DNA of 64,000 nt from Elusimicrobia bacterium RIFOXYA2_FULL_39_19 (GTDB lineage Bacteria; Elusimicrobiota; Endomicrobiia; CG1-02-37-114; XYA2-FULL-39-19). Below the pieces are notes generated by a model. That model did no database searches, was not told the origin of the DNA, and was given only the letters and a program-made list of their open reading frames with translations. Location of the stretch: positions 18,476 through 82,475 of the forward strand of contig MGVC01000005.1 in the NCBI GenBank assembly GCA_001800285.1, in the 5' to 3' direction. Below are positions 1 through 64,000 of this stretch, in pieces; position 1 is the first letter of the stretch, and every line of letters starts with the position of its first letter. Both the position numbers and the translations under genes were made by a program.

Positions 1-2837
1 TCTTTGTTTTCATTTACGGCTATTTCAAACAGCGTATCCTGGCCCTGCACCATTTTGTTTCTTCTTTCCAGCAGTTCTTCCAGCTGGTCTATGGCTTTTG
101 CGCGCACATAGGAAGGCAGGGAAATTTTATCTTTTAAACCGGTAAAATCAAAAGCGCCCGCTTTTATAAGCGATTCTATTACTTTTTTATTTACCTGGCG
201 GGTATCTACTCTCATGCAGAAATCCTGTAAAGATTTATACGGCCCGCTTTTGCGCCTTTGCTCAATTATTTCTTTTACTGCCATTTCACCAACGTTTTTA
301 ATTGCTAAAAGGCCGAAACGGATTTTTTCGCCTTCTACGGTAAAGGGCATATCGGATTTTAATACATCCGGCGGCAGAACTTCTATGCCGGATTCTTTGG
401 CTTCCTGAATGTAGCTTACCAGGCGCGAACCCTCTTCTTTTGCCAGGGAACTCCTGCCTATTTCACTTATCAAAAGCGCGCAGGTATATTCCAGCGGGTA
501 ATTTGCTTTCAAATAAGCGGTGCGGTAAGCCAGCAACCCGTAAGCGGCGGCGTGAGATTTATTAAACCCGTACCCGCCGAAATGCACCATGAGGTCCCAG
601 GTTTTTTTGGATATTTTTTTATCTACGCTGTTTTTATGCGCGCCTTCCATAAAGCTGACTTCCAGCTTTGCCATTTCTTCCGGAATTTTTTTACCCATGG
701 CCTTGCGCAGTACGTCAGCCTGTCCGGCTGTAAAGCCTGCCAGTTTTATGGCTATCTGCATAACCTGTTCCTGGTACACTATAACGCCGTAAGTATCTTT
801 AAGTATCGGCTCCAGGCAGGGATGGTCATACTTGATTTTGGTTTTCTGGTGTTTTCTGGACACAAAGTCATCTATCATACCGGAACCCATGGGGCCTGGG
901 CGGTACAGGGAAACCAGCGCAATAATATCTTCAAATATGGTAGGTTTAAGTTTTCGTAAAAGGTCTTTCATGCCGGAAGATTCCAGCTGAAACACGCCGG
1001 AAGTTCTGGCTTCCTGAAGCAGTTTGAAAGTATTTTTGTCATCCAGGGGCACTAAAGACAGGTCAAAGTTTTTATCCTTATTGGCATTTATAAGTTTCTG
1101 CGCTTCTTCAATAATGGTAAGCGTGCGCAGACCCAGAAAGTCCATTTTCAACATGCCTAATTTTATAAGAGCGTCATCATTATACTGTGTGGTTACTACT
1201 TCTTCATCGCCGATGGTTTTGCGCGTAGCGCGGATAAGAGGCGCAAACTTTGTAATTTCATCTTTGGCAATCACCAGCCCGGCGGCGTGCACGCCCTGGT
1301 GCCTTTTCAGGCCTTCCAGTTTCATGGAAATATCTATCATTCTTCTTATGCCTTCATCAGAATTATAAATATCTTTCAGTTCTTTTACGTTGGTTATAGA
1401 CTGGTAAAGCGTAGAGCCCTGCGGGATAAGTTTGGCTATGCGGTCGCCGTCTGCTACGGCAAAACCCATTACGCGCGCCACGTCGCGCACTACCAGGCGC
1501 GCCTGCATGGTGCCGAAAGTGATAATCTGGGCTACGTTTTTTTCGCCGTATTTGTTTCTTACATATTTTATTACTTTATCACGGCCGTAATCTGCAAAGT
1601 CTATGTCCAGGTCAGGCATGGTTTTTCTGTCGGGGTTTAAAAATCTTTCAAACAGCAGGCCGTATTTTAGCGGGCAGATATCCGTAATACCCAGTGAGTA
1701 GGAAACTATGGCTCCGGCACCGGAGCCTCTGCCGGGGCCAACGGGCACGCCGTTATTTTTAGCGTACTGCACAAAATCATTTACAATTAAAAAGTATTGC
1801 GAAAAACCCATTTTACTAATTACCGATAGCTCAAAATCCAGCCGCGCTTGTATTGCCGAGGTCACTTCTTTATATCTTTTCTTTAAACCTGCTTCGCAGA
1901 GTTTTCTTAAATAGGTATCTGCGGTTTCCCCTTTTGGAACTTCATAGTGGGGCAGGTAGGTCTGGTCAAAACTTAAGCGCAGATTGCACTTTTCGGCTAT
2001 TCTTATGGTGTTTTTTATGGCTTCAGGATAGGCGCTGAAAACTTTCATCATTTCTTCTGGCAGTTTATAATAAAACTGATTTGTGGAAAATTTCAAACGG
2101 GTCGGGTCATCAAGTTTTTTACCCGTGCCTATGCATAAAAGCGCATCGTGCGATGTGTAGGCGTCTTCTTTGTGCAGGTAGTGGCAGTCATTGGTGGCAA
2201 CAATGGGTGTTTCAGTTTTGTTGGCAAGCTCAATAAGCTTCGGTAGTACTGCCCTCTGCTCTACCATGCCGTTATCCATAATCTCTATATAAACATTTTC
2301 CGCGCCGAAAATATCTTTATACTTATCCAGCAAATCATACGCCAGTTCTTTATTGCCGGAAGCCAGCGCTTCGGGTATCTGGCCGTGCAGGCAGCCGGTC
2401 AGGCAGATAAGCCCCTTGCTGTATTTTCTAAGCACTTCATAATCAACGCGCGGTTTATAATAAAACCCTTCCAGAAAACCTATGCTGACTAAACGCATCA
2501 GATTATTATAACCTTCAAGGTCTTTTGAAAGCAGGGTTAAATGGAAAGTTTTGCCTATGGTTTCCGGTTTGCTTTTGTCTAAAATTCTGGTTTTATCGGT
2601 GACATAAACCTCACAGCCTACAATGGGTTTAATGCCTTCATTTATGCAGGTAGAGTAAAACTCTATGGCGCCGGACATATTGCCGTGGTCTGTAATGGCC
2701 AGGGCAGGCATTTTATAGCTGGATACAAATTTTATCAGCTCTGACGGGCCGCCTTTATCGTTTACAATACGGCAGGCGCCGTCAAGCAGTGAATATTCCG
2801 TATGATTGTGCAGATGTACAAACTGTGAATTCGGCAT
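1..2837 (-). CDS. dnaE: DNA polymerase III alpha subunit, N-terminal ~945 codons. The ORF leaves the window at position 1, so it is absent from the supplied ORF track.
   Basis: The reverse complement from 2837 reads MPNSQFVHLHNHTEYSLLDGACRIVNDKGGPSELIKFVSSYKMPALAITDHGNMSGAIEFYSTCINEGIKPIVGCEVYV. This is a PHP-domain N-terminus typical of DnaE (HLHxHTxYSxLDG, ITDHGxM). An AAAGGAA Shine-Dalgarno lies just upstream. The frame is still open at the window edge (..NKMVQGQDTLFEIAVNENKE). I checked the frame only at both ends. The + strand ORFs 214-2038 lie antisense to it. Confidence 0.85.
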   Translation of the reverse strand, partial: MPNSQFVHLHNHTEYSLLDGACRIVNDKGGPSELIKFVSSYKMPALAITDHGNMSGAIEFYSTCINEGIKPIVGCEVYVTDKTRILDKSKPETIGKTFHLTLLSKDLEGYNNLMRLVSIGFLEGFYYKPRVDYEVLRKYSKGLICLTGCLHGQIPEALASGNKELAYDLLDKYKDIFGAENVYIEIMDNGMVEQRAVLPKLIELANKTETPIVATNDCHYLHKEDAYTSHDALLCIGTGKKLDDPTRLKFSTNQFYYKLPEEMMKVFSAYPEAIKNTIRIAEKCNLRLSFDQTYLPHYEVPKGETADTYLRKLCEAGLKKRYKEVTSAIQARLDFELSVISKMGFSQYFLIVNDFVQYAKNNGVPVGPGRGSGAGAIVSYSLGITDICPLKYGLLFERFLNPDRKTMPDLDIDFADYGRDKVIKYVRNKYGEKNVAQIITFGTMQARLVVRDVARVMGFAVADGDRIAKLIPQGSTLYQSITNVKELKDIYNSDEGIRRMIDISMKLEGLKRHQGVHAAGLVIAKDEITKFAPLIRATRKTIGDEEVVTTQYNDDALIKLGMLKMDFLGLRTLTIIEEAQKLINANKDKNFDLSLVPLDDKNTFKLLQEARTSGVFQLESSGMKDLLRKLKPTIFEDIIALVSLYRPGPMGSGMIDDFVSRKHQKTKIKYDHPCLEPILKDTYGVIVYQEQVMQIAIKLAGFTAGQADVLRKAMGKKIPEEMAKLEVSFMEGAHKNSVDKKISKKTWDLMVHFGGYGFNKSHAAAYGLLAYRTAYLKANYPLEYTCALLISEIGRSSLAKEEGSRLVSYIQEAKESGIEVLPPDVLKSDMPFTVEGEKIRFGLLAIKNVGEMAVKEIIEQRRKSGPYKSLQDFCMRVDTRQVNKKVIESLIKAGAFDFTGLKDKISLPSYVRAKAIDQLEELLERRNKMVQGQDTLFEIAVNENK

Positions 2838-2847
2838 TTATTCCTTT

Positions 2848-4026
2848 CTATATTCCCAAATCTGTGGGCGCCCGGCCTATACTGCGCAGCAGGGCAATAA
2901 CTCTGCTGATATTAGCGGTTACTTTTATGTCTGTACCGGCTCTTTGGGGATAGATTTCATAAAGTTTCCGGTATTTTTCGGGTGTCAGGTTTATCATCAG
3001 CGAATTTCCGCCCGCCATTAAACCGCTTTTGGCGCCGTTTTCTTTATCCAGCGTTTCTAATGATGTGGTAACAAGTATTTTTGCTTCCGGGCAGGCAAGG
3101 CGCGCTTTGGCTATGGCGTTTAACGCCAGTTCCAAAGACGGTTTGTTTTCATTTGCCAGCGGTGTCTGCGGATGCGGTATAAAAGGCCCGAAAGAAAACA
3201 TATCCGTGCCAAGCGCTGTAGTAAGTTTGATATCATTTTCTAAATCTTCCCGGGTCTGCCCCGGCAGGCCTGCTAAAAATCCGGTAAAAATCAGGTAACC
3301 CATGTCCCGCAGCTGTTTAATCAGTTCCAGGCGTTTATTAAAATCACTGTCCGGTTTCATTTTTTTATATAACTGCGGATTGCTGGTTTCAAACCTTAAC
3401 AGCACGCCGCGGGCGCCTTCGTCATACAGGCGTTTATAAAAAGATATATCTTTTTCCCCTACGCTTAAAATAAGCAGTATGGGTGTTTTTTCCATTATGG
3501 ATTTTACTACAGAACCCATTATTTCTGCTGTATAGCTGTCATCTTCACCGGACTGCAGGACCAGCGCTTTAAAACCGTGCAGATTTATTGCGTCAGCCGC
3601 CGACTGAATAATTTCATCGGGCTCCATTTGGTATCTTTTAAGCTGTTTATTATCTTTTCTTAAACCGCAGTACAGGCAGTTATGTTTGCAGTAGTTTGAA
3701 AATTCTATTATTCCGTGCACACAGCAGGAATTGCCGGAATATTTATGGCGCACGGCATTGGCCTTTTCATACATGGTTTTTGTTTCCCGGGCAAGGTTTT
3801 TATCTACCTGTGCAAGCTCATGAAACATTTCTTTCCAGGACTCCAGCACCGGCAGGGCCTCGCGCTCTGATATTCTTTGGATTACCAGCCCGCCCTGGGC
3901 ATAAATGTATTCGCCTAAAGCAAGGTTATAAAATTCATTTCTTGCTTTCTTTTGCTCACCGAAGTATTCTACGGTGATTATTTTATCGTTAATTTCTACT
4001 ACTTTTCCCGGAATGGCGTAGCACAT
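2848..4026 (-). CDS. hydE: [FeFe]-hydrogenase maturase HydE (radical SAM) with an N-terminal HypC/HupF-like domain
   Basis: aa 1-~70, MCYAIPGKVVEINDKIITVEYFGEQKKARNEF..LGEYIYAQGGLVIQRISEREA, follow the HypC pattern (Met-Cys-x-AIPGKVVEI ... GDYVLVHxGxAI..EEA). aa ~95-392 match HydE as I recall it from Thermotoga: IIEFSNYCKHNCLYCGLRKDN (CX3CX2C), LQSGED, GLPGQT, FGPFIPHPQTPLANE. Confidence 0.8.
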   Translation of the reverse strand: MCYAIPGKVVEINDKIITVEYFGEQKKARNEFYNLALGEYIYAQGGLVIQRISEREALPVLESWKEMFHELAQVDKNLARETKTMYEKANAVRHKYSGNSCCVHGIIEFSNYCKHNCLYCGLRKDNKQLKRYQMEPDEIIQSAADAINLHGFKALVLQSGEDDSYTAEIMGSVVKSIMEKTPILLILSVGEKDISFYKRLYDEGARGVLLRFETSNPQLYKKMKPDSDFNKRLELIKQLRDMGYLIFTGFLAGLPGQTREDLENDIKLTTALGTDMFSFGPFIPHPQTPLANENKPSLELALNAIAKARLACPEAKILVTTSLETLDKENGAKSGLMAGGNSLMINLTPEKYRKLYEIYPQRAGTDIKVTANISRVIALLRSIGRAPTDLGI

Positions 4027-4040
4027 TTTGTTTTAGGGGT

Positions 4041-5411
4041 TCAGTAAAACAAATCCCGTTCTCCATTTTTTATCTGCGCCAGTTTATCTGTTACCTGCGC
4101 ACGCATTTTCTTATCTTCAATTTTGTTTAAATAATGGTTTATTAATTTATAGCCGGGTTTGTAGGCGCCGTTTTGTTTTGCAAAATCTTCCAGATATTCA
4201 GCAAAGGTCAGCAGGCCGTTTACCCGGCAGAATTTATGTATTTCACCTGGTTTGGACAGTTCCATGAAATGTTCACCGGTCCTGCCCAGCCGGTAACATG
4301 CCGTGCAGAAACTTGGCAGCAGTTTTTGCGGCAGAATGGATTTTATAACTTCGCTTAAAGAACGTTCATCACTTACTTCAAACTGCACGCCCTTTTTTTT
4401 GTTTCCGTAACCGCCCACTTCCGTAACACTGGCGGCGGACGCCTGGGAAATACCCAGTTTAAAAGCCTGTTTTCTTATCTGCGCGCTTTCCCGGGTGCTG
4501 ATAATCATGCCTGTGTAAGGGACAGCAAGGCGCAGTATGGCAATAAGTTTTAAAAAGTCATTATCTGCTACCGGATATTCCGGCTTATAAGTTACAGACG
4601 GCGCTGGCCGGAATCTGGGTACAGAAATAGTGTGCGGGCCGGTGCCGTGCTTTTTTTCCAGGTAATCTGCGTGCATAATAAGAGCCAGCACCTCAAAGCG
4701 CCAGTCATAAAGCCCGAATAAAACACCGAGGCCTATATCATCAAGGCCTGCTTTGAATGCTTTATCATACGCGGTTAACTGCCTTTGATAATCTGCTTTT
4801 AAGCCTGTATGCAGTTTTTCAAAAGTTTCTTTGTGGTAAGTTTCCTGAAAGAGCTGGTAGGTGCCTATTTTTGATTTTTTAAGTTTCCTGTAATTTTCTT
4901 CAGTGGTGGCGGCAATGTTTACGTTTATCCGGCGTATTGAACCCCTGGGTGTTTTTACAGAGTATATGGTTTCTATGGCTTTGGTTATGTAATCAATGGT
5001 ATTTTTTTCACTGTCTTCGCCAAGCTCCAGCAAGACTCTTTTGTGGCCTGCATTAATAAGGTACGTTACCTGGGCCTTAATTTCTTCAAAAGAAAGTTTT
5101 TTTCTTTTAAGCGCGGTATTTTCTTTATGAAAATTGCAATAATCGCAGTTATTAACGCAGTAATCGGAAATATACAGCGGGGCAAAAAATACAATTCTTT
5201 CGCCGTAAATTTCGTTTTTAATATGGTTTGCCGTTTCAAATAGCTTATTGATAAGTTTTTTGTTTTTTAGGTTTAGCAGTATGCCCGCTTCTTTAAGACT
5301 GAGGCCTTTTTTCTGACGGGCTTTTTTAAGTACTGCTAAAACAGCTTTATCAGCAGGACTTTGTGTCTGCTTTAAAATACCGTTTATAACCTGTTCATTT
5401 ATTATGTTCAT
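4041..5411 (-). CDS. hydG: [FeFe]-hydrogenase maturase HydG (tyrosine-lyase type radical SAM)
   Basis: Radical SAM motif CVNNCDYCNF. The C-terminal CTACYRLGRTGEHFMELSKPGEIHKFC is CX2CX22C, the auxiliary-cluster motif that distinguishes HydG from ThiH. The ORF opens at 5498, but the ATG at 5411 (MNIINEQ..) has an AGGAAAA RBS, and the 29 upstream codons overlap a hairpin, so I prefer 5411. Confidence 0.85.
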   Translation of the reverse strand: MNIINEQVINGILKQTQSPADKAVLAVLKKARQKKGLSLKEAGILLNLKNKKLINKLFETANHIKNEIYGERIVFFAPLYISDYCVNNCDYCNFHKENTALKRKKLSFEEIKAQVTYLINAGHKRVLLELGEDSEKNTIDYITKAIETIYSVKTPRGSIRRINVNIAATTEENYRKLKKSKIGTYQLFQETYHKETFEKLHTGLKADYQRQLTAYDKAFKAGLDDIGLGVLFGLYDWRFEVLALIMHADYLEKKHGTGPHTISVPRFRPAPSVTYKPEYPVADNDFLKLIAILRLAVPYTGMIISTRESAQIRKQAFKLGISQASAASVTEVGGYGNKKKGVQFEVSDERSLSEVIKSILPQKLLPSFCTACYRLGRTGEHFMELSKPGEIHKFCRVNGLLTFAEYLEDFAKQNGAYKPGYKLINHYLNKIEDKKMRAQVTDKLAQIKNGERDLFY

Positions 5412-5474
5412 AACATATTTTCCTGTTATTTTTCTGATCCTCTCCACTTGCAGATTGTGTCGCAATTTTGGAAT

Positions 5475-5611
5475 GTAGTGGCCAAGCTTGCTTGGCAATA
5501 TTAAATAGCACCGTCTTTTATCATCTGTCTGCCGACCAAGACCTACTATCCTTCCAAGCGGATGTCTGTAGGCACGAATAATGTTGCTGGTCGGCCACTA
5601 CCATTATAACA
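5475..5611 (-). promoter_or_regulatory. Nested inverted repeats plus an extended -10 (TGTTATAAT) in the hypA-hydG spacer
   Basis: Minus strand TGTTATAAT at 5603-5611. Inverted repeat pairs: GTAGTGGCC/GGCCACTAC (5593-5601 with 5475-5483), GCCGACCA/TGGTCGGC (5531-5538 with 5588-5595), CCTAC/GTAGG (5542-5546 with 5568-5572), ATCC/GGAT, and the hairpin GCCAAG-CTTG-CTTGGC (5481-5496). Confidence 0.35.
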
Positions 5612-5648
5612 CAGTATGTTGCGTGATGGCGAAGTGATGGGTGTGGCT

Positions 5649-5999
5649 TTACTTATCGCCTTCTATGCTTTCAAGATATATGTCTTTCCCCGAAACCAGC
5701 TCAATATTTTTGCTTTTACATTTCGGGCACCCATCAAAAGTAATGGTGTCCGCAGTAATTTCTTCCCCGCAATTCAGGCATTTTGAGCGCAGGGGCTCTT
5801 TTATTACAACAAGTTTTGCTTTGTCTGCTATGGTGCCGGGAAATATATGATCTATAAAACTGTGGCGCAACAGGTCTTCCAGCACACCGCCGGCTTCGCC
5901 TAGCTTTACTGTTACCTTGGTTACTTTTTTGAGGTTATTGTGCTTGGCTTCTATTAATAGTTTTTCAAACAAGTCTCTTGCTATACCGGTTTCATGCAT
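5649..5999 (-). CDS. hypA: [NiFe]-hydrogenase nickel-insertion protein HypA
   Basis: 116 aa with an MHETGIARDL N-terminus (the MHE metal-binding start typical of HypA) and a zinc site CLNCGEE..x..CPKCKS (CxxC-Xn-CxxC). Confidence 0.85.
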   Translation of the reverse strand: MHETGIARDLFEKLLIEAKHNNLKKVTKVTVKLGEAGGVLEDLLRHSFIDHIFPGTIADKAKLVVIKEPLRSKCLNCGEEITADTITFDGCPKCKSKNIELVSGKDIYLESIEGDK

Positions 6000-6064
6000 T
6001 GGAGTTTTCTCTTTCTTTGGGTTATTTAGGTTGATAAACGTTGGCAGGTGTTTCCTGTAGGAAC

Positions 6065-6093
6065 ATTCTACAAAATAAGGGCTCTCAATTCAA
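6065..6093 (-). promoter_or_regulatory. Sigma70-type promoter candidate for hypA
   Basis: Minus strand TTGAAT (6088-6093), 17 nt spacer, TAGAAT (6065-6070). It is followed by the near-palindrome TGTTCCTACAGGAAACA. Confidence 0.4.
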
Positions 6094-6137
6094 ACAAAAT
6101 GAAATCATGGTAGCCATTGCCGCCAGAACACGATTGA

Positions 6138-6166
6138 TTGACAATAATCTTCACTATTTATATAAT
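6138..6166 (+). promoter_or_regulatory. Consensus sigma70 promoter, TTGACA-17-TATAAT
   Basis: TTGACA at 6138-6143, a 17 nt spacer, TATAAT at 6161-6166. An ATG at 6173 lies only 6 nt after the -10. Confidence 0.5.
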
Positions 6167-6172
6167 TCTTTT

Positions 6173-6403
6173 ATGGCAGGCGAAATAGGAATTTCCAAAT
6201 GGTTGTCGTATTCTTCAGCGCAAAAAATAAAACATTTAAAAACTACCGAAAATAAACGCGCCGTTAAACTGCAGAAATTAACCTACGCACAAGCTGTAAA
6301 ACAAACCCACCAGTTGCTCCGTTATGTAGATTTATTGCCGCATAAAACACGCAGGCATAAACCTGTTGGTATTGGAGTTACCCTTGGCACACATAAAGTT
6401 TGA
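6173..6403 (+). CDS. Hypothetical small basic protein (76 aa), possibly leaderless. The coding status is uncertain.
   Basis: In-frame ATG (M45 of the listed ORF 6041-6403) directly after the consensus promoter. The Lys/Arg-rich sequence has no motif I recognise. Confidence 0.3.
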   Translation: MAGEIGISKWLSYSSAQKIKHLKTTENKRAVKLQKLTYAQAVKQTHQLLRYVDLLPHKTRRHKPVGIGVTLGTHKV

Positions 6404-6426
6404 AGACGGCGTGCTATTATTTCTGC

Positions 6427-6981
6427 TTACTTTTCCTGCAATAAAATAACGTTGCAATTCTTGTCAAATTCCTTTAAAACTTCCTGGCTGACTCTTTTAT
6501 AAATCTCAAAATCTTCATACACTATGGCAAACACACCGCTTTCTGACGGCTCTGCATTAATTGAAAGAATAGTTTTACCGTCATTCCATTTCAGCGTGCC
6601 GTCATTTATGCAGGCAGGCCCATAAATTGCATTATAATAATCGCATATTTTTCCGTGAAACCCGCAAAATTCATCCATAGAATCATTATCATTTATGGAA
6701 TAAATTGTATGTATGCTGTACAACTGCCTGTCGTAAAATATCAGATTAACATATTTCACATATTTGTTATCAACGTCGTTTAACAGTACATTGCCCCAAT
6801 GTTTACTGCTTTCCATATCCTTTTTATAGTTGCCGGTAAAAACCAGGTTGCTGAAACTGGTACCCAGCGTGTAGCCGTAAAGAGTGCGTTTCAGGCTTGG
6901 GCTTGAACGAAGAAGGGCCTGAGCGTTTAACATACTCATAAAACCGGATAAAACAATTAAAAACATTATAATCTTTTTCAT
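6427..6981 (-). CDS. Hypothetical secreted protein, last gene of the giant-protein operon
   Basis: N-terminal signal peptide MKKIIMFLIVLSGFMSMLNAQA. No recognisable domain. Confidence 0.6.
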   Translation of the reverse strand: MKKIIMFLIVLSGFMSMLNAQALLRSSPSLKRTLYGYTLGTSFSNLVFTGNYKKDMESSKHWGNVLLNDVDNKYVKYVNLIFYDRQLYSIHTIYSINDNDSMDEFCGFHGKICDYYNAIYGPACINDGTLKWNDGKTILSINAEPSESGVFAIVYEDFEIYKRVSQEVLKEFDKNCNVILLQEK

Positions 6982-7070
6982 AAAGCCTCCATTTTTTATA
7001 ACACCCTCACCTCAATCCTCTCCGATGAGGAAAGGATGAAAACAGAAGTATAATTTTGTTTTAATAAGTC

Positions 7071-8186
7071 TTATGGTGCAATATTATTTTCTGGCATGGG
7101 TAAACTTTCCAGCTTTTCTTCAGCCGGCACAACTTCCGGAACTGCTTGTATTTGTGGTTGCGTTTGGGTTTCCGGCGTTTTTTCTTCCTTTGCTTCTGGT
7201 ACAGTTGTCTGTACCAAATCTTTGCTTTTATTATATTTAAAAGGCATAGTCAGCGAAAGCCTGTAAGTATTTCCTAAATATCCGTACGGAGAAAAAGAGC
7301 AGTCCACATTTCCATAAGCACTGTTTATCCCAAACCCTGCAGACAACCCGCTGTCTGCCTGGTTGCGCCCGTTAAAACCAAGCCTTAGTTTTAGAATATG
7401 CAGTAAAGTATATTCAGCACCCATATTGATTATTAGCGGAACATCTTTTGAAAAGGTTGTATCAAAAGCAAAAAGCAGGTTTTGTTCAGGCAGAGTGTAT
7501 GCCGCGCCCAGTTTAAAATTTAACGGCAACTCTTCCTGCGTGCTGTAGAATTTTGCCCTTGTGCCAAGGTTTTGCAATACAGCTCCTGACTGAAAAACCT
7601 CATTGAATTTATACAAACATCCAATATCAATTGCTATTGCCTGTGTTTTTACAAAATCAATTCTTTCGTTTATATATTTCACGCTTAACCCGGCAGACAG
7701 CTTATCATTTAGTTGTTTTCCGCTGCCTAATGTCACCGCCATATCCTGTAAAAGATACTCACTCAGGCCATAGCCATTTCTATTTGAAATAGTAGTCCTT
7801 TGAATTGTGCCCCAGTCAACAATATTTATACTGCCGCCAAAACCAGTATTGGACACAAAGGCAAAATACCGCTGATTTATTTTCTGCAGCCAGAAAGTGT
7901 GCATAAAGTTTACTTCACTTCTTTTTATAACAGCCAAGCCGGCAGGATTATAGTACAAAGCATTAAAATCATCCGCTACGGCTGTAAAGGCCCCGCCCAT
8001 ACCTGCAGGCCTTATGCCTGTATCCAGCCTTAAAAAACCAAAAGGCGTAGTACCCGCACCTTCAGCAGACAAACGGATAGGCGCAGATAAAACACAGAAT
8101 ATACCGGCACAGAAAATCCAGAGCAGAACTCTGCTGTGTTTTCCTTTTAGAAATGAAAGTGTATTTTTTATAATTACCAGTTTCAT
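7071..8186 (-). CDS. PorV/PorQ-like outer-membrane beta-barrel protein
   Basis: Signal sequence followed by GFLRLDTGIRPAGMGGAFTAVADDFNALYYNPAGLA, which is the signature I associate with PorV-family barrels. The sequence alternates in beta-strand-like fashion down to an aromatic-rich end, followed by a Pro/Glu/Gln-rich tail. Its start codon overlaps the giant gene's stop codon (ATGA). Confidence 0.6.
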   Translation of the reverse strand: MKLVIIKNTLSFLKGKHSRVLLWIFCAGIFCVLSAPIRLSAEGAGTTPFGFLRLDTGIRPAGMGGAFTAVADDFNALYYNPAGLAVIKRSEVNFMHTFWLQKINQRYFAFVSNTGFGGSINIVDWGTIQRTTISNRNGYGLSEYLLQDMAVTLGSGKQLNDKLSAGLSVKYINERIDFVKTQAIAIDIGCLYKFNEVFQSGAVLQNLGTRAKFYSTQEELPLNFKLGAAYTLPEQNLLFAFDTTFSKDVPLIINMGAEYTLLHILKLRLGFNGRNQADSGLSAGFGINSAYGNVDCSFSPYGYLGNTYRLSLTMPFKYNKSKDLVQTTVPEAKEEKTPETQTQPQIQAVPEVVPAEEKLESLPMPENNIAP

Positions 8187-11100
8187 TTTATTATCCCCAG
8201 CTTAAATACTTTTCTCTCTCCCGTGCTTGACACAATAACCGCCAGATACCCGCCGCTTGCTAATTCAGAGCCGTTATTATTTTTTACATCCCAGTTAAAT
8301 GTACCGGATGATTCAATATAACTGTCAAAAACCAGTTCACCGCTTACCGTATAAATATATATTTTTACCGCTTCCGTAAGATTTTCAAATACTATACCGG
8401 ACTGCGAATTGCCCTGGCTGTAGGGAATACCGTTATCATCAGCACCGTCATAAGGCACATACGGGTTCGGATAAACCAACACATTATCAAGGTTATTTGA
8501 AGCAGCTGCAAATATACCAAAAAGGCTGAAATGGCCTACTTGTATAGATGCCGTATTATTAATTTTGTCTACTGTTGTTTCCGAATCCTTTTTCCAAATA
8601 CGGGATGATTCATCATAATAAAGGATTTTTATATTTTCTTCCCGCATATCCGTATCATCAATTATTCCGTCATTATCTTCATCTGCGTAAGCTATAATTA
8701 TAGTTACATTTTTCAATAAGGTTTTCTGCCCGCTTGCCAATTCAATACTTCTGAACATTCCCGCGGATTTATATTTCCTGTCTGATGACGGAATTGAAAG
8801 CGGGTTAATGGCTACTTTTACCAAATCAAAAGAACCGGAAAGAGCCCCCTCCGGGATAATAATTTCGGTAAAATGTTTTTTATTAATATCAGCTAACTTA
8901 ATGCTGTTTTCTACATTGTTATATATTTTCTGTGTTTTTTCCGGGACCCCATTTTGTATTTTTTCTTCCATATCAGGGCTTATTCTGTCAATGACTACAT
9001 TAACCGTTTCCGGATTATTGTCATAATTTCCTGTCTTATCATAAGCTACACACCTTAACTGATAATTCCCCTGCAAGAAATCAGATTCATTGCTTACATC
9101 CCAAAAATAGTTATAAGGGTATGTTGCATCCGGATTGGTAAACAACGAACCAGTAGAATAAATATTATGCCATTCATCCTCAGAAGCCTTCCTGTACTGG
9201 AAATAAACATACCTGATATCAGAACTCTCACCTGATGTTATCTCGCTGGTCAACGTTATCCTGTTGCCGCTTATTTTCTCGCCTTCTTTAGGCGCTGTTA
9301 TTTCAACCTTTGGCAAATCCACATAGTTTGATATATTTGTTATCCTGAATTCTGAAGACTTATAAGGAAATGTATTGTTTTTATCTGAAACCATAGTCTG
9401 GGGCACAATAGTCAAACCGCTAAACTCTTCAAGCCGTATACCGGTATAATCATTTTCTGTTGAATTCATTGAAAGATCTGTATAACCCACATCTCCTACA
9501 ATATATAGTTTTACTTCAGCGGTTGATATATAAAGACCGGTTGATTCTATTGATAGACTTGCCATTCCTGAAACGAAATTCATGTTTGGATTGGCTCCTG
9601 TTGAATGTGGAATGGATGAAATAAATACATCAGTTGTTGCATCAAATTTTCCATCACCATACGGAAAAGCAGCACTGGTTGCCTCTTTCCAGATACTCAG
9701 GCACGAAAAATCACCCTGGCCCTTTCCCGGAATAAGCGATGTTTCTACCGTACCTGTTTGTTTAAGCGTTATATTGGTAAGTAAAGCATGGTTAGTATTA
9801 GTTTTCAGCCGTAATAACATAAGCGGAACATTTTTGCTTCCATATTTCGTATATACAGGGGCATAATTTTCTGATTTTACAATCAGCCCTATAGGGGTTA
9901 CCGGGAGCAGGCTGGTTTTACAGTAATCAAAACTTGTTGAATTGCCTAACTGTACGCCGGTATTGGTTTCAAGTACCAATAATGGAGAAACATCGTGCGG
10001 CAATCTTAACTTTATCCAGCCGCTGTCTGGAATTTTCAGGCCTATTGTATTTCCAGCAACCGCATTATCACCCATATCGTAAGCTATGAAATATGTTTGA
10101 TTTGATGGATTAAGTTTCTGTATGTTTGTCAGATAAATCATTTTTGTTTTGCTTAAATCATTGCTTAAATCAAACATATCAACTTTTTTAATTAAATCAC
10201 CGGAATTTAATTGTTTTCTTACGGTACCGTACTTCCCGCGTTCAACTATCCTTAAAAACGGTTTCGGCCCTGTTGGCGTAATTGTAGTTCCCGCCAGGGA
10301 ATACCTCATAATCTCATCGCCTGCTTTTACAAGCAGCTGCTGTTGCCCGGTAGGGAAAGTTCCTGTAAGAGTAATCGTTGACTCAACTATCAAATCAAAA
10401 GGCAGTGGTGTATATATTGAGATATAATTATAGTATACCCCATCGGAACATAACGAACTTATTTTTGTTTCTGCCTCTGAGATGCACTGGTCATCGGCGT
10501 CAAGAATGTTGTTGTAGTTTGCGTCTCTAAATATTTTTATATACTTCACATCAGAGTTTCTTCCCTCCGGTTTTGTCTGGTCCAAAGGGCCGCCTGTGCC
10601 GGTACGCTCAACCTGAATAGCGTCCCAGTTACAATTGGATTTATCGGTACGCAGTTTTAGCCTCATCATTTCTACGTTTGACTGGGACTGAAATGCACCG
10701 CTTGCAAAATGCACGTAATAAGCGCTGTCTGATACAGTAGCAGATACAGCAACCTGAACTTCCTTTATTTCTGCTGTCTGAGTTATAAACGGAGCTGTAG
10801 GCCAGAGAAATTCTACACCATCCGGAACCTGTACAGTAAAATATGTTTTGTCCAGAATACTGGCTCCTACTGTTTTACTTATTTGGGCAAATTGGCTGAT
10901 ATCATAAGTTAAATAGTATGTCTGTAGTGTAGCGGTTATGGTTCTGGCGTCATAATAGTTGTCTTCTGTTTTAAGCAACAGCGTGGCAGCCTTTTCAGTG
11001 AACGTATCACTGCCATAAGTTATTAGGCCGCAAGGCTGGCTGTTTATCATAACTGTTGATTCAAACACGCTGTATTCAGAAGTAGATGTAATTACTTTCC

Positions 11101-14100
11101 AGATTTTAATCTTACTCACATCAGCATCTACTCCTGTCCCGGTTAAATTAACTTTTATGCTTTCCCATAAAGCGGTATTTCTATTTGTTTTCATTGACAA
11201 TTGTATTACTGGTACATTTTCTGCATAACGTTCTACAGTACTCATTAATTCTGATGAGGGGGTTATATACACAGTATCAACGGTTGCTACAATCGGCATA
11301 TTAGCAGTTTTTATAGGAAAGGCAGGTATCTCACCTAATCCAATAGGCACATAAGTTGATACTCTGTGCCGCATCTCTTCTGACGGATGATTTACGCCTA
11401 TTTTGTCCTCTCCTGTTATTTCTGCGCCAATTATTTCATTTTGCCAGGAAATAAGCGGATGAGAGAATTTAGCCGACGGGCTGACATCATAAGTTATGAA
11501 ATATGCCGTTGGCGTGGTAGTAACAAGTATATAACCCCTGTTAATTGCCGGGTCATTTAAGTAAAGGCGGCCTCTGGAATTATCATAAACGCCTGAACCA
11601 ACAAGCGTGTCAGCAGTTACAATTCCCCTGTATTCAGGTGAAGCAAATCTATCCAGCCTGCTGTTTCCATTATCATCACGGTAAACTTTTATATTTAGTA
11701 AATCACTGTCTGCACCGAATAATAAGTATGACGGCGTGGTACGGGTTATGGTAATGGTACCCATTTCCACCTGAAAACCGTCAGCCCATAAATCAAGTTT
11801 CTCTACTGCAAAGTTTTTCACTCCCTGAGTTACCTGCACGCCAAAAACTACACCCGATGAATGACTGGCAGCAAAACTGCCCAGAACACCACGGGTAATG
11901 CCTGTAATAGAATTTGCTGTTTTTCCCGTGTATTTTATAATTTCACTTTCTATAACTGCATAACCGCTTGCAGGAATTGCCAGTGTTGGCGTAGGACGGC
12001 CCAGGGAATCATTTGAAAACAGATAAAGGACATCTGCGCCTGCACTTAAATTTCCACTTAACCGCGGAACCTCGTAGGTTGAAAGTGTGCCTGTTTCTTT
12101 TGGGTCATCATCAGAAAAAATCGGGGCTGATTTTACAAATATAGTCCTGGGTGATGATGCTATTGTTTTTAAAGTGCTTTTCCAGGGAAGGCCGATGTCA
12201 TCCAGATTATCGGGTTCTGATATGAAATCATCTTCGGTTTGAACGAGATTATCTTCATCTGTCGGGAAGCTTTCTGCTGTAAGTCTTACACCAAGGTTTT
12301 TTGGGTCACCGGTTCTGGGGTTAGTGGTTAATGCAGTTTCGCTGATATCGTAAGTTATAAAGTATCTTTGCGATTTTGCTACTCCGGCTCTGGCGGCAGT
12401 AATTATTTCCTGTACCTTACTTGAATTAAATCTGATAAGGGTTGCTAACGCATCGCCGGCATTACTGAATGTTCCAGAACCTACCAAAACATCATAGTCT
12501 GTGCCTGCATAAAAATAAGGGGTTACCGGACTTTTATTTAACATTCTGTCATTATTTGCGTCATACCAGACTTTAACTACCGGTACTTCCTCCTGCACGG
12601 CGCCGCCATCGTAAGAGGCTGTACCGGTGGAATATATTCTGATTGCATACCACAAAGCTTCAGACAAATCCGTTTCCAGGGTAAACTGCGCCATAACATT
12701 ATCTACTGAACCCTGAACTAAATATTGTGTATAAATATAATCAGTTGGTTTCACCAATACATCATCAGGATATTCTTTAACCTGTGACACGTAAGATTCA
12801 GTCCACCCTGTTGCCGCCCATTCAGTGCCAATCCACTGGTTATTTCTAGGGCTTCTTAAACCTACCTGTGCCTGCACATTGCCCATATAATCCGGAGAAT
12901 TGATGGTGAAGTAACCGGTTGATGGAATTTCCACGCCCAGTTTAAGCGACGCATCTACCGTACAAACAGGGCTGTAATCAAAGGTAATAAAATAATTTTT
13001 AGGTGTTTGCCGGATTTCCTGCACCCCACTAACGTCACCTACTATATCCAGCCGTGCCGGGCCAGACACAATAGCTCCGCTGGTATGGGATTTAGCGGTA
13101 GTTTTATCCTGCCCGCGGACAACACCTGTAAACAAATTATTATCTTCATCAACCCCGGTATAAGTAACTATTTCAAGTTTTGACGGGTCCCCGTTATCAT
13201 CAATAATTAATTTACCCGGCGCCTTAGGCACAGAACAAAATGGCGGGAAGAAAACCCCAATATCAGCTACCTCAATTACACTGGCAGACTCATTAATACT
13301 TTCAGCTAATTCTGATACAGGAAACTCCATAAGTGAAAATTGCGGGTTCTGGTCAACCACCATCGAATCGGTAACTTCGAACATTCCGTCATTGTTGCTG
13401 TCATACCACAGCTGTATTTTATCTACATCTGTAGGCAGGCTGAGTGTTCCTTCCGGCACGCCTGATGTGGCATTTCTGTATATAGACCTATCAAGTTTCA
13501 GTCCGCCCCACAGGCCGGTTCTCTGAACTGTTGCCATGGTAAGTTTCATTACCGTTATGTTTGCATCACCCTGGGTTACTACCCCGGTTACAGTAAAATT
13601 CACGCTGGATACACTGGTTTCCTGTTTGTTTACGTTATAAACATTCAGTTCATCAACTGTGGCTGTCACTACAACTTTGGTAGATTCAATAGAGGCATAA
13701 GACTGCATAGCACCTTCTAATAAGGTTATGCCGTTTATCTGGGCACCGTGCGTATAACCGGGAGTAGCGGAATTTTCAATTTTGTAGGTTATAAAAAAGT
13801 ATCTGCTGGTACAATCAATTAACTGAGGTGTTGAAAGCATACACTGGGCGCTTCTGTCTGTAAACGGTACCCAGTTTGTCAACGCATCATCGCCTCCGGG
13901 TTCTAAAGCTCCGTTGGGGTTTGAACCAGCATCTATCCTGCCGTCATTCGGGCTGGAATCTTTTCCGTCCATATATATTTTTACGCCTACTATGTCATAA
14001 TCCTGGCCGGTGCCTGTTCTGCCTACTTTTATTTCGCTTATCGCCCCCTGAAACATAGGGGCGCTGAATGCTACCCTTAACATTCCAATATCAGATTCAC

Positions 14101-17100
14101 CCTGCTGCATGTAGGAGTAAGTAATAGGCTGTGTGGTGCCTTCAAGTTGGTAATAAGCGGCAATATCCGTTAACTGCGCATAAACTTTCGGCGGTGATTT
14201 TTCTACTGCCCAGGTGGTGGTAACTATTTCAAAATTGGCCTGGGACACACCAATAGTTCCTGAAGTTTGTATAGACTGGTAACTCTGCAACCGTAACCCA
14301 AAATATGTACCGGTAGTTGCGCTGGTGGCTATGCGCACTGCAATGAAATACGTTTTAGGTAAAGTATTTACTGAAACTTCTGGTTTTACGCTTAAATTTC
14401 TGAAGTACCAGGCGTCAGTGCCCGCATCATACTCAGCATCACAAAGTTTAGTGTCTGTTGGTTGGCCGCCACTTACAAGTTCCGGGTCAAAGTAATAGTT
14501 GCCGCTTGCGTCATAGTAAAGACTCATCTTACTAATACTGCTGGAAGGCGTATTGCCAAATTTTTCTACTTTTATCTGTTCCAGTTTTTCTGTAAGATTG
14601 GCTTCCACAGGCAGGGTTACCATAGTAAGTCCGGCCATACCAAACGGCTGGAAGTTTTCTACAATATCCCCGTCACCCTGATACACTTTCTTAGAAATAA
14701 CTCTTGATAGATAATTAGAACCTCTCAACAAATTTTCCGGGTCTAATATCGGTGTTACTTTTATGCCTGAAGTTACCAGGTTCGCATCTGAATGTGCTGT
14801 TTCAACTCTTGTGCTGTCATTAGTCCAGCCGTACACTACACCATCCGCAGGATAATCCAGCGCCTGAGTAACAGGAGATGCATAATGAGTAGCGCTGATT
14901 TTTAGTGATTCCTGCATCTGGTTGATTACCTGCAACCCCTGCCAGACACCGCTGTCACTTTCTGTATAAGCATAATAGGTTGCACTGCCGGGCATAGCTC
15001 TTAGTGTTACTGCGGTAGTGGAGCCGGTATGTGCAAACTTTATTATACCTTTATAATACTGACCGTTGGTGCTATCGCCGGATGCCACATTACCAAACCG
15101 GTCTCTGGCTTTTACGGTAACCGTGCCGTTTGAATTTACCGGCAATGGATTTGTTAAGGGATAACTGTGGTGAATTGTAAAAAACCTTGCAGGAGCAGGA
15201 GTGATATACTGGTTCTGTGTTGCAGATACTAACTGTATTGAACCGCAGGTTCCCTCAGCTCTCAATGTACTGGTACCGGCTTTTGTATCAAAGAAATATA
15301 TGGAATGCTCTGAAGAACCCGGGGGTATAATACCCGGCAGGAAACCGCCCTCGCAAATACTGGGCCAGTCAGCGCTAAGCATTAAATTTTTTAAAGGGTT
15401 TTCACCGGCACGGGCAGAAGTTGAATTTGTACAGGTATAAACTATGCTTGTAGCATCAGAAGAAATAGTAACATTATCTGACTGGTCCCTTAACTGGATA
15501 GTTATCACTGTAACGGTTTGAACACGGTTTGAATAAGAGCTTAATGGAACAGGTAAAACGGCTGATGAAAACGGATTGTAGCCTTGCACGGAATATGTAG
15601 AAACAACACTTCCTAAATTTCCGGAGCCGGTATACGCAATGGTTGTACCAGCAATTAATCTTCTTGATTCCGTTATAAAAACAAAATGATGGGGGTTCCC
15701 CGCAACTACTGAATAAGTCTGCACAGCTACAGCCCAATCTGTCTTTGCCGGGTTCTGCGCAGTTATTTGAAAATTCCCCAGATTGGTATCTATCATGTAA
15801 AAACTGGTGGTGTCATCACCTATATTTAACGTAACAATATCAACCGCAGGTTTTGCTACCCACCCGGAAGTAATATTTGGCGAAGCAAACCTCACATTCC
15901 CTGTACCGGTAGAATTAAGGTCAAAGATACTCATAACTTCTTCACCTGTAATTACCGGTGACGGGTTGGAAAACTTGTCCTGTGTCTGCAGTAAAAAAGC
16001 TGATGATGTAGTACCGGCCGCCAATATCTGATGAGATGATATTATGGCCAGTTTCTTTATTGGTGATGCCGTTATCGGTACGTATTGGCCGGAGCCCGGT
16101 GTTTCCCAACTTCCGCTTGAAGCTTTTACATGAGGCATGGTGGAAGCAGCAATATTATATGGCGGATAAGTTTTTGATGCTTTTGTATCTGCATACCAGA
16201 ACTGGGTGGCATATTGGCCGGCTGAAATTGAAGCCGTTGAGGTGTGCATCCACGGTGAAGATGTAAGTGAGAAGGAATAATTTCTGCCGTATTCCGTAGT
16301 GGCAATAGTATCCACTTCGCTTTCAAACGTTAACCTGTGCAAATAATCTATGCGCAATGAATTACCTGCCCCGGAATCACTCTGCAGGTTCATGGTAGTG
16401 TCTACGTTTACAGCTTTCGGGTTGCCGTAAGTATCCTGTGTTTCTATTTCAAGCACCTGCAAGCTATTCTGGTTGTTATAAACTATACCCGCCAGTAACG
16501 GCAGTGTGGTTGAAGGAATAACATCAAAACCTACCTGAGTTATAGCGCCCGGGTTTACATTAAATGTTGTTGAACCAACATAGATACCATACTCAACAGA
16601 AGCTGTCCATTTACCTATTGACGGACGCGCAGGCAGAGCGGCGGTAGCCGTGCCCTGAGAACCGTCTTCGCCTGCAGGCCATGAAGCATACATATCTGAA
16701 TACCTGAATGATGCCTGTGAATTGGCTGCAGGTACCGGCCATACTGCCGCGGACCATATAGGTATAGCTACATCATACATGCTCAGCATAGTATCGGTAG
16801 TTTTATTCCAATATTTCTTCTGTGAATTTAGTACAGAAGGTGAATCAGTTTTCAGCTGGGTGCCGATAGAAAGAGAAACTATGTTTGTTTCACCCGTCGG
16901 GTTATTCCAGTAATCGCGTTTTTCAAAAGTAAATACGGTAGATTTTATGTTACCCGCAGAAGCTTCAATGTCTGACGGTGTAGTTACAAACTGGAAGCGG
17001 TATAAATCACCGCCGGTAGTCATAATGTTTACAGATTTACCTGTAATGGTTGCACCCGCAGCGGTAGATACCTGCACCTTGGCATAATGGCCTCCGGTAG

Positions 17101-20100
17101 TGGATACCTCATAGTATAATTCTTTGCCTAGGCCGCCCACTTCACCATTGCTGTCGGTTGTAGTAGAAGTAATTACATTGCCGGAAGCATCTTTTATAGT
17201 TCCTGAAGAACCAAATACATCCACTACACTTAATACCGCGGAAATATTTGAACTTGAAACCTGGTTTTCATAAGAGTCGGCAATAAACGCTTTTACCTGC
17301 TGACGGTTAGGCACGCCGCCGGAGATGCCCGCTTTTACATAGATCGGGTCGGTCCACGGGCTTGGTATAGCAAATGCAAACTTGCTGGGGTCTCCCGGCC
17401 TTACTTCTATTACCGGTCTGTTTGAATATCCTGACCTATTGGCATCTATCAGGGAATCTGTGCTCTGGCGCCAGTTTATCCAGCGGGTACCAGCCTTTTT
17501 TAGTTGAATGGTAAATAAGTGTGAACCGGCATCTGCGTCAGTAAACACATAGTGTTCTCCGCCGCTGCCGGGTAGAGGTTCTGGATTCTGCAGTGAATTA
17601 TCAAAGTCCGTAGGAGCAATTTCTGCCAAGAACTGCACTTCACCGGTGTATCTGGTGCTTCCGGTAGAACATATATTGTGGTATCTGTCTTTTACATTTA
17701 TTCTTACATTGTAATCTGAACCAGCATAAGCCCAGGTAGAGCCGCGCACAGGGTCAATATAGCTTGTACCCTGCATGTAGTAGGCGGCGTCCGGCCATAT
17801 TCTTATCTGGCTGGATTCTTTAGAAGTATATTTTACAGCCGCGGTTGACCAGTCAACCGACACGCAGGTCCAGGAAGAAGAAGCAGTCAACGGCCTTACG
17901 CTGAAGGCTCTTGAACCGAAAGCCAAGCACTGTATGGTTGGCTCAGAATCCTGATAATCCCAGGTGGTTACCGTGCAGGAAGGCATATCTACACCTGACA
18001 TAATCCTGTTATACCAGATATCTGTTAATACAACATCTATGTTAAAGGCATCCCCGGCTGTATGCACAGTTGGCTGGGTATCGGTCCTGCCGTAAGGAGC
18101 AATGTTCCATTTTCCGGGAACGTGGGTTTCACCCGGCACCACCACAAGTAAAAATGCCGGCGAAGATGGATTTACTGTAAACTGCCTGCTGCTGACATCT
18201 GTAATATATCTCGGGTCAGAACCATCAACATCCTTGGTCCAGAGCATATGCCAGGTAGCAGCAGTTTTGAGCTGTATTTGAAAAGTATTGCTGGCGCTTA
18301 TGTCGCCGAGTGGTGACGTGGATGAATTGGCATCATAAGGGTCATTGGTTTCTACCGTCACTTCAGGCATGGTTATTCCGGGTAGTGACGGAAATATTCC
18401 TTTATTATAAGTATTGTAGTAGTTATCTACTAAGTTTACTGTTACTTCAAACACAGTACCGGCAGTCTGGGTTACCGGAGAACCTGTTTTACCGTTAGCA
18501 GTGCTAACATTTAAACCCCATGCCGGCGTTTCACCAGGAAGTATTATCTGGAGATGGTTCGGAGTGCCCGGTAGTACAGTGAAAGTGGATACGGTATAAT
18601 CCGGTGCACTGTTTGGATATTTTGTATAAGTACCATAAAGTTCTTCCGCAACTGCATAGTGGTAAGTGGCGGCACGTTTTAAACCAGTAGTGAAACTGGC
18701 TGTCTTGTAACCCGGGTCTGTACCGGTAATTGTTATCTGAGCTGGTTCTACATTATAAGGATCCGTAGGAGTGTATAGAACAATGGTTCCCTCTGCACCG
18801 GATACAATATTGAAGTTGCTGTCTGTAATGGCCACAGTAACATCAAATGGGGCACCAGCGGTTTGTTGTGATGGACTGCCTGTTTTACCATAAGGTGAGT
18901 TCATGTCAAAGTTTTGGCCTGGTAAAAGAACCAGAAGTTTTGAAGCTGTGTTGCTAACAACCGGGACCTTTGAGCTGGGCTGGGAATTAACCATAATTCC
19001 GGGATATCCCTCACCTTCCACCCAGCTAAATGCCGACATTCTTATACGCCAGCCGGTATTGCTGGATGTTGAAAAAACCCATTTTTCAGAATCATCTAAA
19101 ATATATTGTCCGTTTGAAACCCATATACTTCTCCCAGTTACCTGCGGGTCGTTAGGGTCACCGTCTGCTCCATCAGACATAAGTGTTAGAGTAGGATTTT
19201 CATCAGTCTGGTTATAACATTGGTCCAGGCATAAAACAGTTGTTTTAAAACCCACACCAGCAACCTGTGCTGTTGGGTTGGAAGCTTCCGTTTTTCCCGG
19301 TTGAGAGCCGGTAACTTTACCGTCAACATGGGTTTCACCCGGTACCAATATCTGAATTCTGTAGGGAACATTTGTAGTAATGGCTATGCTCTGGGTATAA
19401 TCATATTTATAATTACTGCAATAATCTGTAGTTGCTGTGATGATAGTATTTTTCTTTGTTACAAGCGTAATGCCAAATGTCGTAGTCCCGGAAAAAAGAG
19501 TTTTTGTACTGGGGTGCGTGTCATATAAATCATCGGTAATTATGCTGACATTTATTCCGGTAGTAGTTACTGAATTGTAATAGTCATCACATGCATCTAC
19601 GGTTACATTAAACGATTCTCCCGCTTTATGGCTGGTTGGATAATTATTGGACATTCTGCCTCTTGTAGAAATATTACCGGCATCCGGTAATTCCCCTGGA
19701 GCAAGAATTCTCAATCTTTTAGCACTTCCTGGAATTATGTTAACAATATTTGAATCATATGTACCCAGGCTTCCGGTTGCCCTAACTGTCCAGGTGGAAG
19801 CAGTATTCATCATTACGTTATTCCACACATTCTGTCCCATAGTTAAGCCCTGGCTTCTGGAATAACTACAATAAGGGTCTGTTACCGTTACAGACACCCC
19901 TCCCATTACAGCAGTGGAACATAAGTTATAATAATTATCCGTAACACGCACAGTTACAGGAAACACTACACCAGCTGTCTGAAAACTAACGCTATAATTT
20001 TTTCCTCCGGTTCCGTCACCAATTGGCTGCTGGGTTACATTTTCTCCATAAGGAGGCTTGCCGGGAGCAGGCACTTCATTCGGCAAGATTACATGGTAAC

Positions 20101-20917
20101 GTGTAACTAAATTCGGATAAACCCTTATTTCAGAACTTGTACCGGTTGATAACCAGATATCGTTGCCATTATAATTAAGAGCTTCTGTTGGATATGCTTT
20201 TACATAATGCGTTGCATAACCTGTCAGACCTGCCATTTCTGCATTAAAAACAGTTATGGTTGTTATACTTGAACCATTAATCAAACAAACATAATTTGTT
20301 TTTGATCCATATTGATCGGTAGATTCAACATACACTATGGGGTTTGCGTCAGAAATAGTATTCCATTGTAAATCTGTGGCTTTTATTGTTATGGCAAATG
20401 GTTGGCCTGCAGTAAATCTTGAAATCGGTGTTCCTGATTTTCCAGTTGAAGAACCCGGATTTTGTGTTTCGCCGGGAACTAAAATAAGCAACTTTGATGG
20501 ATCGGAAAGCGGGTAGGCTGTTGTATTATTTGAAACACCTGAAAATAATTCCAAGGGTCCTGAAGAGACCCAGATTCTAAAATAGTATAACTTATCGCTT
20601 TGAAGGCCTGTTATTACGTAATTCTGTCTGTTCCCGGAATTAACAGAACCTGTTGATAATACCAGATTTCCGCTTGTGCCCGTACTCCAGGCAATACTTT
20701 CAAAAGTTGATTTTTGAATTTCATACCTGCTCCCAACGGGTATAGTAAATGGGCCTGGATAGGTCCAAATTAAACGGACCTCATAAGAGTTCTGACCGGT
20801 AACAGCCGAAAGATCAGTTACCGCTAAAGATTGAGCAAATATGTTTTGAATACTTATAACAAGTATAAGAATACAAAACATAATTCTGATATTTATCACT
20901 TTATTCTTAAACATCAT
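8183..20917 (-). CDS. Giant (4244 aa) secreted cell-surface repeat protein / putative adhesin with a T9SS-type C-terminal sorting domain
   Basis: Uninterrupted 12.7 kb ORF with a GAGGAAAAATG RBS. Features: signal peptide (aa 1-28), an FN3-like segment (aa 33-120), two internal module families (listed separately below), Ig-like segments, and a C-terminal LVYPNP...GGYLAVIVSSTGERKVFKLGIIK. Confidence 0.9.
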   Translation of the reverse strand: MMFKNKVINIRIMFCILILVISIQNIFAQSLAVTDLSAVTGQNSYEVRLIWTYPGPFTIPVGSRYEIQKSTFESIAWSTGTSGNLVLSTGSVNSGNRQNYVITGLQSDKLYYFRIWVSSGPLELFSGVSNNTTAYPLSDPSKLLILVPGETQNPGSSTGKSGTPISRFTAGQPFAITIKATDLQWNTISDANPIVYVESTDQYGSKTNYVCLINGSSITTITVFNAEMAGLTGYATHYVKAYPTEALNYNGNDIWLSTGTSSEIRVYPNLVTRYHVILPNEVPAPGKPPYGENVTQQPIGDGTGGKNYSVSFQTAGVVFPVTVRVTDNYYNLCSTAVMGGVSVTVTDPYCSYSRSQGLTMGQNVWNNVMMNTASTWTVRATGSLGTYDSNIVNIIPGSAKRLRILAPGELPDAGNISTRGRMSNNYPTSHKAGESFNVTVDACDDYYNSVTTTGINVSIITDDLYDTHPSTKTLFSGTTTFGITLVTKKNTIITATTDYCSNYKYDYTQSIAITTNVPYRIQILVPGETHVDGKVTGSQPGKTEASNPTAQVAGVGFKTTVLCLDQCYNQTDENPTLTLMSDGADGDPNDPQVTGRSIWVSNGQYILDDSEKWVFSTSSNTGWRIRMSAFSWVEGEGYPGIMVNSQPSSKVPVVSNTASKLLVLLPGQNFDMNSPYGKTGSPSQQTAGAPFDVTVAITDSNFNIVSGAEGTIVLYTPTDPYNVEPAQITITGTDPGYKTASFTTGLKRAATYHYAVAEELYGTYTKYPNSAPDYTVSTFTVLPGTPNHLQIILPGETPAWGLNVSTANGKTGSPVTQTAGTVFEVTVNLVDNYYNTYNKGIFPSLPGITMPEVTVETNDPYDANSSTSPLGDISASNTFQIQLKTAATWHMLWTKDVDGSDPRYITDVSSRQFTVNPSSPAFLLVVVPGETHVPGKWNIAPYGRTDTQPTVHTAGDAFNIDVVLTDIWYNRIMSGVDMPSCTVTTWDYQDSEPTIQCLAFGSRAFSVRPLTASSSWTCVSVDWSTAAVKYTSKESSQIRIWPDAAYYMQGTSYIDPVRGSTWAYAGSDYNVRINVKDRYHNICSTGSTRYTGEVQFLAEIAPTDFDNSLQNPEPLPGSGGEHYVFTDADAGSHLFTIQLKKAGTRWINWRQSTDSLIDANRSGYSNRPVIEVRPGDPSKFAFAIPSPWTDPIYVKAGISGGVPNRQQVKAFIADSYENQVSSSNISAVLSVVDVFGSSGTIKDASGNVITSTTTDSNGEVGGLGKELYYEVSTTGGHYAKVQVSTAAGATITGKSVNIMTTGGDLYRFQFVTTPSDIEASAGNIKSTVFTFEKRDYWNNPTGETNIVSLSIGTQLKTDSPSVLNSQKKYWNKTTDTMLSMYDVAIPIWSAAVWPVPAANSQASFRYSDMYASWPAGEDGSQGTATAALPARPSIGKWTASVEYGIYVGSTTFNVNPGAITQVGFDVIPSTTLPLLAGIVYNNQNSLQVLEIETQDTYGNPKAVNVDTTMNLQSDSGAGNSLRIDYLHRLTFESEVDTIATTEYGRNYSFSLTSSPWMHTSTASISAGQYATQFWYADTKASKTYPPYNIAASTMPHVKASSGSWETPGSGQYVPITASPIKKLAIISSHQILAAGTTSSAFLLQTQDKFSNPSPVITGEEVMSIFDLNSTGTGNVRFASPNITSGWVAKPAVDIVTLNIGDDTTSFYMIDTNLGNFQITAQNPAKTDWAVAVQTYSVVAGNPHHFVFITESRRLIAGTTIAYTGSGNLGSVVSTYSVQGYNPFSSAVLPVPLSSYSNRVQTVTVITIQLRDQSDNVTISSDATSIVYTCTNSTSARAGENPLKNLMLSADWPSICEGGFLPGIIPPGSSEHSIYFFDTKAGTSTLRAEGTCGSIQLVSATQNQYITPAPARFFTIHHSYPLTNPLPVNSNGTVTVKARDRFGNVASGDSTNGQYYKGIIKFAHTGSTTAVTLRAMPGSATYYAYTESDSGVWQGLQVINQMQESLKISATHYASPVTQALDYPADGVVYGWTNDSTRVETAHSDANLVTSGIKVTPILDPENLLRGSNYLSRVISKKVYQGDGDIVENFQPFGMAGLTMVTLPVEANLTEKLEQIKVEKFGNTPSSSISKMSLYYDASGNYYFDPELVSGGQPTDTKLCDAEYDAGTDAWYFRNLSVKPEVSVNTLPKTYFIAVRIATSATTGTYFGLRLQSYQSIQTSGTIGVSQANFEIVTTTWAVEKSPPKVYAQLTDIAAYYQLEGTTQPITYSYMQQGESDIGMLRVAFSAPMFQGAISEIKVGRTGTGQDYDIVGVKIYMDGKDSSPNDGRIDAGSNPNGALEPGGDDALTNWVPFTDRSAQCMLSTPQLIDCTSRYFFITYKIENSATPGYTHGAQINGITLLEGAMQSYASIESTKVVVTATVDELNVYNVNKQETSVSSVNFTVTGVVTQGDANITVMKLTMATVQRTGLWGGLKLDRSIYRNATSGVPEGTLSLPTDVDKIQLWYDSNNDGMFEVTDSMVVDQNPQFSLMEFPVSELAESINESASVIEVADIGVFFPPFCSVPKAPGKLIIDDNGDPSKLEIVTYTGVDEDNNLFTGVVRGQDKTTAKSHTSGAIVSGPARLDIVGDVSGVQEIRQTPKNYFITFDYSPVCTVDASLKLGVEIPSTGYFTINSPDYMGNVQAQVGLRSPRNNQWIGTEWAATGWTESYVSQVKEYPDDVLVKPTDYIYTQYLVQGSVDNVMAQFTLETDLSEALWYAIRIYSTGTASYDGGAVQEEVPVVKVWYDANNDRMLNKSPVTPYFYAGTDYDVLVGSGTFSNAGDALATLIRFNSSKVQEIITAARAGVAKSQRYFITYDISETALTTNPRTGDPKNLGVRLTAESFPTDEDNLVQTEDDFISEPDNLDDIGLPWKSTLKTIASSPRTIFVKSAPIFSDDDPKETGTLSTYEVPRLSGNLSAGADVLYLFSNDSLGRPTPTLAIPASGYAVIESEIIKYTGKTANSITGITRGVLGSFAASHSSGVVFGVQVTQGVKNFAVEKLDLWADGFQVEMGTITITRTTPSYLLFGADSDLLNIKVYRDDNGNSRLDRFASPEYRGIVTADTLVGSGVYDNSRGRLYLNDPAINRGYILVTTTPTAYFITYDVSPSAKFSHPLISWQNEIIGAEITGEDKIGVNHPSEEMRHRVSTYVPIGLGEIPAFPIKTANMPIVATVDTVYITPSSELMSTVERYAENVPVIQLSMKTNRNTALWESIKVNLTGTGVDADVSKIKIWKVITSTSEYSVFESTVMINSQPCGLITYGSDTFTEKAATLLLKTEDNYYDARTITATLQTYYLTYDISQFAQISKTVGASILDKTYFTVQVPDGVEFLWPTAPFITQTAEIKEVQVAVSATVSDSAYYVHFASGAFQSQSNVEMMRLKLRTDKSNCNWDAIQVERTGTGGPLDQTKPEGRNSDVKYIKIFRDANYNNILDADDQCISEAETKISSLCSDGVYYNYISIYTPLPFDLIVESTITLTGTFPTGQQQLLVKAGDEIMRYSLAGTTITPTGPKPFLRIVERGKYGTVRKQLNSGDLIKKVDMFDLSNDLSKTKMIYLTNIQKLNPSNQTYFIAYDMGDNAVAGNTIGLKIPDSGWIKLRLPHDVSPLLVLETNTGVQLGNSTSFDYCKTSLLPVTPIGLIVKSENYAPVYTKYGSKNVPLMLLRLKTNTNHALLTNITLKQTGTVETSLIPGKGQGDFSCLSIWKEATSAAFPYGDGKFDATTDVFISSIPHSTGANPNMNFVSGMASLSIESTGLYISTAEVKLYIVGDVGYTDLSMNSTENDYTGIRLEEFSGLTIVPQTMVSDKNNTFPYKSSEFRITNISNYVDLPKVEITAPKEGEKISGNRITLTSEITSGESSDIRYVYFQYRKASEDEWHNIYSTGSLFTNPDATYPYNYFWDVSNESDFLQGNYQLRCVAYDKTGNYDNNPETVNVVIDRISPDMEEKIQNGVPEKTQKIYNNVENSIKLADINKKHFTEIIIPEGALSGSFDLVKVAINPLSIPSSDRKYKSAGMFRSIELASGQKTLLKNVTIIIAYADEDNDGIIDDTDMREENIKILYYDESSRIWKKDSETTVDKINNTASIQVGHFSLFGIFAAASNNLDNVLVYPNPYVPYDGADDNGIPYSQGNSQSGIVFENLTEAVKIYIYTVSGELVFDSYIESSGTFNWDVKNNNGSELASGGYLAVIVSSTGERKVFKLGIIK
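8186..8494 (-). other. C-terminal sorting domain (T9SS type A CTD / FlgD-Ig-like), aa 4142-4244 of the giant protein
   Basis: NLDNVLVYPNPYVP...VKIYIYTVSGELVFDSY...FNWDVKNNNGSELASGGYLAVIVSS...KVFKLGIIK. This matches the PNP start, the strand pattern and the terminal K-x-x-K typical of Por-secretion tails. Confidence 0.6.
9398..14644 (-). repeat. Eight divergent ~180-290 aa protein modules (aa ~2092-3840)
   Basis: Each module has [LM]xLx(8-12)Wxx[IL]xVxxTGTG..., then [IV]K[IVL][WY]xDxNxN/DGxxD, and ends in x-YF[IL]TYD[IV]S....G. The YF motif occurs at aa 2189, 2373, 2641, 2851, 3138, 3333 and 3608. Asp/Asn-rich loops occur at aa 2134-2144, 2313-2329, 2503-2514, 2783-2794, 3077-3089, 3460-3476 and 3750-3760. 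Confidence 0.7.
17768..20491 (-). repeat. Seven tandem ~120-140 aa protein modules (aa ~143-1050)
   Basis: Motif: LxI[LV][LVA]PGE-x(5-20)-GK[TS]G.P..QTAG..F.VTV...D..[YW]N. It starts at aa 143, 275, 402, 520, 660, 789 and 922. Examples: LLILVPGETQNPG..GKSGTPISRFTAGQPFAITIKATDLQWN and HLQIILPGETPAW..GKTGSPVTQTAGTVFEVTVNLVDNYYN. Confidence 0.75.
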
Positions 20918-21129
20918 TTTTCCTCAAATACCTACCCCGTGCAGTTTTCATCCTGATCTATCCTTTTACAATAGGATATCTGGATATTGCTCATAAAAAA
21001 AAACAATTTGAAAACTATCGCAGGGGTAAAGTGAAAACGATATCCTGTGAACAAAGATGTTTGGAATACAGGGTAAACGTCACACATGCATCCATCCGCG
21101 GGCGATCCCGTGAAAGTCTGCTGCCGTTT

Positions 21130-21168
21130 AAAAAACCGAGTGAAAGCATTGGAAAATGCCACTCGGTT
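21130..21168 (-). terminator. Intrinsic terminator in the giant-gene leader, candidate riboswitch expression platform
   Basis: The minus strand reads AACCGAGTG-GCATTTTCCAATGCTTT-CACTCGGTT followed by TTTTAAA: a perfect 9 bp stem plus a U tract. It lies ~70 nt after the aptamer and ~210 nt before the start codon. Confidence 0.65.
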
Positions 21169-21234
21169 GAGTTTACGACACTGTAACCTTACTGCGGTTT
21201 TTGGCGGCCTGGCGGTCATTGGACATTCCTCTTT

Positions 21235-21340
21235 TTTAGGCGTCTGCGCTTCAACTCCCTAGAACCGTTGGAGTCAGGCGTCCTTTAGACCCATAGCTTT
21301 GCGCCCGTCGGTTTCCCGGCGTTTGCTTTTATCAATTTTT
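21235..21340 (-). promoter_or_regulatory. c-di-GMP-I (GEMM-I) riboswitch-like aptamer
   Basis: The minus strand reads AAAAGCAAACGCCGGGAAACCGACGGGCGCAAAGCUAUGGGUCUAAAGGACGCCUGACUCCAACGGUUCUAGGGAGUUGAAGCGCAGACGCC. It lines up with the Vibrio Vc2 aptamer as I recall it (GGGCAAACCAUUCGAAAGAGUGGGACGCAAAGCCUCCGGCCUAAACC...). Shared elements: GCAAAC, a 6 bp hairpin capped by a GAAA tetraloop, G(A)CGCAAAGC, and a GGxCUAAA receptor-like segment. The long 3' helix closes as GGGUCU/AGAC(G)CC. Confidence 0.65.
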
Positions 21341-21398
21341 GTCAGTTTTGGTTTTGTAGAGCCAAGGTAATTTGTGCTTTTTGTCACACCCTGATATG

Positions 21399-21427
21399 TA
21401 TATAGTATGGAAAGATAGTAAAGTCAA
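21399..21427 (-). promoter_or_regulatory. Sigma70-type promoter candidate for the riboswitch / giant-protein transcript
   Basis: Minus strand TTGACT (21422-21427), 17 nt spacer, TATATA (21399-21404). Confidence 0.45.
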
Positions 21428-21450
21428 GGCTTATTTACATAAACTTTACC

Positions 21451-21494
21451 GATGATTACTGCGGATTTGGGGTTTTAGGATTTGAGGTGACTAA
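21451..21494 (+). repeat. Single-arm array of ~8 nt units related to the liv-region repeat units
   Basis: GATGATTA CTGCGGATTTG GGGTTTTA GGATTTGA GGTGACTA. I found no complementary arm nearby. Confidence 0.4.
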
Positions 21495-21514
21495 AATTTC
21501 TGCTATTTGGTGTG

Positions 21515-22141
21515 TTATTTTATGCCGTATTCATCAAAAAGATGAACCTGATGGCGGCATTTGGGGCATGATATTTTGAAGATGTCCGGCCTTGCAATGT
21601 CTTTTATTTCGGTTTTGGGTTTATTGTTTTGGCTTAAATCCATTGATTGCTGGTAGGTTGAAAAAAGCGCGTAATTTCCGTAAGCCATGTGGCCTAATTT
21701 ATTAAACACCCACAGCAACTGGCTTATAGGGGCAATTACAGTGCTGCATTTTTCACACAGGAGCAGTTCTTTTTCTACGCCGGAAAATAGCGTTTTTCTG
21801 TCAAAGGTTGCCAGGTCAAATTCTGTATTGGAAAGTTTTACGCCTTTCTGCGTGGTGCATAGGCGCTCGCACTGCCCGCAGAATACACAAAGGTCATAAT
21901 GCCAGATTATACTGCGGTTAAAAACACCATCATTATCAGCAGATTCTTTTACTTCTATGGCCTGTGCCGGGCAGACTTCTGCGCAGGCACCGCAGGCAAT
22001 ACATTCATCCTGATTAGGGATAGGTTTACCGCGGAATCTTTTTTCCGGGACGTGCGGTTCATAAGGGAACCTTGAAGTATAGGGCCCTTTGATTAACGCT
22101 TTTATTGCTTCGCCAAGTTCTCTAAGTTTTGGATATCTCAT
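21515..22141 (-). CDS. NuoI/HycF/MbhN-like 2x[4Fe-4S] hydrogenase subunit with a C-terminal Cys-rich extension
   Basis: CIACGACAEVCP and CVFCGQCERLC ferredoxin motifs, plus CEKCS...CPKCRH in the C-terminal third. The ORF opens with TTG at 22177. The ATG at 22141 (MRYPKLRELG) is preferred. Confidence 0.75.
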   Translation of the reverse strand: MRYPKLRELGEAIKALIKGPYTSRFPYEPHVPEKRFRGKPIPNQDECIACGACAEVCPAQAIEVKESADNDGVFNRSIIWHYDLCVFCGQCERLCTTQKGVKLSNTEFDLATFDRKTLFSGVEKELLLCEKCSTVIAPISQLLWVFNKLGHMAYGNYALFSTYQQSMDLSQNNKPKTEIKDIARPDIFKISCPKCRHQVHLFDEYGIK

Positions 22142-22200
22142 ATAAGTATTAACGCTGAACGCTAAATTGAAAATCAATAAATATAAAACCTACAATAAAG

Positions 22201-22524
22201 TTATTTGTCTTTTTCATAATGGTCACAGACTGATTTTTCCCACGGCTTTACGCCGGAAAGATGTGCGGCGCGTGAAATAGCGTGGGCAGATACCGGCGCT
22301 GTAAGCAGTAAAAATAATGCGCAAAATATTGCTTTTATACCCACATCAGTAAATCCGTGGATTACAAATACGCCCAGCATAATGCCGCAGGTGCCGAACG
22401 TTACACATTTTATTGAGGCATGAAGCCGGTTATATAAATCCGGAAGCCTTACTAAACCCAAGCAGCCAATAAAATCAAAGGTTATCCCTATTCCTATAAA
22501 TATATACCCTATTAAATCAATCAT
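22201..22524 (-). CDS. mnhG: Mrp/Mnh antiporter subunit G
   Basis: Small 3-TM protein containing GCLGLVRLPDLYNRLHA, typical of MnhG/PhaG. The ATG at 22524 overlaps the mnhF stop codon (ATGATTGA). Confidence 0.75.
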   Translation of the reverse strand: MIDLIGYIFIGIGITFDFIGCLGLVRLPDLYNRLHASIKCVTFGTCGIMLGVFVIHGFTDVGIKAIFCALFLLLTAPVSAHAISRAAHLSGVKPWEKSVCDHYEKDK

Positions 22525-22852
22525 CAAATTTTTTCCCCTCAAGATATTTTGCCAGGGCAATAGTTGCAATAAAAGACTGCAGCGCCCACGCTATGGCTAT
22601 TTCAATAAAAAATATTTTATCTGTAAATACCGTTAAAACTCCGCAAAAACCTATGACCAGAATACCCAGAATATCTATGGCTACTACGCGGTCCGCCGGG
22701 GTTGGCCCCTTGTAAATCCTCCACAGGCATAATATACAAGAAGGAATAAGAAAGTTCACCATTCTCATAAGAGGTGAAAACTCATATTTCAGATTTACGG
22801 CTATTATCAACGCTATAAGTATCAGCCCTATAAACCAGCGTAATAATTTCAT
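22517..22852 (-). CDS. mnhF: Mrp/Mnh antiporter subunit F
   Basis: 111 aa, 3 TM, with LWRIYKGPTPADRVVAIDILG typical of MrpF. Confidence 0.75.
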   Translation of the reverse strand: MKLLRWFIGLILIALIIAVNLKYEFSPLMRMVNFLIPSCILCLWRIYKGPTPADRVVAIDILGILVIGFCGVLTVFTDKIFFIEIAIAWALQSFIATIALAKYLEGKKFDD

Positions 22853-22863
22853 TTTATATACCT

Positions 22864-23358
22864 TTATTCAAATATTTTTCCCAATATTTTTTCGTATTTG
22901 CCTATTATTATTTCTGTTGCTTTATCAATATCTTCGGTTTCCACGTTCATCCAGTGAACATAGAGATAACCGTTTTCACTGTCTACGTCTACGGTGAAAG
23001 TGCCGGGGGTAAGCGTGATTGTGTTTGCCAGATAAGTCAGGGCAGAATCACTGCGTAAATTTGTTTTTACTTTTACAATACCGGGTTTTATAGGAAGGCC
23101 CGGGTGCAGTATTCTGTAGGCGCCGTCAATATTTCCTTTTACCATTTCCCATATAAATACCCATATATAATAAACCGCCCATATATATCTTGCATGCTGT
23201 TTGAATTTCCAGGGGTTACGAGTTAATATATCGCCTACAGCCCAGGCAATAAATAAACTGATAATAACACCTGTCAGTAAATACTGCCAGTCTAAAGACC
23301 AGGTAAGGGCTACCCAGAAAACAAATGCCAATAGAAATGATAACGCTCTGCTTTTCAT
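22864..23358 (-). CDS. mnhE: Mrp/Mnh antiporter subunit E
   Basis: 164 aa with two N-terminal TM segments and a soluble C-terminal part (TLTPGT motif). Its position between the D and F subunits supports the call. Confidence 0.65.
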   Translation of the reverse strand: MKSRALSFLLAFVFWVALTWSLDWQYLLTGVIISLFIAWAVGDILTRNPWKFKQHARYIWAVYYIWVFIWEMVKGNIDGAYRILHPGLPIKPGIVKVKTNLRSDSALTYLANTITLTPGTFTVDVDSENGYLYVHWMNVETEDIDKATEIIIGKYEKILGKIFE

Positions 23359-23372
23359 GACTCGCCTTTTAT

Positions 23373-24845
23373 TTATTTCATAACTGCATCAGCATAACTT
23401 GAACCGTTTATTAATACATTAACTGCCGGGTCAAGCACTATAGCTTTTAAAGCGGGAACGTAAAGCAAACCCAACCCAATACATACCGCCGCTAAAACAA
23501 TCATTGAAACACACATGGATACGGGTGCTTCCTTTATACCTGCCCACTTGCTTTTCAGCTCACCGAAAAACACGTGCTTTTGAAGCTTAAGATAATATGA
23601 CAGGGTAATTATACTTATGATTACGGCAATAAAAGCCCCCATATACTGACCGGCCTGTATGGCGGCAACAATTATCAGCAACTTGCTCCAGAAGCCGCCG
23701 AAGGGCGGTATGCCTGATATGGACATGGAACCTATTATTGAAGTTATGGAAGTAACGGGCATTTTTTTCCCGAAACCGCCCATTTCACGGATATCGCGGA
23801 TATCATCTGCGGCATTTACTACGGCACCGGCAGTCATAAACATTAATGCTTTTGCATAAGCATGGTTTACCAGGTGAAATAAAGCCGCAAAATAACCCAG
23901 CGGCGTACCCAAACCCAAAGCAAAAAAGATATAGCCAATCTGGCTGATGGTTGAATAAGCCAGCATACGTTTAATATCATTCTGATAAACTGCCAGTATA
24001 CCGCCAAGAATAATTGAAGCCGTGCCCATAATCAGAAATGTTTTGCTTATCAGCAGGGTTATACCAAACACGTTAAACATAACGCGCAGTAATGTATAAA
24101 TACCCAGGGATTTTACCAGCACACCGGATAATAATGCTGAAATAGGAGACGGCGCCGAAGAATGTGCGTCAGGCAGCCAGGCATGAAAAGGAACAATGGC
24201 TGATTTCATGCCGGCACCGATTAAAAATAATACAATTACAAAACTAATCAGTTTATTGTCAGGCTTTTGTGCCAATATCTGCGCCATGTCCGCCATATTC
24301 AAAGTTGATGTGTAAGCATAGAGAAGGCAGACACCCATTAGAATAAACAACAAACCAACAGTATTAAGAACCGCATATTTAAAAGATGCTTCCAACTCTT
24401 CTGCGCGAGTACCGAACGCCACCAGTGCATAAGATGCCACGCCGCCTACTTCTATCCAGATAAGCAGGTTGAATAAATCTCCGGTAAGCACTGCTGCGTT
24501 CATACTGGCAAGCATAACCAGATATAGGGCAAAGTAAGTCCATTTTGAAGTATATTTACCTATGTAGCCAATAGAATAATTGGCGGCAACAAAAACAATT
24601 GTATTTATAATAACAAGAATTAAAATGCTTAACCCGTCAGCTACCAGGTTTATGCCCAGAGGCGGCGCCCAGCCGCCGATGTTGTAGGAGGTAAACCCGC
24701 CTTTAATAAGAAGTTTTAACGATAACACCATAAGAACAAAAGTAACCAGCCAGGTTATGGTATAGCTGACTTTTCTGGAATATTTTCCTGTTACGGAAAT
24801 TATAAAAGCGCCTGCTAACGGAATGATTATAAATAAAGGAAGCAT
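23373..24845 (-). CDS. mnhD: Mrp subunit D, NuoM/N-type antiporter-like subunit
   Basis: 490 aa polytopic protein with the conserved segments HAWLPDAHSSAPSPISALLSG and MLAYSTISQIGY of proton-translocating NuoL/M/N-family subunits. Confidence 0.8.
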   Translation of the reverse strand: MLPLFIIIPLAGAFIISVTGKYSRKVSYTITWLVTFVLMVLSLKLLIKGGFTSYNIGGWAPPLGINLVADGLSILILVIINTIVFVAANYSIGYIGKYTSKWTYFALYLVMLASMNAAVLTGDLFNLLIWIEVGGVASYALVAFGTRAEELEASFKYAVLNTVGLLFILMGVCLLYAYTSTLNMADMAQILAQKPDNKLISFVIVLFLIGAGMKSAIVPFHAWLPDAHSSAPSPISALLSGVLVKSLGIYTLLRVMFNVFGITLLISKTFLIMGTASIILGGILAVYQNDIKRMLAYSTISQIGYIFFALGLGTPLGYFAALFHLVNHAYAKALMFMTAGAVVNAADDIRDIREMGGFGKKMPVTSITSIIGSMSISGIPPFGGFWSKLLIIVAAIQAGQYMGAFIAVIISIITLSYYLKLQKHVFFGELKSKWAGIKEAPVSMCVSMIVLAAVCIGLGLLYVPALKAIVLDPAVNVLINGSSYADAVMK

Positions 24846-24848
24846 ATT

Positions 24849-25193
24849 TTAACCCTTGAGTTTATTGAGCTCTCTTATGTCATACGTGCCGTACTTATCA
24901 TAAATTCTCATTGCAATTGTTATAAGCAGAAAAGTTACTGCAAGGCTCATGACAACAAGTGTTAATATCATAGCCTGCACTACAGGGTCTACCATGGCAT
25001 CCGGGCGCGGCTCTGTCAGTGAAGTAAACACAGGAATAGTAGCGCCGTTTTTATAACCTACTAAAATAAGAAAGACATTCATGGAGTATTCCATAATGGA
25101 TAAACCAATAATTATTTTTATAAGGTTTCTTTTTATCAGTATTGCATAGAGGCCTAAGGTAAATAGTATAAAAGTAAGAATGTATTCAATCAT
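24849..25193 (-). CDS. mnhC: Mrp subunit C (NuoK-like)
   Basis: 114 aa, 3 TM. Size and position match MrpC/NuoK. Confidence 0.7.
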   Translation of the reverse strand: MIEYILTFILFTLGLYAILIKRNLIKIIIGLSIMEYSMNVFLILVGYKNGATIPVFTSLTEPRPDAMVDPVVQAMILTLVVMSLAVTFLLITIAMRIYDKYGTYDIRELNKLKG

Positions 25194-25657
25194 TTTTTAT
25201 CCTCGCTAAGCCTGTAAAATATCAGCGCCAGAAACACGGAAAAAAAACCCGAGGCTACCGCCAGACATATTGCCAGGTTCATCAAAGGCATTATACCGGA
25301 ACTAAAAAGTGAAAATGGTTTTCCTATATAATCTACTCCCGGAGTGCGAAAAAAGTTATACATGAAATAACCTTTTGTCATTCCCAATATTCCCAGAATT
25401 AAAAAGGAAAGAGAACCTAACCCCACAAGAAACTGTATGGTTTTATCTGTTATTCTTTTCATAGCCACTTCTTTACCGAAAGCCAGCATAACGTGCATAT
25501 AAGAAAGAGCCACAATAATTCCGCCGGCAAAGCCGCCGCCGTGCACCAGATGGCCGTTCATAATGAAGTAAATACCAAACAACAGAATAAGCACCACCGT
25601 GTATCTGGTAATAGTTTTCACTATTATGGTCATGCCTTGTTCCGGTTTTTTAATCAT
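25190..25657 (-). CDS. mnhB: Mrp subunit B-like membrane protein
   Basis: 155 aa, 4 TM, containing HGGGFAGGI, typical of the MnhB domain. Confidence 0.65.
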   Translation of the reverse strand: MIKKPEQGMTIIVKTITRYTVVLILLFGIYFIMNGHLVHGGGFAGGIIVALSYMHVMLAFGKEVAMKRITDKTIQFLVGLGSLSFLILGILGMTKGYFMYNFFRTPGVDYIGKPFSLFSSGIMPLMNLAICLAVASGFFSVFLALIFYRLSEDKK

Positions 25658-25669
25658 ATTTTTTTCCTG

Positions 25670-26191
25670 TTATTGTTTCTCTTTATAGACTTTCTTCCTT
25701 ATAATCATCAGCACCGCAATAATTGAGGCAAACGCTATAGATACCTGTGCCAGCATATCAAAAGCCCTGTAATCAAGAATAATTGCAGATACAATGTTGG
25801 GCACGCCGGTTTGTACAAACCCGTTTTTAAGGTACTCTGAACCTATTTTCATAATAGGAGTTCCGAAACCCGGTATTTCAAGCAGGGCAATGTTAGCAAA
25901 TGTAAGAAAAATACCCATCAGGATAATGCTGATAGTTGTTGCAATAAATCTTCTTTCACGCACGTTTACCTTATCTTTTATTCCTACGGCACGGATAATA
26001 ATAACAAGTGAAAGAATTTCCACTACCAGCTGTAATATTGCCAGATCCGGGGATTGTAATAAAAGAAATACAATGGATAATCCCAGCCCCACTGCGCCAA
26101 TAGCTACCACCGAACCAAGTAAATCAGCCGTACCTATGGCTATAGCGGCCGCAATAATCATAAACACCAGAATAATCTGTATCTGAATCAT
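25670..26191 (-). CDS. MbhD-like / MrpA C-terminal-domain-like membrane protein
   Basis: 173 aa hydrophobic protein located between the NuoL-like subunit and the MnhB-like gene, as in Mbh/Mrp operons. Confidence 0.55.
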   Translation of the reverse strand: MIQIQIILVFMIIAAAIAIGTADLLGSVVAIGAVGLGLSIVFLLLQSPDLAILQLVVEILSLVIIIRAVGIKDKVNVRERRFIATTISIILMGIFLTFANIALLEIPGFGTPIMKIGSEYLKNGFVQTGVPNIVSAIILDYRAFDMLAQVSIAFASIIAVLMIIRKKVYKEKQ

Positions 26192-26192
26192 A

Positions 26193-28040
26193 TTACTTTC
26201 CTAAAAAAACGTACAACAGAATGGTTAAACCCATAATGCTCATGGCAAGGTAAATATGCATATTACCTGTATGCATCAGTGCTAACGCTGAAGCGAAAGC
26301 ATTCACAATAGCTTTTCCCCAGTCATAAATATCAAACACTTTTTTCTGGGCCAGCGCATAAGTTTGATCAAATATTTTTATTTCCTTAATAGTCTGGTAA
26401 AAATCTACGCCTGTTACCCTCTGGTTTTCCGGCAGCACTTCTCCGCCGATAAATATTTTATGCCGTTTTATTACAGACCCGAGACTGAAACTCGCCAGGA
26501 AAATAATAATGCCTATAATAATACACGCTATCAGAAGCATTGTGGCCAGTTCCGGCTGCCAGAAACCAATAAGATTTCCGCTTAACTGCAGATTAAATGC
26601 TGATAATGAAGGAATAATAAAATACTTTAAAGGAAGCGCAAAGGCAAACACGCCAAACACAATACAAAGCCCGGCAAGTAAAAGCTGGGGCAGCCACATC
26701 TGCCAGTTTACTTCGCCTTTTTGTTCATTTTTTTTCTGAGCGAAAAATATTGCATGAATAAGTTTCATAAAGCTTGCCAGTGTAAGGGCGGACCCAAACA
26801 TAGCCGCCACCAAACACACTAAAGCAATAATTTGAAATTTGGGTGATGCATTTTGAAATTGTGTTATCAGCCCCTGGTAAATCATCCACTTGGAAACAAA
26901 ACCGTTAAATGGCGGAACACCTGAAATAGACATAGACGCTATAAAAAACGCCGCAAAAGTCAGCGGCATGCCCGCTTTGCCTGCCAACGCGCCCAGTTTA
27001 TCTAAATCTGTGGTACCGGTTTTCTTTTCTATGGAACCGCCGCATAAAAAAAAGCAGGATTTGTATATTGCGTTATTTAACATATGAAATATTCCGCCTG
27101 CTATGCCCACCGGGTTTCCCGTGGCAAGGCCTAATATCATATAACCAACTTGTGAAACAGCGTGATAGGAAAGCAGTTTTTTCAGGTCATGTTGTATCAT
27201 GGCCATAAAAACAGCGGCAATAATCGTAACTGCACCTATAAACATAAGAAAAGCCGTTAACGGCAAACTTAAAGAAAACAAATTAAGTGAAATTCTGGCA
27301 AGCAGATAAATACCCAGCAGTTTATCCAGTGATGCCGGAAGAAGGGCAATTACCGGGGCAGGCGTTACAGGAGCCATATCTGGTATCCATGTATGAAAAG
27401 GCATAGCCCCTGCTTTTGCAAACGCTCCTATAGCCAAACATAAAAACGCTGTAAGAGCCAGCGTTGAATCTGCGGTTGAAAGAAATATTTTATCCATCTG
27501 CAAAGTACCGGTTAAAACCCAGATAATTGCAATACCTAAAATCATAAGGCAGTCTGAACCACCTACTATGATAAAGGTTTTCTTTGCCGCATCTTTTGAA
27601 TCCGGCGAATTTGATTGTATGAGAACATAAAGCGTTAAACCCAGAAAACCCCAGAAAACAAGCATTAATATCAGATTGTTTGCCAGCACACAGCCCAACG
27701 CCGCACTTATTGACCATAAAACAGATGTATAATAAAAACTTGAAATTGAAAATTTGTCTGTTTTAGGAAAGAATTTTGTTGAATATAGTATTACCAGTAT
27801 ACCAAACAAAGCAATGAACAGCACCAGAAAACGGTTGAAATTATCTATACGGAAAAGTTCTAAACCAAAAAGCTGAAAGTTAACGGGATTTGTTCTAAAA
27901 ATAATAAAAGTCATCAGAAATACAGCAATGGAACCGGCAAGTGCAAGCAGCTCGGCAATTAGCCTCTGCTTTTTAGGAATAACTGCGCAGACAAGCCCTG
28001 CGACAAACGGCACAGCTAATAAATATAAAATTAAATCCAT
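26193..28040 (-). CDS. MrpA/NuoL-type antiporter-like subunit
   Basis: 615 aa polytopic protein with HTWIPDMAPVTPAPVIALLPAS and LLSYHAVSQVGYM conserved segments. Confidence 0.8.
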   Translation of the reverse strand: MDLILYLLAVPFVAGLVCAVIPKKQRLIAELLALAGSIAVFLMTFIIFRTNPVNFQLFGLELFRIDNFNRFLVLFIALFGILVILYSTKFFPKTDKFSISSFYYTSVLWSISAALGCVLANNLILMLVFWGFLGLTLYVLIQSNSPDSKDAAKKTFIIVGGSDCLMILGIAIIWVLTGTLQMDKIFLSTADSTLALTAFLCLAIGAFAKAGAMPFHTWIPDMAPVTPAPVIALLPASLDKLLGIYLLARISLNLFSLSLPLTAFLMFIGAVTIIAAVFMAMIQHDLKKLLSYHAVSQVGYMILGLATGNPVGIAGGIFHMLNNAIYKSCFFLCGGSIEKKTGTTDLDKLGALAGKAGMPLTFAAFFIASMSISGVPPFNGFVSKWMIYQGLITQFQNASPKFQIIALVCLVAAMFGSALTLASFMKLIHAIFFAQKKNEQKGEVNWQMWLPQLLLAGLCIVFGVFAFALPLKYFIIPSLSAFNLQLSGNLIGFWQPELATMLLIACIIIGIIIFLASFSLGSVIKRHKIFIGGEVLPENQRVTGVDFYQTIKEIKIFDQTYALAQKKVFDIYDWGKAIVNAFASALALMHTGNMHIYLAMSIMGLTILLYVFLGK

Positions 28041-28042
28041 TT

Positions 28043-29257
28043 TTATTCCGTAATACCCATTTTCTTTTTCAGTTCCCGGGTTTTTTCCTGGCTGAGTTTT
28101 ATTAAATCACTGCCGCCTAATATTTTCTTATTGGTGTTTTTATCAATTACAACGCATCTTTCTGTACAGCAATAGCACGGGTCTACCGCTCCTAAGGTGA
28201 TAGCGGCGTCAGAAATAGTTCCCTTGATTGCGGTAATTTCATTTGTTGGCACATTTACATAAGAAGGGGCGCGGATTTTATGCCTTACCGGCCTGTTGGA
28301 ACCGTCTGAACGCACAAAGTGGAACACTTCCCCTCTGGGCGCTTCGTGCCGGCCTATGCCTTCACCTGCAGGAATGTTTTTTATTTTAAGATCAAAATTG
28401 CCTTCCGGCTCTTTTTTCAGGCCGTTTAAACAACCGCGTATTATTTTCACAGATTCGTACATCTCTAAAACACGTACTACAATTTTATCAAAGATATCAC
28501 CGTTAACGGCAGTAATAACTTTCCAATCTACCATACCGTAAGCGGCATATGGATTATCCCTGCGGATATCAATATCTACGCCGCTTGCTCTTGCTAGCGG
28601 GCCGACAGCGCAGAAATCTATAGCTTCTTTTTTTGTAAGCGGACAGATGCCTTTGGCTCTGGCTTGAATTACCGGGTCATCCATGACAGCGCCCTTGAAA
28701 AGGTCTATATAAGGAAGCAGGCCATCAAGCATTTTTTCCATTCTGGGAATATCTTCATTCAAAATATCTAAACGGACCCCACCGATTTTAAACATTGAAT
28801 AATGCTGGCGGTTACCGGTAATGTACTCCATAACATCTAATAACGGCTCTCTGGCTTTCCAGACCCACATCCATACAGTATTGTATCCTATAAAATGCCC
28901 CGCAAGTCCCAGCCAAAGCAAATGCGAGTGCAGTCTTTCAAGTTCGCCAACTATGGAACGGATATATTTGGTTCTGTCGGTCACTTCTATGCCTGCAAGA
29001 TCTTCTACGGCATTTACATAAGCAAACGGGTGTGAAGTGGAACAAATACCGCAGATTCTTTCAACAGTGAAAGCTACCTGGTCAAAGTGTTTGCTTTCGG
29101 AAATTTTTTCTATGCCACGGTGGTTATAACCGATTTCTATATCCAGTTTTTCCACTTTTTCGCCGTTTACAAACAGCTTGAAAAATTCAGGCTCTTCCTG
29201 AAGCGGATGATACGGCCCTATCGGTATAACAGTTTGTTTTTTCTTTTCTTCTTCCAT
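28043..29257 (-). CDS. Group 4 [NiFe]-hydrogenase large (catalytic) subunit, NuoD/MbhL/EchE-like
   Basis: N-terminal Ni-Fe ligand motif RICGICSTSH and C-terminal motif DPCYCCTER, followed by a 37 aa tail. Confidence 0.9.
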   Translation of the reverse strand: MEEEKKKQTVIPIGPYHPLQEEPEFFKLFVNGEKVEKLDIEIGYNHRGIEKISESKHFDQVAFTVERICGICSTSHPFAYVNAVEDLAGIEVTDRTKYIRSIVGELERLHSHLLWLGLAGHFIGYNTVWMWVWKAREPLLDVMEYITGNRQHYSMFKIGGVRLDILNEDIPRMEKMLDGLLPYIDLFKGAVMDDPVIQARAKGICPLTKKEAIDFCAVGPLARASGVDIDIRRDNPYAAYGMVDWKVITAVNGDIFDKIVVRVLEMYESVKIIRGCLNGLKKEPEGNFDLKIKNIPAGEGIGRHEAPRGEVFHFVRSDGSNRPVRHKIRAPSYVNVPTNEITAIKGTISDAAITLGAVDPCYCCTERCVVIDKNTNKKILGGSDLIKLSQEKTRELKKKMGITE

Positions 29258-29272
29258 TTGCTTTCCCTTGCC

Positions 29273-29333
29273 CCGTCTGCCTTTGCAGGACGGATAATTC
29301 TAATGCTCTAAGCTCTAATTTCTAATGCTCTAC
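29273..29333 (-). repeat. Intercistronic hairpin plus an array of five UAG-containing 7-8 nt units
   Basis: The minus strand after the stop codon reads TAG AGCAT TAG AAAT TAG AGCT TAG AGCAT TAG AAT. Next comes CCGTCCTGC-AAAG-GCAGACGG (an 8 bp stem with one bulge), and then the RBS of the large-subunit gene. Confidence 0.5.
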
Positions 29334-29764
29334 TTCTCCGTCTGCCTTAACGGGTATTTGCCTTCCGGCCAGTCTTCTGCCAGAAGCAATCTTTTCATAT
29401 TCGGATGATTTTTAAAATTTATGCCCAGCATTTCCCAGATTTCACGCTCAATCCATTCGGCTCCGCGGATAAGCGGTGTGATAGAATCTATTTCCGGTTT
29501 ATCTTTTTCGTTTAAGTAAACGCGCAGGGTTATGACTTCGCCTGTTTTGTCATAAGAAAAATGGTACATTATTTCAAACCCGGTCCTTAAATGAACCCCG
29601 GTGGCTGTAATGAAACGGCTTTCTAAACCGTTAAACATTATTTTTGTGCATTCAATGATGTCATGCGGATTTATTTCCAGATAATGGCGTTTCTCGTTTT
29701 TCTTGAAATAATTTTTTACTTTATTTCCCAGTTTTTCTCTTGCTTTTTCTATAATGCTTTCCAT
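29330..29764 (-). CDS. NuoC/MbhK-like hydrogenase subunit
   Basis: 144 aa with ...AEWIEREIWEMLGINFKNHPNMKRLL..., typical of the 30 kDa NuoC family. Confidence 0.8.
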   Translation of the reverse strand: MESIIEKAREKLGNKVKNYFKKNEKRHYLEINPHDIIECTKIMFNGLESRFITATGVHLRTGFEIMYHFSYDKTGEVITLRVYLNEKDKPEIDSITPLIRGAEWIEREIWEMLGINFKNHPNMKRLLLAEDWPEGKYPLRQTEK

Positions 29765-29775
29765 TTTATTCCTGT

Positions 29776-30201
29776 TTATAAACCTTTAAGTTTTTTTATC
29801 AGCTTTACCACGCCCATTATCATGGCTTCAGGCTTCGGCGGGCAGCCCGGGACATACGCATCAACGGGTATTATTTCATCCAGTGGTTTTACGAAATTAT
29901 AGGAATCCCTGAACATATTACCTCCGCAGGCGCAGCTGCCTATGGCTATAACAACACCGGGCTTGGGCATCTGTTCATAAACTTCTTTTATCCTGGGGGC
30001 TGTTTTCATGTTTGGTACGCCGGTAACCAGCATGGCATCGGCATGTTTTATACTGCCTACCAGAGATATACCAAAACGTTCCACGTCATGCCTGGGTGTA
30101 AGCAGGTCAAGAATTTCTATATCGCAGTTGTTGCACGGGCTACAAGCCGCGTGATAAACCCAGATTGATTTGGTAAGCGCTTTGATAACTATTTTTTTCA
30201 T
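29776..30201 (-). CDS. NuoB/MbhJ-like [NiFe]-hydrogenase small subunit
   Basis: Cys ligands CSPCNNC ... GSCACGG ... GCPPKPE. Confidence 0.85.
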   Translation of the reverse strand: MKKIVIKALTKSIWVYHAACSPCNNCDIEILDLLTPRHDVERFGISLVGSIKHADAMLVTGVPNMKTAPRIKEVYEQMPKPGVVIAIGSCACGGNMFRDSYNFVKPLDEIIPVDAYVPGCPPKPEAMIMGVVKLIKKLKGL

Positions 30202-31110
30202 TTATAATCCGATTAACGCCAGAATTACTGCAATTAAGGACAATCCTGCGCCGTAGGTCCAGAAAAACTTTACGGCCTGGTCTATTCTTAAACGCGGATT
30301 TGTGTTTTTTATAAGTATTATTATTACAAGAACTCCAGCAAATTTAAGTAAGTTGTACAAAAAATCTGCAGAAGGCATAAACAGGGCTACAAGAAAACTA
30401 GGCAAAACAAAAAGCATAATCCATTTTGTAAGCTTAAATATTGCCAGAGGCGTGCCGGAATATTCTACTGCCGGGCCTGCAATAATTTCCTGTTCCGCTT
30501 CCGGAATGTCAAAAGGTGTCAAGCAAAGTTTTGCCTGGATACATAAAATTGCCACAATAAAAGCAATTATGCCTGAAGCTGATGTAATAACTGCCGGATT
30601 TGCCAACTGATAAGTTACTATGTCGCCCATTCTTATACTGCCTGTTTTTATGATGACAGTGAGAATACTTAAAATAAAAGGAATCTCATAAGAAAGAATT
30701 AGTTTCATTTCTCGGCTTGCGCCGATAGATGCTATAGGATTATTGGAAGCAAAACCGCCAATTATTACCGCTATTGAAGGAATGGCCAGCAGATAGATTA
30801 CTACAATTAAATCTCCTATAAAGGTTTTGCCGGGTACAAGCATGGCATTCCATACTATTACTGACACCAGGGTGATAGCGGCCAGCCCGAAAACCGGAGC
30901 GGACAAAAACGTAAATACAGAGGTCTGTTCCGGCACAGAAATTTCTTTGCCCAGCAATTTTACGAAATCATAAACCGGTTGTAACAAAGGAGGGCCTTTA
31001 CGCCACTGGACCCTGGCTGATACCTTTCTGTCAATATAAACAGCCAGCATTCCGAAAACTGCGGAAAACAAAAAACCCGGAAAAATTAAATAATCAAAAA
31101 ATGTGCTCAT
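30202..31110 (-). CDS. NuoH/HycD/MbhM-like membrane subunit
   Basis: 302 aa polytopic protein with RKVSARVQWRKGPP and EAEQEIIAGPAVEYSG segments typical of the NuoH family. Confidence 0.8.
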   Translation of the reverse strand: MSTFFDYLIFPGFLFSAVFGMLAVYIDRKVSARVQWRKGPPLLQPVYDFVKLLGKEISVPEQTSVFTFLSAPVFGLAAITLVSVIVWNAMLVPGKTFIGDLIVVIYLLAIPSIAVIIGGFASNNPIASIGASREMKLILSYEIPFILSILTVIIKTGSIRMGDIVTYQLANPAVITSASGIIAFIVAILCIQAKLCLTPFDIPEAEQEIIAGPAVEYSGTPLAIFKLTKWIMLFVLPSFLVALFMPSADFLYNLLKFAGVLVIIILIKNTNPRLRIDQAVKFFWTYGAGLSLIAVILALIGL

Positions 31111-31111
31111 T

Positions 31112-31645
31112 TTATTTTACTACTCCGGCTTTTGCATCTTTTTTCCATGGTATACCATGGACTGCCAGGTGGTCATTTATTATATAAATGTTTTTTTCTG
31201 CCGATTCTTCAACTTCAACATATTTAAGCGCTTTGTTTGGGCAGGTTTCTACACAGAGCGGGTCTTTATCATCAGACCTTCCCGCACAATAATCACAACC
31301 GGAAGATTTATAAGGAAGTATGTCAGGATATATTGTACCAAACGGGCAAGCTACGCTGCAGGATTTACAGGAAGTGCATTTCATCATAAACCGCTGTAAT
31401 ATACCCGCATCATCTTTGCCCAGGGCTTCCTGCGGGCAGGCATTAACACAGAACTTTTCTTCGCATCTTCTGCAGACTACGTACTGGGCCGCTTTTGAAA
31501 GCATCTTTTCCGGGCCGTTGTTTGTTATAGGCGTTTTTAAAAGGTTTTCTGTGTTATGATAAAAGTAACTGCATTTGGCAGAACAGCACTTATCCTGATT
31601 TTTGCATTTGTAGCAGATTTCTATGTCTAAAAGTATTCTTTTCAT
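31112..31645 (-). CDS. HycB/HydN-like poly-[4Fe-4S] ferredoxin
   Basis: Four Cys clusters, including CRRCEEKFCVNACP, CTSCKSCSVACP and CDYCAGR...PLCVETCP. Confidence 0.75.
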   Translation of the reverse strand: MKRILLDIEICYKCKNQDKCCSAKCSYFYHNTENLLKTPITNNGPEKMLSKAAQYVVCRRCEEKFCVNACPQEALGKDDAGILQRFMMKCTSCKSCSVACPFGTIYPDILPYKSSGCDYCAGRSDDKDPLCVETCPNKALKYVEVEESAEKNIYIINDHLAVHGIPWKKDAKAGVVK

Positions 31646-31647
31646 GT

Positions 31648-32475
31648 TTAATCCCAGATTTCCGGTTCATCCTTCAGTTGTTCATAAGTGAAAACCGGAC
31701 CATCTTTACAACAATAGTGAGGGCCGACACCGCAATGCCCGCATTTTCCCAGCCCGCAGCTCATATTTCTTTCCATGGAAAGATACGTATTTTCAGGGTT
31801 ATAACCCTGCTGGTATATTTTAAGCGTGGCAAATTTCATCATTATCGGCGGCCCGCAGACAATTACCGCGGCATTATCTCTGTCTGCATTTACTTTATCA
31901 AGCAAACAGGTGACTAAGCCCACTGTTTCATCCCATTTTACATTTTCCGGACATTTATCTACGCTTCTTACAATTTCAAGGCCCTTTATTTCTTTCCATT
32001 TCGGGAAAAGATATTTATAAACTACATCATCCGGTGTTTTGGAACCGTAACATAAAGTAATTTTTTTGAATTTTTCAATTTGTTCAATCAAAGTCAGAAG
32101 CAGTGACCGCAGAGGAGCCAACCCTACCCCTCCGCCGACTATCAGCACTTCATGGTTAAAATATTTTTCTACCGGGTAGCCTTTGCCGTAAGGGCCTCTT
32201 AAACCAACAGTATCTCCGGGTTTAAGGGCATGAATTTTTTCTGTGTTTACACCCACCTTCATTATGGTAAATTCCATGGTATCTTTAACTGAAGGAGAAG
32301 ATGACGGCGTAAAGGCAGATTCTCCGATACCCGCTATTGTAACCAGCATGAACTGGCCGGTTTGAAAAGCTATAGGCTGTTTGGGCCTGAAGACAAAAGT
32401 TTTGATGGAAGCTGTTTCATCAATTACTTTTTCAACCGTTGCTTCTATGGGAAGATAGGGATTAACCTGGCTCAT
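31648..32475 (-). CDS. FAD/NAD(P)-binding oxidoreductase with a C-terminal [2Fe-2S]. Resembles AsrB, sulfhydrogenase gamma and PyrK.
   Basis: FNR-like fold signatures (VLIVGGGVGLAPLRSLL, VIVCGPP) and C-terminal CGLGKCGHCGVGPHYCCKDGPVF. Confidence 0.75.
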   Translation of the reverse strand: MSQVNPYLPIEATVEKVIDETASIKTFVFRPKQPIAFQTGQFMLVTIAGIGESAFTPSSSPSVKDTMEFTIMKVGVNTEKIHALKPGDTVGLRGPYGKGYPVEKYFNHEVLIVGGGVGLAPLRSLLLTLIEQIEKFKKITLCYGSKTPDDVVYKYLFPKWKEIKGLEIVRSVDKCPENVKWDETVGLVTCLLDKVNADRDNAAVIVCGPPIMMKFATLKIYQQGYNPENTYLSMERNMSCGLGKCGHCGVGPHYCCKDGPVFTYEQLKDEPEIWD

Positions 32476-32479
32476 ATAG

Positions 32480-33490
32480 TTAACTTTCTGCGCTTAGTTT
32501 TTTTACTACGTCGCGGATATCAATTTTGCCGGGGCATACAGAAATACAGCGGCCGCAGCCGGTACAAGCATAGATGCCAAAATTAGTTTTTCTGTAATTT
32601 AATTTGCACTGGTACCTGTTTCTGAATCTTTCATGGATTTTCGGCCTGGCATTTCCGCCGCCGGCCACTTTGCCGTGAGTAGTGTAATGGCAGGCGTCCC
32701 AGTAGCGATACTTAGCATTAGCTTCAGTTAAGTAGAAACAATAACAGCTGGGGCAGATGTTGTTGCAGCCGGTGCACTGAACACAGGTTTTACAGTATTC
32801 TTTCCAGCTTTCTGATAGATACTTTCTTCCTGCTAAACCCTTAAAATCAATATCTTTTATACTTTTATAATTAACATTTATGCGGTCAAGCGTTTTTACT
32901 GCAGAGTCACGCATTTCTTCTCTTTTAGATAGCTCTGTATCAACTGCATCCCTGAAAAACGCCTGGGCCTGAGCTATGATTTCTTCTGCAACAACTGAAA
33001 TCACATCTACTACATAACCGTCATCAACTGGAGAAAAATTAAGGTCAAAACTTTTATTTTCATAGGCCTGAGCAAACGGATTGCCGCCTATAAAGGTGCA
33101 GAAACAGGTATCTTTTGGGGTTGGGCAATCTGAAGCAAAGATGAGCGTATTAGCCAGCTTGTTTTCTACAAACGGGTCAGTGCATACTCCGCCTAAATAT
33201 ACTTCTTTTATTATTTTCAGGGCATTCAAGTCACAGGCTTTTACACCAAAGATTATTGTTTTCTTTTCCAAATTAAGAGAGGCCGTATCCAGTTTTTCGT
33301 TGTGATTAAAGAAAAAAGACCTTAAGGGCAGGTTGGCGCGGACATTATCGATGCTTATATCAATTGACGGGCCATTAGCGGAATACTTTTTGTAGGCATC
33401 ATTATCAGCAAGGTAGTAGATATCATTATCTACCGATAGCGTGCCTAAAAAATCGTTTAAATCTTTCTTAAAAATAAATTGTGATTTCAT
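32480..33490 (-). CDS. AsrA / sulfhydrogenase beta-like iron-sulfur subunit
   Basis: CKTCVQCTGCNNICPSCYC and CTGCGRCISVCPGKIDI motifs, paired with the gamma-like gene 4 nt downstream. Confidence 0.7.
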   Translation of the reverse strand: MKSQFIFKKDLNDFLGTLSVDNDIYYLADNDAYKKYSANGPSIDISIDNVRANLPLRSFFFNHNEKLDTASLNLEKKTIIFGVKACDLNALKIIKEVYLGGVCTDPFVENKLANTLIFASDCPTPKDTCFCTFIGGNPFAQAYENKSFDLNFSPVDDGYVVDVISVVAEEIIAQAQAFFRDAVDTELSKREEMRDSAVKTLDRINVNYKSIKDIDFKGLAGRKYLSESWKEYCKTCVQCTGCNNICPSCYCFYLTEANAKYRYWDACHYTTHGKVAGGGNARPKIHERFRNRYQCKLNYRKTNFGIYACTGCGRCISVCPGKIDIRDVVKKLSAES

Positions 33491-33519
33491 AAGATTAGTT
33501 AAATTATTTGAATTATCAG

Positions 33520-33548
33520 ATTAAACAAAATTATTCCATTTATGTCAA
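33520..33548 (-). promoter_or_regulatory. Sigma70-type promoter candidate for the 16-gene hydrogenase operon
   Basis: Minus strand TTGACA (33543-33548), 17 nt spacer, TTTAAT (33520-33525), about 30 nt upstream of the ATG at 33490. Confidence 0.4.
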
Positions 33549-33623
33549 GAAAATGCACTCAAAACATGCTTTTGTTAATCCACGCGGGCAGAGCCAGTGG
33601 TATTCTGTTGCCGTTTTACGGGG

Positions 33624-34343
33624 TTAGGCCTCGGTTTTTTCTATTTCTTTGGCAAGAATTACAGCTTCAGCTACGGCACGAAGGGTTTTACGGGCATCCA
33701 TACTTTTTTTCTGCAGCAGCCTGTAGGCATCTTCTTCAGAATGACCATACTGTTTCATAATGATACCTTTGGCTTTTTCTACAAGCTTGCGGGTTTCAAG
33801 CTCTTCTTTTAAAATATTTGATGTGACCAGCAGGTTCGCATTTTCTATAACTACGGCCGCCTGGTTTGCAACAGTTGTTAAGACAGCTATTTCTGAATCA
33901 GTAAACTTATGAAAAAATGAAGTATAACAATTTAAAGCTCCAATGGGTTTACCTTTTACGTCCAGCGGCACGCACAGCAAGGACTTTAAACCCAGTTTTT
34001 TTGCCATATCCTTAAATTTAAACTCCGGTTCATTTAAAACATCTAAAACCTGAATAGGTTTATTTTCCTTGAGTACTTTACCTGCAATGCCTTCCCCTAT
34101 TTTTAAAGAACCCTTTTTTATATATTCCTCACTCATGCTTTGGGTAGCTTTAATGTCCAGGGCTCCCTGCTTTACATCAAATAACATTATTGAACAGATC
34201 TCTGATTTCATTACCTGTGCGGTTACGGTGACAATAAGCTTTAAAATATCTTCCAAGTAAAGGTCTGATGTGATGGCTTTGCTGATTTTTGAGACAGCGT
34301 TAATGAAATCATTGTGGTCAGTCTTGTTTCTTGTTTTTTTCAT
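33624..34343 (-). CDS. GAF-ANTAR RNA-binding antitermination regulator
   Basis: Central GAF-like region and a C-terminal ANTAR signature, LETRKLVEKAKGIIMKQYGHSEEDAYRLLQKKSMDARKTLRAVAEAVI. The start overlaps the radical SAM gene's stop codon (ATGA). Confidence 0.8.
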   Translation of the reverse strand: MKKTRNKTDHNDFINAVSKISKAITSDLYLEDILKLIVTVTAQVMKSEICSIMLFDVKQGALDIKATQSMSEEYIKKGSLKIGEGIAGKVLKENKPIQVLDVLNEPEFKFKDMAKKLGLKSLLCVPLDVKGKPIGALNCYTSFFHKFTDSEIAVLTTVANQAAVVIENANLLVTSNILKEELETRKLVEKAKGIIMKQYGHSEEDAYRLLQKKSMDARKTLRAVAEAVILAKEIEKTEA

Positions 34344-35377
34344 TGTATTTTTGATTGTATTTCTGCAATTTTGCAGGCTGTCTTTGATTTTCCGGTTATT
34401 TTTCCTGTTTCAAGCAGCGCAATTCCCGGGCATCTTCTACACGCTTTAATGTTACTACATTTCAAACACTCTTTGCAATCTTTTGTACTGTATTTTCTAA
34501 GCCTTTTTGCTTTTTTTGATTTATGCCATATATTTCTGAAACTTTGATTTTTCAAATTTCCAAGCGGATATAATAACTGCAAACATGGATAAACAATTCC
34601 CTGCGGTGAAATACCGGCAAAAACTTTGCCTGCATTGCAAAACAAATCAGGAACATCCTGTAATGAAACATCTGTTGAAACTTCGTACTGGTTTATCAGA
34701 TATTTATTTAACTTTTTATCCGTATAAATGGTTTTAAGCTTTTCGGCGCTTAACTGAAACCTCTGGATTGTGCAGTCACCGTTATTTTGGGGGGCAAGGA
34801 CCGGGTCAAGCCTGTATTCAAACTTATTTTTTTTGGCAAATTTTATCAGCCATTTGTAATCGTTGAAGTTTATATTCAGAAGCGGCGCTTTAATTCTAAC
34901 CGGAACCTTGTATTTCTTTAATAATTTCAATGCAACAAGTGTTTTTTTAAAAGAATTGTTTTTTGCCGTTATCTGTTCATGACTTTTTTTTCTTCCGTAC
35001 AAACTTATCTCTACAGCGCTTAACCCGATTTCCGATAACATTTTTGCGTGTTCTTTTGTTATTAAAGTACCGTTTGAAAAAAGCCGGAGATCAAAATTTA
35101 ATTTCCTGGCGTAAGCGCATAATTCTAACAAGTCTTTGCGTAAAAATATCTCTCCACCGGTAAAACATAAGTACAGGCAACCGGCGCGGGCAAGCTTATC
35201 AAGGATTGTTTTTACTTCCTTCGTGTTTAATTCGCTTTTGTTTTGTTTTATCAGGTAGCAATGCAGGCATTTCAGGTTACATCTATGCGTAAGTTCAAAT
35301 ACGGTATAAAGCGGCAGGTTATTTTTATATGCAGCTTCTGTTAAACTGTTTGATGGGCTAATCATTTTGTATTTCAA
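34340..35377 (-). CDS. Radical SAM / SPASM-domain peptide-maturase-like enzyme
   Basis: CNLKCLHCY cluster motif. The C-terminal Cys-rich SPASM-like region reads CNAG..G.VYPC..., CKECLKCSNIKACRRCPG. Confidence 0.8.
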   Translation of the reverse strand: MKYKMISPSNSLTEAAYKNNLPLYTVFELTHRCNLKCLHCYLIKQNKSELNTKEVKTILDKLARAGCLYLCFTGGEIFLRKDLLELCAYARKLNFDLRLFSNGTLITKEHAKMLSEIGLSAVEISLYGRKKSHEQITAKNNSFKKTLVALKLLKKYKVPVRIKAPLLNINFNDYKWLIKFAKKNKFEYRLDPVLAPQNNGDCTIQRFQLSAEKLKTIYTDKKLNKYLINQYEVSTDVSLQDVPDLFCNAGKVFAGISPQGIVYPCLQLLYPLGNLKNQSFRNIWHKSKKAKRLRKYSTKDCKECLKCSNIKACRRCPGIALLETGKITGKSKTACKIAEIQSKIQ

Positions 35378-35624
35378 TCAAACCTTTTTCTTTCAATTCT
35401 GAAATAAACCCTGTCACATCATCAGCAGCTACTGTTTTTTCAACATCATATTCCTTTAACAGTAAATCAACCAGTTTGGCGGCACTGCACTTTTTATGCA
35501 GTTTCTGCCAGATAAAAGCGCCCACCTCATCCAATGAATGCAAACAAGATGTTCCTGTGTTTACAATATAGGCCTTGCCGTCAATAACTCTCCAGGCAAT
35601 ATTTTTTGAATGGCTTATTAGCAT
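35358..35624 (-). CDS. PqqD-family peptide-binding (RRE) protein
   Basis: 88 aa; ..YIVNTGTSCLHSLDEVGAFIWQKL...LVDLLLKEYDV....DVTGFISELKEKGLI is the typical PqqD pattern. It overlaps both neighbouring genes. Confidence 0.75.
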   Translation of the reverse strand: MLISHSKNIAWRVIDGKAYIVNTGTSCLHSLDEVGAFIWQKLHKKCSAAKLVDLLLKEYDVEKTVAADDVTGFISELKEKGLIEIQND

Positions 35625-36412
35625 AATTTCTCCGCAGAAATATTTTTAGGAAAAAATAGTGTTTGAAAAATCAGCTTGTTTTTCATTGAGAGAATTGTAT
35701 CTATCATTTTACTTATCAATTTTGGGTCTTTACTGAAAAACAGTATGTTGGGAAGCAGTTTTTTTATAAATGCCGGGCTGAATTCATTTTTTACAAAATA
35801 CTTTTTGCTCTTTTGTATAAAACAAATCTTTTTAAGCTTCAGGGTCAGATTTGTTTTTCCGGGTTTCAGTTCTCCCCAAAATGGTGTACTGGAAGCTTTT
35901 ATTATTCCGTTAATATTTTGCACAAGAACCAGCTCATCAGAAAGTACAGCTGAAGGTTTAAACTTTTTTGCTATGGTTGACTTGCCTGCATTTGTTTTAC
36001 CAATAAATAAATTAGCAGCATTTCTGAATTTAATACCGGAAGCATGCACTAAAAAACCGTTATTTATTACAGAAAACACCGAAAAAACAACTCTCAGCAG
36101 GGAATCAAGCGAATATATGTTTTCCCTTAGTTGGGCAACAGCCTTTAATTTAGAAGTGTCAAAACTTAATTGAAAATCATTTCTTGAAAAACAATGAACA
36201 CCTTTTATGTTTTTATATGTTACTTCCTTATTCTGATTCAATTTATCAGGAACAAATACTAATTTTAAATCAAGAACTTTCTGTTTTTTGAATGATCTTA
36301 CAAAAAATGGCCCATATCTTTCCGTTATTTTATTTAGGATACTACGATTTACAGAATTATTTATCTGTAAATTTAATGCAAGTTTTGTACCTAAAAGAAT
36401 TTTATAATTCAC
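35618..36412 (-). CDS. HprK-related kinase-like P-loop protein
   Basis: LVHASGIKFRNAANLFIGKTNAGKSTIA resembles the HPr kinase C-terminal nucleotide-binding segment. It has a GTG start. Its context, with PqqD and rSAM/SPASM genes, supports the call. Confidence 0.55.
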   Translation of the reverse strand: MNYKILLGTKLALNLQINNSVNRSILNKITERYGPFFVRSFKKQKVLDLKLVFVPDKLNQNKEVTYKNIKGVHCFSRNDFQLSFDTSKLKAVAQLRENIYSLDSLLRVVFSVFSVINNGFLVHASGIKFRNAANLFIGKTNAGKSTIAKKFKPSAVLSDELVLVQNINGIIKASSTPFWGELKPGKTNLTLKLKKICFIQKSKKYFVKNEFSPAFIKKLLPNILFFSKDPKLISKMIDTILSMKNKLIFQTLFFPKNISAEKLC

Positions 36413-36441
36413 AGGTTTTCCGGTAAGCTAAGGCAAGGAGG

Positions 36442-37554
36442 TCAGATGGTTTTTACCCACCATCTTCTGGCTTTCAGTTCCAGTGCGAGTTTTTTATCTT
36501 CTAATTTCAATTTTGTTTCATCTACAGCTTCCGTTATATAGATAACGCTGTTTTTGCTTAAATCCACCAGCTTTTCTGTTGGCACTCTTTTATTTTCACT
36601 GTCAATTACTATTTTAAGTTTGGGCCTTGTGGGTAGTCCGGGGTTTGAGCCTACAACCCGGGCTATTTCGTCAGTATTTACCCGGACATAACTGCCTATA
36701 GGATAAAGTGAAACCTTTTCTATGAATAACTTTACCAGATTCATATCAAAATTCATGTCAGCCATATCAATCATTTTCTTAAGCGCGTCATGTGACAGTA
36801 TGCTTTCTCTCCAGGACCGCGGATGGGTAAATGCTTCAAACACGTCAGCTACGCTGATAATTTTTGACATTATGTCTATTTCTTCTCCGGAAAGACCTTT
36901 TGGATAACCGGCGCCGTCTCTGCGTTCGTGTACCTGGGATATAATTACGGAAACTGCGGTTTTGGTTTGCGGAGACATTATTACATTTTCCAGCAATTGT
37001 TTATTATACATAGTGTGTTTTTTGATTTCGCTGAATTCTGAACCATTTACCTTGCCTTGTTTTGCCGCAAGTTCTACAACTTTAAGCATTCCGATGTCAT
37101 GCAGGAATGCTGAAATGGTAAGTTTTTCCAGCTGTTCTGAAGAATAGCCGTAGGCAAAACCAAGGGCTGTAGAAAGAATAGCGGTATTAACACTGTGGCT
37201 ATGCAGATATAAGTCCGGCGTAGTATATCTGCACATGGCAATCAGTTCATCATTGTTGGCTACTATTAAAGCTATTATTTTTCTTGCTACATTTAAAAGC
37301 GGGTTTATGTCTACTTTGTTTTTTTCAATATTCAGAAGGAACTTTCTTTGCGTATCAATACCTTCCGTATAGACTTTTTCCGCTGAATCTACACGGTGTA
37401 TCTCCTGAACAAACTGTACCTTGTCCAGTTGGGGCTCTTCGGTTTTTTCTTCAACAATTTCTTCGGGTTCTAATTCGGATACTTCTTGAGGGGTTAAATC
37501 TTCAGTGGATTTATTTTGGACGGATTTTTTCTTAAGTATGTCTGAAAGTCGCAT
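36442..37554 (-). CDS. HD-GYP domain protein, predicted c-di-GMP phosphodiesterase
   Basis: FLHDIGM (HD) and VHERRDGAGYPKGL (HHExxDGxGYP-type) motifs. Confidence 0.8.
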   Translation of the reverse strand: MRLSDILKKKSVQNKSTEDLTPQEVSELEPEEIVEEKTEEPQLDKVQFVQEIHRVDSAEKVYTEGIDTQRKFLLNIEKNKVDINPLLNVARKIIALIVANNDELIAMCRYTTPDLYLHSHSVNTAILSTALGFAYGYSSEQLEKLTISAFLHDIGMLKVVELAAKQGKVNGSEFSEIKKHTMYNKQLLENVIMSPQTKTAVSVIISQVHERRDGAGYPKGLSGEEIDIMSKIISVADVFEAFTHPRSWRESILSHDALKKMIDMADMNFDMNLVKLFIEKVSLYPIGSYVRVNTDEIARVVGSNPGLPTRPKLKIVIDSENKRVPTEKLVDLSKNSVIYITEAVDETKLKLEDKKLALELKARRWWVKTI

Positions 37555-37559
37555 GGTTT

Positions 37560-37588
37560 AATATATAAAATACTTGGCTGTATGTCAA
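37560..37588 (-). promoter_or_regulatory. Sigma70-type promoter directly abutting the HD-GYP start codon
   Basis: Minus strand TTGACA (37583-37588), 17 nt spacer, TATATT (37560-37565), then AAACC and ATG (37554). Confidence 0.45.
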
Positions 37589-37594
37589 TTTATC

Positions 37595-37617
37595 TGAAGG
37601 CAGATTTCTGCACTTCA
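37595..37617 (-). terminator. Hairpin overlapping the histidine-kinase stop codon; weak terminator candidate
   Basis: The minus strand reads TGAAGtGCAG-AAAT-CTGCcTTCA. The downstream sequence is A/T-rich but has no clean U tract. Confidence 0.3.
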
Positions 37618-39687
37618 ACCGTCGTAGGGCAGTTCAATGATAAAGGTAGTTCCTTTCTTTAGTTCGCTTTCAATTTCTATATTCCCGCCATGCTCTTTAA
37701 TAATTCTGAAACTTGTAGATAAACCAAGCCCGGTACCTTTTGTTTTGGTAGTAAAAAATGGTTTGAATAACTGTTTTATGTTTTCTTTGGAAATACCAGG
37801 CCCGGTGTCTTTTACTTTTATCTTGAGATTTTCTTTGTTACTGTCTTCCAGCATTATACTGATAATTCCCTGGCCGGGAATAGCCTGTATGGCATTTAAT
37901 ATAATATTCATTAAAACTTGTTTTATCTGGGCGGGGTCTGCATAAATAGTAATGTCTTTTCTCGAATATTCTTTGACTACTTTTATATTTTTCTTTGCCG
38001 CTTCATGGCTTAAAAGCATAAGAATATTTTCAATTATATAATCTACATTTATTCTTTCAAACTGGTTCTTTTGAAGCCTGCTATAATCTGAAAGGCTATT
38101 CAATATTGTTTCCAAATGATCCAGTTCCTGAGGCACAATACTGCTGAACTTTTCCCGGTACTCTTTATCTTCAAATTTCCGAGTTAGAAGCTGAGTAAAA
38201 GTTTTTATAGCTACCAGCGGATTTTTTATTTCATGTACTACTGTGGAAGCCAGTGTGCCCAATGCTACCATTTTATCCGCCTGATACATGCTTTTTTCAA
38301 AATTACGCAATTGTTCGGTAAGCCTGGCGTTTTCTATAGCAACTGAAGACTGGGATGCTATTGAAGAAATAAAATCCAGGTCCTGCCTTAAAAAAGCATC
38401 TTCCGACATTTTTTCTCCAACACAAATTATTCCTATAAGTTCTTTATTTAATTTTACGGGAACCATGAGCATACTTTTAAGTTTAAATATTTTTCTTTCA
38501 AATTCACCTTTAATTTCATTAAGTTCGTTAAAAAATATTTTGTTTTTGTGTTTTTCAAACCAGCTTGTAATGTAGTCACCTTTTTCAAAACACACTTCTT
38601 CACTGTTAAGTAGATTAAAATTTCTGGACATTCTTATTGTATATTTTTCATTTTCTTCATTAATAAGAAGAATGGAAATCTTTTTTACAAACAGGGTATT
38701 GGTTATGGTATCAGCTATATGATCCAGTAAGGGGCCCAGCACCATCAAAGAACTTAATTTGTCGCTGAAGGCAGATAATATTTTCTGAGAATCATACTTT
38801 GTCTTGAAAAACAGTTTATCTACTATGTTTTGAAGCCAATTACGCACAGGAACAAAACCTGCAGCAACAATAATAGCAGTAGCCGTATTAACAAGAATTG
38901 AATTAAACCTTAAATATTCCAGGCCAAATGCCAGAGAAACGGCAACTATTAGTGTATATATACCTGCTACTATGGTAGTCAGTGCTGTATAAACTATAGC
39001 GCGTTTAATGACTACGCGGATATCAAAAGCCTGGTATTTTAGAATGGAATAAGCAATAAGCCCGGTCCAGATAATATTTATAAATCCGCTAACAGGATAA
39101 ATTTCAAATCCAAGAGAAAGAGCAAACAATGTAAATCCGAAAAAAACAAAAAGACTGATACCGATAAAAAAATATTTTAACTGGTTTTTAACCATGAATG
39201 ATTCTGTAACTTTAAAGGTCTTAACAAGATGGGCTAATCCATAGGATATCCAGAAAGCAACATTTAATGCAGACAGGATGTAAAGCAGAGTAGGTTTTGG
39301 TGCATAGGTCACACCTACTCTAATGTATTCTTTTGTCATTAACCCAAAAAAACCCAATATTGTAAAAAGTATTCCTATACCGTAGGACAGGTATATTAGC
39401 TTTTTGTTTCTTTCACTTATATTTCTTGATAATATCAGCATAAAATGGAATCCAGCTGCTGGTCCTAACAAGAAACCAAATCTGAATGTATCTGCCCATG
39501 TTTTGGCTAATACAGCATTTGGCATGACGTATAGTCCAAATAAGTCAAAAGACCACATTGCAATACAAAACGCAAAAAAAGCAAATATTCTGTTAAGCGG
39601 GCTTTTTGTATTTTTTTGAAACACAAAAACAGACAGGACTAAATTGACTATTGTTGAAGTTAACCAGGGAATGCAATGTATGTTCAT
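37615..39687 (-). CDS. Sensor histidine kinase (multi-TM N-terminus, GAF-like region, HisKA, HATPase)
   Basis: ~7 N-terminal TM helices, H-box VVHEIKNPL, N-box NAIQA, G-boxes DTGPGI and GTGLGLS. Confidence 0.85.
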   Translation of the reverse strand: MNIHCIPWLTSTIVNLVLSVFVFQKNTKSPLNRIFAFFAFCIAMWSFDLFGLYVMPNAVLAKTWADTFRFGFLLGPAAGFHFMLILSRNISERNKKLIYLSYGIGILFTILGFFGLMTKEYIRVGVTYAPKPTLLYILSALNVAFWISYGLAHLVKTFKVTESFMVKNQLKYFFIGISLFVFFGFTLFALSLGFEIYPVSGFINIIWTGLIAYSILKYQAFDIRVVIKRAIVYTALTTIVAGIYTLIVAVSLAFGLEYLRFNSILVNTATAIIVAAGFVPVRNWLQNIVDKLFFKTKYDSQKILSAFSDKLSSLMVLGPLLDHIADTITNTLFVKKISILLINEENEKYTIRMSRNFNLLNSEEVCFEKGDYITSWFEKHKNKIFFNELNEIKGEFERKIFKLKSMLMVPVKLNKELIGIICVGEKMSEDAFLRQDLDFISSIASQSSVAIENARLTEQLRNFEKSMYQADKMVALGTLASTVVHEIKNPLVAIKTFTQLLTRKFEDKEYREKFSSIVPQELDHLETILNSLSDYSRLQKNQFERINVDYIIENILMLLSHEAAKKNIKVVKEYSRKDITIYADPAQIKQVLMNIILNAIQAIPGQGIISIMLEDSNKENLKIKVKDTGPGISKENIKQLFKPFFTTKTKGTGLGLSTSFRIIKEHGGNIEIESELKKGTTFIIELPYDG

Positions 39688-39787
39688 AAATTATTAATTT
39701 TATAAAATATAAATTTCAAACCTTAAATAGTAGTATATCAAATGAACATGCATTTTCAAAACATCAGCAAATATCTTCTTTACTTGA

Positions 39788-41125
39788 CTAATATTTGTAC
39801 GCCTCTTTTATTGACATATACAACTGTTCATAGATGGGTTTTGAAACCGGGACCGACTTACCAGCACTTCCTTTTGTATAGGTTCTTAAGTACAAATCCG
39901 CCAAGCATTCATAAAATTTTTCTCTTGGTAATTTCGTAGGAAATATTGAATGAATAAAATCAAAAAGATTATAATTGTAAGTCACAAATTCTTTGTACCT
40001 TTCATGATACAAATCTGTTCCGGGTAACGGCGTCAGGACAGAAAATATCGGGTGCGGAAGATTCATTTTTTCAACATAATCACCTAACTCTATAAAATCC
40101 TTTTCCAAGTAATCGGGATTTACAATGAACTGGGCAACTACTGTAATATTATTTTGGTGCAAAATATTTATAGCTTCTTCATTGTTTTTTACTGAATTGC
40201 TTTTGTTAAAAACCTTTAGTTCTTCATCCCTGAAAGACTCAATACCCAACAGTACCATTTCCGCTCCAATCTCTTTCCATTTTGCTATTAAATCGGGATG
40301 TTTTACTATAGTATCTGACCTGGCAATAAGTTTGTATGTCTTTTTTATTCCTTTTTCTTTTAGTAATTCGTACAGTTTTTCTGCTCTGTTAACATCATGC
40401 AGAAAATTATCATCACAAATACTTATATAAGGTTCTTCTATAGTTTGAATCTCTTTAACAATACTTTCTGCGCTTCTTAATCTATACCGGCCCCTTTCAT
40501 GCTTCCAGACTGCACAGAAATTACATCTAAACGGGCAACCTCTTGAAGTTAGTAAAGATGCTACCGGCCTCCAGGCTGCCCTGAAATATTTTTCACGGTA
40601 TTTTTTGGTTAAATGTCTTACTGGGAAGGGCATATCGTCAAGATTTTCCATAAAATCTCTTTCCTGAGTTATTTTAAGTTTACAATTTTCCTGAATACCT
40701 ATACCCTTTATTTTTGAAAAATCTTTTTTAAATTCTACTGCATCAACTATTTCACTGAATGTCGCCTGGCCTTCACCAATCACAACAAAATCTATGCAGG
40801 CTTTATTAAAATCCTCAGGAATTAGTGTAGGGTGGTGGCCGCCTACTACAGTAATAACATCTTTATTGAATTTTTTAATGTTTTCAAATATTTCACAAGC
40901 CGCATATACATCGGGAGTTAAAGCTGTTATGCCTACAATATCTGGTTTAAATGTGTCCAGGTCTTCTTTCAATAGTTTATCTATCCTCATATCCAGGATT
41001 TTAACGTTATGTTTATCTAAAACACCTGCTGCAATTGTTTCCAGAGCTAAAGGTTCTGGCAAATATAACACCCCGGATCCTACTAAATTTTCATTTAACG
41101 GCGGTTGAATAAGTAAAATGTTCAT
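39788..41125 (-). CDS. B12-binding-domain radical SAM enzyme (class B-like)
   Basis: N-terminal Rossmann-like B12-binding-type region (MNILLIQPP...DIVGITALT...VVGGHHPT) followed by TSRGCPFRCNFCAV. Confidence 0.8.
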   Translation of the reverse strand: MNILLIQPPLNENLVGSGVLYLPEPLALETIAAGVLDKHNVKILDMRIDKLLKEDLDTFKPDIVGITALTPDVYAACEIFENIKKFNKDVITVVGGHHPTLIPEDFNKACIDFVVIGEGQATFSEIVDAVEFKKDFSKIKGIGIQENCKLKITQERDFMENLDDMPFPVRHLTKKYREKYFRAAWRPVASLLTSRGCPFRCNFCAVWKHERGRYRLRSAESIVKEIQTIEEPYISICDDNFLHDVNRAEKLYELLKEKGIKKTYKLIARSDTIVKHPDLIAKWKEIGAEMVLLGIESFRDEELKVFNKSNSVKNNEEAINILHQNNITVVAQFIVNPDYLEKDFIELGDYVEKMNLPHPIFSVLTPLPGTDLYHERYKEFVTYNYNLFDFIHSIFPTKLPREKFYECLADLYLRTYTKGSAGKSVPVSKPIYEQLYMSIKEAYKY

Positions 41126-41926
41126 TTAATTCTCCTGTAATAAATTTATTTCCAAACATTTTCTGTTAAAAAGATCTACTAACGAACAGTTCGGTACTAC
41201 TATCGGTTTTCTTTTGTCTAATAACATTAAAACAGTTTCAAGCACCAACAGAGATCCCGCTAAGGAACATATAGGGCTTATTACTGAAGGAGTTATATCC
41301 CTGTTTGTCAGCTCAACTATTTTGTTGTGAGGAATATAATCGGGAAGTTTCACGCTGAGTTTTTTGAATATTTTATAAAAATCCGGCTCGGTGCCGGCAT
41401 CAACACCAAAAAACTTTTCCATTGTCAAACCTTTTGGGTCAAACACCAGCAATGGACTGCTATAAGCAATAGCACCTGACAAAATAACATAAAGATTTTT
41501 CTCCCGGGCCTTCGGATAAAGGGCCATACGGGCTTCAAAAGTGAAAAACTCTATGGCATCTATTACCAGATTGGCGCCCTGCAAAAACTCATCCACATTA
41601 TCTTTATTTACTCCTTCAGAGAAAACATCTACTTTAATTTCTGGATTGATATCTCTAACTATTTCAGCTATTACTTCCGCTTTTTTTCTGTTTAAGGTTT
41701 TAATGGAAGAACCAAACTGCCTGTTAAAATCTGTTGCTGAAAAAACTTCAGGGTCTGCGATTTTTATATGCCCCACACCCAATCGGGCAAGGCGTTCTGC
41801 CGGAAAGCCCCCTACTCCACCGACTCCCGCTATGCAGACAGTAGAATTTTTTAGTTTTTCCTGTTCTGCTTCTGTAAGCAGGCCTATGTTTCTGTTGGTA
41901 ATTTCAGTATATGCGGGTTTATTCAT
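41126..41926 (-). CDS. ThiF/MoeB/HesA-family E1-like adenylyltransferase
   Basis: VCIAGVGGVGGFPAERLARLGVGHIKIADPEVFSATDFNRQ nucleotide-binding motif. Confidence 0.75.
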   Translation of the reverse strand: MNKPAYTEITNRNIGLLTEAEQEKLKNSTVCIAGVGGVGGFPAERLARLGVGHIKIADPEVFSATDFNRQFGSSIKTLNRKKAEVIAEIVRDINPEIKVDVFSEGVNKDNVDEFLQGANLVIDAIEFFTFEARMALYPKAREKNLYVILSGAIAYSSPLLVFDPKGLTMEKFFGVDAGTEPDFYKIFKKLSVKLPDYIPHNKIVELTNRDITPSVISPICSLAGSLLVLETVLMLLDKRKPIVVPNCSLVDLFNRKCLEINLLQEN

Positions 41927-42483
41927 AGTATAAAAGGAATCAGGGCATACGTTTCTTTACGGTATTGCCTGTATTCATCCCCCAATTTAGAAATTAGTGC
42001 TTTTTCTTCAAACGGAATTCTGGAATAAATAGCAAGCACCATCAGTACAGCTCCTGAGGAAAGCATGTAATATGCATTTGCTATCAAAGCTACCGCTATC
42101 ACATCAATTACATTGCTTAAATAAACGGGATGCCTTAAAAACTTATACGGGCCTTTTCTAATTACCCTATGGTTTTCCCGTATTTCTATATCAGCGCTCC
42201 AGAATTCTGATAAAGTTGTTGCTCCCCACCTTTTGAGAAAAAAACGCGCAACCCACAACACCATACCTATGGCAGCAACAGTATAATTTATCTGCCTGTT
42301 TACTACCAGAAATTCCACAACTACCAGTACAAGGTAACTGGAATAAGCAATACCCAGAAAGTTAATGGTCCACTTGTCGCGGATTTCTCCTTTAGTTTTT
42401 TTCTTTTCATAAAGACTTATTTCAAAATACCTAAGCAAAATCATAAAAACCATAAACAACGCAAAAAAAATCTGATAATTCAT
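41923..42483 (-). CDS. ICMT/PEMT-like integral-membrane methyltransferase
   Basis: 186 aa, ~5 TM, with VIRKGPYKFLRHPVYLSNVI typical of the isoprenylcysteine carboxyl methyltransferase family. Confidence 0.65.
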   Translation of the reverse strand: MNYQIFFALFMVFMILLRYFEISLYEKKKTKGEIRDKWTINFLGIAYSSYLVLVVVEFLVVNRQINYTVAAIGMVLWVARFFLKRWGATTLSEFWSADIEIRENHRVIRKGPYKFLRHPVYLSNVIDVIAVALIANAYYMLSSGAVLMVLAIYSRIPFEEKALISKLGDEYRQYRKETYALIPFIL

Positions 42484-42499
42484 GTCTTTTTTCTCCTTT

Positions 42500-43897
42500 T
42501 TAGAATAATCTTAAATTCATCAACTTACCTGAAAACAAATTTGATATTTTAAACTGCGAGGTTTTGCACAGCCCTCCACCGCTATTTCCGTACATTTCAG
42601 GAAAAATACCGGCATTAATAGCCGCAGTATTTTTTACACCCTGATAATCAACTCTTTTTACTATCATGGAGATATTATTCCCGCCTAAACCAAAAGAATT
42701 AATAAGAGCTGAATTAACTTCGTTTCTTCGGCTTTTATTAGGCACATAATCCAAATCACAGTCAGGATCTTCCTCTTCATAATTAATGGTTGGCGGCAGA
42801 TGGTTTTCCTGTATAGACATCAATGTTGCCGCCATTTGAATAGCGCCTGTAGAGGCAAGCGGCTGGCCTATCATGGACTTTATAGAGCTTACAGGTATAT
42901 CATAAGCAGATTCCCCGAAAACTTCTTTTATAGCCATAGTTTCTCTTTTATCCGACACCTGGGAGGAACTGCCATGCGCATTTACATAATCTATGTCTTC
43001 TGGCTCCAACCCGGATTCATCCAATGCAAGATTTATAGCTTTTACAACTTCCTTGCCTGTCGGTTCCATTTTAAAAATATTATATCCATCATTTGTTACA
43101 CCGTAACCTGAAACTTCCGCATACATCTTTGCTTTGCGTTTCATAGCAAATTCATAACTTTCCATTACTACCACTCCTGCCCCTTCTGATAAAATATATC
43201 CTTCTCTGGATTTTTCAAAAGGCCTGCTAACAGTTTTCGGGTTTTCTTTTCCTTTTCCTTTTGCCAGCACCTGAGCAGCACAGAACGTATCAAAAGCAAA
43301 CGGAGTAATAGGTGTTTCACTTCCTCCGGCTATTACCACATCGGCCCGGCCGTTTTTTATTAAATCATAACCATACGCTATTGCATTTAAAGCTGAAGAA
43401 CAACCGGTGCAAATGGTCATGTTAGGGCCTTTTATACGAAATTCCTGGGCTATTACACCCAGCGCTGTATTGTTGTTTATTACGCTTACACATAAAGGAT
43501 TAATACCGTTTACACCTTTTTCTCTGAAAACATCATACTGTTGTTCATTTAGTTCCTGGCCCCCAATAGAAGTAGCAAAAGATATACCTGTCCGGTAAGA
43601 CAAGTCCTCATCAGAACCGTCAAGTTTTAATGAAGCGTCATCTACTGCCATCCTGGTTGCCGCAAGGGCAAACTGCGCAAACCGGCTTAACCGCCGGCCC
43701 AATTTATAATCCATATACTTTGAAGCATCAAAATCTTTTACTTCTCCAGCTACCTGGCTGGGATATTCGCTTGGGTCAAATCTTGTAACCCTGCCAATTC
43801 CTGACTCACCTGAAACTGTTGAATTCCAAAACTCATCCTTACCTATGCCATTTGGTGCAATTACACCAATACCTGTAATAACTACTCTTTTGCTCAT
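42500..43897 (-). CDS. FabF-like beta-ketoacyl synthase with a noncanonical active-site triad and a C-terminal tail
   Basis: MSKRVVITGIGVIAPNG start. Active-site Cys in TGCSS (C166), His in NAHGSS (H308), but KSMIGQPLASTG where FabF/FabB carry KSMxGHxLGAAG (Q345 in place of the second His). About 55 extra C-terminal residues follow SFGLGGNN. Confidence 0.8.
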   Translation of the reverse strand: MSKRVVITGIGVIAPNGIGKDEFWNSTVSGESGIGRVTRFDPSEYPSQVAGEVKDFDASKYMDYKLGRRLSRFAQFALAATRMAVDDASLKLDGSDEDLSYRTGISFATSIGGQELNEQQYDVFREKGVNGINPLCVSVINNNTALGVIAQEFRIKGPNMTICTGCSSALNAIAYGYDLIKNGRADVVIAGGSETPITPFAFDTFCAAQVLAKGKGKENPKTVSRPFEKSREGYILSEGAGVVVMESYEFAMKRKAKMYAEVSGYGVTNDGYNIFKMEPTGKEVVKAINLALDESGLEPEDIDYVNAHGSSSQVSDKRETMAIKEVFGESAYDIPVSSIKSMIGQPLASTGAIQMAATLMSIQENHLPPTINYEEEDPDCDLDYVPNKSRRNEVNSALINSFGLGGNNISMIVKRVDYQGVKNTAAINAGIFPEMYGNSGGGLCKTSQFKISNLFSGKLMNLRLF

Positions 43898-43959
43898 TCT
43901 GTCTTCACCTTTCCTTTAAGTATTTTAAATCCAATGAGAAGCGTGTTAAAACAGTATGC

Positions 43960-43974
43960 GCAATTAGTTTGCCA
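43960..43974 (-). promoter_or_regulatory. Sigma54 (-24/-12) promoter candidate
   Basis: Minus strand TGGCAA-ACTAA-TTGC, matching the spacing of TGGCAC-N5-TTGC. It lies ~63 nt upstream of the ketosynthase ATG. Confidence 0.55.
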
Positions 43975-43993
43975 GGCACCTTCCTATATAAAC

Positions 43994-44047
43994 AAAAAAA
44001 GAGAAGCATACCTATTTGTGCATCAAGTACAAATAGGTATGCTTCTC
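43994..44047 (-). terminator. Strong intrinsic terminator after the sigma54 activator gene (structurally bidirectional)
   Basis: Perfect 19 bp stem GAGAAGCATACCTATTTGT / ACAAATAGGTATGCTTCTC (44001-44047) with a 9 nt loop. It is followed on the minus strand by TTTTTTT. Confidence 0.8.
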
Positions 44048-44073
44048 AAAATGTTTTTAAAACTCTAAAACTT

Positions 44074-45465
44074 CTATTTTGCGGATTGTATTCCAAGTAT
44101 CTTCATCTTATATATGAGGGTGTTTCTGTGAATACCCATTAATTTTGCGGCTTTTGTCTGGTTCCAGTTAACTTTTTCCAATATCCCTATGACAAACTTC
44201 TTTTCATACTGGCCGCAGACATAATTTACCAGGGACCTTTTTTCTTCGGGAACTGTTTCTTTATCAAACTCTTCAGGCATAAAAATATCTAATGGAAACC
44301 TGTTGTGTGTTATCACGCTATCTTTGCTTAATGCCACCATTCTTTCCACAATGTTTTTAAGTTCCCGCACATTTCCCGGCCAGTCATAATTTTTCAATAT
44401 GTTCATGGCCTGTTTGGAAATACTTGTGATATTCTTTGAAAACTTTTTATTGAAAAACTTTATGTAATAATCAATCAGAAGAGAAAGGTCTTTCTTCCTT
44501 TCACGTAACGGCGGAAGATTTATAGGAACTACGTTTAAGCGGTAATATAAATCTTCCCTGAACTTTCCATCCTTGATAGCTTTTTTAATATCCATATTTG
44601 TAGCTGAAATAATACGGGCATTTATTTTTAAATCTTTTATACCGCCTACGCGCTGAAATTCGCGGGTTTCAATTACTCTAAGCAGTTTTGACTGCAGGTT
44701 CATGGGCAGGGTGCCTATTTCATCAAGAAAAACAGTACCGTTATCCGCTAGTTCAAACTTCCCAAGTTTCTGGGAAATTGCATCTGTAAATGCGCCTTTT
44801 TCATGTCCGAAAAGCTCGCTTTCAATAAGGTTTTCTGGTATGGACGCGCAATCAACTACCACGAAAGGTCCATTCTTCCTGTTACTGTTATAGTGAAGGG
44901 CTTTTGCCACCAAATCTTTTCCCGTACCACTTTCTCCCAGAACCATTACATTTGAATCTGTTTTACACATTTCAAATACAAGTTCAAAGATTCTTTTCAT
45001 GGGTTCGCTGTTGCCGATTATATTTTCAAACGCAGTCGGTTTTATTTCAGATCTCAGATAAACTACTTCTTTATTGAGCCTTTTTCTTTCAAACGCTCTT
45101 TCTACAGACAAAAGCATTTCGTCGGCATCAAAAGGTTTCATGATATAGTCATAAGCGCCAAGTTTCATGGCTTCAATAGCGGTTTTCACTGTTTTTACGG
45201 CAGTAACTACGATTATTTCTACATCAGAATTAATGGCCCTTATTCTCTTTAAGGTTTCAAGGCCGTCCATACCTTCCATTAAAATATCAAGAATTATCAA
45301 ATCAACATTCTGTTTATTTACTACATCAATAGCGGCCGGGCCGCTGTTTACACCCAAAACATTGTACTTATCCAGCAAAACCTTGAATGTTTCAACAACA
45401 TTTACTTCATCGTCAACTACCATAACAACCAGCGAATCTTTGTCTAACAACTTCTTGTTTTCCAT
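44074..45465 (-). CDS. Sigma54-dependent response regulator (REC, AAA+, Fis-type HTH), NtrC family
   Basis: REC domain (DDEV...DLIILDILMEGMDG), Walker A GESGTGKD, ESELFGHEKGAFTDA (GAFTGA-type loop), and a C-terminal HTH QTKAAKLMGIHRNTLIYKM. Confidence 0.9.
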   Translation of the reverse strand: MENKKLLDKDSLVVMVVDDEVNVVETFKVLLDKYNVLGVNSGPAAIDVVNKQNVDLIILDILMEGMDGLETLKRIRAINSDVEIIVVTAVKTVKTAIEAMKLGAYDYIMKPFDADEMLLSVERAFERKRLNKEVVYLRSEIKPTAFENIIGNSEPMKRIFELVFEMCKTDSNVMVLGESGTGKDLVAKALHYNSNRKNGPFVVVDCASIPENLIESELFGHEKGAFTDAISQKLGKFELADNGTVFLDEIGTLPMNLQSKLLRVIETREFQRVGGIKDLKINARIISATNMDIKKAIKDGKFREDLYYRLNVVPINLPPLRERKKDLSLLIDYYIKFFNKKFSKNITSISKQAMNILKNYDWPGNVRELKNIVERMVALSKDSVITHNRFPLDIFMPEEFDKETVPEEKRSLVNYVCGQYEKKFVIGILEKVNWNQTKAAKLMGIHRNTLIYKMKILGIQSAK

Positions 45466-45604
45466 AATAATCTCCTAGATTTGTACATTAATTTATGCAA
45501 TGATTATACCTTATTTGCCTATGTTTTTCAAGTATTCCAAATTTATCCAACCGCTTCTTTTAATAAATATTTTAAATATTTATTTCATTAAATATATATA
45601 ATAA

Positions 45605-45633
45605 TTGATTTACGCTGTAAAATAATGTATATT
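45605..45633 (+). promoter_or_regulatory. Sigma70-type promoter candidate for glmS
   Basis: TTGATT (45605-45610), 17 nt spacer, TATATT (45628-45633). Confidence 0.35.
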
Positions 45634-45658
45634 AATTGAGAAAGGCGGGAAACTAAGG

Positions 45659-47485
45659 ATGTGCGGAATTGTAGGTTATATAGGAAACAAATTTGTTGAT
45701 TCAGTCCTTGTGGTAGGGCTTGAAAGGCTTGAATACAGGGGCTATGATTCAGCTGGCATCGCCACCATATCTTCCGGTGAACTTTTTGTCTGTAAAAAGA
45801 AAGGCAAATTAAAAGCCTTGAATGACTGCCTTAAAGAAGCCGGCCTTGGCGGAAACATCGGTATAGGCCATACCAGGTGGGCCACTCACGGAGAACCTTC
45901 TGAGATTAACGCTCATCCGCACACTGACTGCAAAAATGAAATAGCCGTAGTTCATAATGGAATTATTGAAAATTACCAGACACTTAAAGAAGACCTCGTT
46001 GCCAGAGGCCATTTTTTTAAATCAGAAACAGACACTGAAGTTATACCGCATCTTATAGAAGAAAATATTTCTGAAGGCCTGGAAACAGCGGTCAGAAAAG
46101 CTGTTGCAAAAATAAAAGGCTCTTTCTCAATCTGTGTAATAAGCGAAAGTGAACCGGATAAAATCATAACCGCCAAATTCGGCAGCCCTTTGGTAATAGG
46201 TCTGGGAAAAAACGAAAATTTTATTGCATCAGATGTTACAGCCATTCTTCCCCATACGAAACAGGTTATTGTTTTAAACGACGGCGAAATAGGTATTGTT
46301 TCAGAAGAAAAAATAACCGTCACAACCCCCTGGGGTGACACCATAAACAAGGAAGTAGAAACCGTTTCCTGGAAAGCTGAAGATATTGAAAAAGGCAATT
46401 ATCAATTTTTCATGCAGAAGGAAATTTTTGAACAACCTAAAATAATTGAAACTGTAATTTCCAAAAAAGTAACTGCCGGAAATATAATAACGCTTGAAGA
46501 AATGAATTTAAGCAATAATTACCTGGCAAAAGTCAAAAGGATAATTATTCAGGCCTGCGGCACTTCCTGGCATGCCGGGCTTATAGGAAAATACTGGCTT
46601 GAAAAATACGCGCATATTCATACTGAAGTTGACGTGTCCAGCGAATACAGATACAGAAACCCCATAGCTGAAGGCGACACTTTAATGCTTGCCATTTCCC
46701 AGTCCGGAGAAACAGCCGACACGCTTGCCGGTATCCGTGAAGGCAAAAGCAAGTTTATAAAAGTTTTATCTATTGTGAACGTTGTGAAAAGCACTATTGC
46801 CCGTGAATCTGACGGCATCATTCCTATCATGGCGGGCCCTGAAATCGGCGTAGCTTCAACAAAAGCTTTTACCGCGCAACTAACTGCTCTTTATCTGTTT
46901 GCCCTTCAACTGGGCAAACTTAACTACACTATAAGCGACACTGAAGCAAAAAACAAACTTGAAGGCTTAATAGAAATCCCCAAAATAATGAATGCTGTTT
47001 TAAAAAGACAGGATGAAATCATAAAACTTTCTGAAAAATATTATCAGAAAAAGAATTTTATTTTTCTCGGCAGGGGCATTAATTATCCCAATGCACTCGA
47101 AGGTGCACTTAAGCTAAAAGAAATTTCCTACATCCATTCTACGGGTTACCCGGCCGGTGAGTTTAAGCATGGTCCTATTGCGCTAATTTGTGAAGATACA
47201 CCGGTAATATGTCTGGCACCTAAGGATGAATTGTATATCAAAATGATAAGTAATATAGAAGAAGTAAAAGCAAGAAAAGGAAAAATTATTTCCATCGCCA
47301 CTCAAGGAGACACAAGAATTCAGAGCCTTTCGGAAGATGTTTTTTTTATTCCTGAATGCCATGAAGATATATCGCCTATTGTAACCGTTTTACCGCTTCA
47401 GCTGTTGGCTTACCATATAGCTGTAAAGCTGGGCTTTGATGTTGATAAACCAAGGAATTTAGCAAAAAGCGTTACCGTAGAGTAA
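45659..47485 (+). CDS. glmS: Glutamine--fructose-6-phosphate aminotransferase
   Basis: MCGIVGYIG N-terminal nucleophile, two SIS domains, and a C-terminal ...KPRNLAKSVTVE. Confidence 0.95.
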   Translation: MCGIVGYIGNKFVDSVLVVGLERLEYRGYDSAGIATISSGELFVCKKKGKLKALNDCLKEAGLGGNIGIGHTRWATHGEPSEINAHPHTDCKNEIAVVHNGIIENYQTLKEDLVARGHFFKSETDTEVIPHLIEENISEGLETAVRKAVAKIKGSFSICVISESEPDKIITAKFGSPLVIGLGKNENFIASDVTAILPHTKQVIVLNDGEIGIVSEEKITVTTPWGDTINKEVETVSWKAEDIEKGNYQFFMQKEIFEQPKIIETVISKKVTAGNIITLEEMNLSNNYLAKVKRIIIQACGTSWHAGLIGKYWLEKYAHIHTEVDVSSEYRYRNPIAEGDTLMLAISQSGETADTLAGIREGKSKFIKVLSIVNVVKSTIARESDGIIPIMAGPEIGVASTKAFTAQLTALYLFALQLGKLNYTISDTEAKNKLEGLIEIPKIMNAVLKRQDEIIKLSEKYYQKKNFIFLGRGINYPNALEGALKLKEISYIHSTGYPAGEFKHGPIALICEDTPVICLAPKDELYIKMISNIEEVKARKGKIISIATQGDTRIQSLSEDVFFIPECHEDISPIVTVLPLQLLAYHIAVKLGFDVDKPRNLAKSVTVE

Positions 47486-47509
47486 CTAAAAGGAAAGGAG
47501 GTGTTTGAT

Positions 47510-47761
47510 ATGGTAGAAAAAAGACGTGAAATGACACAGGATGTAATGCTTGAAATCAACAAGGAAGAAACCGGCAAAAGCATGTACATACTCAGAGTTG
47601 TCAGCTGGAACAAGCAGAAACCCAAGCTTGAAAAAAGAGCTTTCTGGAAAAAATCCGATGAAGAAGAAATGAAAATGAGCAAAATAATCGGATTAAGCGC
47701 AAATGACATCAGAATAATCACAGAAAGGAAAGACGAAATTTTAAAAGCTCTGGAAAAATAA
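47510..47761 (+). CDS. YdbC-like (PC4-fold) small nucleic-acid-binding protein
   Basis: LRVVSWNKQKPKLEKRAFW....M.K.IGLSANDI resembles the L. lactis YdbC pattern as I recall it (LNRVSWNDAEPKYDIRTW...MGKGITLSEEE). The ATG at 47510 has a GGAGG RBS. The listed ORF starts 9 nt earlier at a GTG. Confidence 0.5.
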   Translation: MVEKRREMTQDVMLEINKEETGKSMYILRVVSWNKQKPKLEKRAFWKKSDEEEMKMSKIIGLSANDIRIITERKDEILKALEK

Positions 47762-47768
47762 AACTACT

Positions 47769-48455
47769 ATGGGCAGGCGCATACTTGTTATTGACGACGA
47801 ACAGTCGGTAGTTGAATCTGTAAGAATGATCCTTCAAGATGAGGATTGTATAACATACGGAGCCCAAACCGGAAAGAAAGGGCTGAGTAAATCAAAAGAA
47901 TTGCATCCGGACCTGATAATTCTTGACCTGAATCTTCCTGACATTGACGGCATTAAAATATGCGAGCATTTAAGAAAAAGTAACAAAACTTTTTCTATAC
48001 CTATTATAATGCTTACAGCCAGAGACAATACAAAAGACATTAAAAAAGGGCTTGAAACAGGCGCCGACGATTACATCACAAAACCTTTTGATGTAGATGA
48101 GTTTTCAGCCAGAGTAAAAGCATTATTCAGAAGGATTGAATACATTCACACCCCCTCAGATATACTTACCTGTGACGATATAGTCATCAACATTCCAAAT
48201 TTCAGCGTTACCTTAAAAGGCAAAGAAATTTCCCTCACACAAAAAGAATTTAAACTACTTTGTGTTTTAATAAAAAACAAAAACAAACTGCTTTCTCAGC
48301 AATTTCTTTACCAGGAAGTCTGGGGATTTAAAGAACAACCTTACGGTTCGTTTACATTACAGGCTCACATTTCAAATTTACGCGAAAAAATGGGTCCATC
48401 TATCGCTTCAAGAATAACTGTAATTGAAGGCAAGGGCTACAAACTCAAAAGTTAA
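47769..48455 (+). CDS. OmpR/PhoB-family response regulator
   Basis: REC domain (ILVIDDE...DLIILDLNLPDIDG...KPF) plus a winged-helix C-terminal domain (LTQKEFKLL...). Confidence 0.9.
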   Translation: MGRRILVIDDEQSVVESVRMILQDEDCITYGAQTGKKGLSKSKELHPDLIILDLNLPDIDGIKICEHLRKSNKTFSIPIIMLTARDNTKDIKKGLETGADDYITKPFDVDEFSARVKALFRRIEYIHTPSDILTCDDIVINIPNFSVTLKGKEISLTQKEFKLLCVLIKNKNKLLSQQFLYQEVWGFKEQPYGSFTLQAHISNLREKMGPSIASRITVIEGKGYKLKS

Positions 48456-48603
48456 CCGGGTTCGTTTTTGCTGTACTTATGGTTTCTCCCTCTCTTATAC
48501 TTGATTTAAAAAAAATAAAATGCTAAATTCCTTAAGGTAATTTTAGCAACGCATACGCTAAAATCAAATCTAATCAAACTTCAGACAATTTCCGGGTATC
48601 ATA

Positions 48604-49698
48604 ATGAAAGCTTTAAACAACTACGCCATACTTGCGCTTGAAGACGGCACTGTGTTTGAAGGCAGAGCTTTCGGCGCACAAGGTGAAAAAACGGGCGAAG
48701 TCGTTTTTAACACCAGCATGACAGGCTATCAGGAAATTCTTACAGACCCCTCCTACAAAGGCCAGATAGTCACCATGACTTATCCTCTCATTGGCAACTA
48801 CGGTATAAACGATGAAGATTTTGAATCAACTAAACCCTGGGTTGAAGGTTTTGTAGTAAAAGAATACTCAAAAATTGTCAGCAACTGGCGCTCTACATCC
48901 AGCCTGGGCGACTTCCTGAAAAAATATAACATTTTAGGCATTGAAGGCATAGACACCCGCGCCCTTACCAGACACATCCGGGAAAAAGGGTCTATGAAAG
49001 GTATTATTTCTACAAAAAAACAGGACATTAAAAAAATAATTCAAAAAGCCAAAAACGCACCCGGACTGGAAAACAAAGACCTGGCAAAAGAAGTGTCCTG
49101 CCATAAAGCTTACGAATGGAATAAAAAAGGAAAACATAAAGTTGTTGTAATTGATTGCGGAGTAAAATATAACATATTAAACGAATTAGCCAAAAATAAC
49201 TGCCACGTTGTAGTAGTTCCTTCCAAAACCACAGCCAAACAAATACTTGAATATAAACCTGACGGCCTTATGCTTTCAAACGGCCCCGGGGACCCGGCCG
49301 GTGTACAAACTGTAGTTGAAACTGTAAGAACCTTGCTTGATAAAATGCCCATTTTCGGTATTTGTTTAGGCCACCAAATGCTGGGGCTGGCGCTTGGCGG
49401 CAAAACTTTCAAGCTAAAATTCGGCCATCATGGCGGTAATCATCCAGTGAAAGATTTAAAAACAAATAAAGTTGATATTACTGTTCAAAACCATAACTTC
49501 TGCGTTGATATTGAAACCCTTAATAAACAGGATATTGAAATTACTCATATGAACTTAAATGACCGCACCCTGGAAGGCATGAGGCATAAAAAACTTCCTG
49601 TTTTCAGCGTTCAGTTTCACCCGGAATCTTCACCCGGCCCGCATGATTCAAGTTATTTATTTGAAAACTTTGTAAAACTTATTGAAACCAAAACATAA
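48604..49698 (+). CDS. carA: Carbamoyl-phosphate synthase small (glutaminase) subunit
   Basis: LEDGTVFEGRAFGA start, the class I amidotransferase motif GICLGHQ, and HPE. Confidence 0.95.
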   Translation: MKALNNYAILALEDGTVFEGRAFGAQGEKTGEVVFNTSMTGYQEILTDPSYKGQIVTMTYPLIGNYGINDEDFESTKPWVEGFVVKEYSKIVSNWRSTSSLGDFLKKYNILGIEGIDTRALTRHIREKGSMKGIISTKKQDIKKIIQKAKNAPGLENKDLAKEVSCHKAYEWNKKGKHKVVVIDCGVKYNILNELAKNNCHVVVVPSKTTAKQILEYKPDGLMLSNGPGDPAGVQTVVETVRTLLDKMPIFGICLGHQMLGLALGGKTFKLKFGHHGGNHPVKDLKTNKVDITVQNHNFCVDIETLNKQDIEITHMNLNDRTLEGMRHKKLPVFSVQFHPESSPGPHDSSYLFENFVKLIETKT

Positions 49699-49707
49699 AA
49701 GGAAATT

Positions 49708-51357
49708 ATGCCTAAAAGAAACGATATAGAAAAAATTTTAATCATAGGTTCGGGCCCTATTGTTATCGGCCAGGCCTGCGAATTTGATTACTCCGGCACC
49801 CAGGCCTGCAAAGCACTGCGCGCCGAAGGATATAAAATCATACTGGTAAACAGCAACCCCGCCACCATTATGACAGACCCGGAAATAGCTGACAGAACCT
49901 ATGTGGAACCCGTCACTTCAGACGTTGTTGCCAAAATTATAGAAAAAGAACGCCCTGACGCGCTTCTTCCCACCCTTGGAGGCCAGACCGCACTTAACGT
50001 AACTGTAGAACTGCATGAAAAAGGTGTGCTTGATAAATATAAGGTAGAACTTATCGGAGCAAAAATCCACGCCATTAAAAAAGCCGAAGACCGCGAACTT
50101 TTTAAAGCGGCTATGGAAAAAATAGGCCTTGAACTACCTAAAAGCGGCCATGCCTATAATATGAAGGAAGCCACGGAGATTGCAAAAGAAATTGGCTTTC
50201 CTATTATTATCAGGCCCAGCTTTACACTTGGCGGCACCGGCAGCGGCATAGCCTATAACCTTGAAGAATTCAACGAAATGGCGCCCCGCGCCATTGAAAG
50301 CAGCATGATTAGCGAAATTCTGGTAGAAGAATCTGTTATCGGCTGGAAAGAATTTGAACTGGAAGTAATGCGTGACATTAAAGATAACGTAGTTATAATC
50401 TGTTCCATAGAAAATCTGGACCCTATGGGCGTGCATACCGGTGACAGCATTACCGTTGCCCCGGCCCAGACCTTAAGCGACAAAGAATATCAGCTAATGC
50501 GTGATGCCGCTCTTAAAATTATCCGTGAAATCGGCGTAGAAACCGGCGGTTCAAATATTCAGTTTGCAGTAAACCCTGATAACGGCAAAATAGTAATCAT
50601 AGAAATGAACCCGCGCGTTTCCAGAAGCTCTGCACTAGCTTCCAAAGCCACGGGTTTTCCCATAGCAAAAATAGCCGCCAAACTTGCTGTAGGTTATACA
50701 CTTGATGAAATATCAAATGATATCACCAAAGAAACACCGGCCTGTTTTGAACCCAGCATAGATTACTGTGTAGTAAAAATTCCCAGGTTTACTTTTGAAA
50801 AATTTCCTGCCGCAGATAAAACCCTTACAACTTCCATGAAATCCGTAGGCGAAGTTATGGCTATCGGCAGAACCTTTAAAGAAGCCTTACAAAAAGGGTT
50901 AAGAGCGCTTGAAACAGGCAAAAGAGGCCTGGATGATATTAACGGAAAAAATAACGGGCTGTCTCTTGAAGCCTTAAAAGAAAAATTAAGAATTCCCACC
51001 CCGGACCGCATTTTTTATTTAAAATACGCCATGCAGAAAAACATGAACCTTGATGAAATATTTGACCTGACCAAAATAGACCGCTGGTTCCTTTATAATA
51101 TAAAGCAGATCCTGGAACTTGAAAATAAAATCAAAAAAAACAAAAAAATCAGCCCCGAACTTTTAAGAAATGCTAAAGAATACGGCTTTTCTGACAGACA
51201 GCTTGCGCACCTTTTGTCAAAAACAGAACTGGAAATTTACTCACTGCGTAAAAAACATAATATTATCCCCACATACAAAGTGGTGGATACCTGCGGCGCC
51301 GAATTTGAAGCTTATACGCCGTATTATTACTCCACATACGAATCCGAGGACGAATAG
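49708..51357 (+). CDS. carB: Carbamoyl-phosphate synthase large subunit, N-terminal half only (split carB)
   Basis: [24 protein letters not shown] start with one ATP-grasp unit and the oligomerisation region. It ends at ..[24 protein letters not shown]. As I recall E. coli CarB (~aa 550), this is the junction before the second ATP-grasp half. Confidence 0.9.
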
Positions 51358-51372
51358 TCCTCAAAATCCCGC

Positions 51373-51411
51373 CTGACTGTCCGCAGGGCGGACAAGGCGG
51401 ACAGCTGTCAG
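51373..51411 (+). repeat. GC-rich palindromic element after carB
   Basis: CTGACTGTCCGC-AGG-GCGGACAAGGCGGACAGCTGTCAG. GTCCGC can pair with either of two GCGGAC copies, and the outer arms CTGAC..GTCAG also pair. There is no U tract. Confidence 0.5.
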
Positions 51412-51481
51412 TAAATAATCACCCTTTCGTTTAAGTAATTATTAAGTGCAAAACCTAAGCCAATTTCTTTGAGGTTTTAAT

Positions 51482-54477
<2,996 letters not shown>

Positions 54478-54503
54478 TCCCGGTAATTTTCTAAACAAAA
54501 AAA

Positions 54504-54595
54504 GTGATTAGGTGATTACGTGTTTGGTTAAATGTTTAAATTTATTTCATCCTTCACTAACCACCTAATAACTAATCACATAACCACTTAATCAC
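54504..54595 (+). repeat. Intergenic palindromic element E1 (pyrG-livK spacer), built of 7-8 nt tandem units
   Basis: 5' arm GTGATTAG GTGATTAC GTGTTTGG TTA. 3' arm CACTAAC CACCTAAT AACTAAT CACATAAC CACTTAAT CAC, which contains no G. The arms pair with G:U wobbles in + strand RNA. Confidence 0.7.
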
Positions 54596-54627
54596 CGCTA
54601 TGTATAAATCATTTGTAGGAGACACCG

Positions 54628-55740
54628 ATGTATAAATTAATCTCAGTTTTGTTTTTAGGCTTAATACTTATCGCAGGCTGTGCCAAACAGGATAAAAATG
54701 TAATTAAAGTTGCCCTTGCAGGGCCCTTAACCGGAGATATTGCCGCTATGGGGCAGGGCATGAAAAAAGCCATAGAGATTGCCGTAGAAGAAGCAAACCA
54801 GTCAGGCGTTTTGAAAGATAAAAAATTTCAGGCAGTTATTTTTGATGACCGCGCAGACCCCAAAGAAGCGGTAAGCGTAGCAAACCAGATAGTTTCAGAC
54901 CCGCAGATTTACGGCATTGTAGGCCACTTAAACAGCGGCTGTTCCATACCTGCCAGCCAGATTTATGCAAAATACAATCTTGTTATCATCACACCCGCTT
55001 CCACAAACCCCAAACTTACACAACAGGGACTAAAAAATGTTTTCAGAGTCTGCACCACGGATGATGTGCAGGGAAGCGCCGCCGCCAATTATGTTATTGA
55101 TAAATTAAAAATAAAAAATGTTTCCATAATACACGACAAAACCCCTTACGGCCAGGGCATAGCAGAAAACTTTAAAGCAACCTTTGAAAACCGCAAAGAC
55201 AAAGTGTTAAGTTATGACGGCATAAATACGGGAGATAAAGATTTCAAAGCCCTGCTTACAAAAATAAAAACCTTTAAACCCCAGCTGATTTATTTCGGCG
55301 GTGTTTACAGCGAATATGGCCTGCTTTCCAAGCAGGCAAAAGAACTGGGGCTTAACGCCGTATTTTTCAGCGATGACGGATCTTCATCACCGGAATATAT
55401 TAAAATTGCCGGCAGTGCTTCAGAAGGCAACTATGTTTCCATGATAGGCATTCCTCCGGCTAAACTGAAAAAAGCAAAGGCATTTTTAGATACCTTTGCT
55501 TCCAAATACCCGGGCACTGACTTACAGCCGTATGACACCTACACCTATGAAACCTCAAAAATACTTATTGACGCTATTGTAAAAACAAACATGGACAAAT
55601 CAAAAATTGCCGATTATCTTGCAACGGTTAAATTTGACGGAATTCTAGGCATAACTTCTTTTGATGCAAACGGCGATACGCTGAACAAATCTATCAGTAT
55701 TTACAAAGCAAAAAACGGCAAGTTTGAATACTGCGAATAA
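54628..55740 (+). CDS. livK: Branched-chain amino acid ABC transporter substrate-binding lipoprotein
   Basis: Lipobox LIAGC and a type I periplasmic binding fold pattern (ALAGPLTGD..., HLNSG). Confidence 0.85.
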   Translation: MYKLISVLFLGLILIAGCAKQDKNVIKVALAGPLTGDIAAMGQGMKKAIEIAVEEANQSGVLKDKKFQAVIFDDRADPKEAVSVANQIVSDPQIYGIVGHLNSGCSIPASQIYAKYNLVIITPASTNPKLTQQGLKNVFRVCTTDDVQGSAAANYVIDKLKIKNVSIIHDKTPYGQGIAENFKATFENRKDKVLSYDGINTGDKDFKALLTKIKTFKPQLIYFGGVYSEYGLLSKQAKELGLNAVFFSDDGSSSPEYIKIAGSASEGNYVSMIGIPPAKLKKAKAFLDTFASKYPGTDLQPYDTYTYETSKILIDAIVKTNMDKSKIADYLATVKFDGILGITSFDANGDTLNKSISIYKAKNGKFEYCE

Positions 55741-55781
55741 ATTTCCCGATTACATCGAAAATAATCAGACAATAAATTTGT

Positions 55782-55819
55782 TTGATAATTGATAAATGCT
55801 TTTTCTTATCAACTTATCA
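55782..55819 (+). repeat. Intergenic palindromic element E2 (livK-livH spacer)
   Basis: TTGATAA TTGATAA ... CTTATCAA CTTATCA: tandem 7-8 nt units forming a hairpin. Confidence 0.55.
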
Positions 55820-55845
55820 TCATCCCAACATATCAACCGTCTCTC

Positions 55846-56736
55846 ATGTTCATCCAGCAACTAATTAACGGACTTACACTCGGCAGCATTTATGCACTGA
55901 TTGCTCTCGGCTACACCATGGTTTACGGCGTTTTATTAATGATAAATTTTGCTCACAGCGAAATTTTTATGATAGGCGCCTACATCGGCCTTTGGGCTTT
56001 AACCGCCATTCCTGCCTTTGCCTCCTTTACTATTACCGGTTTCATAATAACTTTTCTGGTTGTACTGCTTTTTTCAGGCCTGCTGGCTGTTTCGGTAGAA
56101 AAATTAGCATACAAACCGCTCCGCCAGGCCCCGCGCCTTTCCCCCTTAATAAGCGCTATAGGCGTTTCCATAGTTTTACAGAACCTCATTATGCTTTTTG
56201 TCAGCAACCAGTCAATGCCTCTTCCGGAATTTAAAACCACCCGTTATCAGATATTCAGTGCTGAAGTAGATACCCTGCAGATATTTATTTTTTGTTTTTC
56301 TATTGCACTTATGCTTCTGCTGAACCTTTTTATCAGTAAAACAAAGTTCGGCAAAGCTATGCGCGCCACAGCACACAGCCACAGCGTTTCCCAGCTGATG
56401 GGTATAAATTCAAGCTCTATGATAGCTATGGTATTTTTTATCGGCGGCGCTTTAGGCGGCATTGCCGGCATGTTAAACGGCATGTACTACGGAAGTATAA
56501 AATATAATATGGGTTTTTTCCCTGGTATAAAAGCATTTACCGCGGCGGTGCTGGGAGGTATAGGAAATGTTAAAGGCGCTATGCTGGGTGGTTTTCTGTT
56601 AGGCCTGATTGAAACCTTTTCCGCCGGCTACATATCATCCCAGAACAAAGATGTAATCACTTTCTGCGTACTTATACTCATGCTTGTCTTTAAACCTACC
56701 GGAATTTTAGGTGAAAATGTAACTGAAAAAGTATGA
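55846..56736 (+). CDS. livH: Branched-chain amino acid ABC transporter permease
   Basis: MFIQQLINGLTLGSIYALIALGYTMVYG is a typical LivH start. The listed ORF begins 57 nt earlier, at a TTG inside repeat E2. Confidence 0.9.
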   Translation: MFIQQLINGLTLGSIYALIALGYTMVYGVLLMINFAHSEIFMIGAYIGLWALTAIPAFASFTITGFIITFLVVLLFSGLLAVSVEKLAYKPLRQAPRLSPLISAIGVSIVLQNLIMLFVSNQSMPLPEFKTTRYQIFSAEVDTLQIFIFCFSIALMLLLNLFISKTKFGKAMRATAHSHSVSQLMGINSSSMIAMVFFIGGALGGIAGMLNGMYYGSIKYNMGFFPGIKAFTAAVLGGIGNVKGAMLGGFLLGLIETFSAGYISSQNKDVITFCVLILMLVFKPTGILGENVTEKV

Positions 56737-57713
56737 AATTTAAAAACATTGCTATTATTACAGCCTTTATCACCGCGATTGTACTGCCCTTAATCATGCA
56801 GGCGTCAGCCAATTATTACGCCATACACGTGCTTGGGTTGCTGGGTATCTACGCTATATTGTGTGTCGGGCTTAATATTACTATAGGTTATACCGGCTTG
56901 CTGGATTTAGGGTTTATGGCATTCTATGCTATAGGCGCTTATATCGGAATAATTCTTAGTGCGAAGGGCATTTCATTCTGGTATATTATTCCTATCAGTC
57001 TGTTTATCGGCGGTACTTTTAGATATTTACTTGGCGCACCGGTATTACGTTTACGCGGTGATTATCTTGCCATAGTAACACTGGCGTTTGGTGAAATTAC
57101 CCGCCTACTATTAAACAACCTGGATTTTTTAACTAACGGGCCTAAAGGCCTGCCCCGCGTAGGTGAAACGGTTTTACCTATCAGTATTTTTTCCTTTACT
57201 TTAAGAAACGATATTCATTTCTACTACCTTATCGTATTTTTTCTGGCGCTTGCAATTATTGTCAGCTACCGGCTTGAGCACTCGCGCCTTGGCAGGGCGT
57301 TTGTAGCTATACGGGAAGATGAAACAGCCGCAGAACTTTCCGGCATAAACGTATCAAACACAAAACTGCTGGCTTTTGTAATAAGCGGTATGTTCGGCTC
57401 TCTGGCAGGAACCATTTACGCGCACTGGATAGGTTTTATTTCACCGGAATCTTTTACTTTCTGGGAATCCATATTTCTGGTGTGCATGCTGGTTATCGGC
57501 GGAATGGGCAGTATTTCTGGCGCCATACTGGGCGCCTTTATACTTGCCGGCATACCGGAATTTCTGCGTCCGGTGCTGGGCTCGGGTTTTATAGATTACA
57601 GAATGCTTATTTTCGGGCTGCTGCTTGTAGTTGTAATTATTTTCAGGCCCCAGGGTTTGCTTCCTTCAAAAAGAAGAAACCTGGAGTTGCGTATGAATAA
57701 AAACAGTGAATAA
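56733..57713 (+). CDS. livM: Branched-chain amino acid ABC transporter permease
   Basis: Polytopic protein with GYTGLLDLGFMAFYAIGAY, typical of LivM. It overlaps livH by 4 nt. Confidence 0.9.
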   Translation: MKFKNIAIITAFITAIVLPLIMQASANYYAIHVLGLLGIYAILCVGLNITIGYTGLLDLGFMAFYAIGAYIGIILSAKGISFWYIIPISLFIGGTFRYLLGAPVLRLRGDYLAIVTLAFGEITRLLLNNLDFLTNGPKGLPRVGETVLPISIFSFTLRNDIHFYYLIVFFLALAIIVSYRLEHSRLGRAFVAIREDETAAELSGINVSNTKLLAFVISGMFGSLAGTIYAHWIGFISPESFTFWESIFLVCMLVIGGMGSISGAILGAFILAGIPEFLRPVLGSGFIDYRMLIFGLLLVVVIIFRPQGLLPSKRRNLELRMNKNSE

Positions 57714-57727
57714 ATTATTTCAAACAC

Positions 57728-57794
57728 GGTGATTAGTGGTTACGTGATTAGTAACATCTTTGCTAATCACTTAAACACATAACCACTTTATTAG
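57728..57794 (+). repeat. Intergenic palindromic element E3 (livM-livG spacer)
   Basis: GGTGATTA GTGGTTAC GTGATTAG taacatctttg CTAATCAC ttaaa CACATAAC CAC. Confidence 0.65.
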
Positions 57795-57816
57795 AAATAA
57801 CCAGACTAATAACCTT

Positions 57817-58575
57817 ATGTTATTATCCATTAATTCAGTAAACAAACATTTTGGCGGATTAAGTGCACTTGCAGACATGAACATGTCTGCTGCCGATAAA
57901 GAAATTGTCGGACTTATCGGCCCCAACGGCGCTGGTAAAACTACGCTATTTAACGTAATTACCGGCGTATATCCTATTGATAGCGGTGAAATAGTATTTA
58001 AAAACAAAAATATTCACAACCATAAACCGCATAAAATAGTAAAAAACGGCATAGCCAGAACTTTCCAGAACATCCGCCTGTTTTCAAACATGACGGCCCT
58101 GGAAAATGTAATGGCTGGCAGGCACTGCCGCACCAAATCAGAACTTTTCCCGGCATTACTGCGCACAAAAGCGTTTTCAAAAGAAGAAAAAGAAATACAG
58201 GACTCTTCAAAAGAAATACTGGATTTCGTAGGGCTTCTTAAATCCGGCAATGAGCTGGCAAAAAACCTTGCTTATGGCCAGCAGAGGAAACTGGAAATTG
58301 CTCGCGCCCTGGCCACAAACCCGTCATTGCTTCTTTTAGATGAACCCACGGCGGGAATGAACCACAGCGAATGCAACGGTTTGATAGAACTTATATACAA
58401 AATCCGTGAAAAAAATACGGCTATCATAGTCATTGAACACCAGATGAACGTAATAATGAACATTTCTGATAAAATAGTTGTAATGGATTACGGTGAAAAA
58501 ATAGCAGAAGGCAGCCCCGCACAAATTCAGAAAAATCCGAAAGTTATAGAAGCGTATCTTGGCAGGAATAACTAA
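57817..58575 (+). CDS. livG: Branched-chain amino acid ABC transporter ATP-binding protein
   Basis: Walker A GPNGAGKTT, LAYGQQRKLEIARAL, Walker B LLLLDEP. Confidence 0.9.
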   Translation: MLLSINSVNKHFGGLSALADMNMSAADKEIVGLIGPNGAGKTTLFNVITGVYPIDSGEIVFKNKNIHNHKPHKIVKNGIARTFQNIRLFSNMTALENVMAGRHCRTKSELFPALLRTKAFSKEEKEIQDSSKEILDFVGLLKSGNELAKNLAYGQQRKLEIARALATNPSLLLLDEPTAGMNHSECNGLIELIYKIREKNTAIIVIEHQMNVIMNISDKIVVMDYGEKIAEGSPAQIQKNPKVIEAYLGRNN

Positions 58576-58578
58576 AAA

Positions 58579-58637
58579 GGTGGATAAGTGGTTGGTAACA
58601 CCTTAACTAACCACATAGTGACTAAACACTTAATCAC
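58579..58637 (+). repeat. Intergenic palindromic element E4 (livG-livF spacer)
   Basis: GGTGGATAA GTGGTTGG TAACACC TTAA CTAACCAC ATAGTGAC TAAACAC TTAATCAC. The 3' half is nearly identical to that of E5. Confidence 0.65.
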
Positions 58638-58661
58638 TATCTTAGGCATCAAAAAACAATT

Positions 58662-59384
58662 ATGGGAAATTATCTTTTAGAGATTCGGGACATTTATACT
58701 TACTACGATAAAATAGCCGCGCTTAAAGGCGTGTCTCTTAACCTGCAAAAGGGTGAGATAGTAGCCATTATCGGTGCCAACGGTGCCGGAAAAACCACGC
58801 TAATAAACACTATTTCAGGTTTAATTCATCCGGCACAGGGCCGGATATTATTTGAAAACAATGTAATCAGCGGTATGCCTGCATACAAAATTGCCCGTAA
58901 AGGCATAGTGCAAATACCGGAAGGGCGCAAGCTTTTTCCTAAACTAACTGTGCTTGAAAATATGGAGTTGGGCGCTTTTTCGCAGAATAATAAAAAAGAA
59001 ATAAATGAGAACATTGAAAAGATGTATGCTTTGTTTCCCATTTTAAAACAAAGAAGCAAACAGTATGCAGGCACCATGAGCGGCGGAGAACAGCAAATGC
59101 TGGCTCTGGCGCGCGGGCTTATGGCAAAACCGAAAGTCCTGCTAATTGATGAGCCGTCAATGGGACTGGCGCCCGTACTAGTAGAAAAAACTTTTCAGAT
59201 AATAAAAGAAATTAATGCGCAGGGCATAGCAATTCTGCTGGTTGAGCAAAATGCAAAAAAGTCCCTGGAAATTGCCAGCCGTGCCTATGTAATTGAAACA
59301 GGAAAGATAATAATGACTGATAACGCACATAAACTGCTTGAAAATGATATAATCAAAAAAGCTTACTTGGGTGAAATGCTTTAA
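58662..59384 (+). CDS. livF: Branched-chain amino acid ABC transporter ATP-binding protein
   Basis: Walker A GANGAGKTT, MSGGEQQMLALARGL, Walker B VLLIDEP. Confidence 0.9.
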   Translation: MGNYLLEIRDIYTYYDKIAALKGVSLNLQKGEIVAIIGANGAGKTTLINTISGLIHPAQGRILFENNVISGMPAYKIARKGIVQIPEGRKLFPKLTVLENMELGAFSQNNKKEINENIEKMYALFPILKQRSKQYAGTMSGGEQQMLALARGLMAKPKVLLIDEPSMGLAPVLVEKTFQIIKEINAQGIAILLVEQNAKKSLEIASRAYVIETGKIIMTDNAHKLLENDIIKKAYLGEML

Positions 59385-59397
59385 TTGGATAAAAACC

Positions 59398-59517
59398 GTG
59401 ATTAGGTGATTGCGGGTAGCACCCTTGTATCATCTAATAAAAGAAAAAATAAGGGTTACGTGGTTAGGTGTTTGGCAACACCTTAACTAACCACCTAATG
59501 ACTAAACACTTAATCAC
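59398..59517 (+). repeat. Intergenic palindromic element E5 (livF-nfeD spacer), composite
   Basis: GTGATTAG GTGATTGC GGGTAGCACCC ... GGGTTAC GTGGTTAG GTGTTTG GCAACACC TTAA CTAACCAC CTAATGAC TAAACAC TTAATCAC. The outer GTGATTAGGTGATT pairs with AAACACTTAATCAC. Confidence 0.65.
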
Positions 59518-59538
59518 TATTCCAGAAATGAGGTTGAA

Positions 59539-60876
59539 ATGAAAAAAATAACGTTTTTTGTTTGTTTTATCTTTAACTACTTACTACTTACCACTTCCGG
59601 ATTTTTGGTTTCCCAGCTTCACGCAGAAACCTACCTGATGGAAATTGACGGAATTATTAACCCTGTAGTAGCGGATTACATATCTGACGGGATGAAACAA
59701 ACCAAAGAAGGTGATACTGTAATAATCAGGATGAACACTCCCGGCGGTCTGATGGATTCCATGCAGCAGATAATAAAATCTATGCTTAATTCCCCTAATC
59801 CGGTAATAGTGTGGGTTGGCCCTCCCGGTTGCAGAGCGGCTTCAGCCGGTGTATTTATTACTATGGCAAGTGATATTGCCTGCATGGCTCCCGAAACAAA
59901 CATAGGGGCAGCACACCCCGTACAAATGGGCGGAGGCGGCACACCTGCGGCGCCCGGAGCAGAAAACAAAAAGAACCCTTCGCAGGATAAAATAATGGAA
60001 GGCAAAATTACTAATGACGCGGCAGCCTATATGCGCTCCATTGCCAGTGAAAAAAACCGCAACTGGCGCTGGGCAGAGTTATCCGTTACAAAAAGTTTGT
60101 CCATCACATCCCGCGAAGCTCTGGACAAAAAAGTAATTGAATATATTTTTTCTAATATGGATGATCTGCGCGCAAAACTTAACGGGAAAAAAATTAAAAA
60201 ACTTAAAAAAGAATTTAAAATAGATACAAAGAGTGAAATTATAAATATTCAAATGAAACCTTTTAAAAAATTCCTGAATATGATAGCACACCCGAATATT
60301 GCTTTCATTTTTCTCACTTTGGGTATCTACGGCCTTATTTATGAGTTTTCCTCACCTGGCATAGGGTTGGGCGCAATAGTAGGCGGCAGCTGCCTTATAC
60401 TTGCATTTTTTTCCATGCAGTTATTACCGGTAAACACAGCAGGACTGCTTATGCTGATACTGGGGCTTATACTTATGGCCATTGATGTGTTTAACCCTAC
60501 CGTTATTTTAACTATTGGCGGGATTGCTTCCTTTATAATGGGCGCATTAATGCTTTTTGATTTTCCCGGAAATTTTATTTCTGTTTCTTTGAGTCTTATC
60601 TTTACCGTTGCCCTTGTTACGGTACTGCTTTTTATATTTGTGCTGAGATCAATTGTAAAAGTACGCAAAACAAAAGTAACTACCGGCAAAGAAGGCCTGA
60701 TAGGTGAAAAAGGCATTGCTAAATCTGTTTTTAGCGGCGTAAATACCCGCGGTATGGTTTTTGTACAGGGAGAGCTGTGGAGTGCAGAGCTGACCGAACC
60801 CTCAGAAATAAAAGAGGGCGATACTGTAGAAGTAGTAAATGTAGAAAGCAATTTGTTAAAAATCAAGAAACCGTAA
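59539..60876 (+). CDS. nfeD: NfeD-family membrane-bound serine protease (ClpP-like N-domain, TM region, C-terminal OB domain)
   Basis: Signal/TM start, then INPVVADYI...RMNTPGGLMDSM...GCRAASAGVFI, central TM helices, and a C-terminal beta-rich tail, GELWSAE...GDTVEVVNVE. Confidence 0.8.
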   Translation: MKKITFFVCFIFNYLLLTTSGFLVSQLHAETYLMEIDGIINPVVADYISDGMKQTKEGDTVIIRMNTPGGLMDSMQQIIKSMLNSPNPVIVWVGPPGCRAASAGVFITMASDIACMAPETNIGAAHPVQMGGGGTPAAPGAENKKNPSQDKIMEGKITNDAAAYMRSIASEKNRNWRWAELSVTKSLSITSREALDKKVIEYIFSNMDDLRAKLNGKKIKKLKKEFKIDTKSEIINIQMKPFKKFLNMIAHPNIAFIFLTLGIYGLIYEFSSPGIGLGAIVGGSCLILAFFSMQLLPVNTAGLLMLILGLILMAIDVFNPTVILTIGGIASFIMGALMLFDFPGNFISVSLSLIFTVALVTVLLFIFVLRSIVKVRKTKVTTGKEGLIGEKGIAKSVFSGVNTRGMVFVQGELWSAELTEPSEIKEGDTVEVVNVESNLLKIKKP

Positions 60877-60883
60877 TACGGAA

Positions 60884-60933
60884 GTCGTCAGTGGTAAGTA
60901 ATTACTATTTACCACTTACAATTTACCATTCAC
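60884..60933 (+). repeat. Intergenic palindromic element E6 (nfeD-stomatin spacer), heptamer variant
   Basis: GTCGTCA GTGGTAA GTAATTA CTATTTA CCACTTA CAATTTA CCATTCA C. GTGGTAA pairs with TTACCAC. Confidence 0.55.
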
Positions 60934-60952
60934 GGCATTCAGGAGGTAAGAC

Positions 60953-61699
60953 ATGTTTTCAGGACCAAGTATTACATTAGTAATCATCGGCGTAATTATA
61001 CTGATGAATGCAGTACGCGTAGTAAATGAGTATGAAAGAGGTGTAATTTTCAGATTGGGCAGGTTAATTGGCGCAAAAGGCCCGGGTTTGTTTTTTCTTA
61101 TTCCTATTGTAGACAGAATGATAAAAATCAGCCTAAGAACAACCACTATGGACATCCCCACCCAGGAAGTTATTACCAAAGATAACGTGCCGGCTAAAGT
61201 AAATGCTGTTTGTTATTTCAGGGTTGTTGACCCTAATAAAGCAGTTGTAAGCATTGAAAATTATATTTATGGTACAAATCAAATTGCACAAACAACACTA
61301 AGAAGTGTTCTAGGCCAGGTAGAACTGGATACACTTTTAGGGGAAAGAGAACAGATTAACCTTAAACTTCAGCAGATTATTGATCAGCAGACTGAACCTT
61401 GGGGCATAAAGGTAAGCGTAGTTGAAGTTAAAGATGTGCAGATACCTGAACAAATGCAGAGAGCCATAGCCCGCCAGGCAGAAGCTGAAAGAGAAAGGCG
61501 TGCAAAAGTTATCAATGCTGAAGGCGAATTTCAGGCATCCACCAAACTGGCGGAAGCAGCGGAAATTATCGGCAAAAATCCGGCGGCTATCCAGCTAAGA
61601 TTTTTACAGACAGTTACTGAAGTTGCCTCAGAAAAAAGCACAACCCTGGTACTTCCTATACCAATAGACCTTTTAAAAGCTTTCACTGAAAAAAGATAA
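60953..61699 (+). CDS. SPFH/Band 7 stomatin-like protein (partner of NfeD)
   Basis: [31 protein letters not shown]...[20 protein letters not shown] and a coiled-coil C-terminus, [12 protein letters not shown]. Confidence 0.85.
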
Positions 61700-61733
61700 T
61701 TTTTCATATACACTATTTAAACAATTACTTTTC

Positions 61734-61760
61734 TCCCCTTGGGGGGATTTATACTATTTT
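61734..61760 (+). terminator. Candidate intrinsic terminator after the stomatin gene
   Basis: TCCCC-TTGG-GGGGA followed by TTTATACTATTTT. Confidence 0.4.
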
Positions 61761-61768
61761 AAAAACCT

Positions 61769-61795
61769 GATTCTGCCAATTACAATTGCAGAATC
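61769..61795 (+). promoter_or_regulatory. Inverted repeat upstream of pyk (operator or terminator-like)
   Basis: GATTCTGC-CAATTACAATT-GCAGAATC: 8 bp perfect arms around an internally palindromic centre. Confidence 0.35.
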
Positions 61796-61889
61796 TTCTG
61801 TTTGTTCCAGTTTTTCATACAGACATTTTAACATTTGGCAATATTTATAAATAATCTTATCTTATACATAAGTACAGGGACATAATAAA

Positions 61890-62894
61890 ATGGTCAAAAC
61901 AAAAATAGTTTGTACTATCGGACCGGCAAGCGAATCAAAGACAGTGCTGCGTAAAATGATGTTCATGGGCATGGATGTTGCCAGGCTGAATTTCTCGCAC
62001 GGTTCCCAGCAAGAACATAAAAAACGCATATTAACTATCAGAGATTTAAACAAAAAATACAGGCGCCATATACGAATATTACAGGACCTGGAAGGATTCC
62101 GTATCAGGGTAGGCAAATTAAAATACAGTCTTGATTTAAAAAGAAAAACTATAGTATATCTAGCTAAAAATAGCATTACCGGAAAAACAAATACTCTACC
62201 TTTTGATTATGAAGGTTCCCTGGCAGACATCCCCGTTAATAGCCAGATATTCATTGATGACGGAAATATTTCCTTGTTAGTAAAAGGAAGGACAAAAAAT
62301 CACTTAATAACAGAAGTTGTTATTCCCGGGATAGTAAAAGAACATAAAGGCATAAATATTCCCGGTGTGAACCTGAAATTTAAAGGACTTACAGATAAAG
62401 ATATTTATGATTTGAAATTTGGAATTGAAAACAAGGTGGATTATATTGCTCAATCGTTTGTCAGAAACAAGGAAGACATACTTCTGGTAAAAGAAGTGCT
62501 GGCTGATTATAAATTTAATTGTAAAGTTATAGCAAAAATAGAAAATCGTCAGGGCATAGATAATATTGATGAAATAATAAAAGTATCAGACGGTATAATG
62601 ATAGCCCGCGGAGACATGGGTGTTTCAATCCCGATATATCAGATACCTGTCGTACAGAAACAAATAATAAAAAAATGCAACCATGCCGGAAAATTCGTTA
62701 TTACCGCCACACAAATGCTTGAAAGCATGACAGAAAATAAAAGGCCTACCAGGGCAGAGGTTACCGATGTGGCCAACGCTGTTTTAGACGGCACTAACTT
62801 TGTAATGCTTTCAGCCGAAACCGCCTCCGGGAAAAACCCTGTTGAAACAGTAGATATGATGAACAAAATACTCAAGTTTACAGAAAATTCATAA
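61890..62894 (+). CDS. pyk: Pyruvate kinase, short form lacking the C-terminal (C) domain
   Basis: [57 protein letters not shown] and [14 protein letters not shown] are all present. The protein ends ~20 aa after the last motif, at 334 aa. Confidence 0.85.
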
Positions 62895-62919
62895 TGAATA
62901 AATATTAAGGAGGTAGTAT

Positions 62920-63810
62920 ATGGAAATCACACAAGTTTTGTATGTGGTTAGCTCTGTAGCAATTTTTATTTTTCTATTTGGTATCAGGATAGTCAGGCCT
63001 ACAAAAAGAGGTTTGATTGAAAGATTAGGGAAATACAACAGATTTGCTTACCCGGGATTTCAATGGATTATTCCAATAATTGACCACTTATACTATGTAA
63101 ATGTAACCGAGCAAATGGTAGATGCTGAACCGCAGGAAATTATAACCAATGACAATCTTAATGCCAGGGTGGATGCTCAGGTATATTTTAAAGTAAAACT
63201 CGATGAAGAAAGCGTAAAAAACTCTATTTACAATGTAAATGACTACTATTTCCAGATAGTGAATTTAGCCAGAACTACATTAAGAAATATCATAGGCACT
63301 CTAACTTTAAAATCTGCTAATAGTGAAAGAGGTAAAATCAATTCCGAACTTCATAAAATACTTCGTGAAGAAACAAAACTCTGGGGCATAGAGATAGTCC
63401 GTACAGAATTAAAAGAAATTGACCCTCCCAAAGATGTTCAGGAAACAATGAATAAAGTAGTTAAAGCAGAAAATGAAAAAATTGCCGCCATAGATTTTGC
63501 AACAGCCACAGAAACCGTTGCCGATGGCCAGAAAAGAGCTGAAATAAAAAAAGCAGAAGGCATTAAACAAGCCAGAATATTACAGGCCGAAGGTGAAGCT
63601 GAAGCAATAAGGTCAGTCAATGAAGCGGCAGAAAAATATTTTATTGGAAATGCACAAGTCCTTAGAAAGCTTGAAGCTGTAGAAAAATCTCTTGCAAATA
63701 ATGCAAAAGTTATTATCCCTTCAAATACCGAGCTGGTGAATGTAATAGGCGAGCTTGCGGGTGTATTGCCTTTAAAAATAGATAAAGACAAACCCTTTTC
63801 TACAAGGTAA
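62920..63810 (+). CDS. SPFH/Band 7 family protein (second paralog)
   Basis: N-terminal TM segment, then RGLIERLGKYNRFAYPGFQWIIPIIDH...TNDNLNARVDAQVYFKV, and a Glu/Ala/Lys-rich coiled-coil region. It has a strong RBS, AAGGAGG. Confidence 0.85.
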   Translation: MEITQVLYVVSSVAIFIFLFGIRIVRPTKRGLIERLGKYNRFAYPGFQWIIPIIDHLYYVNVTEQMVDAEPQEIITNDNLNARVDAQVYFKVKLDEESVKNSIYNVNDYYFQIVNLARTTLRNIIGTLTLKSANSERGKINSELHKILREETKLWGIEIVRTELKEIDPPKDVQETMNKVVKAENEKIAAIDFATATETVADGQKRAEIKKAEGIKQARILQAEGEAEAIRSVNEAAEKYFIGNAQVLRKLEAVEKSLANNAKVIIPSNTELVNVIGELAGVLPLKIDKDKPFSTR

Positions 63811-64000
63811 ATATAGTATTTCAAAACCAATATTCACCCTGATAATTATATTAAAGGTTCTTACCGCTAAATTGCAAATTCTTTTATTAAAAACCAAGCT
63901 TATAATTCTGCAGTGAAGCGGGTCTTTATAATCTATGGGGAAGTATAGGCATAGTTGTGGAAAGGTGTTCTATTTCAAGAATGCAGAAATATTTAAGAAT

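Follow-up and report, generated by a model that had tools for sequence, protein, structure and literature searches.

The 64-kb stretch of DNA analysed here (the window) belongs to Elusimicrobia bacterium RIFOXYA2_FULL_39_19, a groundwater genome. The locus of interest raises a simple question: is the giant surface-protein gene on its minus strand governed by a riboswitch in its 5' leader and, if so, which ligand does the RNA sense and in which direction does it switch? The original prediction, made from the sequence alone, had placed there a minus-strand, c-di-GMP-I-like riboswitch with a terminator controlling a surface-protein operon. We put at about 0.85 the probability that the leader of a three-gene operon carries a GEMM-I cyclic-dinucleotide riboswitch whose aptamer occupancy sets the balance between termination and read-through.

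The operon and its leader

The genes downstream of the riboswitch are as follows.

8183-20917, minus strand: giant surface-protein gene (4,244 aa; 12.7 kb), the next gene after the riboswitch and the costliest in the window
7071-8186, minus strand: PorV/PorQ-family outer-membrane beta-barrel gene (NF033709 PorV_fam, 163 bits against a cutoff of 90; UPF0164)
6427-6981, minus strand: gene for a 184-aa protein of no known function, starting 89 nt past the PorV gene

The start of the PorV gene overlaps the stop of the giant gene by 4 nt; the two genes therefore lie in one operon, as predicted, and judging from this overlap they are translationally coupled. The 184-aa gene, which had no Pfam or NCBIfam match, always accompanies the PorV gene in contigs of the same organism and, like the rest of the cassette, is absent from the closest relatives; it is probably the last gene of the cassette. 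The giant protein has an N-terminal signal peptide (identified by eye), a domain resembling fn3 near its N-terminus, repeats rich in Thr and Ser, and at its C-terminus a putative sorting domain of the type IX secretion (T9SS) type. In its final 119 aa it matches C-terminal domains known from proteins of the T9SS, best that of PorZ (E = 4.8e-11) and more weakly those of a T9SS-dependent M6-like metalloprotease and PorU, along with Por_Secre_tail, CHU_C and FlgD_ig, all of these matches being below the whole-family cutoffs. The size of the protein, its signal peptide, its fn3-like repeats and its T9SS-type C-terminal domain suggest that it may be an adhesin. The HD-GYP phosphodiesterase that had been noted 15 kb away is indeed encoded in the same window, 15-16 kb from the riboswitch (36442-37554; 370 aa), with an HD_5 domain and with the HD and GYP motifs at residues 152 and 216.

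The leader itself is made up of the following elements, all on the minus strand.

21427-21399, minus strand: promoter-like site, TTGACT (21427-21422), a 17-nt spacer and TATATA (21404-21399); implied start near 21392
21338-21392, minus strand: 5' leader before the aptamer, about 55 nt, A-rich
21200-21337, minus strand: c-di-GMP-I (GEMM-I) aptamer, as delimited by the RF01051 covariance model
21327, minus strand: A20, the last base of J1/2 (AUAAAA)
21326-21301, minus strand: P2 hairpin, with its GAAA tetraloop at 21315-21312
21326-21321, minus strand: GCAAAC
21305-21282, minus strand: GGCGCAAAGCUAUGGGUCUAAAGG
21300, minus strand: equivalent of A47; 21205 and 21204: equivalents of G and C92 (Vc2 numbering)
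21298-21206, minus strand: P3 helix, with receptor-like CUAAAG and AAUGAC
21225-21278, minus strand: 54-nt insertion in the P3 loop
21217-21206, minus strand: 3' strand of P3, GACCGCCAGGCC
21169-21203, minus strand: linker between aptamer and terminator, with a weak AACC/GGUU hairpin
21130-21168, minus strand: intrinsic terminator, 31 nt past the aptamer on the same strand
20918-21129, minus strand: spacer of about 210 nt between terminator and start codon

As predicted, the leader is richer in GC than its surroundings (0.48-0.505 over 21100-21399 versus 0.30-0.44 on either side). A direct repeat, UGACAAAAA, occurs in the 5' leader at 21386-21378 and 21344-21336, and a Shine-Dalgarno-like GAGG stands 5-6 nt upstream of the ATG of the giant gene. 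The promoter fared less well: TTGACT and TATATA are present where they had been placed, 17 nt apart, but the site scores 9/12 and the window holds about 0.9 sites just as good for each kb of each strand, so that the match is insignificant alone, and our promoter scan of the window did not list it. It is a plausible promoter without statistical significance.

A GEMM-I aptamer with an altered position 20

Searching the window with the RF01051 (c-di-GMP-I) covariance model returned a full-length match at 21337-21200 on the minus strand (61.3 bits, the gathering score being 35; E = 1.5e-9 when the entire window is searched with all 4,227 Rfam families), which spans model positions 1-87 of 87 and is the best of three clan matches. 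It was the sole Rfam match in the 64 kb, and no other RNA family appeared at or near the leader even with the threshold relaxed to E = 1. The conserved core of the model is intact at every position except 20. The aptamer is a genuine member of the c-di-GMP-I (GEMM-I) riboswitch class, followed by its own terminator. It adds one more case to an RNA class that is already well known, and the class assignment of the original prediction stands.

The motifs on which that assignment had drawn, GCAAAC, the GAAA-capped hairpin and GGCGCAAAGCUAUGGGUCUAAAGG, are all present. P2 reads GC-AAA-CGCCGG-GAAA-CCGACG-GGC-GC, a stem with one C.A mismatch that retains the conserved closing G-C and C-G pairs, the AAA and the GNRA tetraloop. 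In P3, GGGUCUAAAGG and AAUGAC align to the tetraloop-receptor consensus guCUAAgg and uAuGac, and docking of the two hairpins is predicted. One part of the proposed architecture was wrong: the long 3' helix does not close on AGAC(G)CC, since AGACGCC falls within the 54-nt insertion, and the true 3' strand is GACCGCCAGGCC. Folding prediction makes this insertion a small branched extension; the P3 loops of the other RF01051 members that we retrieved are much shorter. Beside the junction, P1 is limited to some 3 bp (UUG with CAA), and an extended P1 pairing the 5' leader with the 3' linker was not better than shuffles. The folding stability of the aptamer is ordinary (z = -0.10), which is normal for riboswitches and so uninformative.

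The prototype of the family, Vc2 of Vibrio cholerae, shares with this RNA the two hairpins, the GAAA tetraloop and receptor, and the equivalents of A47 and C92. The present RNA differs from it in having A for G at position 20, the 54-nt P3-loop insertion, a P1 of at most about 3 bp and predicted transcriptional control through its terminator; neither of the V. cholerae class I riboswitches acts by termination (PMC6366702). Cd1 of Clostridioides difficile and pilM of Geobacter have no detectable P1 either (PMC9262584).

The terminator and the direction of switching

The terminator was found as predicted. Its lower stem is a perfect 9 bp, formed by AACCGAGUG (21168-21160) with CACUCGGUU (21142-21134), and above it are a UUU bulge, a 5-bp upper stem and a UUCC loop, with six U at 21135-21130. 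The hairpin folds at -16.5 kcal/mol (z = -6.26), none of 200 shuffles folded as well, and hairpin-plus-T-run sites as strong as this one are rare in the window. In the full-leader ensemble the pairing probability of the stem is 0.77-0.999, and the terminator forms with a probability near 1.

In the mechanism that we propose, transcription would start upstream of 21337, either at the promoter-like site (TTGACT/TATATA) or through transcripts running on from the hydrogenase operon, and the aptamer (21337-21200) would fold as two hairpins docked via the GAAA tetraloop and its receptor. A cyclic dinucleotide would be bound at the junction of A20, A47 and C92, and occupancy of the aptamer would then determine if RNA polymerase terminates at 21168-21130 or goes on to transcribe the operon.

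We looked for an antiterminator by trying all upstream sequence as partner for either arm of the terminator, and the best partners were no better than shuffled sequence. The linker carries AACCGCAGU, an imperfect copy of the terminator 5' arm, and its AGUGUC...ACUC can pair with that arm, giving a candidate antiterminator at 21182-21155 that is not significant (-6.7 kcal/mol, z = -1.6). A pairing of the kind used by Cd1, between the 3' strand of P3 and the terminator 5' arm, was rejected; its cost is 6.3 kcal/mol while the 3' arm has yet to emerge and rises to 11.6 kcal/mol for the full-length RNA. The switching mechanism is unproven, because no antiterminator was found and the terminator forms thermodynamically by default.

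By analogy, we lean slightly toward an OFF switch, in which the ligand promotes termination, because the aptamer is separate from the terminator and the two folds are compatible, as they are in Cd1; the minimum-free-energy folds contain both at once. Cd1 is an OFF switch whose two folds coexist, whereas pilM is an ON switch whose two folds are mutually exclusive (PMC9262584), its terminator overlapping the aptamer, which does not happen here. Cd1, which controls the flgB operon, further resembles the present RNA in its class I aptamer, in a distant terminator compatible with the folded aptamer, in a P1 that is minimal or absent and in the very long operon that it controls. It differs in having a demonstrated antiterminator and demonstrated OFF behaviour, and in its cargo, which is flagellar genes rather than a surface protein.

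The reverse, an ON switch in which termination is the default, ligand gives read-through and high levels of the cyclic dinucleotide induce the surface protein, is somewhat less probable. The very strong terminator predicted to form by default would fit a repression/de-repression design like that of Bc2 (PMC4933901), adhesive surface structures are usually induced by c-di-GMP (PMC6366702), and the A20 riboswitches of Geobacter are ON switches (PMC6456294). Bc2 of Bacillus thuringiensis is close to the present case in another respect: it belongs to class I of the c-di-GMP riboswitches, has an intrinsic terminator and directly controls a large surface adhesin gene, cap (PMC4933901). It is, however, experimentally proven to be ON, and its terminated transcript is about 121 nt, which places its terminator close to the aptamer, whereas about 260 nt would be expected here. 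In the known ON examples, moreover, the terminator uses part of the aptamer and the two folds are exclusive, but here 31 nt separate the terminator from the aptamer and all predicted folds contain both, and we found no ligand-stabilised structure that sequesters either arm of the terminator.

A related cassette in a second lineage

This exact RNA is a singleton. Three other assemblies of this organism, and all assemblies found, carry exactly the same leader, so that the RNA shows no covariation and has no comparative support of its own. In the closest relatives (70% identity), located through synteny of the upstream Fer4 gene, the whole cassette is absent. A scan of genome contigs gave no match for the N-terminus of the giant protein, and similar DNA was not found in plasmids. 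Homologues of the giant protein were few and their contigs held no Rfam match, but they may be internal fragments of frameshifted genes.

The arrangement does recur in another Elusimicrobia MAG, GCA_016204975.1, which supports the riboswitch reading independently. There, an RF01051 aptamer (45.7 bits) is followed by a hairpin and U-tract and then by the gene for a secreted fn3 protein, whose C-terminal 380 aa form a module shared with the giant protein (38% identity, E = 6e-76), and a PorV/PorQ homologue (42% identity) follows the surface-protein gene. This cassette adjoins a tRNA gene and an integrase. The two systems differ in that the MAG's aptamer has G20, lacks the tetraloop and receptor and has a P1 of about 14 bp abutting the terminator; its protein is 958 aa long rather than 4,244 aa, and the two leaders share sequence only in the aptamer core. 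Its recurrence in a second lineage makes the arrangement look like a real regulatory habit and not an accident.

Position 20 and the ligand

The original prediction had named c-di-GMP as the controlling ligand. Its aptamer class, terminator and gene context all stand, but position 20 (21327) is A and not the canonical G, and c-di-GMP may not be the only ligand. The remainder of the pocket (G21-C46, A47, C92) is canonical, and as a whole it is identical to that of the Vc2 G20A mutant. GEMM-Ib, the 3',3'-cGAMP subclass, is defined by an A at position 20 combined with retention of C92 and of the intercalating A (PMC6140456), and this signature is present. Vc2 G20A binds c-di-GMP with a Kd of 53 nM and cGAMP with a Kd of 120 nM, compared with 10 uM for cGAMP and the wild type, and Cbe 1-2 of Clostridium beijerinckii, a natural A20 aptamer, binds c-di-GMP more tightly than cGAMP (PMC6140456). 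Both of these RNAs bind both dinucleotides in the nanomolar range (PMC6140456), whereas binding by the present RNA, which comes from a different phylum and precedes different genes, is predicted. Because its pocket is the same as that of Vc2 G20A, c-di-GMP is by analogy the most likely ligand, and the A20 pocket should be expected to bind 3',3'-cGAMP as well.

A20 is also a known natural variant inside RF01051: we collected 46 A20-type members from other phyla, of which six were checked. They were retrieved from collections of genome and metagenome contigs with a pattern having 7 nt between GCAAA and the tetraloop, a pattern that does not match the aptamer of the window, which has 6; no relatives of this RNA were found among these 46.

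It is unlikely that the physiological ligand is 3',3'-cGAMP, as for a GEMM-Ib-type RNA, or that the riboswitch integrates cGAMP and c-di-GMP. The GEMM-Ib signature speaks for such a role, as does the gain in cGAMP affinity that the single G20A change confers on Vc2. The Geobacter GEMM-Ib riboswitches (Gs1761, Gm0970, pilM) are similar too in combining A20 with C92, in preceding genes for the cell surface and attachment and in terminator-based control. A20 is insufficient for selectivity, however, since Vc2 G20A and Cbe 1-2 bind c-di-GMP equally well or better. The first P2 pair of the cGAMP-selective Gs1761 is C-G (C15-G40), but here it is G-C as in Vc2. Furthermore, A20 members with the same pocket are widespread in phyla without known cGAMP signalling, and the homologous cassette of the other Elusimicrobia MAG has a canonical G20 aptamer. 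Finally, no cGAMP synthase is encoded within the 64-kb window, where we found no GGDEF or CD-NTase genes (the makers of cGAMP being Hypr GGDEF and DncV-type CD-NTase enzymes). Were cGAMP the ligand, this would imply cGAMP signalling in Elusimicrobia.

Improbable alternatives: a relic aptamer or a coding region

Far less probable is that the aptamer is a relic without function. The hairpin with its U-tract would then serve the upstream hydrogenase operon as a constitutive terminator, and transcription of the giant gene would start from an unrecognised promoter further downstream. No terminator-like hairpin lies between the stop codon of the Fer4 gene (21515) and the riboswitch, the search for an antiterminator found none, a 210-nt spacer follows the terminator, and 5 of the 16 c-di-GMP riboswitches of C. 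difficile are non-functional (PMC6366702), all of which would fit a relic. Against it, the core of the model is intact apart from position 20, itself a known functional variant; the promoter scan gave no promoter-like site on the coding (minus) strand of the spacer; and the order of aptamer, terminator, surface protein and PorV recurs at an unrelated genomic location in the other MAG.

That the region codes for a 95-aa protein (20932-21219) and not for a regulatory RNA can be dismissed almost entirely: an ATG-initiated ORF of 95 codons exists, but it has no Pfam match, its start codon lies inside helix P3, it crosses the terminator, the gene finders called it in none of the three other assemblies (0/3), and the GenBank locus tags run on without a vacant number for it. 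The ORF is spurious, in agreement with the original prediction; it extends across the spacer and the terminator into the 3' end of the aptamer.

Implications

Our favoured reading, a GEMM-I riboswitch in the leader of the operon, leaves knowledge of the riboswitch class unchanged, and a standard Rfam annotation run would find the element. What it does add is RNA-level control by cyclic dinucleotides in Elusimicrobia, where hardly any experimental genetics has been done; our literature search returned no paper linking such control with this phylum. Moreover, the gene under this control is a surface-protein gene of 12.7 kb, whose product carries a putative sorting domain of the T9SS type and which has a PorV-like partner of its own.

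The A20 pocket offers a cheap, well-defined test of whether natural A20 aptamers outside Geobacter respond to c-di-GMP, to cGAMP or to both. A bolder reading, which we regard as speculative and unlikely, is that the pocket makes this a cGAMP-responsive or dual-input riboswitch outside the Deltaproteobacteria, within a horizontally mobile cassette of Elusimicrobia (riboswitch, giant T9SS-type protein and PorV) whose aptamer pockets differ by lineage. If true, this would add an uncultivated phylum to those with cGAMP signalling and would mean that second-messenger wiring travels with its cargo.

Identity and architecture of the aptamer

The c-di-GMP-I covariance model, the check suggested with the original prediction of a c-di-GMP-I-like riboswitch and terminator ahead of a giant surface-protein operon, was applied to the complete window together with the other Rfam models (4,227 families in all) and gave a full-length match on the minus strand at 21337-21200 (RF01051, 61.3 bits; gathering score, 35; E value = 1.5 × 10−9, model positions 1-87 of 87). 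No other match in the window reached its gathering score, and a permissive scan of 20850-21560 added only two matches, lower in score and of the same clan. The riboswitch scores well for a member of this well-known class, just under the range of six RF01051 members from other phyla (62.8 to 80.7 bits), and routine Rfam annotation would detect it. The expected hallmarks GCAAAC (21326-21321, minus strand), a GAAA-capped hairpin on the same strand, and GGCGCAAAGCUAUGGGUCUAAAGG (21305-21282, minus strand) were all found. The observation is confirmed, and its interpretation as a riboswitch is supported. The RF01051 alignment placed the following elements (numbering of Vc2, the Vibrio cholerae prototype):

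21326-21301, minus strand: P2, with conserved G-C and C-G closing pairs, AAA, and the GAAA tetraloop
21300, minus strand: equivalent of the intercalating A47
21298-21206, minus strand: P3, with receptor-like CUAAAG and AAUGAC
21205 and 21204, minus strand: G and C92 equivalents

One detail of the prediction was wrong: P3 closes not on AGAC(G)CC but on GACCGCCAGGCC (21217-21206), and AGACGCC sits within the P3 loop, in a 54-nt insertion (21278-21225, minus strand). This insertion, which the covariance model skips and fold predictions show as a small branched extension, makes the loop much longer than those of the other RF01051 members retrieved; its ACUC..CGGUU is complementary to the 5′ arm of the terminator, no better than chance. 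Beside the junction, UUG with CAA is the only possible P1 pairing, and a pairing test found no support for an extended P1.

Leader and terminator

All of these motifs lie in a 600-nt minus-strand gap between the stop of the hydrogenase Fer4 gene (21515) and the start of the 4,244-codon open reading frame (20917). The leader is GC-richer than its flanks, as had been noted (0.48 to 0.505 versus 0.30 to 0.44). A 95-aa open reading frame in the gap had been read as noncoding, and we agree, judging the frame spurious: family searches gave it no match, its ATG lies within helix P3, its frame crosses the terminator, and the gap holds no gene calls in three independent assemblies. GenBank locus tags from A2252_08045 (the PorV gene) to 08070 (MnhE) leave space for no more than two genes, the giant one and Fer4.

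The proposed TTGACT-17-TATATA promoter is present at 21427-21399 (minus strand), but the match is not significant on its own, as 113 sites of equal quality (9/12, with at least 5/6 in the −35 hexamer) occur in the window, or ~0.9 per kb per strand. It is a plausible promoter, omitted by a standard promoter scan because TATATA lacks the final T. A direct repeat, UGACAAAAA, occurs twice in the leader (21386-21378 and 21344-21336, minus strand). Since a hairpin/T-run scan found no terminator-like hairpin between the Fer4 gene and the riboswitch (21430-21515, minus strand), read-through from the hydrogenase operon into the riboswitch is possible. That operon is of the Mbh/Mrp type, and as no strong terminator comes between its last gene and that of the riboswitch, the latter terminator may also end hydrogenase transcripts. 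No coding-strand promoter-like site was found by promoter scan in the 210 nt between terminator and start codon, consistent with operon transcription having to cross the riboswitch.

The perfect 9-bp terminator stem was present as described, followed by six U residues (21168-21130, minus strand). The hairpin (21168-21134) with its U run had a stability of −16.5 kcal/mol (z = −6.26; 0 of 200 shuffles as stable), and its stem pairs had probabilities of 0.77 to 0.999 in the full-leader ensemble. In the 64 kb, our own scan of both strands found just a few single hairpins of such strength ahead of a T run, and this one lies within the 5′ leader, 31 nt past the aptamer and on its strand; chance placement is for these reasons very unlikely. 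Another of these few strong hairpins is the evident terminator of a sigma-54 activator gene (44074-45465), immediately behind that gene (~43955-44001, minus strand; near-perfect, outer stem of 19 bp, −29.1 kcal/mol, with a T run); it is the strongest terminator-like site of the window.

Operon probably under riboswitch control

Exact protein matches assign the window to Elusimicrobia bacterium RIFOXYA2_FULL_39_19, a Rifle aquifer metagenome-assembled genome (MAG). The genes downstream include the following:

20917-8183, minus strand: giant gene (4,244 aa), whose product has a clear signal peptide and, at its N terminus, an fn3-like domain; the body is repetitive and rich in Thr/Ser
8183-8545, minus strand: T9SS-type C-terminal domain of the giant protein
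7071-8186, minus strand: PorV/PorQ-family gene (NF033709, 163 bits versus a cutoff of 90)

The giant gene's stop and the start of the PorV/PorQ-family gene overlap by 4 nt; the 184-aa gene that follows has no family match. The final 119 residues of the giant protein match T9SS C-terminal sorting domains, best the PorZ C terminus (E value = 4.8 × 10−11) and more weakly a T9SS-dependent M6-like metalloprotease, PorU, Por_Secre_tail, CHU_C, and FlgD_ig, with scores under the whole-family cutoffs. From its signal peptide, fn3-like domain, repeats, and T9SS-type C terminus, we infer that the protein would be an adhesin. Many Elusimicrobia MAGs have annotated PorV/PorQ homologues.

Direction of the switch

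Aptamer and terminator do not overlap, and they were present together in all predicted folds. Of two class I riboswitches studied cotranscriptionally, coexistence went with OFF (Cd1 of Clostridioides difficile) and mutual exclusion with ON (pilM of Geobacter) (PMC9262584), and the coexistence seen here argues for OFF and against ON. If the P3 3′ strand (21220-21208) were to pair with the terminator 5′ arm in the manner of Cd1, the cost would be 6.3 kcal/mol while the 3′ arm is still untranscribed and 11.6 kcal/mol in the full-length RNA. The sole alternative in minimum-free-energy folds of intermediate transcripts was a weak linker/5′-arm hairpin (21182-21155; −6.7 kcal/mol, z = −1.6). The best upstream partners of the two terminator arms (−12.1 and −14.3 kcal/mol) were no better as antiterminators than shuffle means (−13.3 and −14.0). 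AACCGCAGU (21196-21188, minus strand), beside the aptamer, is an imperfect copy of the terminator 5′ arm AACCGAGUG (21168-21160) and can pair with the 3′ arm and U-tract (−14.0 kcal/mol). An ON switch is a serious though lesser possibility, as the very strong default terminator resembles that of Bc2 (Bacillus thuringiensis cap), an ON switch for an adhesin gene (PMC4933901), and a review warns that direction is not transferable from species to species (PMC6366702). On these folds we lean toward an OFF switch.

Binding pocket and ligand

At model position 11, unpaired and directly 5′ of P2, the consensus is G and the window has A (21327, minus strand). In the Geobacter cGAMP riboswitch Gs1761, A14 lies just before P2 (C15-G40), A41 after P2, and C75 two positions past P3 (PMC6274999); because A14 immediately precedes P2 and equals Vc2 G20 (PMC6140456), model position 11 is Vc2 position 20. 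The window's pocket (A20/G21-C46/A47/C92) is the same as that of the Vc2 G20A mutant, which binds c-di-GMP at 53 nM and 3′,3′-cGAMP at 120 nM, and wild-type Vc2 bound cGAMP at only 10 µM (PMC6140456). Given this identity, cGAMP is predicted to be able to bind the window's aptamer; selectivity is not predicted. The first P2 pair is G-C, as in Vc2, and not C-G as in the selective Gs1761, and Cbe 1-2, a natural A20 aptamer of Clostridium beijerinckii, has a higher affinity for c-di-GMP (30 nM) than for cGAMP (463 nM) (PMC6140456). We put the probability that c-di-GMP is the physiological ligand at about 65 to 70%, with cGAMP or dual sensing making up the rest.

The HD-GYP phosphodiesterase of the original prediction is there (36442-37554; HD_5 domain with HD and GYP motifs), and no GGDEF, EAL, or CD-NTase genes were found in the 64-kb window. 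The HD-GYP gene adjoins a GAF-domain histidine kinase gene (together 36442-39687, minus strand), and a gene for a GAF-ANTAR RNA-binding antiterminator protein (33624-34343, minus strand) lies just upstream of the 21515-33490 cluster that includes the hydrogenase operon.

The A20 pocket is common elsewhere, in Planococcus, Paenisporosarcina, Peribacillus, Bipolaricaulota, Thermotogae, and one Nitrospiraceae MAG (pattern scans; six checked by Rfam). RF01051 aptamers that combine A20 with G-C as the first P2 pair are widely found beyond Geobacter, also in Heyndrickxia and Clostridia. The search pattern for this set demanded one additional nucleotide in the P2 5′ arm, which was seen in both alignments examined (loci L020 and L016). 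At least in the Bacillota examples, a terminator lies 25 to 30 nt downstream.

Relatives and mobility of the cassette

In the closest relatives by Fer4 protein (68 to 70% identity), the hydrogenase operon is followed directly by small toxin-antitoxin-like genes, and in the closest, L056, these lead directly to hypA, hydG, and hydE. The cassette (window 6427-21430) is absent from these relatives; L056:5612-6472, from Fer4 to hypA, holds only small DUF2204/AbiEii-like genes. Since the relatives lack it at the same place, everything from the riboswitch through the 184-aa gene is evidently an insertion at a variable site.

A PorV homologue search led to a similar cassette in a different Elusimicrobia MAG (GCA_016204975.1, contig JACQJP010000016.1), with a second Elusimicrobia RF01051 aptamer (45.7 bits; L069:783-925 and L068:7033-7104, loci of this MAG). 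That aptamer has the canonical G20, neither tetraloop nor receptor, and a P1 of ~14 bp, whereas the window's has A20, a GAAA tetraloop, and a receptor-like motif. Directly after it come a strong hairpin and U-tract, then an fn3 protein of 958 aa that shares 38% identity over its C-terminal 380 aa with the window protein's C terminus (E value = 6 × 10−76), and then a PorV homologue (42% identity to the window's). Immediately upstream of this cassette are a tRNA gene, an integrase of phage type, and an HTH_17 gene (L068:3577-5074), a setting that suggests a genomic island. A riboswitch is absent from L070, a third locus with a PorV-linked surface protein. The link between GEMM-I aptamer, terminator, surface protein with the shared C-terminal module, and PorV is therefore recurrent but not universal, and it occurs with both pocket types (A20 and G20).

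The interest of the riboswitch lies in its phylum, in the size and T9SS-like nature of its cargo, in its A20 pocket, and in the hint that riboswitch-surface protein-PorV cassettes move as units.

Follow-up and report, generated by a model that had tools for sequence, protein, structure and literature searches.

Integral-membrane methyltransferases of the ICMT/PEMT family act on lipophilic substrates, which they methylate at a carboxylate, phosphate, thiol or headgroup amine; phospholipid N-methyltransferases belong to the PEMT family. HpnR is the hopanoid C-3 methylase, and the kinase PrsK and the regulator PrsR are members of PEP-CTERM/exosortase systems. Radical SAM enzymes of the cobalamin-binding type (B12-rSAMs) are well known lipid modifiers (reviewed in PMC13459092). 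A link of N-acyl-amino-acid synthase genes to PEP-CTERM/exosortase loci has been reported by Craig et al. (2011; cited by PMC7293339). The locus described here, from an uncultivated Elusimicrobia bacterium, combines relatives of several of these proteins on the minus strand of a 64-kb stretch of DNA (the window). No curated family or paper describing the combination was found, and a first-pass annotation had matched it to no pathway it knew; the cassette is conserved and apparently previously undescribed.

Layout and conservation of the locus

The following features were located in the window:

44074..45465, minus: NtrC-type sigma-54 activator (REC, AAA+ sigma-54 interaction domain, Fis-type HTH)
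44001..44047, minus: perfect 19-bp hairpin with T-run, intrinsic-terminator-like, 3' of the regulator (sequence read and hairpin scoring)
43960..43974, minus: sigma-54 -24/-12 promoter element TGGCAAACTAATTGC, 62 nt upstream of the ketosynthase start codon
42500..43897, minus: FabF-like ketosynthase (KS; Pfam ketoacyl-synt N- and C-terminal domains)
41923..42483, minus: integral-membrane ICMT/PEMT-family SAM methyltransferase (Pfam ICMT 61 bits, PEMT 41 bits)
41126..41926, minus: ThiF/E1-fold adenylating enzyme (Pfam ThiF, E 5e-39)
39788..41125, minus: class B (cobalamin-binding) radical SAM enzyme (Pfam B12-binding and Radical_SAM)
37615..39687, minus: PrsK-like sensor histidine kinase (Pfam HisKA_7TM, GAF, HisKA, HATPase_c)
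36442..37554, minus: HD-GYP-type (HD_5) protein (Pfam HD_5, E 5e-25), directly after the kinase

The genes, the 19-bp hairpin and the TGGCAA-N5-TTGC element reported in the first-pass annotation were all found again in the sequence, the gaps between the four biosynthetic genes measured 16, -4 and 0 nt as given there, and Pfam upheld its domain assignments (KS, ICMT-like, ThiF-like, B12-radical SAM and NtrC-type). Its four-gene cassette stood as to genes, order and spacing, but the unit is larger and does not end at 39788. The system also includes the PrsK-like 7TM-GAF histidine kinase (37615-39687), so that the unit starts with the NtrC-type regulator, continues with the sigma-54 promoter and KS-ICMT-ThiF-rSAM, and closes with the kinase; hairpin scoring found no terminator-like site between the rSAM and kinase genes. 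The HD_5 gene is tentatively counted as part of the unit. Its product is a candidate c-di-GMP phosphodiesterase and a possible signalling output, and its position is occupied in other loci by a single-domain REC or PilZ gene. A ScmC-PqqD-rSAM/SPASM cassette lies 1 kb downstream.

No tblastn match to an ACP, a second KS, FeeM, GH3 or rpoN was obtained anywhere in the 64-kb window, extending to the whole window the earlier remark that the cassette has no ACP. Within the cassette there was no exporter or other transporter, no dedicated ACP, reductase or dehydratase, and no resistance gene, chain-processing enzyme or glycerolipid acyltransferase.

The KS-ICMT-ThiF-rSAM order was kept in one related locus, L020, whose products were 81% (KS), 51% (ICMT), 61% (ThiF), 62% (rSAM) and 42-51% (kinase) identical to those of the window. 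An expanded version was found in L003, and expanded or reduced versions also in L001/L002, L010, L047, L048, L049 and L050. Besides the window, at least eight loci have kept the gene order. The cassette family occurs in Elusimicrobia, a Nitrospirae MAG and unclassified relatives. The conserved core consists of NtrC, KS, ICMT, one to four B12-rSAMs and the 7TM kinase.

Promoter region and two-component pair

The regulator matched Pfam Sigma54_activat (E 4.9e-70), Response_reg and HTH_8. It scored 415 bits against NCBIfam PEP_resp_reg (cut-off 502.6) and 455 bits against AtoC (cut-off 714), and is PrsR-like but under the equivalog cut-off. An ortholog occupied the equivalent position in L003, L047, L048, L049 and L050, and a sigma-54-like gene directly adjoined the regulator in three related loci (L003, L047 and L048).

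The 176-nt spacer between regulator and KS contains GAGAAGCATACCTATTTGT-(loop)-ACAAATAGGTATGCTTCTC, followed by a T-run. The hairpin, which the first-pass annotation named a terminator, is perfect and terminator-like, and may have a second role. Its apex (44031..44017) forms the palindrome TGTAC-N5-GCACA, and in L003 and L049 the sigma-54 element is likewise preceded by TGT[GA]C-N5-G[CT]ACA, which makes three loci in total against a background rate of 0.016 per kb per strand. Given this recurrence, the apex may be an upstream binding site of the activator.

The 64-kb window contains a single match to TGGCA-N6-TTGC; since about one copy is expected on both strands together, the lone occurrence is not significant by count. 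The chance of that single copy landing in the 176-nt spacer on the correct strand, estimated from the expectation, was approximately 0.0015. When seven loci were compared (the window, L003, L047, L048, L049, L050 and L002), all seven had a -24/-12 element in the stretch that separates the regulator from the first biosynthetic gene, six of them in the strict TGGCA-N6-TTGC form.

The kinase aligned end to end with TIGR02916 PrsK (202 bits, cut-off 300) and carries approximately seven hydrophobic segments in its first 280 residues. Its gene was found downstream of the enzyme genes in L001, L003, L010, L020, L047, L048 and L049, and all KS-type loci combined a kinase with NtrC output. The 7TM-GAF kinase is the conserved partner of the NtrC-type regulator, and we propose it as the receptor.

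The biosynthetic enzymes

The KS scored 465.8 bits against TIGR03150 fabF, below the 493.75 cut-off, and passed the NCBIfam subfamily model for beta-ketoacyl-ACP synthase II (446.6 bits, cut-off 387); its relatives are publicly annotated as FabF. Alignment to B. subtilis FabF revealed a Cys-His-(Lys)-Gln active site, not Cys-His-His, and Leu in place of Phe at the gate position. The Gln substitution was common to the KS of the syntenic orthologs, and the approximately 73 nearest database relatives all had Cys-His-Gln and a gate without Phe, features that define a distinct clade. The 50-residue C-terminal tail was not conserved. Canonical FabF appeared among the database matches only below about 50% identity, the KS did not group with housekeeping FabF, and no acpP lay nearby; with the altered active site and gate, these results led us to reject a housekeeping assignment. 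Any substrate or product named for the KS is a guess, because the cassette holds no dedicated ACP, reductase or dehydratase.

The methyltransferase matched Methanosarcina ICMT 4A2N over its full length (E 3e-15) and has about five hydrophobic segments. Its gene adjoined or was near the KS gene in L003, L020, L047, L048 and L049. This enzyme and ThiF would each require a carboxylate.

The rSAM motif CPFRCNFC (CxxxCxxC) begins at residue 197. The nearest NCBIfam models were HpnR (239 bits, cut-off 650) and then BchE (176 bits); ApyD and the RiPP C-methyltransferase family gave 72-94 bits, and the PDB neighbours were OxsB, TokK and CysS. The window copy belongs to orthogroup 'A', one of three rSAM types. 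Cassettes carry one to four copies, and each locus has its own combination of the three orthogroups, as would be expected if tailoring enzymes were diversifying a scaffold.

The 266-aa ThiF protein matched PRK08223 best among NCBIfam models (221 bits, cut-off 266), and its PDB sequence neighbour was TcdA. The ATP-binding motifs are intact, with invariant G34xGGxG, D58, N68-R69-Q70, K82 and D123. The protein has no CxxC zinc site and no RRE or peptide-clamp extension; the best fold match of its AF2 model (pLDDT 90.9) was AclA (9EGB, TM 0.79). The gene is missing from L047, L048 and L049 and is an optional accessory of the cassette; arguments built on ThiF therefore say little about the KS-ICMT-rSAM core.

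ThiF relatives from Saccharibacteria, Gammaproteobacteria, Dehalococcoidia and Syntrophomonas were encoded beside homologous 7TM sensors in 15 of the 20 loci with enough downstream sequence. Between them lay genes for FeeM/LuxI-like N-acyl-amino-acid synthases, GH3 amido synthetases and PEMT or class I methyltransferases. The family also includes fusion proteins (FeeM-ThiF, PilZ-FeeM-ThiF, ThiF-methyltransferase and FeeM-ThiF-nitroreductase), and ThiF-type genes were found inside PEP-CTERM/exosortase loci. In several ThiF-type loci the sensor output was HD-GYP, not a kinase, and in Dehalococcoidia and Syntrophomonas the 7TM-GAF sensor itself was fused to HD-GYP. Where the output is HD-GYP, the sensor cannot be regulating transcription of the enzymes, and this speaks for a relation of ligand and receptor at those loci. 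Function may not transfer from the FeeM- and GH3-type loci to the window, since identities were only 35-43% for ThiF and about 25-30% for the sensors.

Proposed product and sensing, and alternative readings

Domains, synteny and the -24/-12 element in all seven loci supported the earlier suggestion that this is a lipid or small-molecule pathway induced under certain conditions. There is good support for the general view of a biosynthetic cassette under two-component and sigma-54 control, with a tailored lipid-like molecule as its product. Beyond that, our tentative reading, at somewhat less than even confidence, is a sigma-54 feed-forward loop in which the enzymes yield a lipophilic, tailored acyl compound and the adjacent kinase senses it. 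The product would be a fatty-acyl-derived small molecule. The KS would condense or extend an acyl thioester supplied by the ACP or CoA pool of the cell itself, its Gln standing in for the Asn of Cys-His-Asn condensing enzymes. The B12-rSAM would modify an unactivated carbon, with C-methylation as the likeliest reaction. The ICMT-type enzyme would methylate a polar group embedded in the membrane, in all likelihood a carboxylate, and ThiF would adenylate a carboxylate so that an ester, an amide or a ring can form. The product would then enter the membrane and be detected by the 7TM domain of the kinase, whose ligand we infer it to be. The kinase would phosphorylate the activator and the sigma-54 promoter would fire, giving a self-reinforcing signal-synthase/receptor circuit whose c-di-GMP output might be the HD-GYP protein. 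The lack of an exporter in the window cassette weakens this reading, as do the demand of both ICMT and ThiF for a carboxylate and the low identities to the FeeM- and GH3-type loci.

Membrane-lipid remodelling is the main alternative and is possible, if rather unlikely: KS, B12-rSAM(s) and the PEMT/ICMT enzyme would act on the lipids that make up the bulk of the envelope, altering their acyl chains and/or headgroups. The sensing step that goes with it, in which the 7TM kinase reads membrane thickness, fluidity or stress and signals through NtrC and sigma-54, is likewise doubtful; it resembles DesK/DesR, which controls a desaturase. The relationship of the rSAM to HpnR, the lipid-modifying record of B12-rSAMs, the phospholipid N-methyltransferases within the PEMT family, the multi-pass sensor adjoining lipid enzymes, the NtrC output of every KS-type locus and the missing exporter are all consistent with remodelling. 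However, the rSAM set and ThiF vary among close relatives, which suggests product diversification; sensors beside ThiF, FeeM or GH3 often have HD-GYP output and no transcription regulator; the ThiF family is fused to PilZ and to autoinducer-synthase-like FeeM domains; and the cassette has no glycerolipid acyltransferase. For the KS subtype, the data cannot tell product sensing from membrane-state sensing, because all its loci carry kinase and NtrC.

It is improbable that the locus is a specialised-metabolite cluster, making for instance a small acid of polyketide-like type or a lipid with antimicrobial or surfactant activity, with a two-component system that is only a conditional regulator answering an unrelated external cue. 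Tailoring combinations do differ between loci, the KS is atypical, the Nitrospirae version (L050) encodes an outer-membrane hydrophobic-compound channel (Phenol_MetA_deg), and related N-acyl amino acids are known surfactants and antibiotics (PMC7293339). Against this, the 7TM sensor tracks differing enzyme sets across phyla, unexpected for a generic regulator, a single KS has very limited scaffold capacity, and neither resistance nor transporter genes are present, nor an ACP or an enzyme for chain processing.

There is little likelihood that ThiF is a true E1 or peptide modifier acting on a ubiquitin-like protein, sulfur carrier or ribosomal peptide encoded elsewhere, and equally little that B12-rSAM and ICMT modify, and the KS lipidates, a peptide from a source such as the nearby Scm-like cassette. 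The E1 fold with intact ATP-binding motifs, the peptide-modifying fold neighbours MccB and PaaA, the matches to RiPP-methylating B12-rSAMs and the PqqD/SPASM cassette close by fit such a role. Yet no ubiquitin-like, ThiS-like, GG-ending or precursor-sized ORF was found on the right strand in the 17 loci examined, the operon gaps leave no room for one, ThiF has neither peptide-clamp features nor a zinc site, its family is fused to small-molecule enzymes, and L003, L020 and L047-L049, which are syntenic, have no Scm-like cassette. A chance neighbourhood of housekeeping FabF with an unrelated methyltransferase, MoeB/ThiF and radical SAM beside a fortuitous promoter-like motif, hardly credible even with the passed FabF-type model, the FabF annotations and the chance-level motif count, is refuted by synteny and motif conservation, together with the clade-wide active-site substitution and the overlapping or abutting, tightly coupled reading frames.

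The circuit proposed here, in which the cassette product is sensed by its own kinase, would resemble in its logic DSF/Rpf, CAI-1/Cqs-LuxO and 3-OH-PAME/Phc.

Gene order and conserved core

On the minus strand of the window, an NtrC-type response regulator gene was followed by genes for a FabF-like ketosynthase (KS), a membrane methyltransferase (ICMT), an E1-fold adenylating enzyme (ThiF), a B12-binding radical SAM enzyme (rSAM) and a histidine kinase; the HD-GYP gene behind them is a tentative member of this cassette.

Genes of the cassette (window coordinates)
45465..44074, minus: NtrC-type response regulator (gene calls and Pfam)
176 nt, minus: spacer from regulator to KS
43897..42500, minus: FabF-like ketosynthase, KS (gene calls and Pfam)
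42483..41923, minus: ICMT/PEMT-family membrane methyltransferase (gene calls and Pfam)
41926..41126, minus: ThiF-family protein (gene calls and Pfam)
41125..39788, minus: B12-binding radical SAM enzyme (gene calls and Pfam)
39687..37615, minus: histidine kinase of 690 residues, starting 100 nt past the rSAM gene
37554..36442, minus: HD-GYP-type protein (gene calls and Pfam)

The first-pass annotation had described the four biosynthetic genes as one packed unit with gaps of 16, -4 and 0 nt, and these gaps were reproduced exactly. The JGI metagenome contig L020 had these four genes in the same order (identities: KS 81%, for the portion on the contig; ICMT 51%; ThiF 61%; rSAM 62%), followed by another rSAM-like gene and then a 7TM-GAF kinase (42-51%). 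An expanded version was found in L003. The four-gene unit thus held up in synteny, but the core also includes the kinase, and ThiF is only an accessory.

Gene order in further related loci
L003 (Elusimicrobia contig): sigma-54-like, NtrC, rSAM, KS, rSAM, ICMT, ThiF, rSAM, rSAM, 7TM-GAF kinase, REC
L001/L002 and L010: KS, one or two unknown genes, ThiF, zero or two rSAMs, 7TM kinase
L047: sigma-54-like, NtrC, KS, rSAM, rSAM, ICMT, rSAM, kinase (ThiF absent)
L048: sigma-54-like, NtrC, KS, ICMT, rSAM, kinase (ThiF absent)
L049: NtrC, KS, ICMT, four rSAMs, kinase (ThiF absent)
L050 (Nitrospirae contig): NtrC, REC, KS, two unknown genes, outer-membrane hydrophobic-compound channel, start of a B12-domain gene

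L047, L048 and L049 were sampled via the KS and kept all else. These gene orders, including the three without ThiF, define the conserved core as activator, sigma-54 promoter, KS, ICMT, one or more B12-rSAMs and 7TM kinase. The same three KS-type loci rule out that the system as a whole is built around ThiF. In place of ICMT, L002 (1915-4352) and L010 (683-1654) encoded a conserved protein of ~320 aa with no Pfam match; L002 also encoded a protein of 484 aa that weakly resembled PP-loop ATPases of the argininosuccinate- or diphthamide-synthase kind (E about 0.01).

The G+C content over 34001-46000 was 0.325-0.389, compared with 0.38-0.46 for most of the remaining window. This stretch spanned the cassette, kinase, HD-GYP gene and Scm-like genes, and no mobile-element genes were seen adjoining it. 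The surroundings were ordinary genes, with glmS, carAB, purF, pyrG and a Liv transporter upstream, and a SynChlorMet-like ScmC-PqqD-rSAM/SPASM cassette and a group 4 NiFe hydrogenase operon downstream. The SynChlorMet-like cassette (33624-36412, minus strand) came directly after the HD-GYP gene; it was missing from the loci syntenic with the KS cassette and is therefore probably a separate unit.

Genes of the SynChlorMet-like cassette (window coordinates)
36412..35618, minus: ScmC (P-loop, HprK-like)
about 35624..35358, minus: PqqD-family protein
35377..34340, minus: radical SAM/SPASM enzyme
34343..33624, minus: GAF-ANTAR RNA-binding regulator, after the SPASM gene

Three other features of the minus strand were recorded. 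A long operon (23373-33490) specified either a group 4 [NiFe] hydrogenase, membrane-bound and Mrp-linked, or a module resembling complex I; its products were Mbh/Mnh subunits, subunits similar to NuoH, NuoB, NuoC and NuoD, and proteins of the ferredoxin type. No Pfam family whatsoever matched the 4244-residue product of a giant ORF (20917..8183), which was followed by a PorV/FadL/UPF0164-like outer-membrane protein (8186..7071), the pair spanning 7071-20917; the huge product may be secreted or exposed on the surface, with the second protein as its dedicated channel or shuttle. Two radical SAM/BATS proteins of HydE/HydG type lay at 2848-5498, and one of them (4026..2848) carried a HupF/HypC domain N-terminal to the radical SAM core in one polypeptide. 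It is unusual for a chaperone domain of NiFe hydrogenases to be fused to an enzyme of the maturase type.

The sigma-54 promoter and its activator

The -24/-12 element noted earlier as TGGCAA-N5-TTGC was located as TGGCAAACTAATTGC at 43974..43960, and the hairpin with a 19-bp stem and T-run was present after the activator gene as described. TGGCA-N6-TTGC had a single match in the 64-kb window, on the correct strand, downstream of the activator gene and 62 nt before the KS start codon. Shuffled sequence also yielded one match per 64 kb, showing that the count alone is no proof; position and conservation carry the promoter argument. The spacer that separates the activator gene from the first biosynthetic gene was available for seven related loci (window, L003, L047, L048, L049, L050 and L002). 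All seven had a GG-N10-GC element there, 19-96 nt ahead of the start codon, and in six it took the strict TGGCA-N6-TTGC form. The conserved spacing of -24 GG and -12 GC, with an NtrC-type activator encoded nearby, is that of a sigma-54-dependent operon. The activator gene was directly upstream in the window, L003 and L047 to L050.

A short sigma-54-like gene stood immediately upstream of the activator gene in L003 (482-1543), L047 (5492-6607) and L048 (6287-7417), and was absent at the equivalent position in the window. The encoded proteins (353-376 aa), with Sigma54_DBD as the sole recognised domain, may be a dedicated, truncated sigma-54 paralogue. In three loci (window, L003 and L049) a palindrome, TGT[GA]C-N5-G[CT]ACA, preceded the -24 element by 57-124 nt; its background rate was 0.016 per kb per strand. 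In the window the palindrome (TGTAC-N5-GCACA) forms the apex of the 19-bp hairpin (44001-44047), so the hairpin may serve as both terminator and activator-binding (enhancer) site. Scans for sigma-70 promoters and terminators gave counts no higher than in shuffled sequence and were used descriptively only; the terminator scan, read within that limit, placed no terminator-like site between the rSAM and kinase genes.

The enzymes of the cassette

When aligned with Bacillus subtilis FabF, the KS kept the nucleophilic Cys, the first His and the Lys, while the second catalytic His was replaced by Gln (KSMIGQPL) and the gatekeeper Phe of the GFGG loop by Leu (NSFGLGG). The KS of the syntenic orthologs also had this Gln. 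Among the 120 best database matches, all of the top ~73, at about 50% identity or above, were Cys-His-Lys-Gln with L, Q, M, A or V at the gate, their named sources being Elusimicrobia, Omnitrophica and Nitrospirae; canonical Cys-His-Lys-His-Phe sequences appeared only below about 50% identity. The KS scored 465.8 bits against the fabF equivalog TIGR03150, under the cut-off of 493.75, and passed the broader subfamily model NF005589 (446.6 bits, cut-off 387). It resembles housekeeping FabF (TIGR03150) in thiolase fold, length and about 47% identity to the B. subtilis enzyme (residues 2-415), but differs in the clade-wide Gln and non-Phe gate and in having its gene under a sigma-54 promoter.

The absence of an ACP gene, claimed for the cassette in the first-pass annotation, extended to the whole 64-kb window by tblastn, and the same searches returned no rpoN, FeeM (N-acyl-amino-acid synthase), GH3 or second KS gene. 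The KS thus had no acpP/fab neighbourhood in the window, its neighbours being ICMT, ThiF and rSAM. Grouping with housekeeping FabF, raised there as a counter-case, did not occur: the KS fell in a Cys-His-Gln clade with a non-Phe gate and no acpP in the window. An identity as housekeeping FabF was rejected on triad, gate Phe, TIGR03150 score and neighbourhood alike. KAS enzymes use the second His to stabilise the malonyl-ACP enolate, and enzymes of the FabH/chalcone-synthase type use Asn for that task. Since Asn does the same job there, Gln could plausibly replace the second His here, and a working but specialised condensing enzyme or acyltransferase would be expected. With its Gln, the clade offers a test set up by nature of what the second catalytic histidine contributes. 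The C-terminal tail of the KS (50 residues, GNSGGGLCK...) differed completely among orthologs, ruling it out as an E1 substrate or conserved extension.

The methyltransferase matched ICMT (PF04140, 61.2 bits, gathering 24) and PEMT (PF04191, 40.8 bits, gathering 25), aligned over its full length with 4A2N and had hydrophobic segments fitting a multi-pass membrane topology. Its score against the protein-S-isoprenylcysteine O-methyltransferase equivalog NF040696 was 95.6 bits, under the cut-off of 160. The rSAM belonged to class B, with B12-binding (PF02310, 66 bits) and radical SAM (PF04055, 76.5 bits) domains and the CxxxCxxC motif as CPFRCNFC at residue 197. Its closest curated relatives were HpnR and BchE, with 239 bits against the HpnR hopanoid C-3 methylase model (TIGR04367, cut-off 650), and the nearest solved structures were OxsB, TokK and CysS.

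The cassette rSAMs formed three orthogroups, here A to C (about 445 aa; 555 aa; 455-484 aa with DUF4070), and were combined differently in each locus: A in the window, B in L048, A+B+C in L047, A+B+C+C in L049 and B+B+C plus another in L003. Such varied combination is typical of tailoring enzymes by which a scaffold is diversified. A role of the window rSAM as specific partner of ThiF was ruled out, its orthogroup being found also in L047 and L049, which lack ThiF. Ladderane-type and other lipid clusters (TIGR04072; review PMC13459092) likewise place a FabF-like KS beside a cobalamin-type rSAM presumed to act on acyl chains. They differ in their dedicated ACP, FabZ and phytoene-desaturase-like gene, all missing from the window cassette, which has instead a flanking two-component system and ICMT; the window rSAM reached only 60 bits against TIGR04072 (cut-off 360).

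The window ThiF was 100% identical to a protein of 'Elusimicrobia bacterium RIFOXYA2_FULL_39_19', a metagenome-assembled genome from groundwater. ThiF (PF00899, 134 bits) retained all adenylation motifs: G34-G39 (GxGxxG), D58, N68 R69 Q70, K82 and the Mg-binding D123. The AF2 model showed an E1 fold (pLDDT 90.9) matching ThiF and MoeB. Equivalog scores were all under the cut-offs (ThiF 83.5 vs 275, MoeB 63.8 vs 376, TcdA 76 vs 304), and the window sequence contained no CxxC zinc site. A small ORF that was ubiquitin-like, ThiS/MoaD-like or GG-ending was found neither in the window region nor in 16 related loci. The best PDB sequence match was TcdA (72 bits), and the best fold match was AclA (PDB 9EGB; TM 0.79-0.83). 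TcdA, MccB, PaaA and AclA act without a ubiquitin-like protein; the window ThiF has the same fold with adenylation motifs intact, but only 18-22% identity to them and no tRNA- or peptide-binding extension. The carboxylate that TcdA, the ct6A dehydratase, activates belongs to an N-acylated amino acid moiety. Such carboxylate activation would, by inference, be the chemistry to expect beside FeeM-type synthases.

Downstream sequence of 3.5 kb or more was available for 20 loci with relatives of ThiF (33-43% identity), and in 15 of these the relative adjoined a homologous 7TM sensor. The census was narrow, a 10-sequence alignment giving 10 genome and 27 metagenome loci. These neighbours occurred in Saccharibacteria, a Gammaproteobacteria MAG, Dehalococcoidia, Syntrophomonas and many metagenome contigs, and between ThiF and sensor lay FeeM/LuxI-like synthases, methyltransferase-FeeM fusions, GH3 amido synthetases or PEMT-like methyltransferases. 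Sensors of the loci from Dehalococcoidia and Syntrophomonas had HD-GYP as their output, in place of a kinase. Cluster representatives of the family included FeeM-ThiF, PilZ-FeeM-ThiF and FeeM-ThiF-nitroreductase fusions and several ThiF-methyltransferase fusions; methyltransferase-ThiF-nitroreductase and ThiF-nitroreductase forms were also among the multi-domain relatives (P0241, P0250, P0292, P0359, P0383, P0277 and P0295). FeeM, E1 fold and nitroreductase together recall cyclodehydratase/dehydrogenase pairs, and the combination suggests azlactone- or oxazole-type chemistry on N-acyl amino acids. The FeeM-ThiF-nitroreductase fusions also hint that the E1 fold has found a new use, in the chemistry of small lipid molecules. 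Judging from the neighbour genes, the fusions, the occurrence in PEP-CTERM/EPS loci and the lack of a GG-ending partner in the loci searched, the family appears to work on lipid-like small molecules in signalling neighbourhoods rather than on ubiquitin-like proteins.

The sensor kinase, the proposed product and known signalling systems

The window kinase aligned end to end with PrsK (TIGR02916; 7TM, GAF, HisKA and HATPase) at 202 bits against a cut-off of 300, and the regulator resembled PrsR (TIGR02915) at 415 bits against 502.6. By these scores the two are paralogues of the PrsK/PrsR pair of PEP-CTERM/exosortase systems, not members. The likeness lies in kinase architecture, an NtrC-type sigma-54 activator and a genetically linked lipid-making enzyme, and extends to ThiF-type genes: these occur inside PEP-CTERM loci, and relatives of the window ThiF stand beside FeeM and 7TM kinases. 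N-acyl-amino-acid synthase genes are reported to be linked to PEP-CTERM/exosortase loci (Craig et al. 2011, as cited in PMC7293339), and the Rubrivivax PEP-CTERM/EPS locus holds a ThiF-type gene (PMC3684757), as does such a locus in Malonomonas (L004). In L004 (Malonomonas rubra, 8001-13890) the ThiF relative was followed by DUF1329, DUF1302 and an MMPL/RND-type transporter, with a FeeM-like gene and a PEP-CTERM protein nearby; the transporter set may be a lipid-export module tied to the ThiF enzyme family. The window system differs in its enzyme set, KS/ICMT/B12-rSAM here and FeeM there, and no exosortase, PEP-CTERM protein, PrsT or EPS gene was seen among the annotated window genes.

At the level of sequence, these loci show a conserved cassette under predicted sigma-54 and two-component control, in which a specialised KS and a membrane methyltransferase go together with B12-rSAMs in varying combinations. 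Its enzymes would build a tailored lipophilic acyl product, which as the ligand of the 7TM sensor would close a feed-forward loop via NtrC and sigma-54. Varied enzyme sets accompany one kind of 7TM sensor, and its output is sometimes non-transcriptional; we infer from this that the product is the sensor's ligand, with a confidence a little short of even. The main rival, rather unlikely in our estimate, is that the kinase senses the state of the membrane and the enzymes remodel bulk lipids. Sensor-controlled, B12-dependent lipid methylation would then bear on methyl-branched lipid biomarkers in anoxic sediments and groundwater. It is less likely that the cassette makes a specialised metabolite to which the regulator is unrelated, or that ThiF and rSAM act on a peptide; the 17 locus neighbourhoods held no candidate ORF for a precursor peptide or for a ubiquitin-like/ThiS partner of ThiF. 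Chance adjacency of the genes is refuted by the conserved synteny.

A sensor that reads the product of its neighbouring enzymes leads to a wider, joint proposal that we regard as tentative and on balance doubtful: that the cassette represents a new class of lipid autoinducer in uncultivated phyla, read directly by a PrsK-family 7TM domain, and that HisKA_7TM sensors, PrsK kinases of PEP-CTERM systems among them, are receptors for the lipids of neighbouring enzymes. The autoinducer would be a C-methylated, carboxyl-modified acyl molecule made by the Cys-His-Gln KS, the ICMT-type methyltransferase and the B12-rSAMs, and ThiF-like enzymes fused or adjacent to FeeM would, in the manner of TcdA, use ATP to activate or cyclise N-acyl amino acids. 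To our knowledge, what PrsK-type 7TM kinases sense has been an open question since PEP-CTERM/exosortase systems were described; should the cassette product prove to be the ligand of the adjacent kinase, a first hypothesis on this that can be put to the test would be at hand. The loci would in that case form a widespread, so far unstudied family of lipid signal/receptor pairs, ranging over Elusimicrobia and a Nitrospirae MAG, with ThiF-type modules in Dehalococcoidia, Saccharibacteria, Syntrophomonas and a Gammaproteobacteria MAG. We know of almost nothing on cell-cell or envelope signalling in those groups.

All domains of the cassette are known already, and so is the regulatory logic (precedents DSF/Rpf, CAI-1/LuxO, 3-OH-PAME and PrsK/PrsR). 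The enzyme combination, the Cys-His-Gln KS clade and the ThiF-FeeM-7TM association have no match in curated families or the searchable literature. NCBIfam gave no equivalog-level match for any cassette protein and Pfam only generic domains, and the open-access literature held nothing on the gene combination, a 'Cys-His-Gln ketosynthase' or ladderane-type clusters in Elusimicrobia. The Elusimicrobia genome paper mentioned B12-rSAMs only beside a nitrogenase paralog, a different locus. The first-pass statement that the combination fits no recognised pathway is borne out by NCBIfam and the searchable literature.

The closest parallels in logic are the DSF (RpfF/RpfC/RpfG HD-GYP), CAI-1 (CqsA/CqsS/LuxO-sigma-54) and 3-OH-PAME (PhcB/PhcS) circuits. 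Unlike these, the cassette contains no homologous enzyme (crotonase, PLP acyltransferase and PhcB-type methyltransferase are all absent), and its signal is hypothetical. The window regulator scored 359 bits against LuxO (cut-off 800), and the 7TM domain is of the HisKA_7TM/PrsK family, which differs from those of CqsS and RpfC. In common with them, a lipid-type synthase gene stands beside a multi-pass sensor kinase, and output runs through a LuxO-like NtrC-type sigma-54 activator and/or an HD-GYP c-di-GMP phosphodiesterase. A methyl ester or methyl branch would, for the predicted window product as in those quorum-sensing circuits, be the mark of specificity.

Follow-up and report, generated by a model that had tools for sequence, protein, structure and literature searches.

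The window, that is, the whole 64-kb stretch of DNA analysed, contains a string of genes on the + strand (52882–61699) that begins with pyrG (52882–54477), continues with livK (54628–55740), livH (55846–56736), livM (56733–57713), livG (57817–58575), livF (58662–59384) and nfeD (59539–60876), and ends with a band-7/stomatin gene (60953–61699), the assignments being based on the ORFs and on Pfam matches obtained with an identical contig (L001). Six spacers of this string contain hairpins, designated E1 to E6, which start 0–26 nt downstream of the respective stop codons. A reading made from the sequence alone (the sequence-only reading) had placed a hairpin in each of these spacers and had listed REP-like mRNA stabilizers among the possible roles. 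The hairpins are borne out, and a likeness to REPs holds for their placement: the elements are extragenic and lie directly 3′ of stop codons, and the predicted folds are better than those of shuffled sequences, with + strand z-scores of −2.8, −2.3, −5.8, −3.5, −3.9 and −3.3 for E1 to E6 respectively. The spacer folds have energies between −19 and −40 kcal/mol and stems of 24–38 bp, except in E2 (−8.1 kcal/mol and 13 bp). No promoter-like sites are predicted on the + strand of the six spacers. Independent assemblies are 100 % identical over the region (one scaffold is broken briefly inside livG, outside the spacers) and the elements are thus not an assembly artefact; every retrieved contig is identical, and there are no strain differences in unit number among them.

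E1, E3, E4 and E5, four of the hairpins, represent a single imperfect-palindrome repeat that is non-coding, specific to the lineage and roughly 60–120 nt long. In E1 (pyrG–livK spacer, 54504–54595, + strand) a 27-nt inverted repeat, 81 % complementary, has the 5′ arm GTGATTAG GTGATTAC GTGTTTG GTTA and the 3′ arm TAAC TAATCAC ATAACCAC TTAATCAC, separated by a loop of 38 nt, and folds with −22 kcal/mol as the + strand and, more stably, with −27 kcal/mol as the − strand. The core of E3 (livM–livG spacer, 57715–57800, + strand; core, 57728–57787) is lengthened by an outer helix, TTATTTC/GAAATAA, and the element, which has the lowest of the z-scores, folds with −25.3 kcal/mol and is one 7-nt unit shorter than the other copies. 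E4 (livG–livF spacer, 58579–58640, + strand), recognized by its inverted repeat, its fold and nhmmer, has a truncated 5′ arm and a complete 3′ arm with four units. E5 (livF–nfeD spacer, 59398–59517, + strand) is composite, as seen from inverted repeats (I5 and I18–I20) and an alignment (A1); its complete inner element (59454–59517) is separated from two outer 5′ units (59398–59411) by an insertion of ~45 nt (about 59412–59458) that bears its own ACCCTT/AAGGGT hairpin, and the fold has 38 pairs and −40.4 kcal/mol. The two other hairpins are separate palindromes, a small one in the livK–livH spacer (E2, 55783–55819, + strand) with units (T)TGATAA/TTATCA(A), which is the weakest of the six, and one in the nfeD–stomatin spacer (E6, 60871–60935, + strand) with units GTGGTAA/TTACCAC, which overlaps the nfeD stop codon and comprises a 30-nt inverted repeat, 70 % complementary, that folds with −21.4 kcal/mol.

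All six had been taken for members of one family, which is not borne out by nhmmer searches, since E2 and E6 each match only themselves. That the elements form a true repeat family and are not independent terminators does hold for the other four: E1 matches E5, E4 and E3, E3 matches E5 and E4, and E4 matches E5 (E-value, 1.3×10−11), the match always being better in the + orientation, as expected of co-oriented copies. The near-identity reported for the 3′ halves of E4 and E5 is likewise real, with 51 of 61 aligned positions shared and three mismatches over a core of ~48 nt. A 24-nt signature, ACTAACCACMTARTRACTAAWCAC, is common to E1, E4 and E5 (54556–54579, 58606–58629 and 59486–59509 respectively, + strand); these are its three exact matches in the window, where 0.00 are expected by chance, even allowing 3 mismatches. 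The copies differ by whole units, 7 nt in E3 and 8 nt in E1, and such changes in length point to replication slippage. The family count covers about 70 kb of the host genome, in which the four copies are confined to 5 kb and none is present in the other ~65 kb, no others having been found in the remainder of the window (by nhmmer) or in another 6 kb of the contig. Metagenome contigs scanned with the 24-nt signature gave no matches, in a scan that also missed the source locus itself, and BLAST searches with E5 against plasmids and with E1 against phages gave none either. The unit had been considered to lie outside described repeat families and, as far as Rfam goes, it does, with no family matched at gathering or permissive threshold; the weak chance matches were to snoZ163 and to mir-279, whose 27 bits fall well below the threshold of 56.

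The arms had been described as tandem GTGRTTA(N) units in the 5′ half and (N)TAAYCAC units in the 3′ half, a description that fits E1, E3, E4 and E5 and fails for E2 and E6, with their other units. GTGRTTA occurs 30 times in the 64 kb versus 17 times expected; 17 of the 30 occurrences lie within the spacers of the four family members, and there are no further clusters elsewhere in the window. The tandem structure is modest, with 2–4 degenerate units per arm as judged by TRF (2.4 copies of period 8 in E1, 2.3 copies of period 15 in E4 and E5, and 3.9 copies of period 8 with 69 % match in the 3′ arm of E2), and each of these short, degenerate arrays is paired with an inverted array. It had also been argued that many arm mismatches become G:U pairs in + strand RNA alone, and hence that the elements function as RNA in the sense orientation. 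The premise is wrong, since G:U pairs total 12 on the + strand (2, 0, 2, 2, 4 and 2 in E1 to E6) versus 16 on the − strand (6, 1, 3, 1, 1 and 4), and in four of the six elements (E1, E2, E3 and E6) it is the − strand that folds more stably. The argument for sense-strand function fails with it because the strands are symmetric in G:U pairing and in energy; a GTGRTTA/TAAYCAC palindrome is moreover identical on either strand, so that the order of its arms is uninformative on orientation. The covariation test that had been suggested found 0 of 15 pairs to be compensatory (covariation term, +0.12). Neither the compensatory changes nor the sense-strand preference that would mark a structured cis-regulatory RNA is present, and we find no evidence for a dedicated role of the family as a strand-specific RNA regulator.

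In a related species the syntenic locus (L008; PyrG, LivK and NfeD are 74, 69 and 79 % identical respectively) has spacers of 46 nt, 3 nt, an overlap, 4 nt, 1 nt and an overlap, in order (range, −4 to 46 nt), in which no hairpins were found, and the livK–livH spacer of another relative (L356) is 3 nt long. The absence of hairpins from the orthologous L008 locus indicates that the elements are recent and dispensable, and that they are not built into the regulation of the liv operon. The six long spacers of this normally compact transporter operon can be read as recent repeat insertions rather than as liv-specific regulators, a reading that guards against making too much of the supposed strand bias or of the G-free arm described below. 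Tandem-unit palindromes with units of their own are present in the liv operons L007 (CTGAAGR; TATAGGTC) and L357 (GNGATTAG, in the livK–livH spacer), and the occurrence of the same unit type in the livK–livH spacer of L357, which is a relative, hints at an older link with liv operons.

The stems are followed by sequences such as CGCTATG, TTATTAG, TATCTTA, TATTCCA and CATTCAG, and a scan found neither T-runs nor terminator-like sites in the spacers, in agreement with the reported absence of U tracts. With A+T-rich stems and no U tract the hairpins do not resemble intrinsic terminators, and a clear terminator of the same genome (43898–44073) does have a T-run. The 3′ arm of E1 had been called G-free and C-rich, and rut-like if unpaired. 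G-free it is: the run (54535–54596, 62 nt) is the longest of its kind on the + strand of the window, and it arises because the unit itself lacks G. Its C content is merely 29 %, and a rut-like character is not supported, since this by-product of the unit is paired in the fold with the G-rich arm, which is transcribed earlier, and is therefore not exposed. It thus seems unlikely that the hairpins are transcription stop or attenuation signals that split the string into separately controlled units, whether as terminators without U tracts or as Rho-dependent attenuators acting through G-free, C-containing 3′ arms. The stability of the hairpins, the length of the E1 run and the many tandem-unit palindromes found elsewhere between convergent genes would suit such signals, but the stems lack the T-runs that evident terminators of the same genome carry, no terminator-like sites accompany them, and the G-free arm is base-paired and of modest C content.

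We lean towards the view that E1, E3, E4 and E5 are locally amplified REPIN/MITE-like palindromes that have grown by slippage and form passive intercistronic stem-loops. The repeat would have entered an ancestrally compact pyrG–livKHMGF–nfeD string and then been copied among adjacent spacers, in a single orientation throughout. Its arms of 7–8-nt units would lengthen or shorten unit by unit through replication slippage, with template switching probably preserving the symmetry of the palindrome; E2 and E6 would be independent small palindromes, alike in architecture and different in their units. Each element is predicted to form a long stem-loop in the polycistronic mRNA, just past a stop codon, taking the place of the translational coupling present in the relative. 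The role of this stem-loop would be at most generic, as a barrier to 3′-exonucleases or as a double-stranded processing site, and it would not act as an intrinsic terminator or as a riboregulator specific to one strand.

REPs and REPINs, the repetitive extragenic palindromes (Bertels & Rainey, 2011; PMC3116915), resemble the liv elements as short extragenic imperfect palindromes able to fold as long hairpins, situated at gene 3′ ends, species-specific in sequence and without target-site duplications. Unlike these, the liv elements have arms of tandem 7–8-nt units and not a unique REP core, and four copies were seen, within 5 kb, among the about 70 kb examined. MITEs are similar in having terminal inverted arms, small size, no coding content and a presence that varies between related genomes, but the inverted repeats of the liv elements are internally repetitive, no target-site duplication is apparent beside E1, E3, E4 or E5 on reading of the sequence, and there is no transposase or RAYT gene in the window. 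Cyanobacterial STRR heptamers are kindred short-unit repeats. Intergenic arrays of the heptamer TAACTGA occur in Beggiatoaceae, Cyanobacteria and Bacteroidetes (MacGregor, 2015, PMC4679880, citing Mrazek, 2007); long simple sequence repeats have units of 5–11 nt, and the TAACTGA-type arrays are direct and one-way, with one indirect repeat in 170 sets (PMC4679880). The liv arrays share with such repeats an intergenic location, units of 7–8 nt, length variation by whole units and a patchy distribution across phyla, but differ in being paired with their reverse complements, which gives hairpins, and in having so few and such degenerate units in each arm.

A scan of the retrieved loci gave 54 non-redundant tandem-unit palindromes, and palindromes of this kind, with many different units, are found in many phyla and in phages, mostly at gene 3′ ends. 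In the prokaryote loci 11 lie between convergent, 14 between co-directional and 3 between divergent genes, and none is inside an ORF. In a Thiotrichales MAG same-unit arms surround a conserved core at several loci in a MITE-like manner. These data illustrate how slippage of short units, combined with palindromy, yields hairpin elements time and again in different phyla and in phages. Homology of the GTGATTA unit between phyla was considered and rejected: composition-matched scrambled octamers are about equally frequent as tandem triples (64, 60 and 46 stretches versus 67 for the real unit), and nhmmer gave no significant whole-element match in other phyla.

The REP between malE and malF is an intercistronic stem-loop that stabilizes the upstream mRNA, and the liv hairpins are like it in lying just past a stop codon in a transporter operon and in being stable without a U tract. 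They could similarly be adaptively maintained stabilizers or differential-expression elements that set the LivK : LivHM : LivG : LivF : NfeD ratios, either by blocking 3′–5′ decay or as RNase III sites, a possibility that we regard as rather doubtful. The positions next to stop codons, stems long enough (24–38 bp) for double-strand-specific processing, the similar palindromes in the L007 and L357 liv operons and the preference of palindromes across genomes for gene 3′ ends, convergent far more often than divergent, all accord with it; many other spacers in the window lack a hairpin, as against six consecutive ones here, which could reflect selection for function in the operon. However, the syntenic operon of the related species has no such spacers, covariation and strand preference are absent, and the weakest of the six hairpins is the one that follows livK, the binding-protein gene, where a stabilizer would be most expected.

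It is improbable that the units are a binding array for a putative sequence-specific DNA- or RNA-binding protein that recognizes GTGRTTA/TAAYCAC and co-regulates the genes. One unit does recur in four spacers, same-unit arrays are dispersed elsewhere (at least seven stretches in a Desulfosudaceae MAG and at least four in the Thiotrichales MAG), and a protein-binding role has been proposed for the Beggiatoaceae heptamer arrays (PMC4679880), but scrambled octamers form tandem triples about as often as the real unit, adjacent spacers of one phage contig have different units, as do E2 and E6 here, the units are degenerate with irregular spacing of 7, 8 or 15 nt, and no candidate protein gene is present in the window. 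Mobilization in trans, as REPIN analogues, by a Y1 (RAYT/IS200-like) transposase encoded elsewhere in the genome appears very improbable too. It would account for hairpin doublets that read as free of target-site duplications, for the co-orientation of all copies and for the MITE-like family with such arms in the Thiotrichales MAG, and the unit start GTG[AG] resembles the REP head GT[AG]G (compare the REP sequences in Table 1 of PMC3116915); against it, the copies found in the ~70 kb lie within 5 kb and are not dispersed, the internal palindrome of REPs is missing from the arms and no RAYT was seen in the window. The small ORFs enclosed by separated arms at L102 and L105, considered as RAYT-like candidates, have no Pfam match and are mutually unrelated, and the ORFs within similar arms of other genomes are not Y1 transposases. 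Integron attC sites were also rejected on reading of the sequence, since their core sites are ordered RYYYAAC...GTTRRRY while the liv elements have the GTT-type arm in front, and since the genes make up a conserved operon and not cassettes.

Beyond the favoured reading of local amplification and slippage, we suggest very tentatively that the liv elements exemplify a class of self-expanding intergenic palindromes that is widespread, apparently has no name and follows a polarity rule. The class may have 7–8-nt tandem units of nearly any sequence, may be situated at the 3′ ends of genes and may extend to at least eight bacterial phyla and to phages, and the rule, by which the G-rich, C-poor arm is 5′ and the C-rich arm 3′, may hold on both strands. 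Selection for hairpins that keep C-rich, G-poor stretches hidden from Rho, whichever way transcription runs, could underlie it, as could, alternatively, the strand chemistry of a Y1-type mobilizing enzyme. Such G-first polarity, if upheld in an unbiased census, would be a simple, testable rule and, if true, would bear on how bacteria tolerate long hairpins within transcription units and between them, whether by Rho avoidance or by way of mobilization. Hairpin-pattern scans of viral contigs gave 0 matches for either polarity and weigh neither for nor against the rule. Among the retrieved loci 42 palindromes have the G-rich arm first versus 4 with the opposite order, and the same polarity is seen among units unrelated to the search pattern (14 versus 3).

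The genes of the liv string lie on the + strand in the order pyrG (52882-54477), livK (54628-55740), livH (55846-56736), livM (56733-57713), livG (57817-58575), livF (58662-59384), nfeD (59539-60876) and a band-7/stomatin gene (60953-61699). The hairpin-bearing spacers are 150 nt (E1, pyrG-livK), 105 nt (E2, livK-livH), 103 nt (E3, livM-livG), 86 nt (E4, livG-livF), 154 nt (E5, livF-nfeD) and 76 nt (E6, nfeD-stomatin) long, and livH and livM share 4 nt. Independently assembled contigs agree with this region at 100 %, save for a short break within livG on one scaffold, outside the spacers, and assembly error is therefore excluded. Shine-Dalgarno sequences precede livK (AGGAG), nfeD (GAGG) and the stomatin gene (AGGAGG); the leaders of livG (57788-57816), livF (58638-58661) and livH (55820-55845), 3′ of the hairpins, are A-rich with no recognisable Shine-Dalgarno sequence.

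The spacers hold a real four-member repeat family (E1, E3, E4 and E5, with arms of GTGRTTA(N) and (N)TAAYCAC units) and two unrelated small palindromes (E2 and E6). The sequence-only reading had placed all six in one hairpin family, and all six do fold better than dinucleotide shuffles on the + strand (z-scores −2.3 to −5.8), the − strand folds being nearly as good (−2.0 to −4.6), but the family itself is smaller. When each element was used as an nhmmer query against the window, E1, E3, E4 and E5 matched one another, with the + orientation always scoring better, while E2 and E6 matched only themselves and the rest of the window gave no match to any element. E2 (TGATAA/TTATCA units, 13 bp, −8 kcal/mol) and E6 (GTGGTAA/TTACCAC units) share the architecture of the family, yet they are not detectable members of it. 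The window contains 30 copies of the GTGRTTA motif where 17 would be expected; 17 of the 30 are inside the four members, and the 64 kb has no clusters outside these spacers. No family copies lie in another 6 kb of the same contig. That these are true repeats, as previously proposed, is borne out by the 3′ halves of E4 and E5, which differ at only three positions across a core of ~48 nt, and by a 24-nt signature, ACTAACCACMTARTRACTAAWCAC, which is common to E1, E4 and E5 and for which no chance matches are expected.

Relative to the other aligned copies, E3 is without one 7-nt unit, and E1 has one extra 8-nt unit as well as 18 nt inserted in its loop. E5 combines a complete inner element with two outer units on its 5′ side, and a ~45-nt insertion with its own hairpin separates the two parts. 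TRF finds only short, degenerate arrays in the elements. The family is best explained as a REPIN/MITE-like palindrome, recently and locally amplified, with arms growing by unit slippage (for REPs and REPINs see PMC3116915; for intergenic heptamer arrays, PMC4679880, citing Mrazek 2007). Another short-unit array of the same genome, of repeated TTAGA(A/G)-type units (AGCATTAGAAATTAGAGCTTAGAGCATTAGAA), is seen in a spacer at 29258-29329 (− strand).

The nearest LivK homologue is only 69 % identical, and its locus (L008) is syntenic with the window string, with PyrG (74 % identical) upstream and NfeD (79 % identical) downstream. Its spacers are, in order, 46 nt, 3 nt, an overlap, 4 nt, 1 nt and an overlap, and the window spacers with hairpins are thus lineage-specific and dispensable for the operon. 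The livK-livH spacer of another relative's locus (L356, LivK 67 %) is likewise 3 nt. Other relatives have tandem-unit palindromes of their own in liv spacers: two adjacent spacers of the L007 liv operon contain palindromes of (CTGAAGR)n/(YCTTCAG)n and TATAGGTC-type units, and the livK-livH spacer of L357 (5665-5745) contains a hairpin of (GNGATTAG)n/(CTAATCNC)n units with only marginal similarity to E1 (E = 0.006). One-way heptamer arrays are present in relatives at L356 2069-2185 (GTTCATA-type) and L005 11123-11185 (TATACAG-type). Between livK and livH, L007 also has three inserted genes (9178-11896) with CTD10, MC6/MC7 and DUF2326 domains, a trio such as is typical for conflict or defence systems.

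We find no evidence here that the elements act as a terminator, as a protein-binding array or as a dedicated regulatory RNA of the sense strand. A function in sense RNA had been argued from arm mismatches said to become G:U pairs only on the + strand, but minimum free energy folds contain 12 G:U pairs for the + strand against 16 for the −, and the − strand fold is the more stable one for E1, E2, E3 and E6. The order of the arms is uninformative on orientation, since a palindrome whose 5′ arm holds GTGRTTA units reads alike from either strand. None of the 15 pairs in a consensus fold of the four copies shows a compensatory change, and an Rfam scan of the elements returned nothing. As for termination, T-runs are absent 3′ of the stems, as noted earlier, and a scan found no terminator-like sites in the spacers; an obvious terminator of the same genome (43898-44073) has a T-run. 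E1, with its supposedly rut-like arm, does contain a real G-free stretch (62 nt, 29 % C), but this follows automatically from a unit that has no G, and the stretch is paired in the fold. In the mRNA, the amplified palindromes would form long intercistronic stem-loops in place of translational coupling, and these may serve as a generic decay barrier or double-strand processing site.

The most interesting by-product is a wider class of tandem-unit palindromes and its polarity. When one genome per species was searched for runs of three TAAHCAC units, at least 116 stretches came up, which, among the matches listed, come from many phyla and are mostly one-way arrays. Hairpin-type elements with such a unit are found in Omnitrophota, Thiotrichales, Betaproteobacteria, Gemmataceae, Bacteroidota, Desulfobacterota and another Elusimicrobia MAG. 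Homology of the unit across phyla was considered and rejected: viral contigs contain 67 stretches of the real unit and 64, 60 and 46 of three composition-matched scrambled octamers, and nhmmer detects no significant similarity between whole elements across phyla. When all fetched loci were scanned, whatever the unit, for TRF arrays with a period of 6-9 and their reverse complement downstream within 220 nt, 54 non-redundant palindromes emerged, built from a wide variety of units, and one phage contig has six within 8 kb. Intergenic palindromes of this kind, with arms of tandem 7-8-nt units, are common in phages and across phyla (for example at L261 932-7386, L297, L083 and L156 2296-2365). Those of the 54 in prokaryote loci never fall inside ORFs; their neighbours are convergent genes in 11 cases, co-directional genes in 14 and divergent genes in 3, a placement like that typical of REPs and other 3′-end hairpins. 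The window elements were also compared with STRRs, with the REPs of malE-malF, with the GT[AG]G head of REPs and with attC sites; an identity as attC sites was rejected.

Of 46 compositionally skewed palindromes, 42 have the G-rich, C-poor arm on the 5′ side (binomial p = 5e-9), and all six window hairpins follow this rule. Among palindromes whose units are unrelated to the search pattern, 14 follow it and 3 do not, or 11 and 3 by locus (p = 0.06), and one exception (L135 2418-2511) falls inside the GTGNTTA family. We regard this polarity as a regularity without explanation so far. A G/U-rich first arm may keep a C-rich, G-poor stretch from Rho in either direction of transcription; alternatively, the polarity could be a strand rule set by a mobilising enzyme. 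The Thiotrichales MAG T3Sed10_123 (62 % G+C) contains a dispersed MITE-like element (L091, L175 1225-1490 and L176 2679-2903) whose arms consist of GTGRTTA units and whose copies share a G+C-rich core, CGGCGCGYGTCG...TCTGCAAC...CCCGCGAC. Small ORFs between separated arms are not transposases. One such gene, in Chryseolinea sp. H1M3-3 (L142 362-760, − strand), lies between (GTGTTTA)n ... (TAAACAC)n inverted arms and encodes a 132-aa 23S-rRNA-intervening-sequence protein (PF05635, E = 2e-31), an arrangement resembling an IVS stem, but outside rRNA. Elsewhere in the window, a c-di-GMP-I riboswitch (21200-21337, − strand; 61 bits, E = 1.5e-9) sits upstream of a 4244-aa ORF (8183-20917, − strand).
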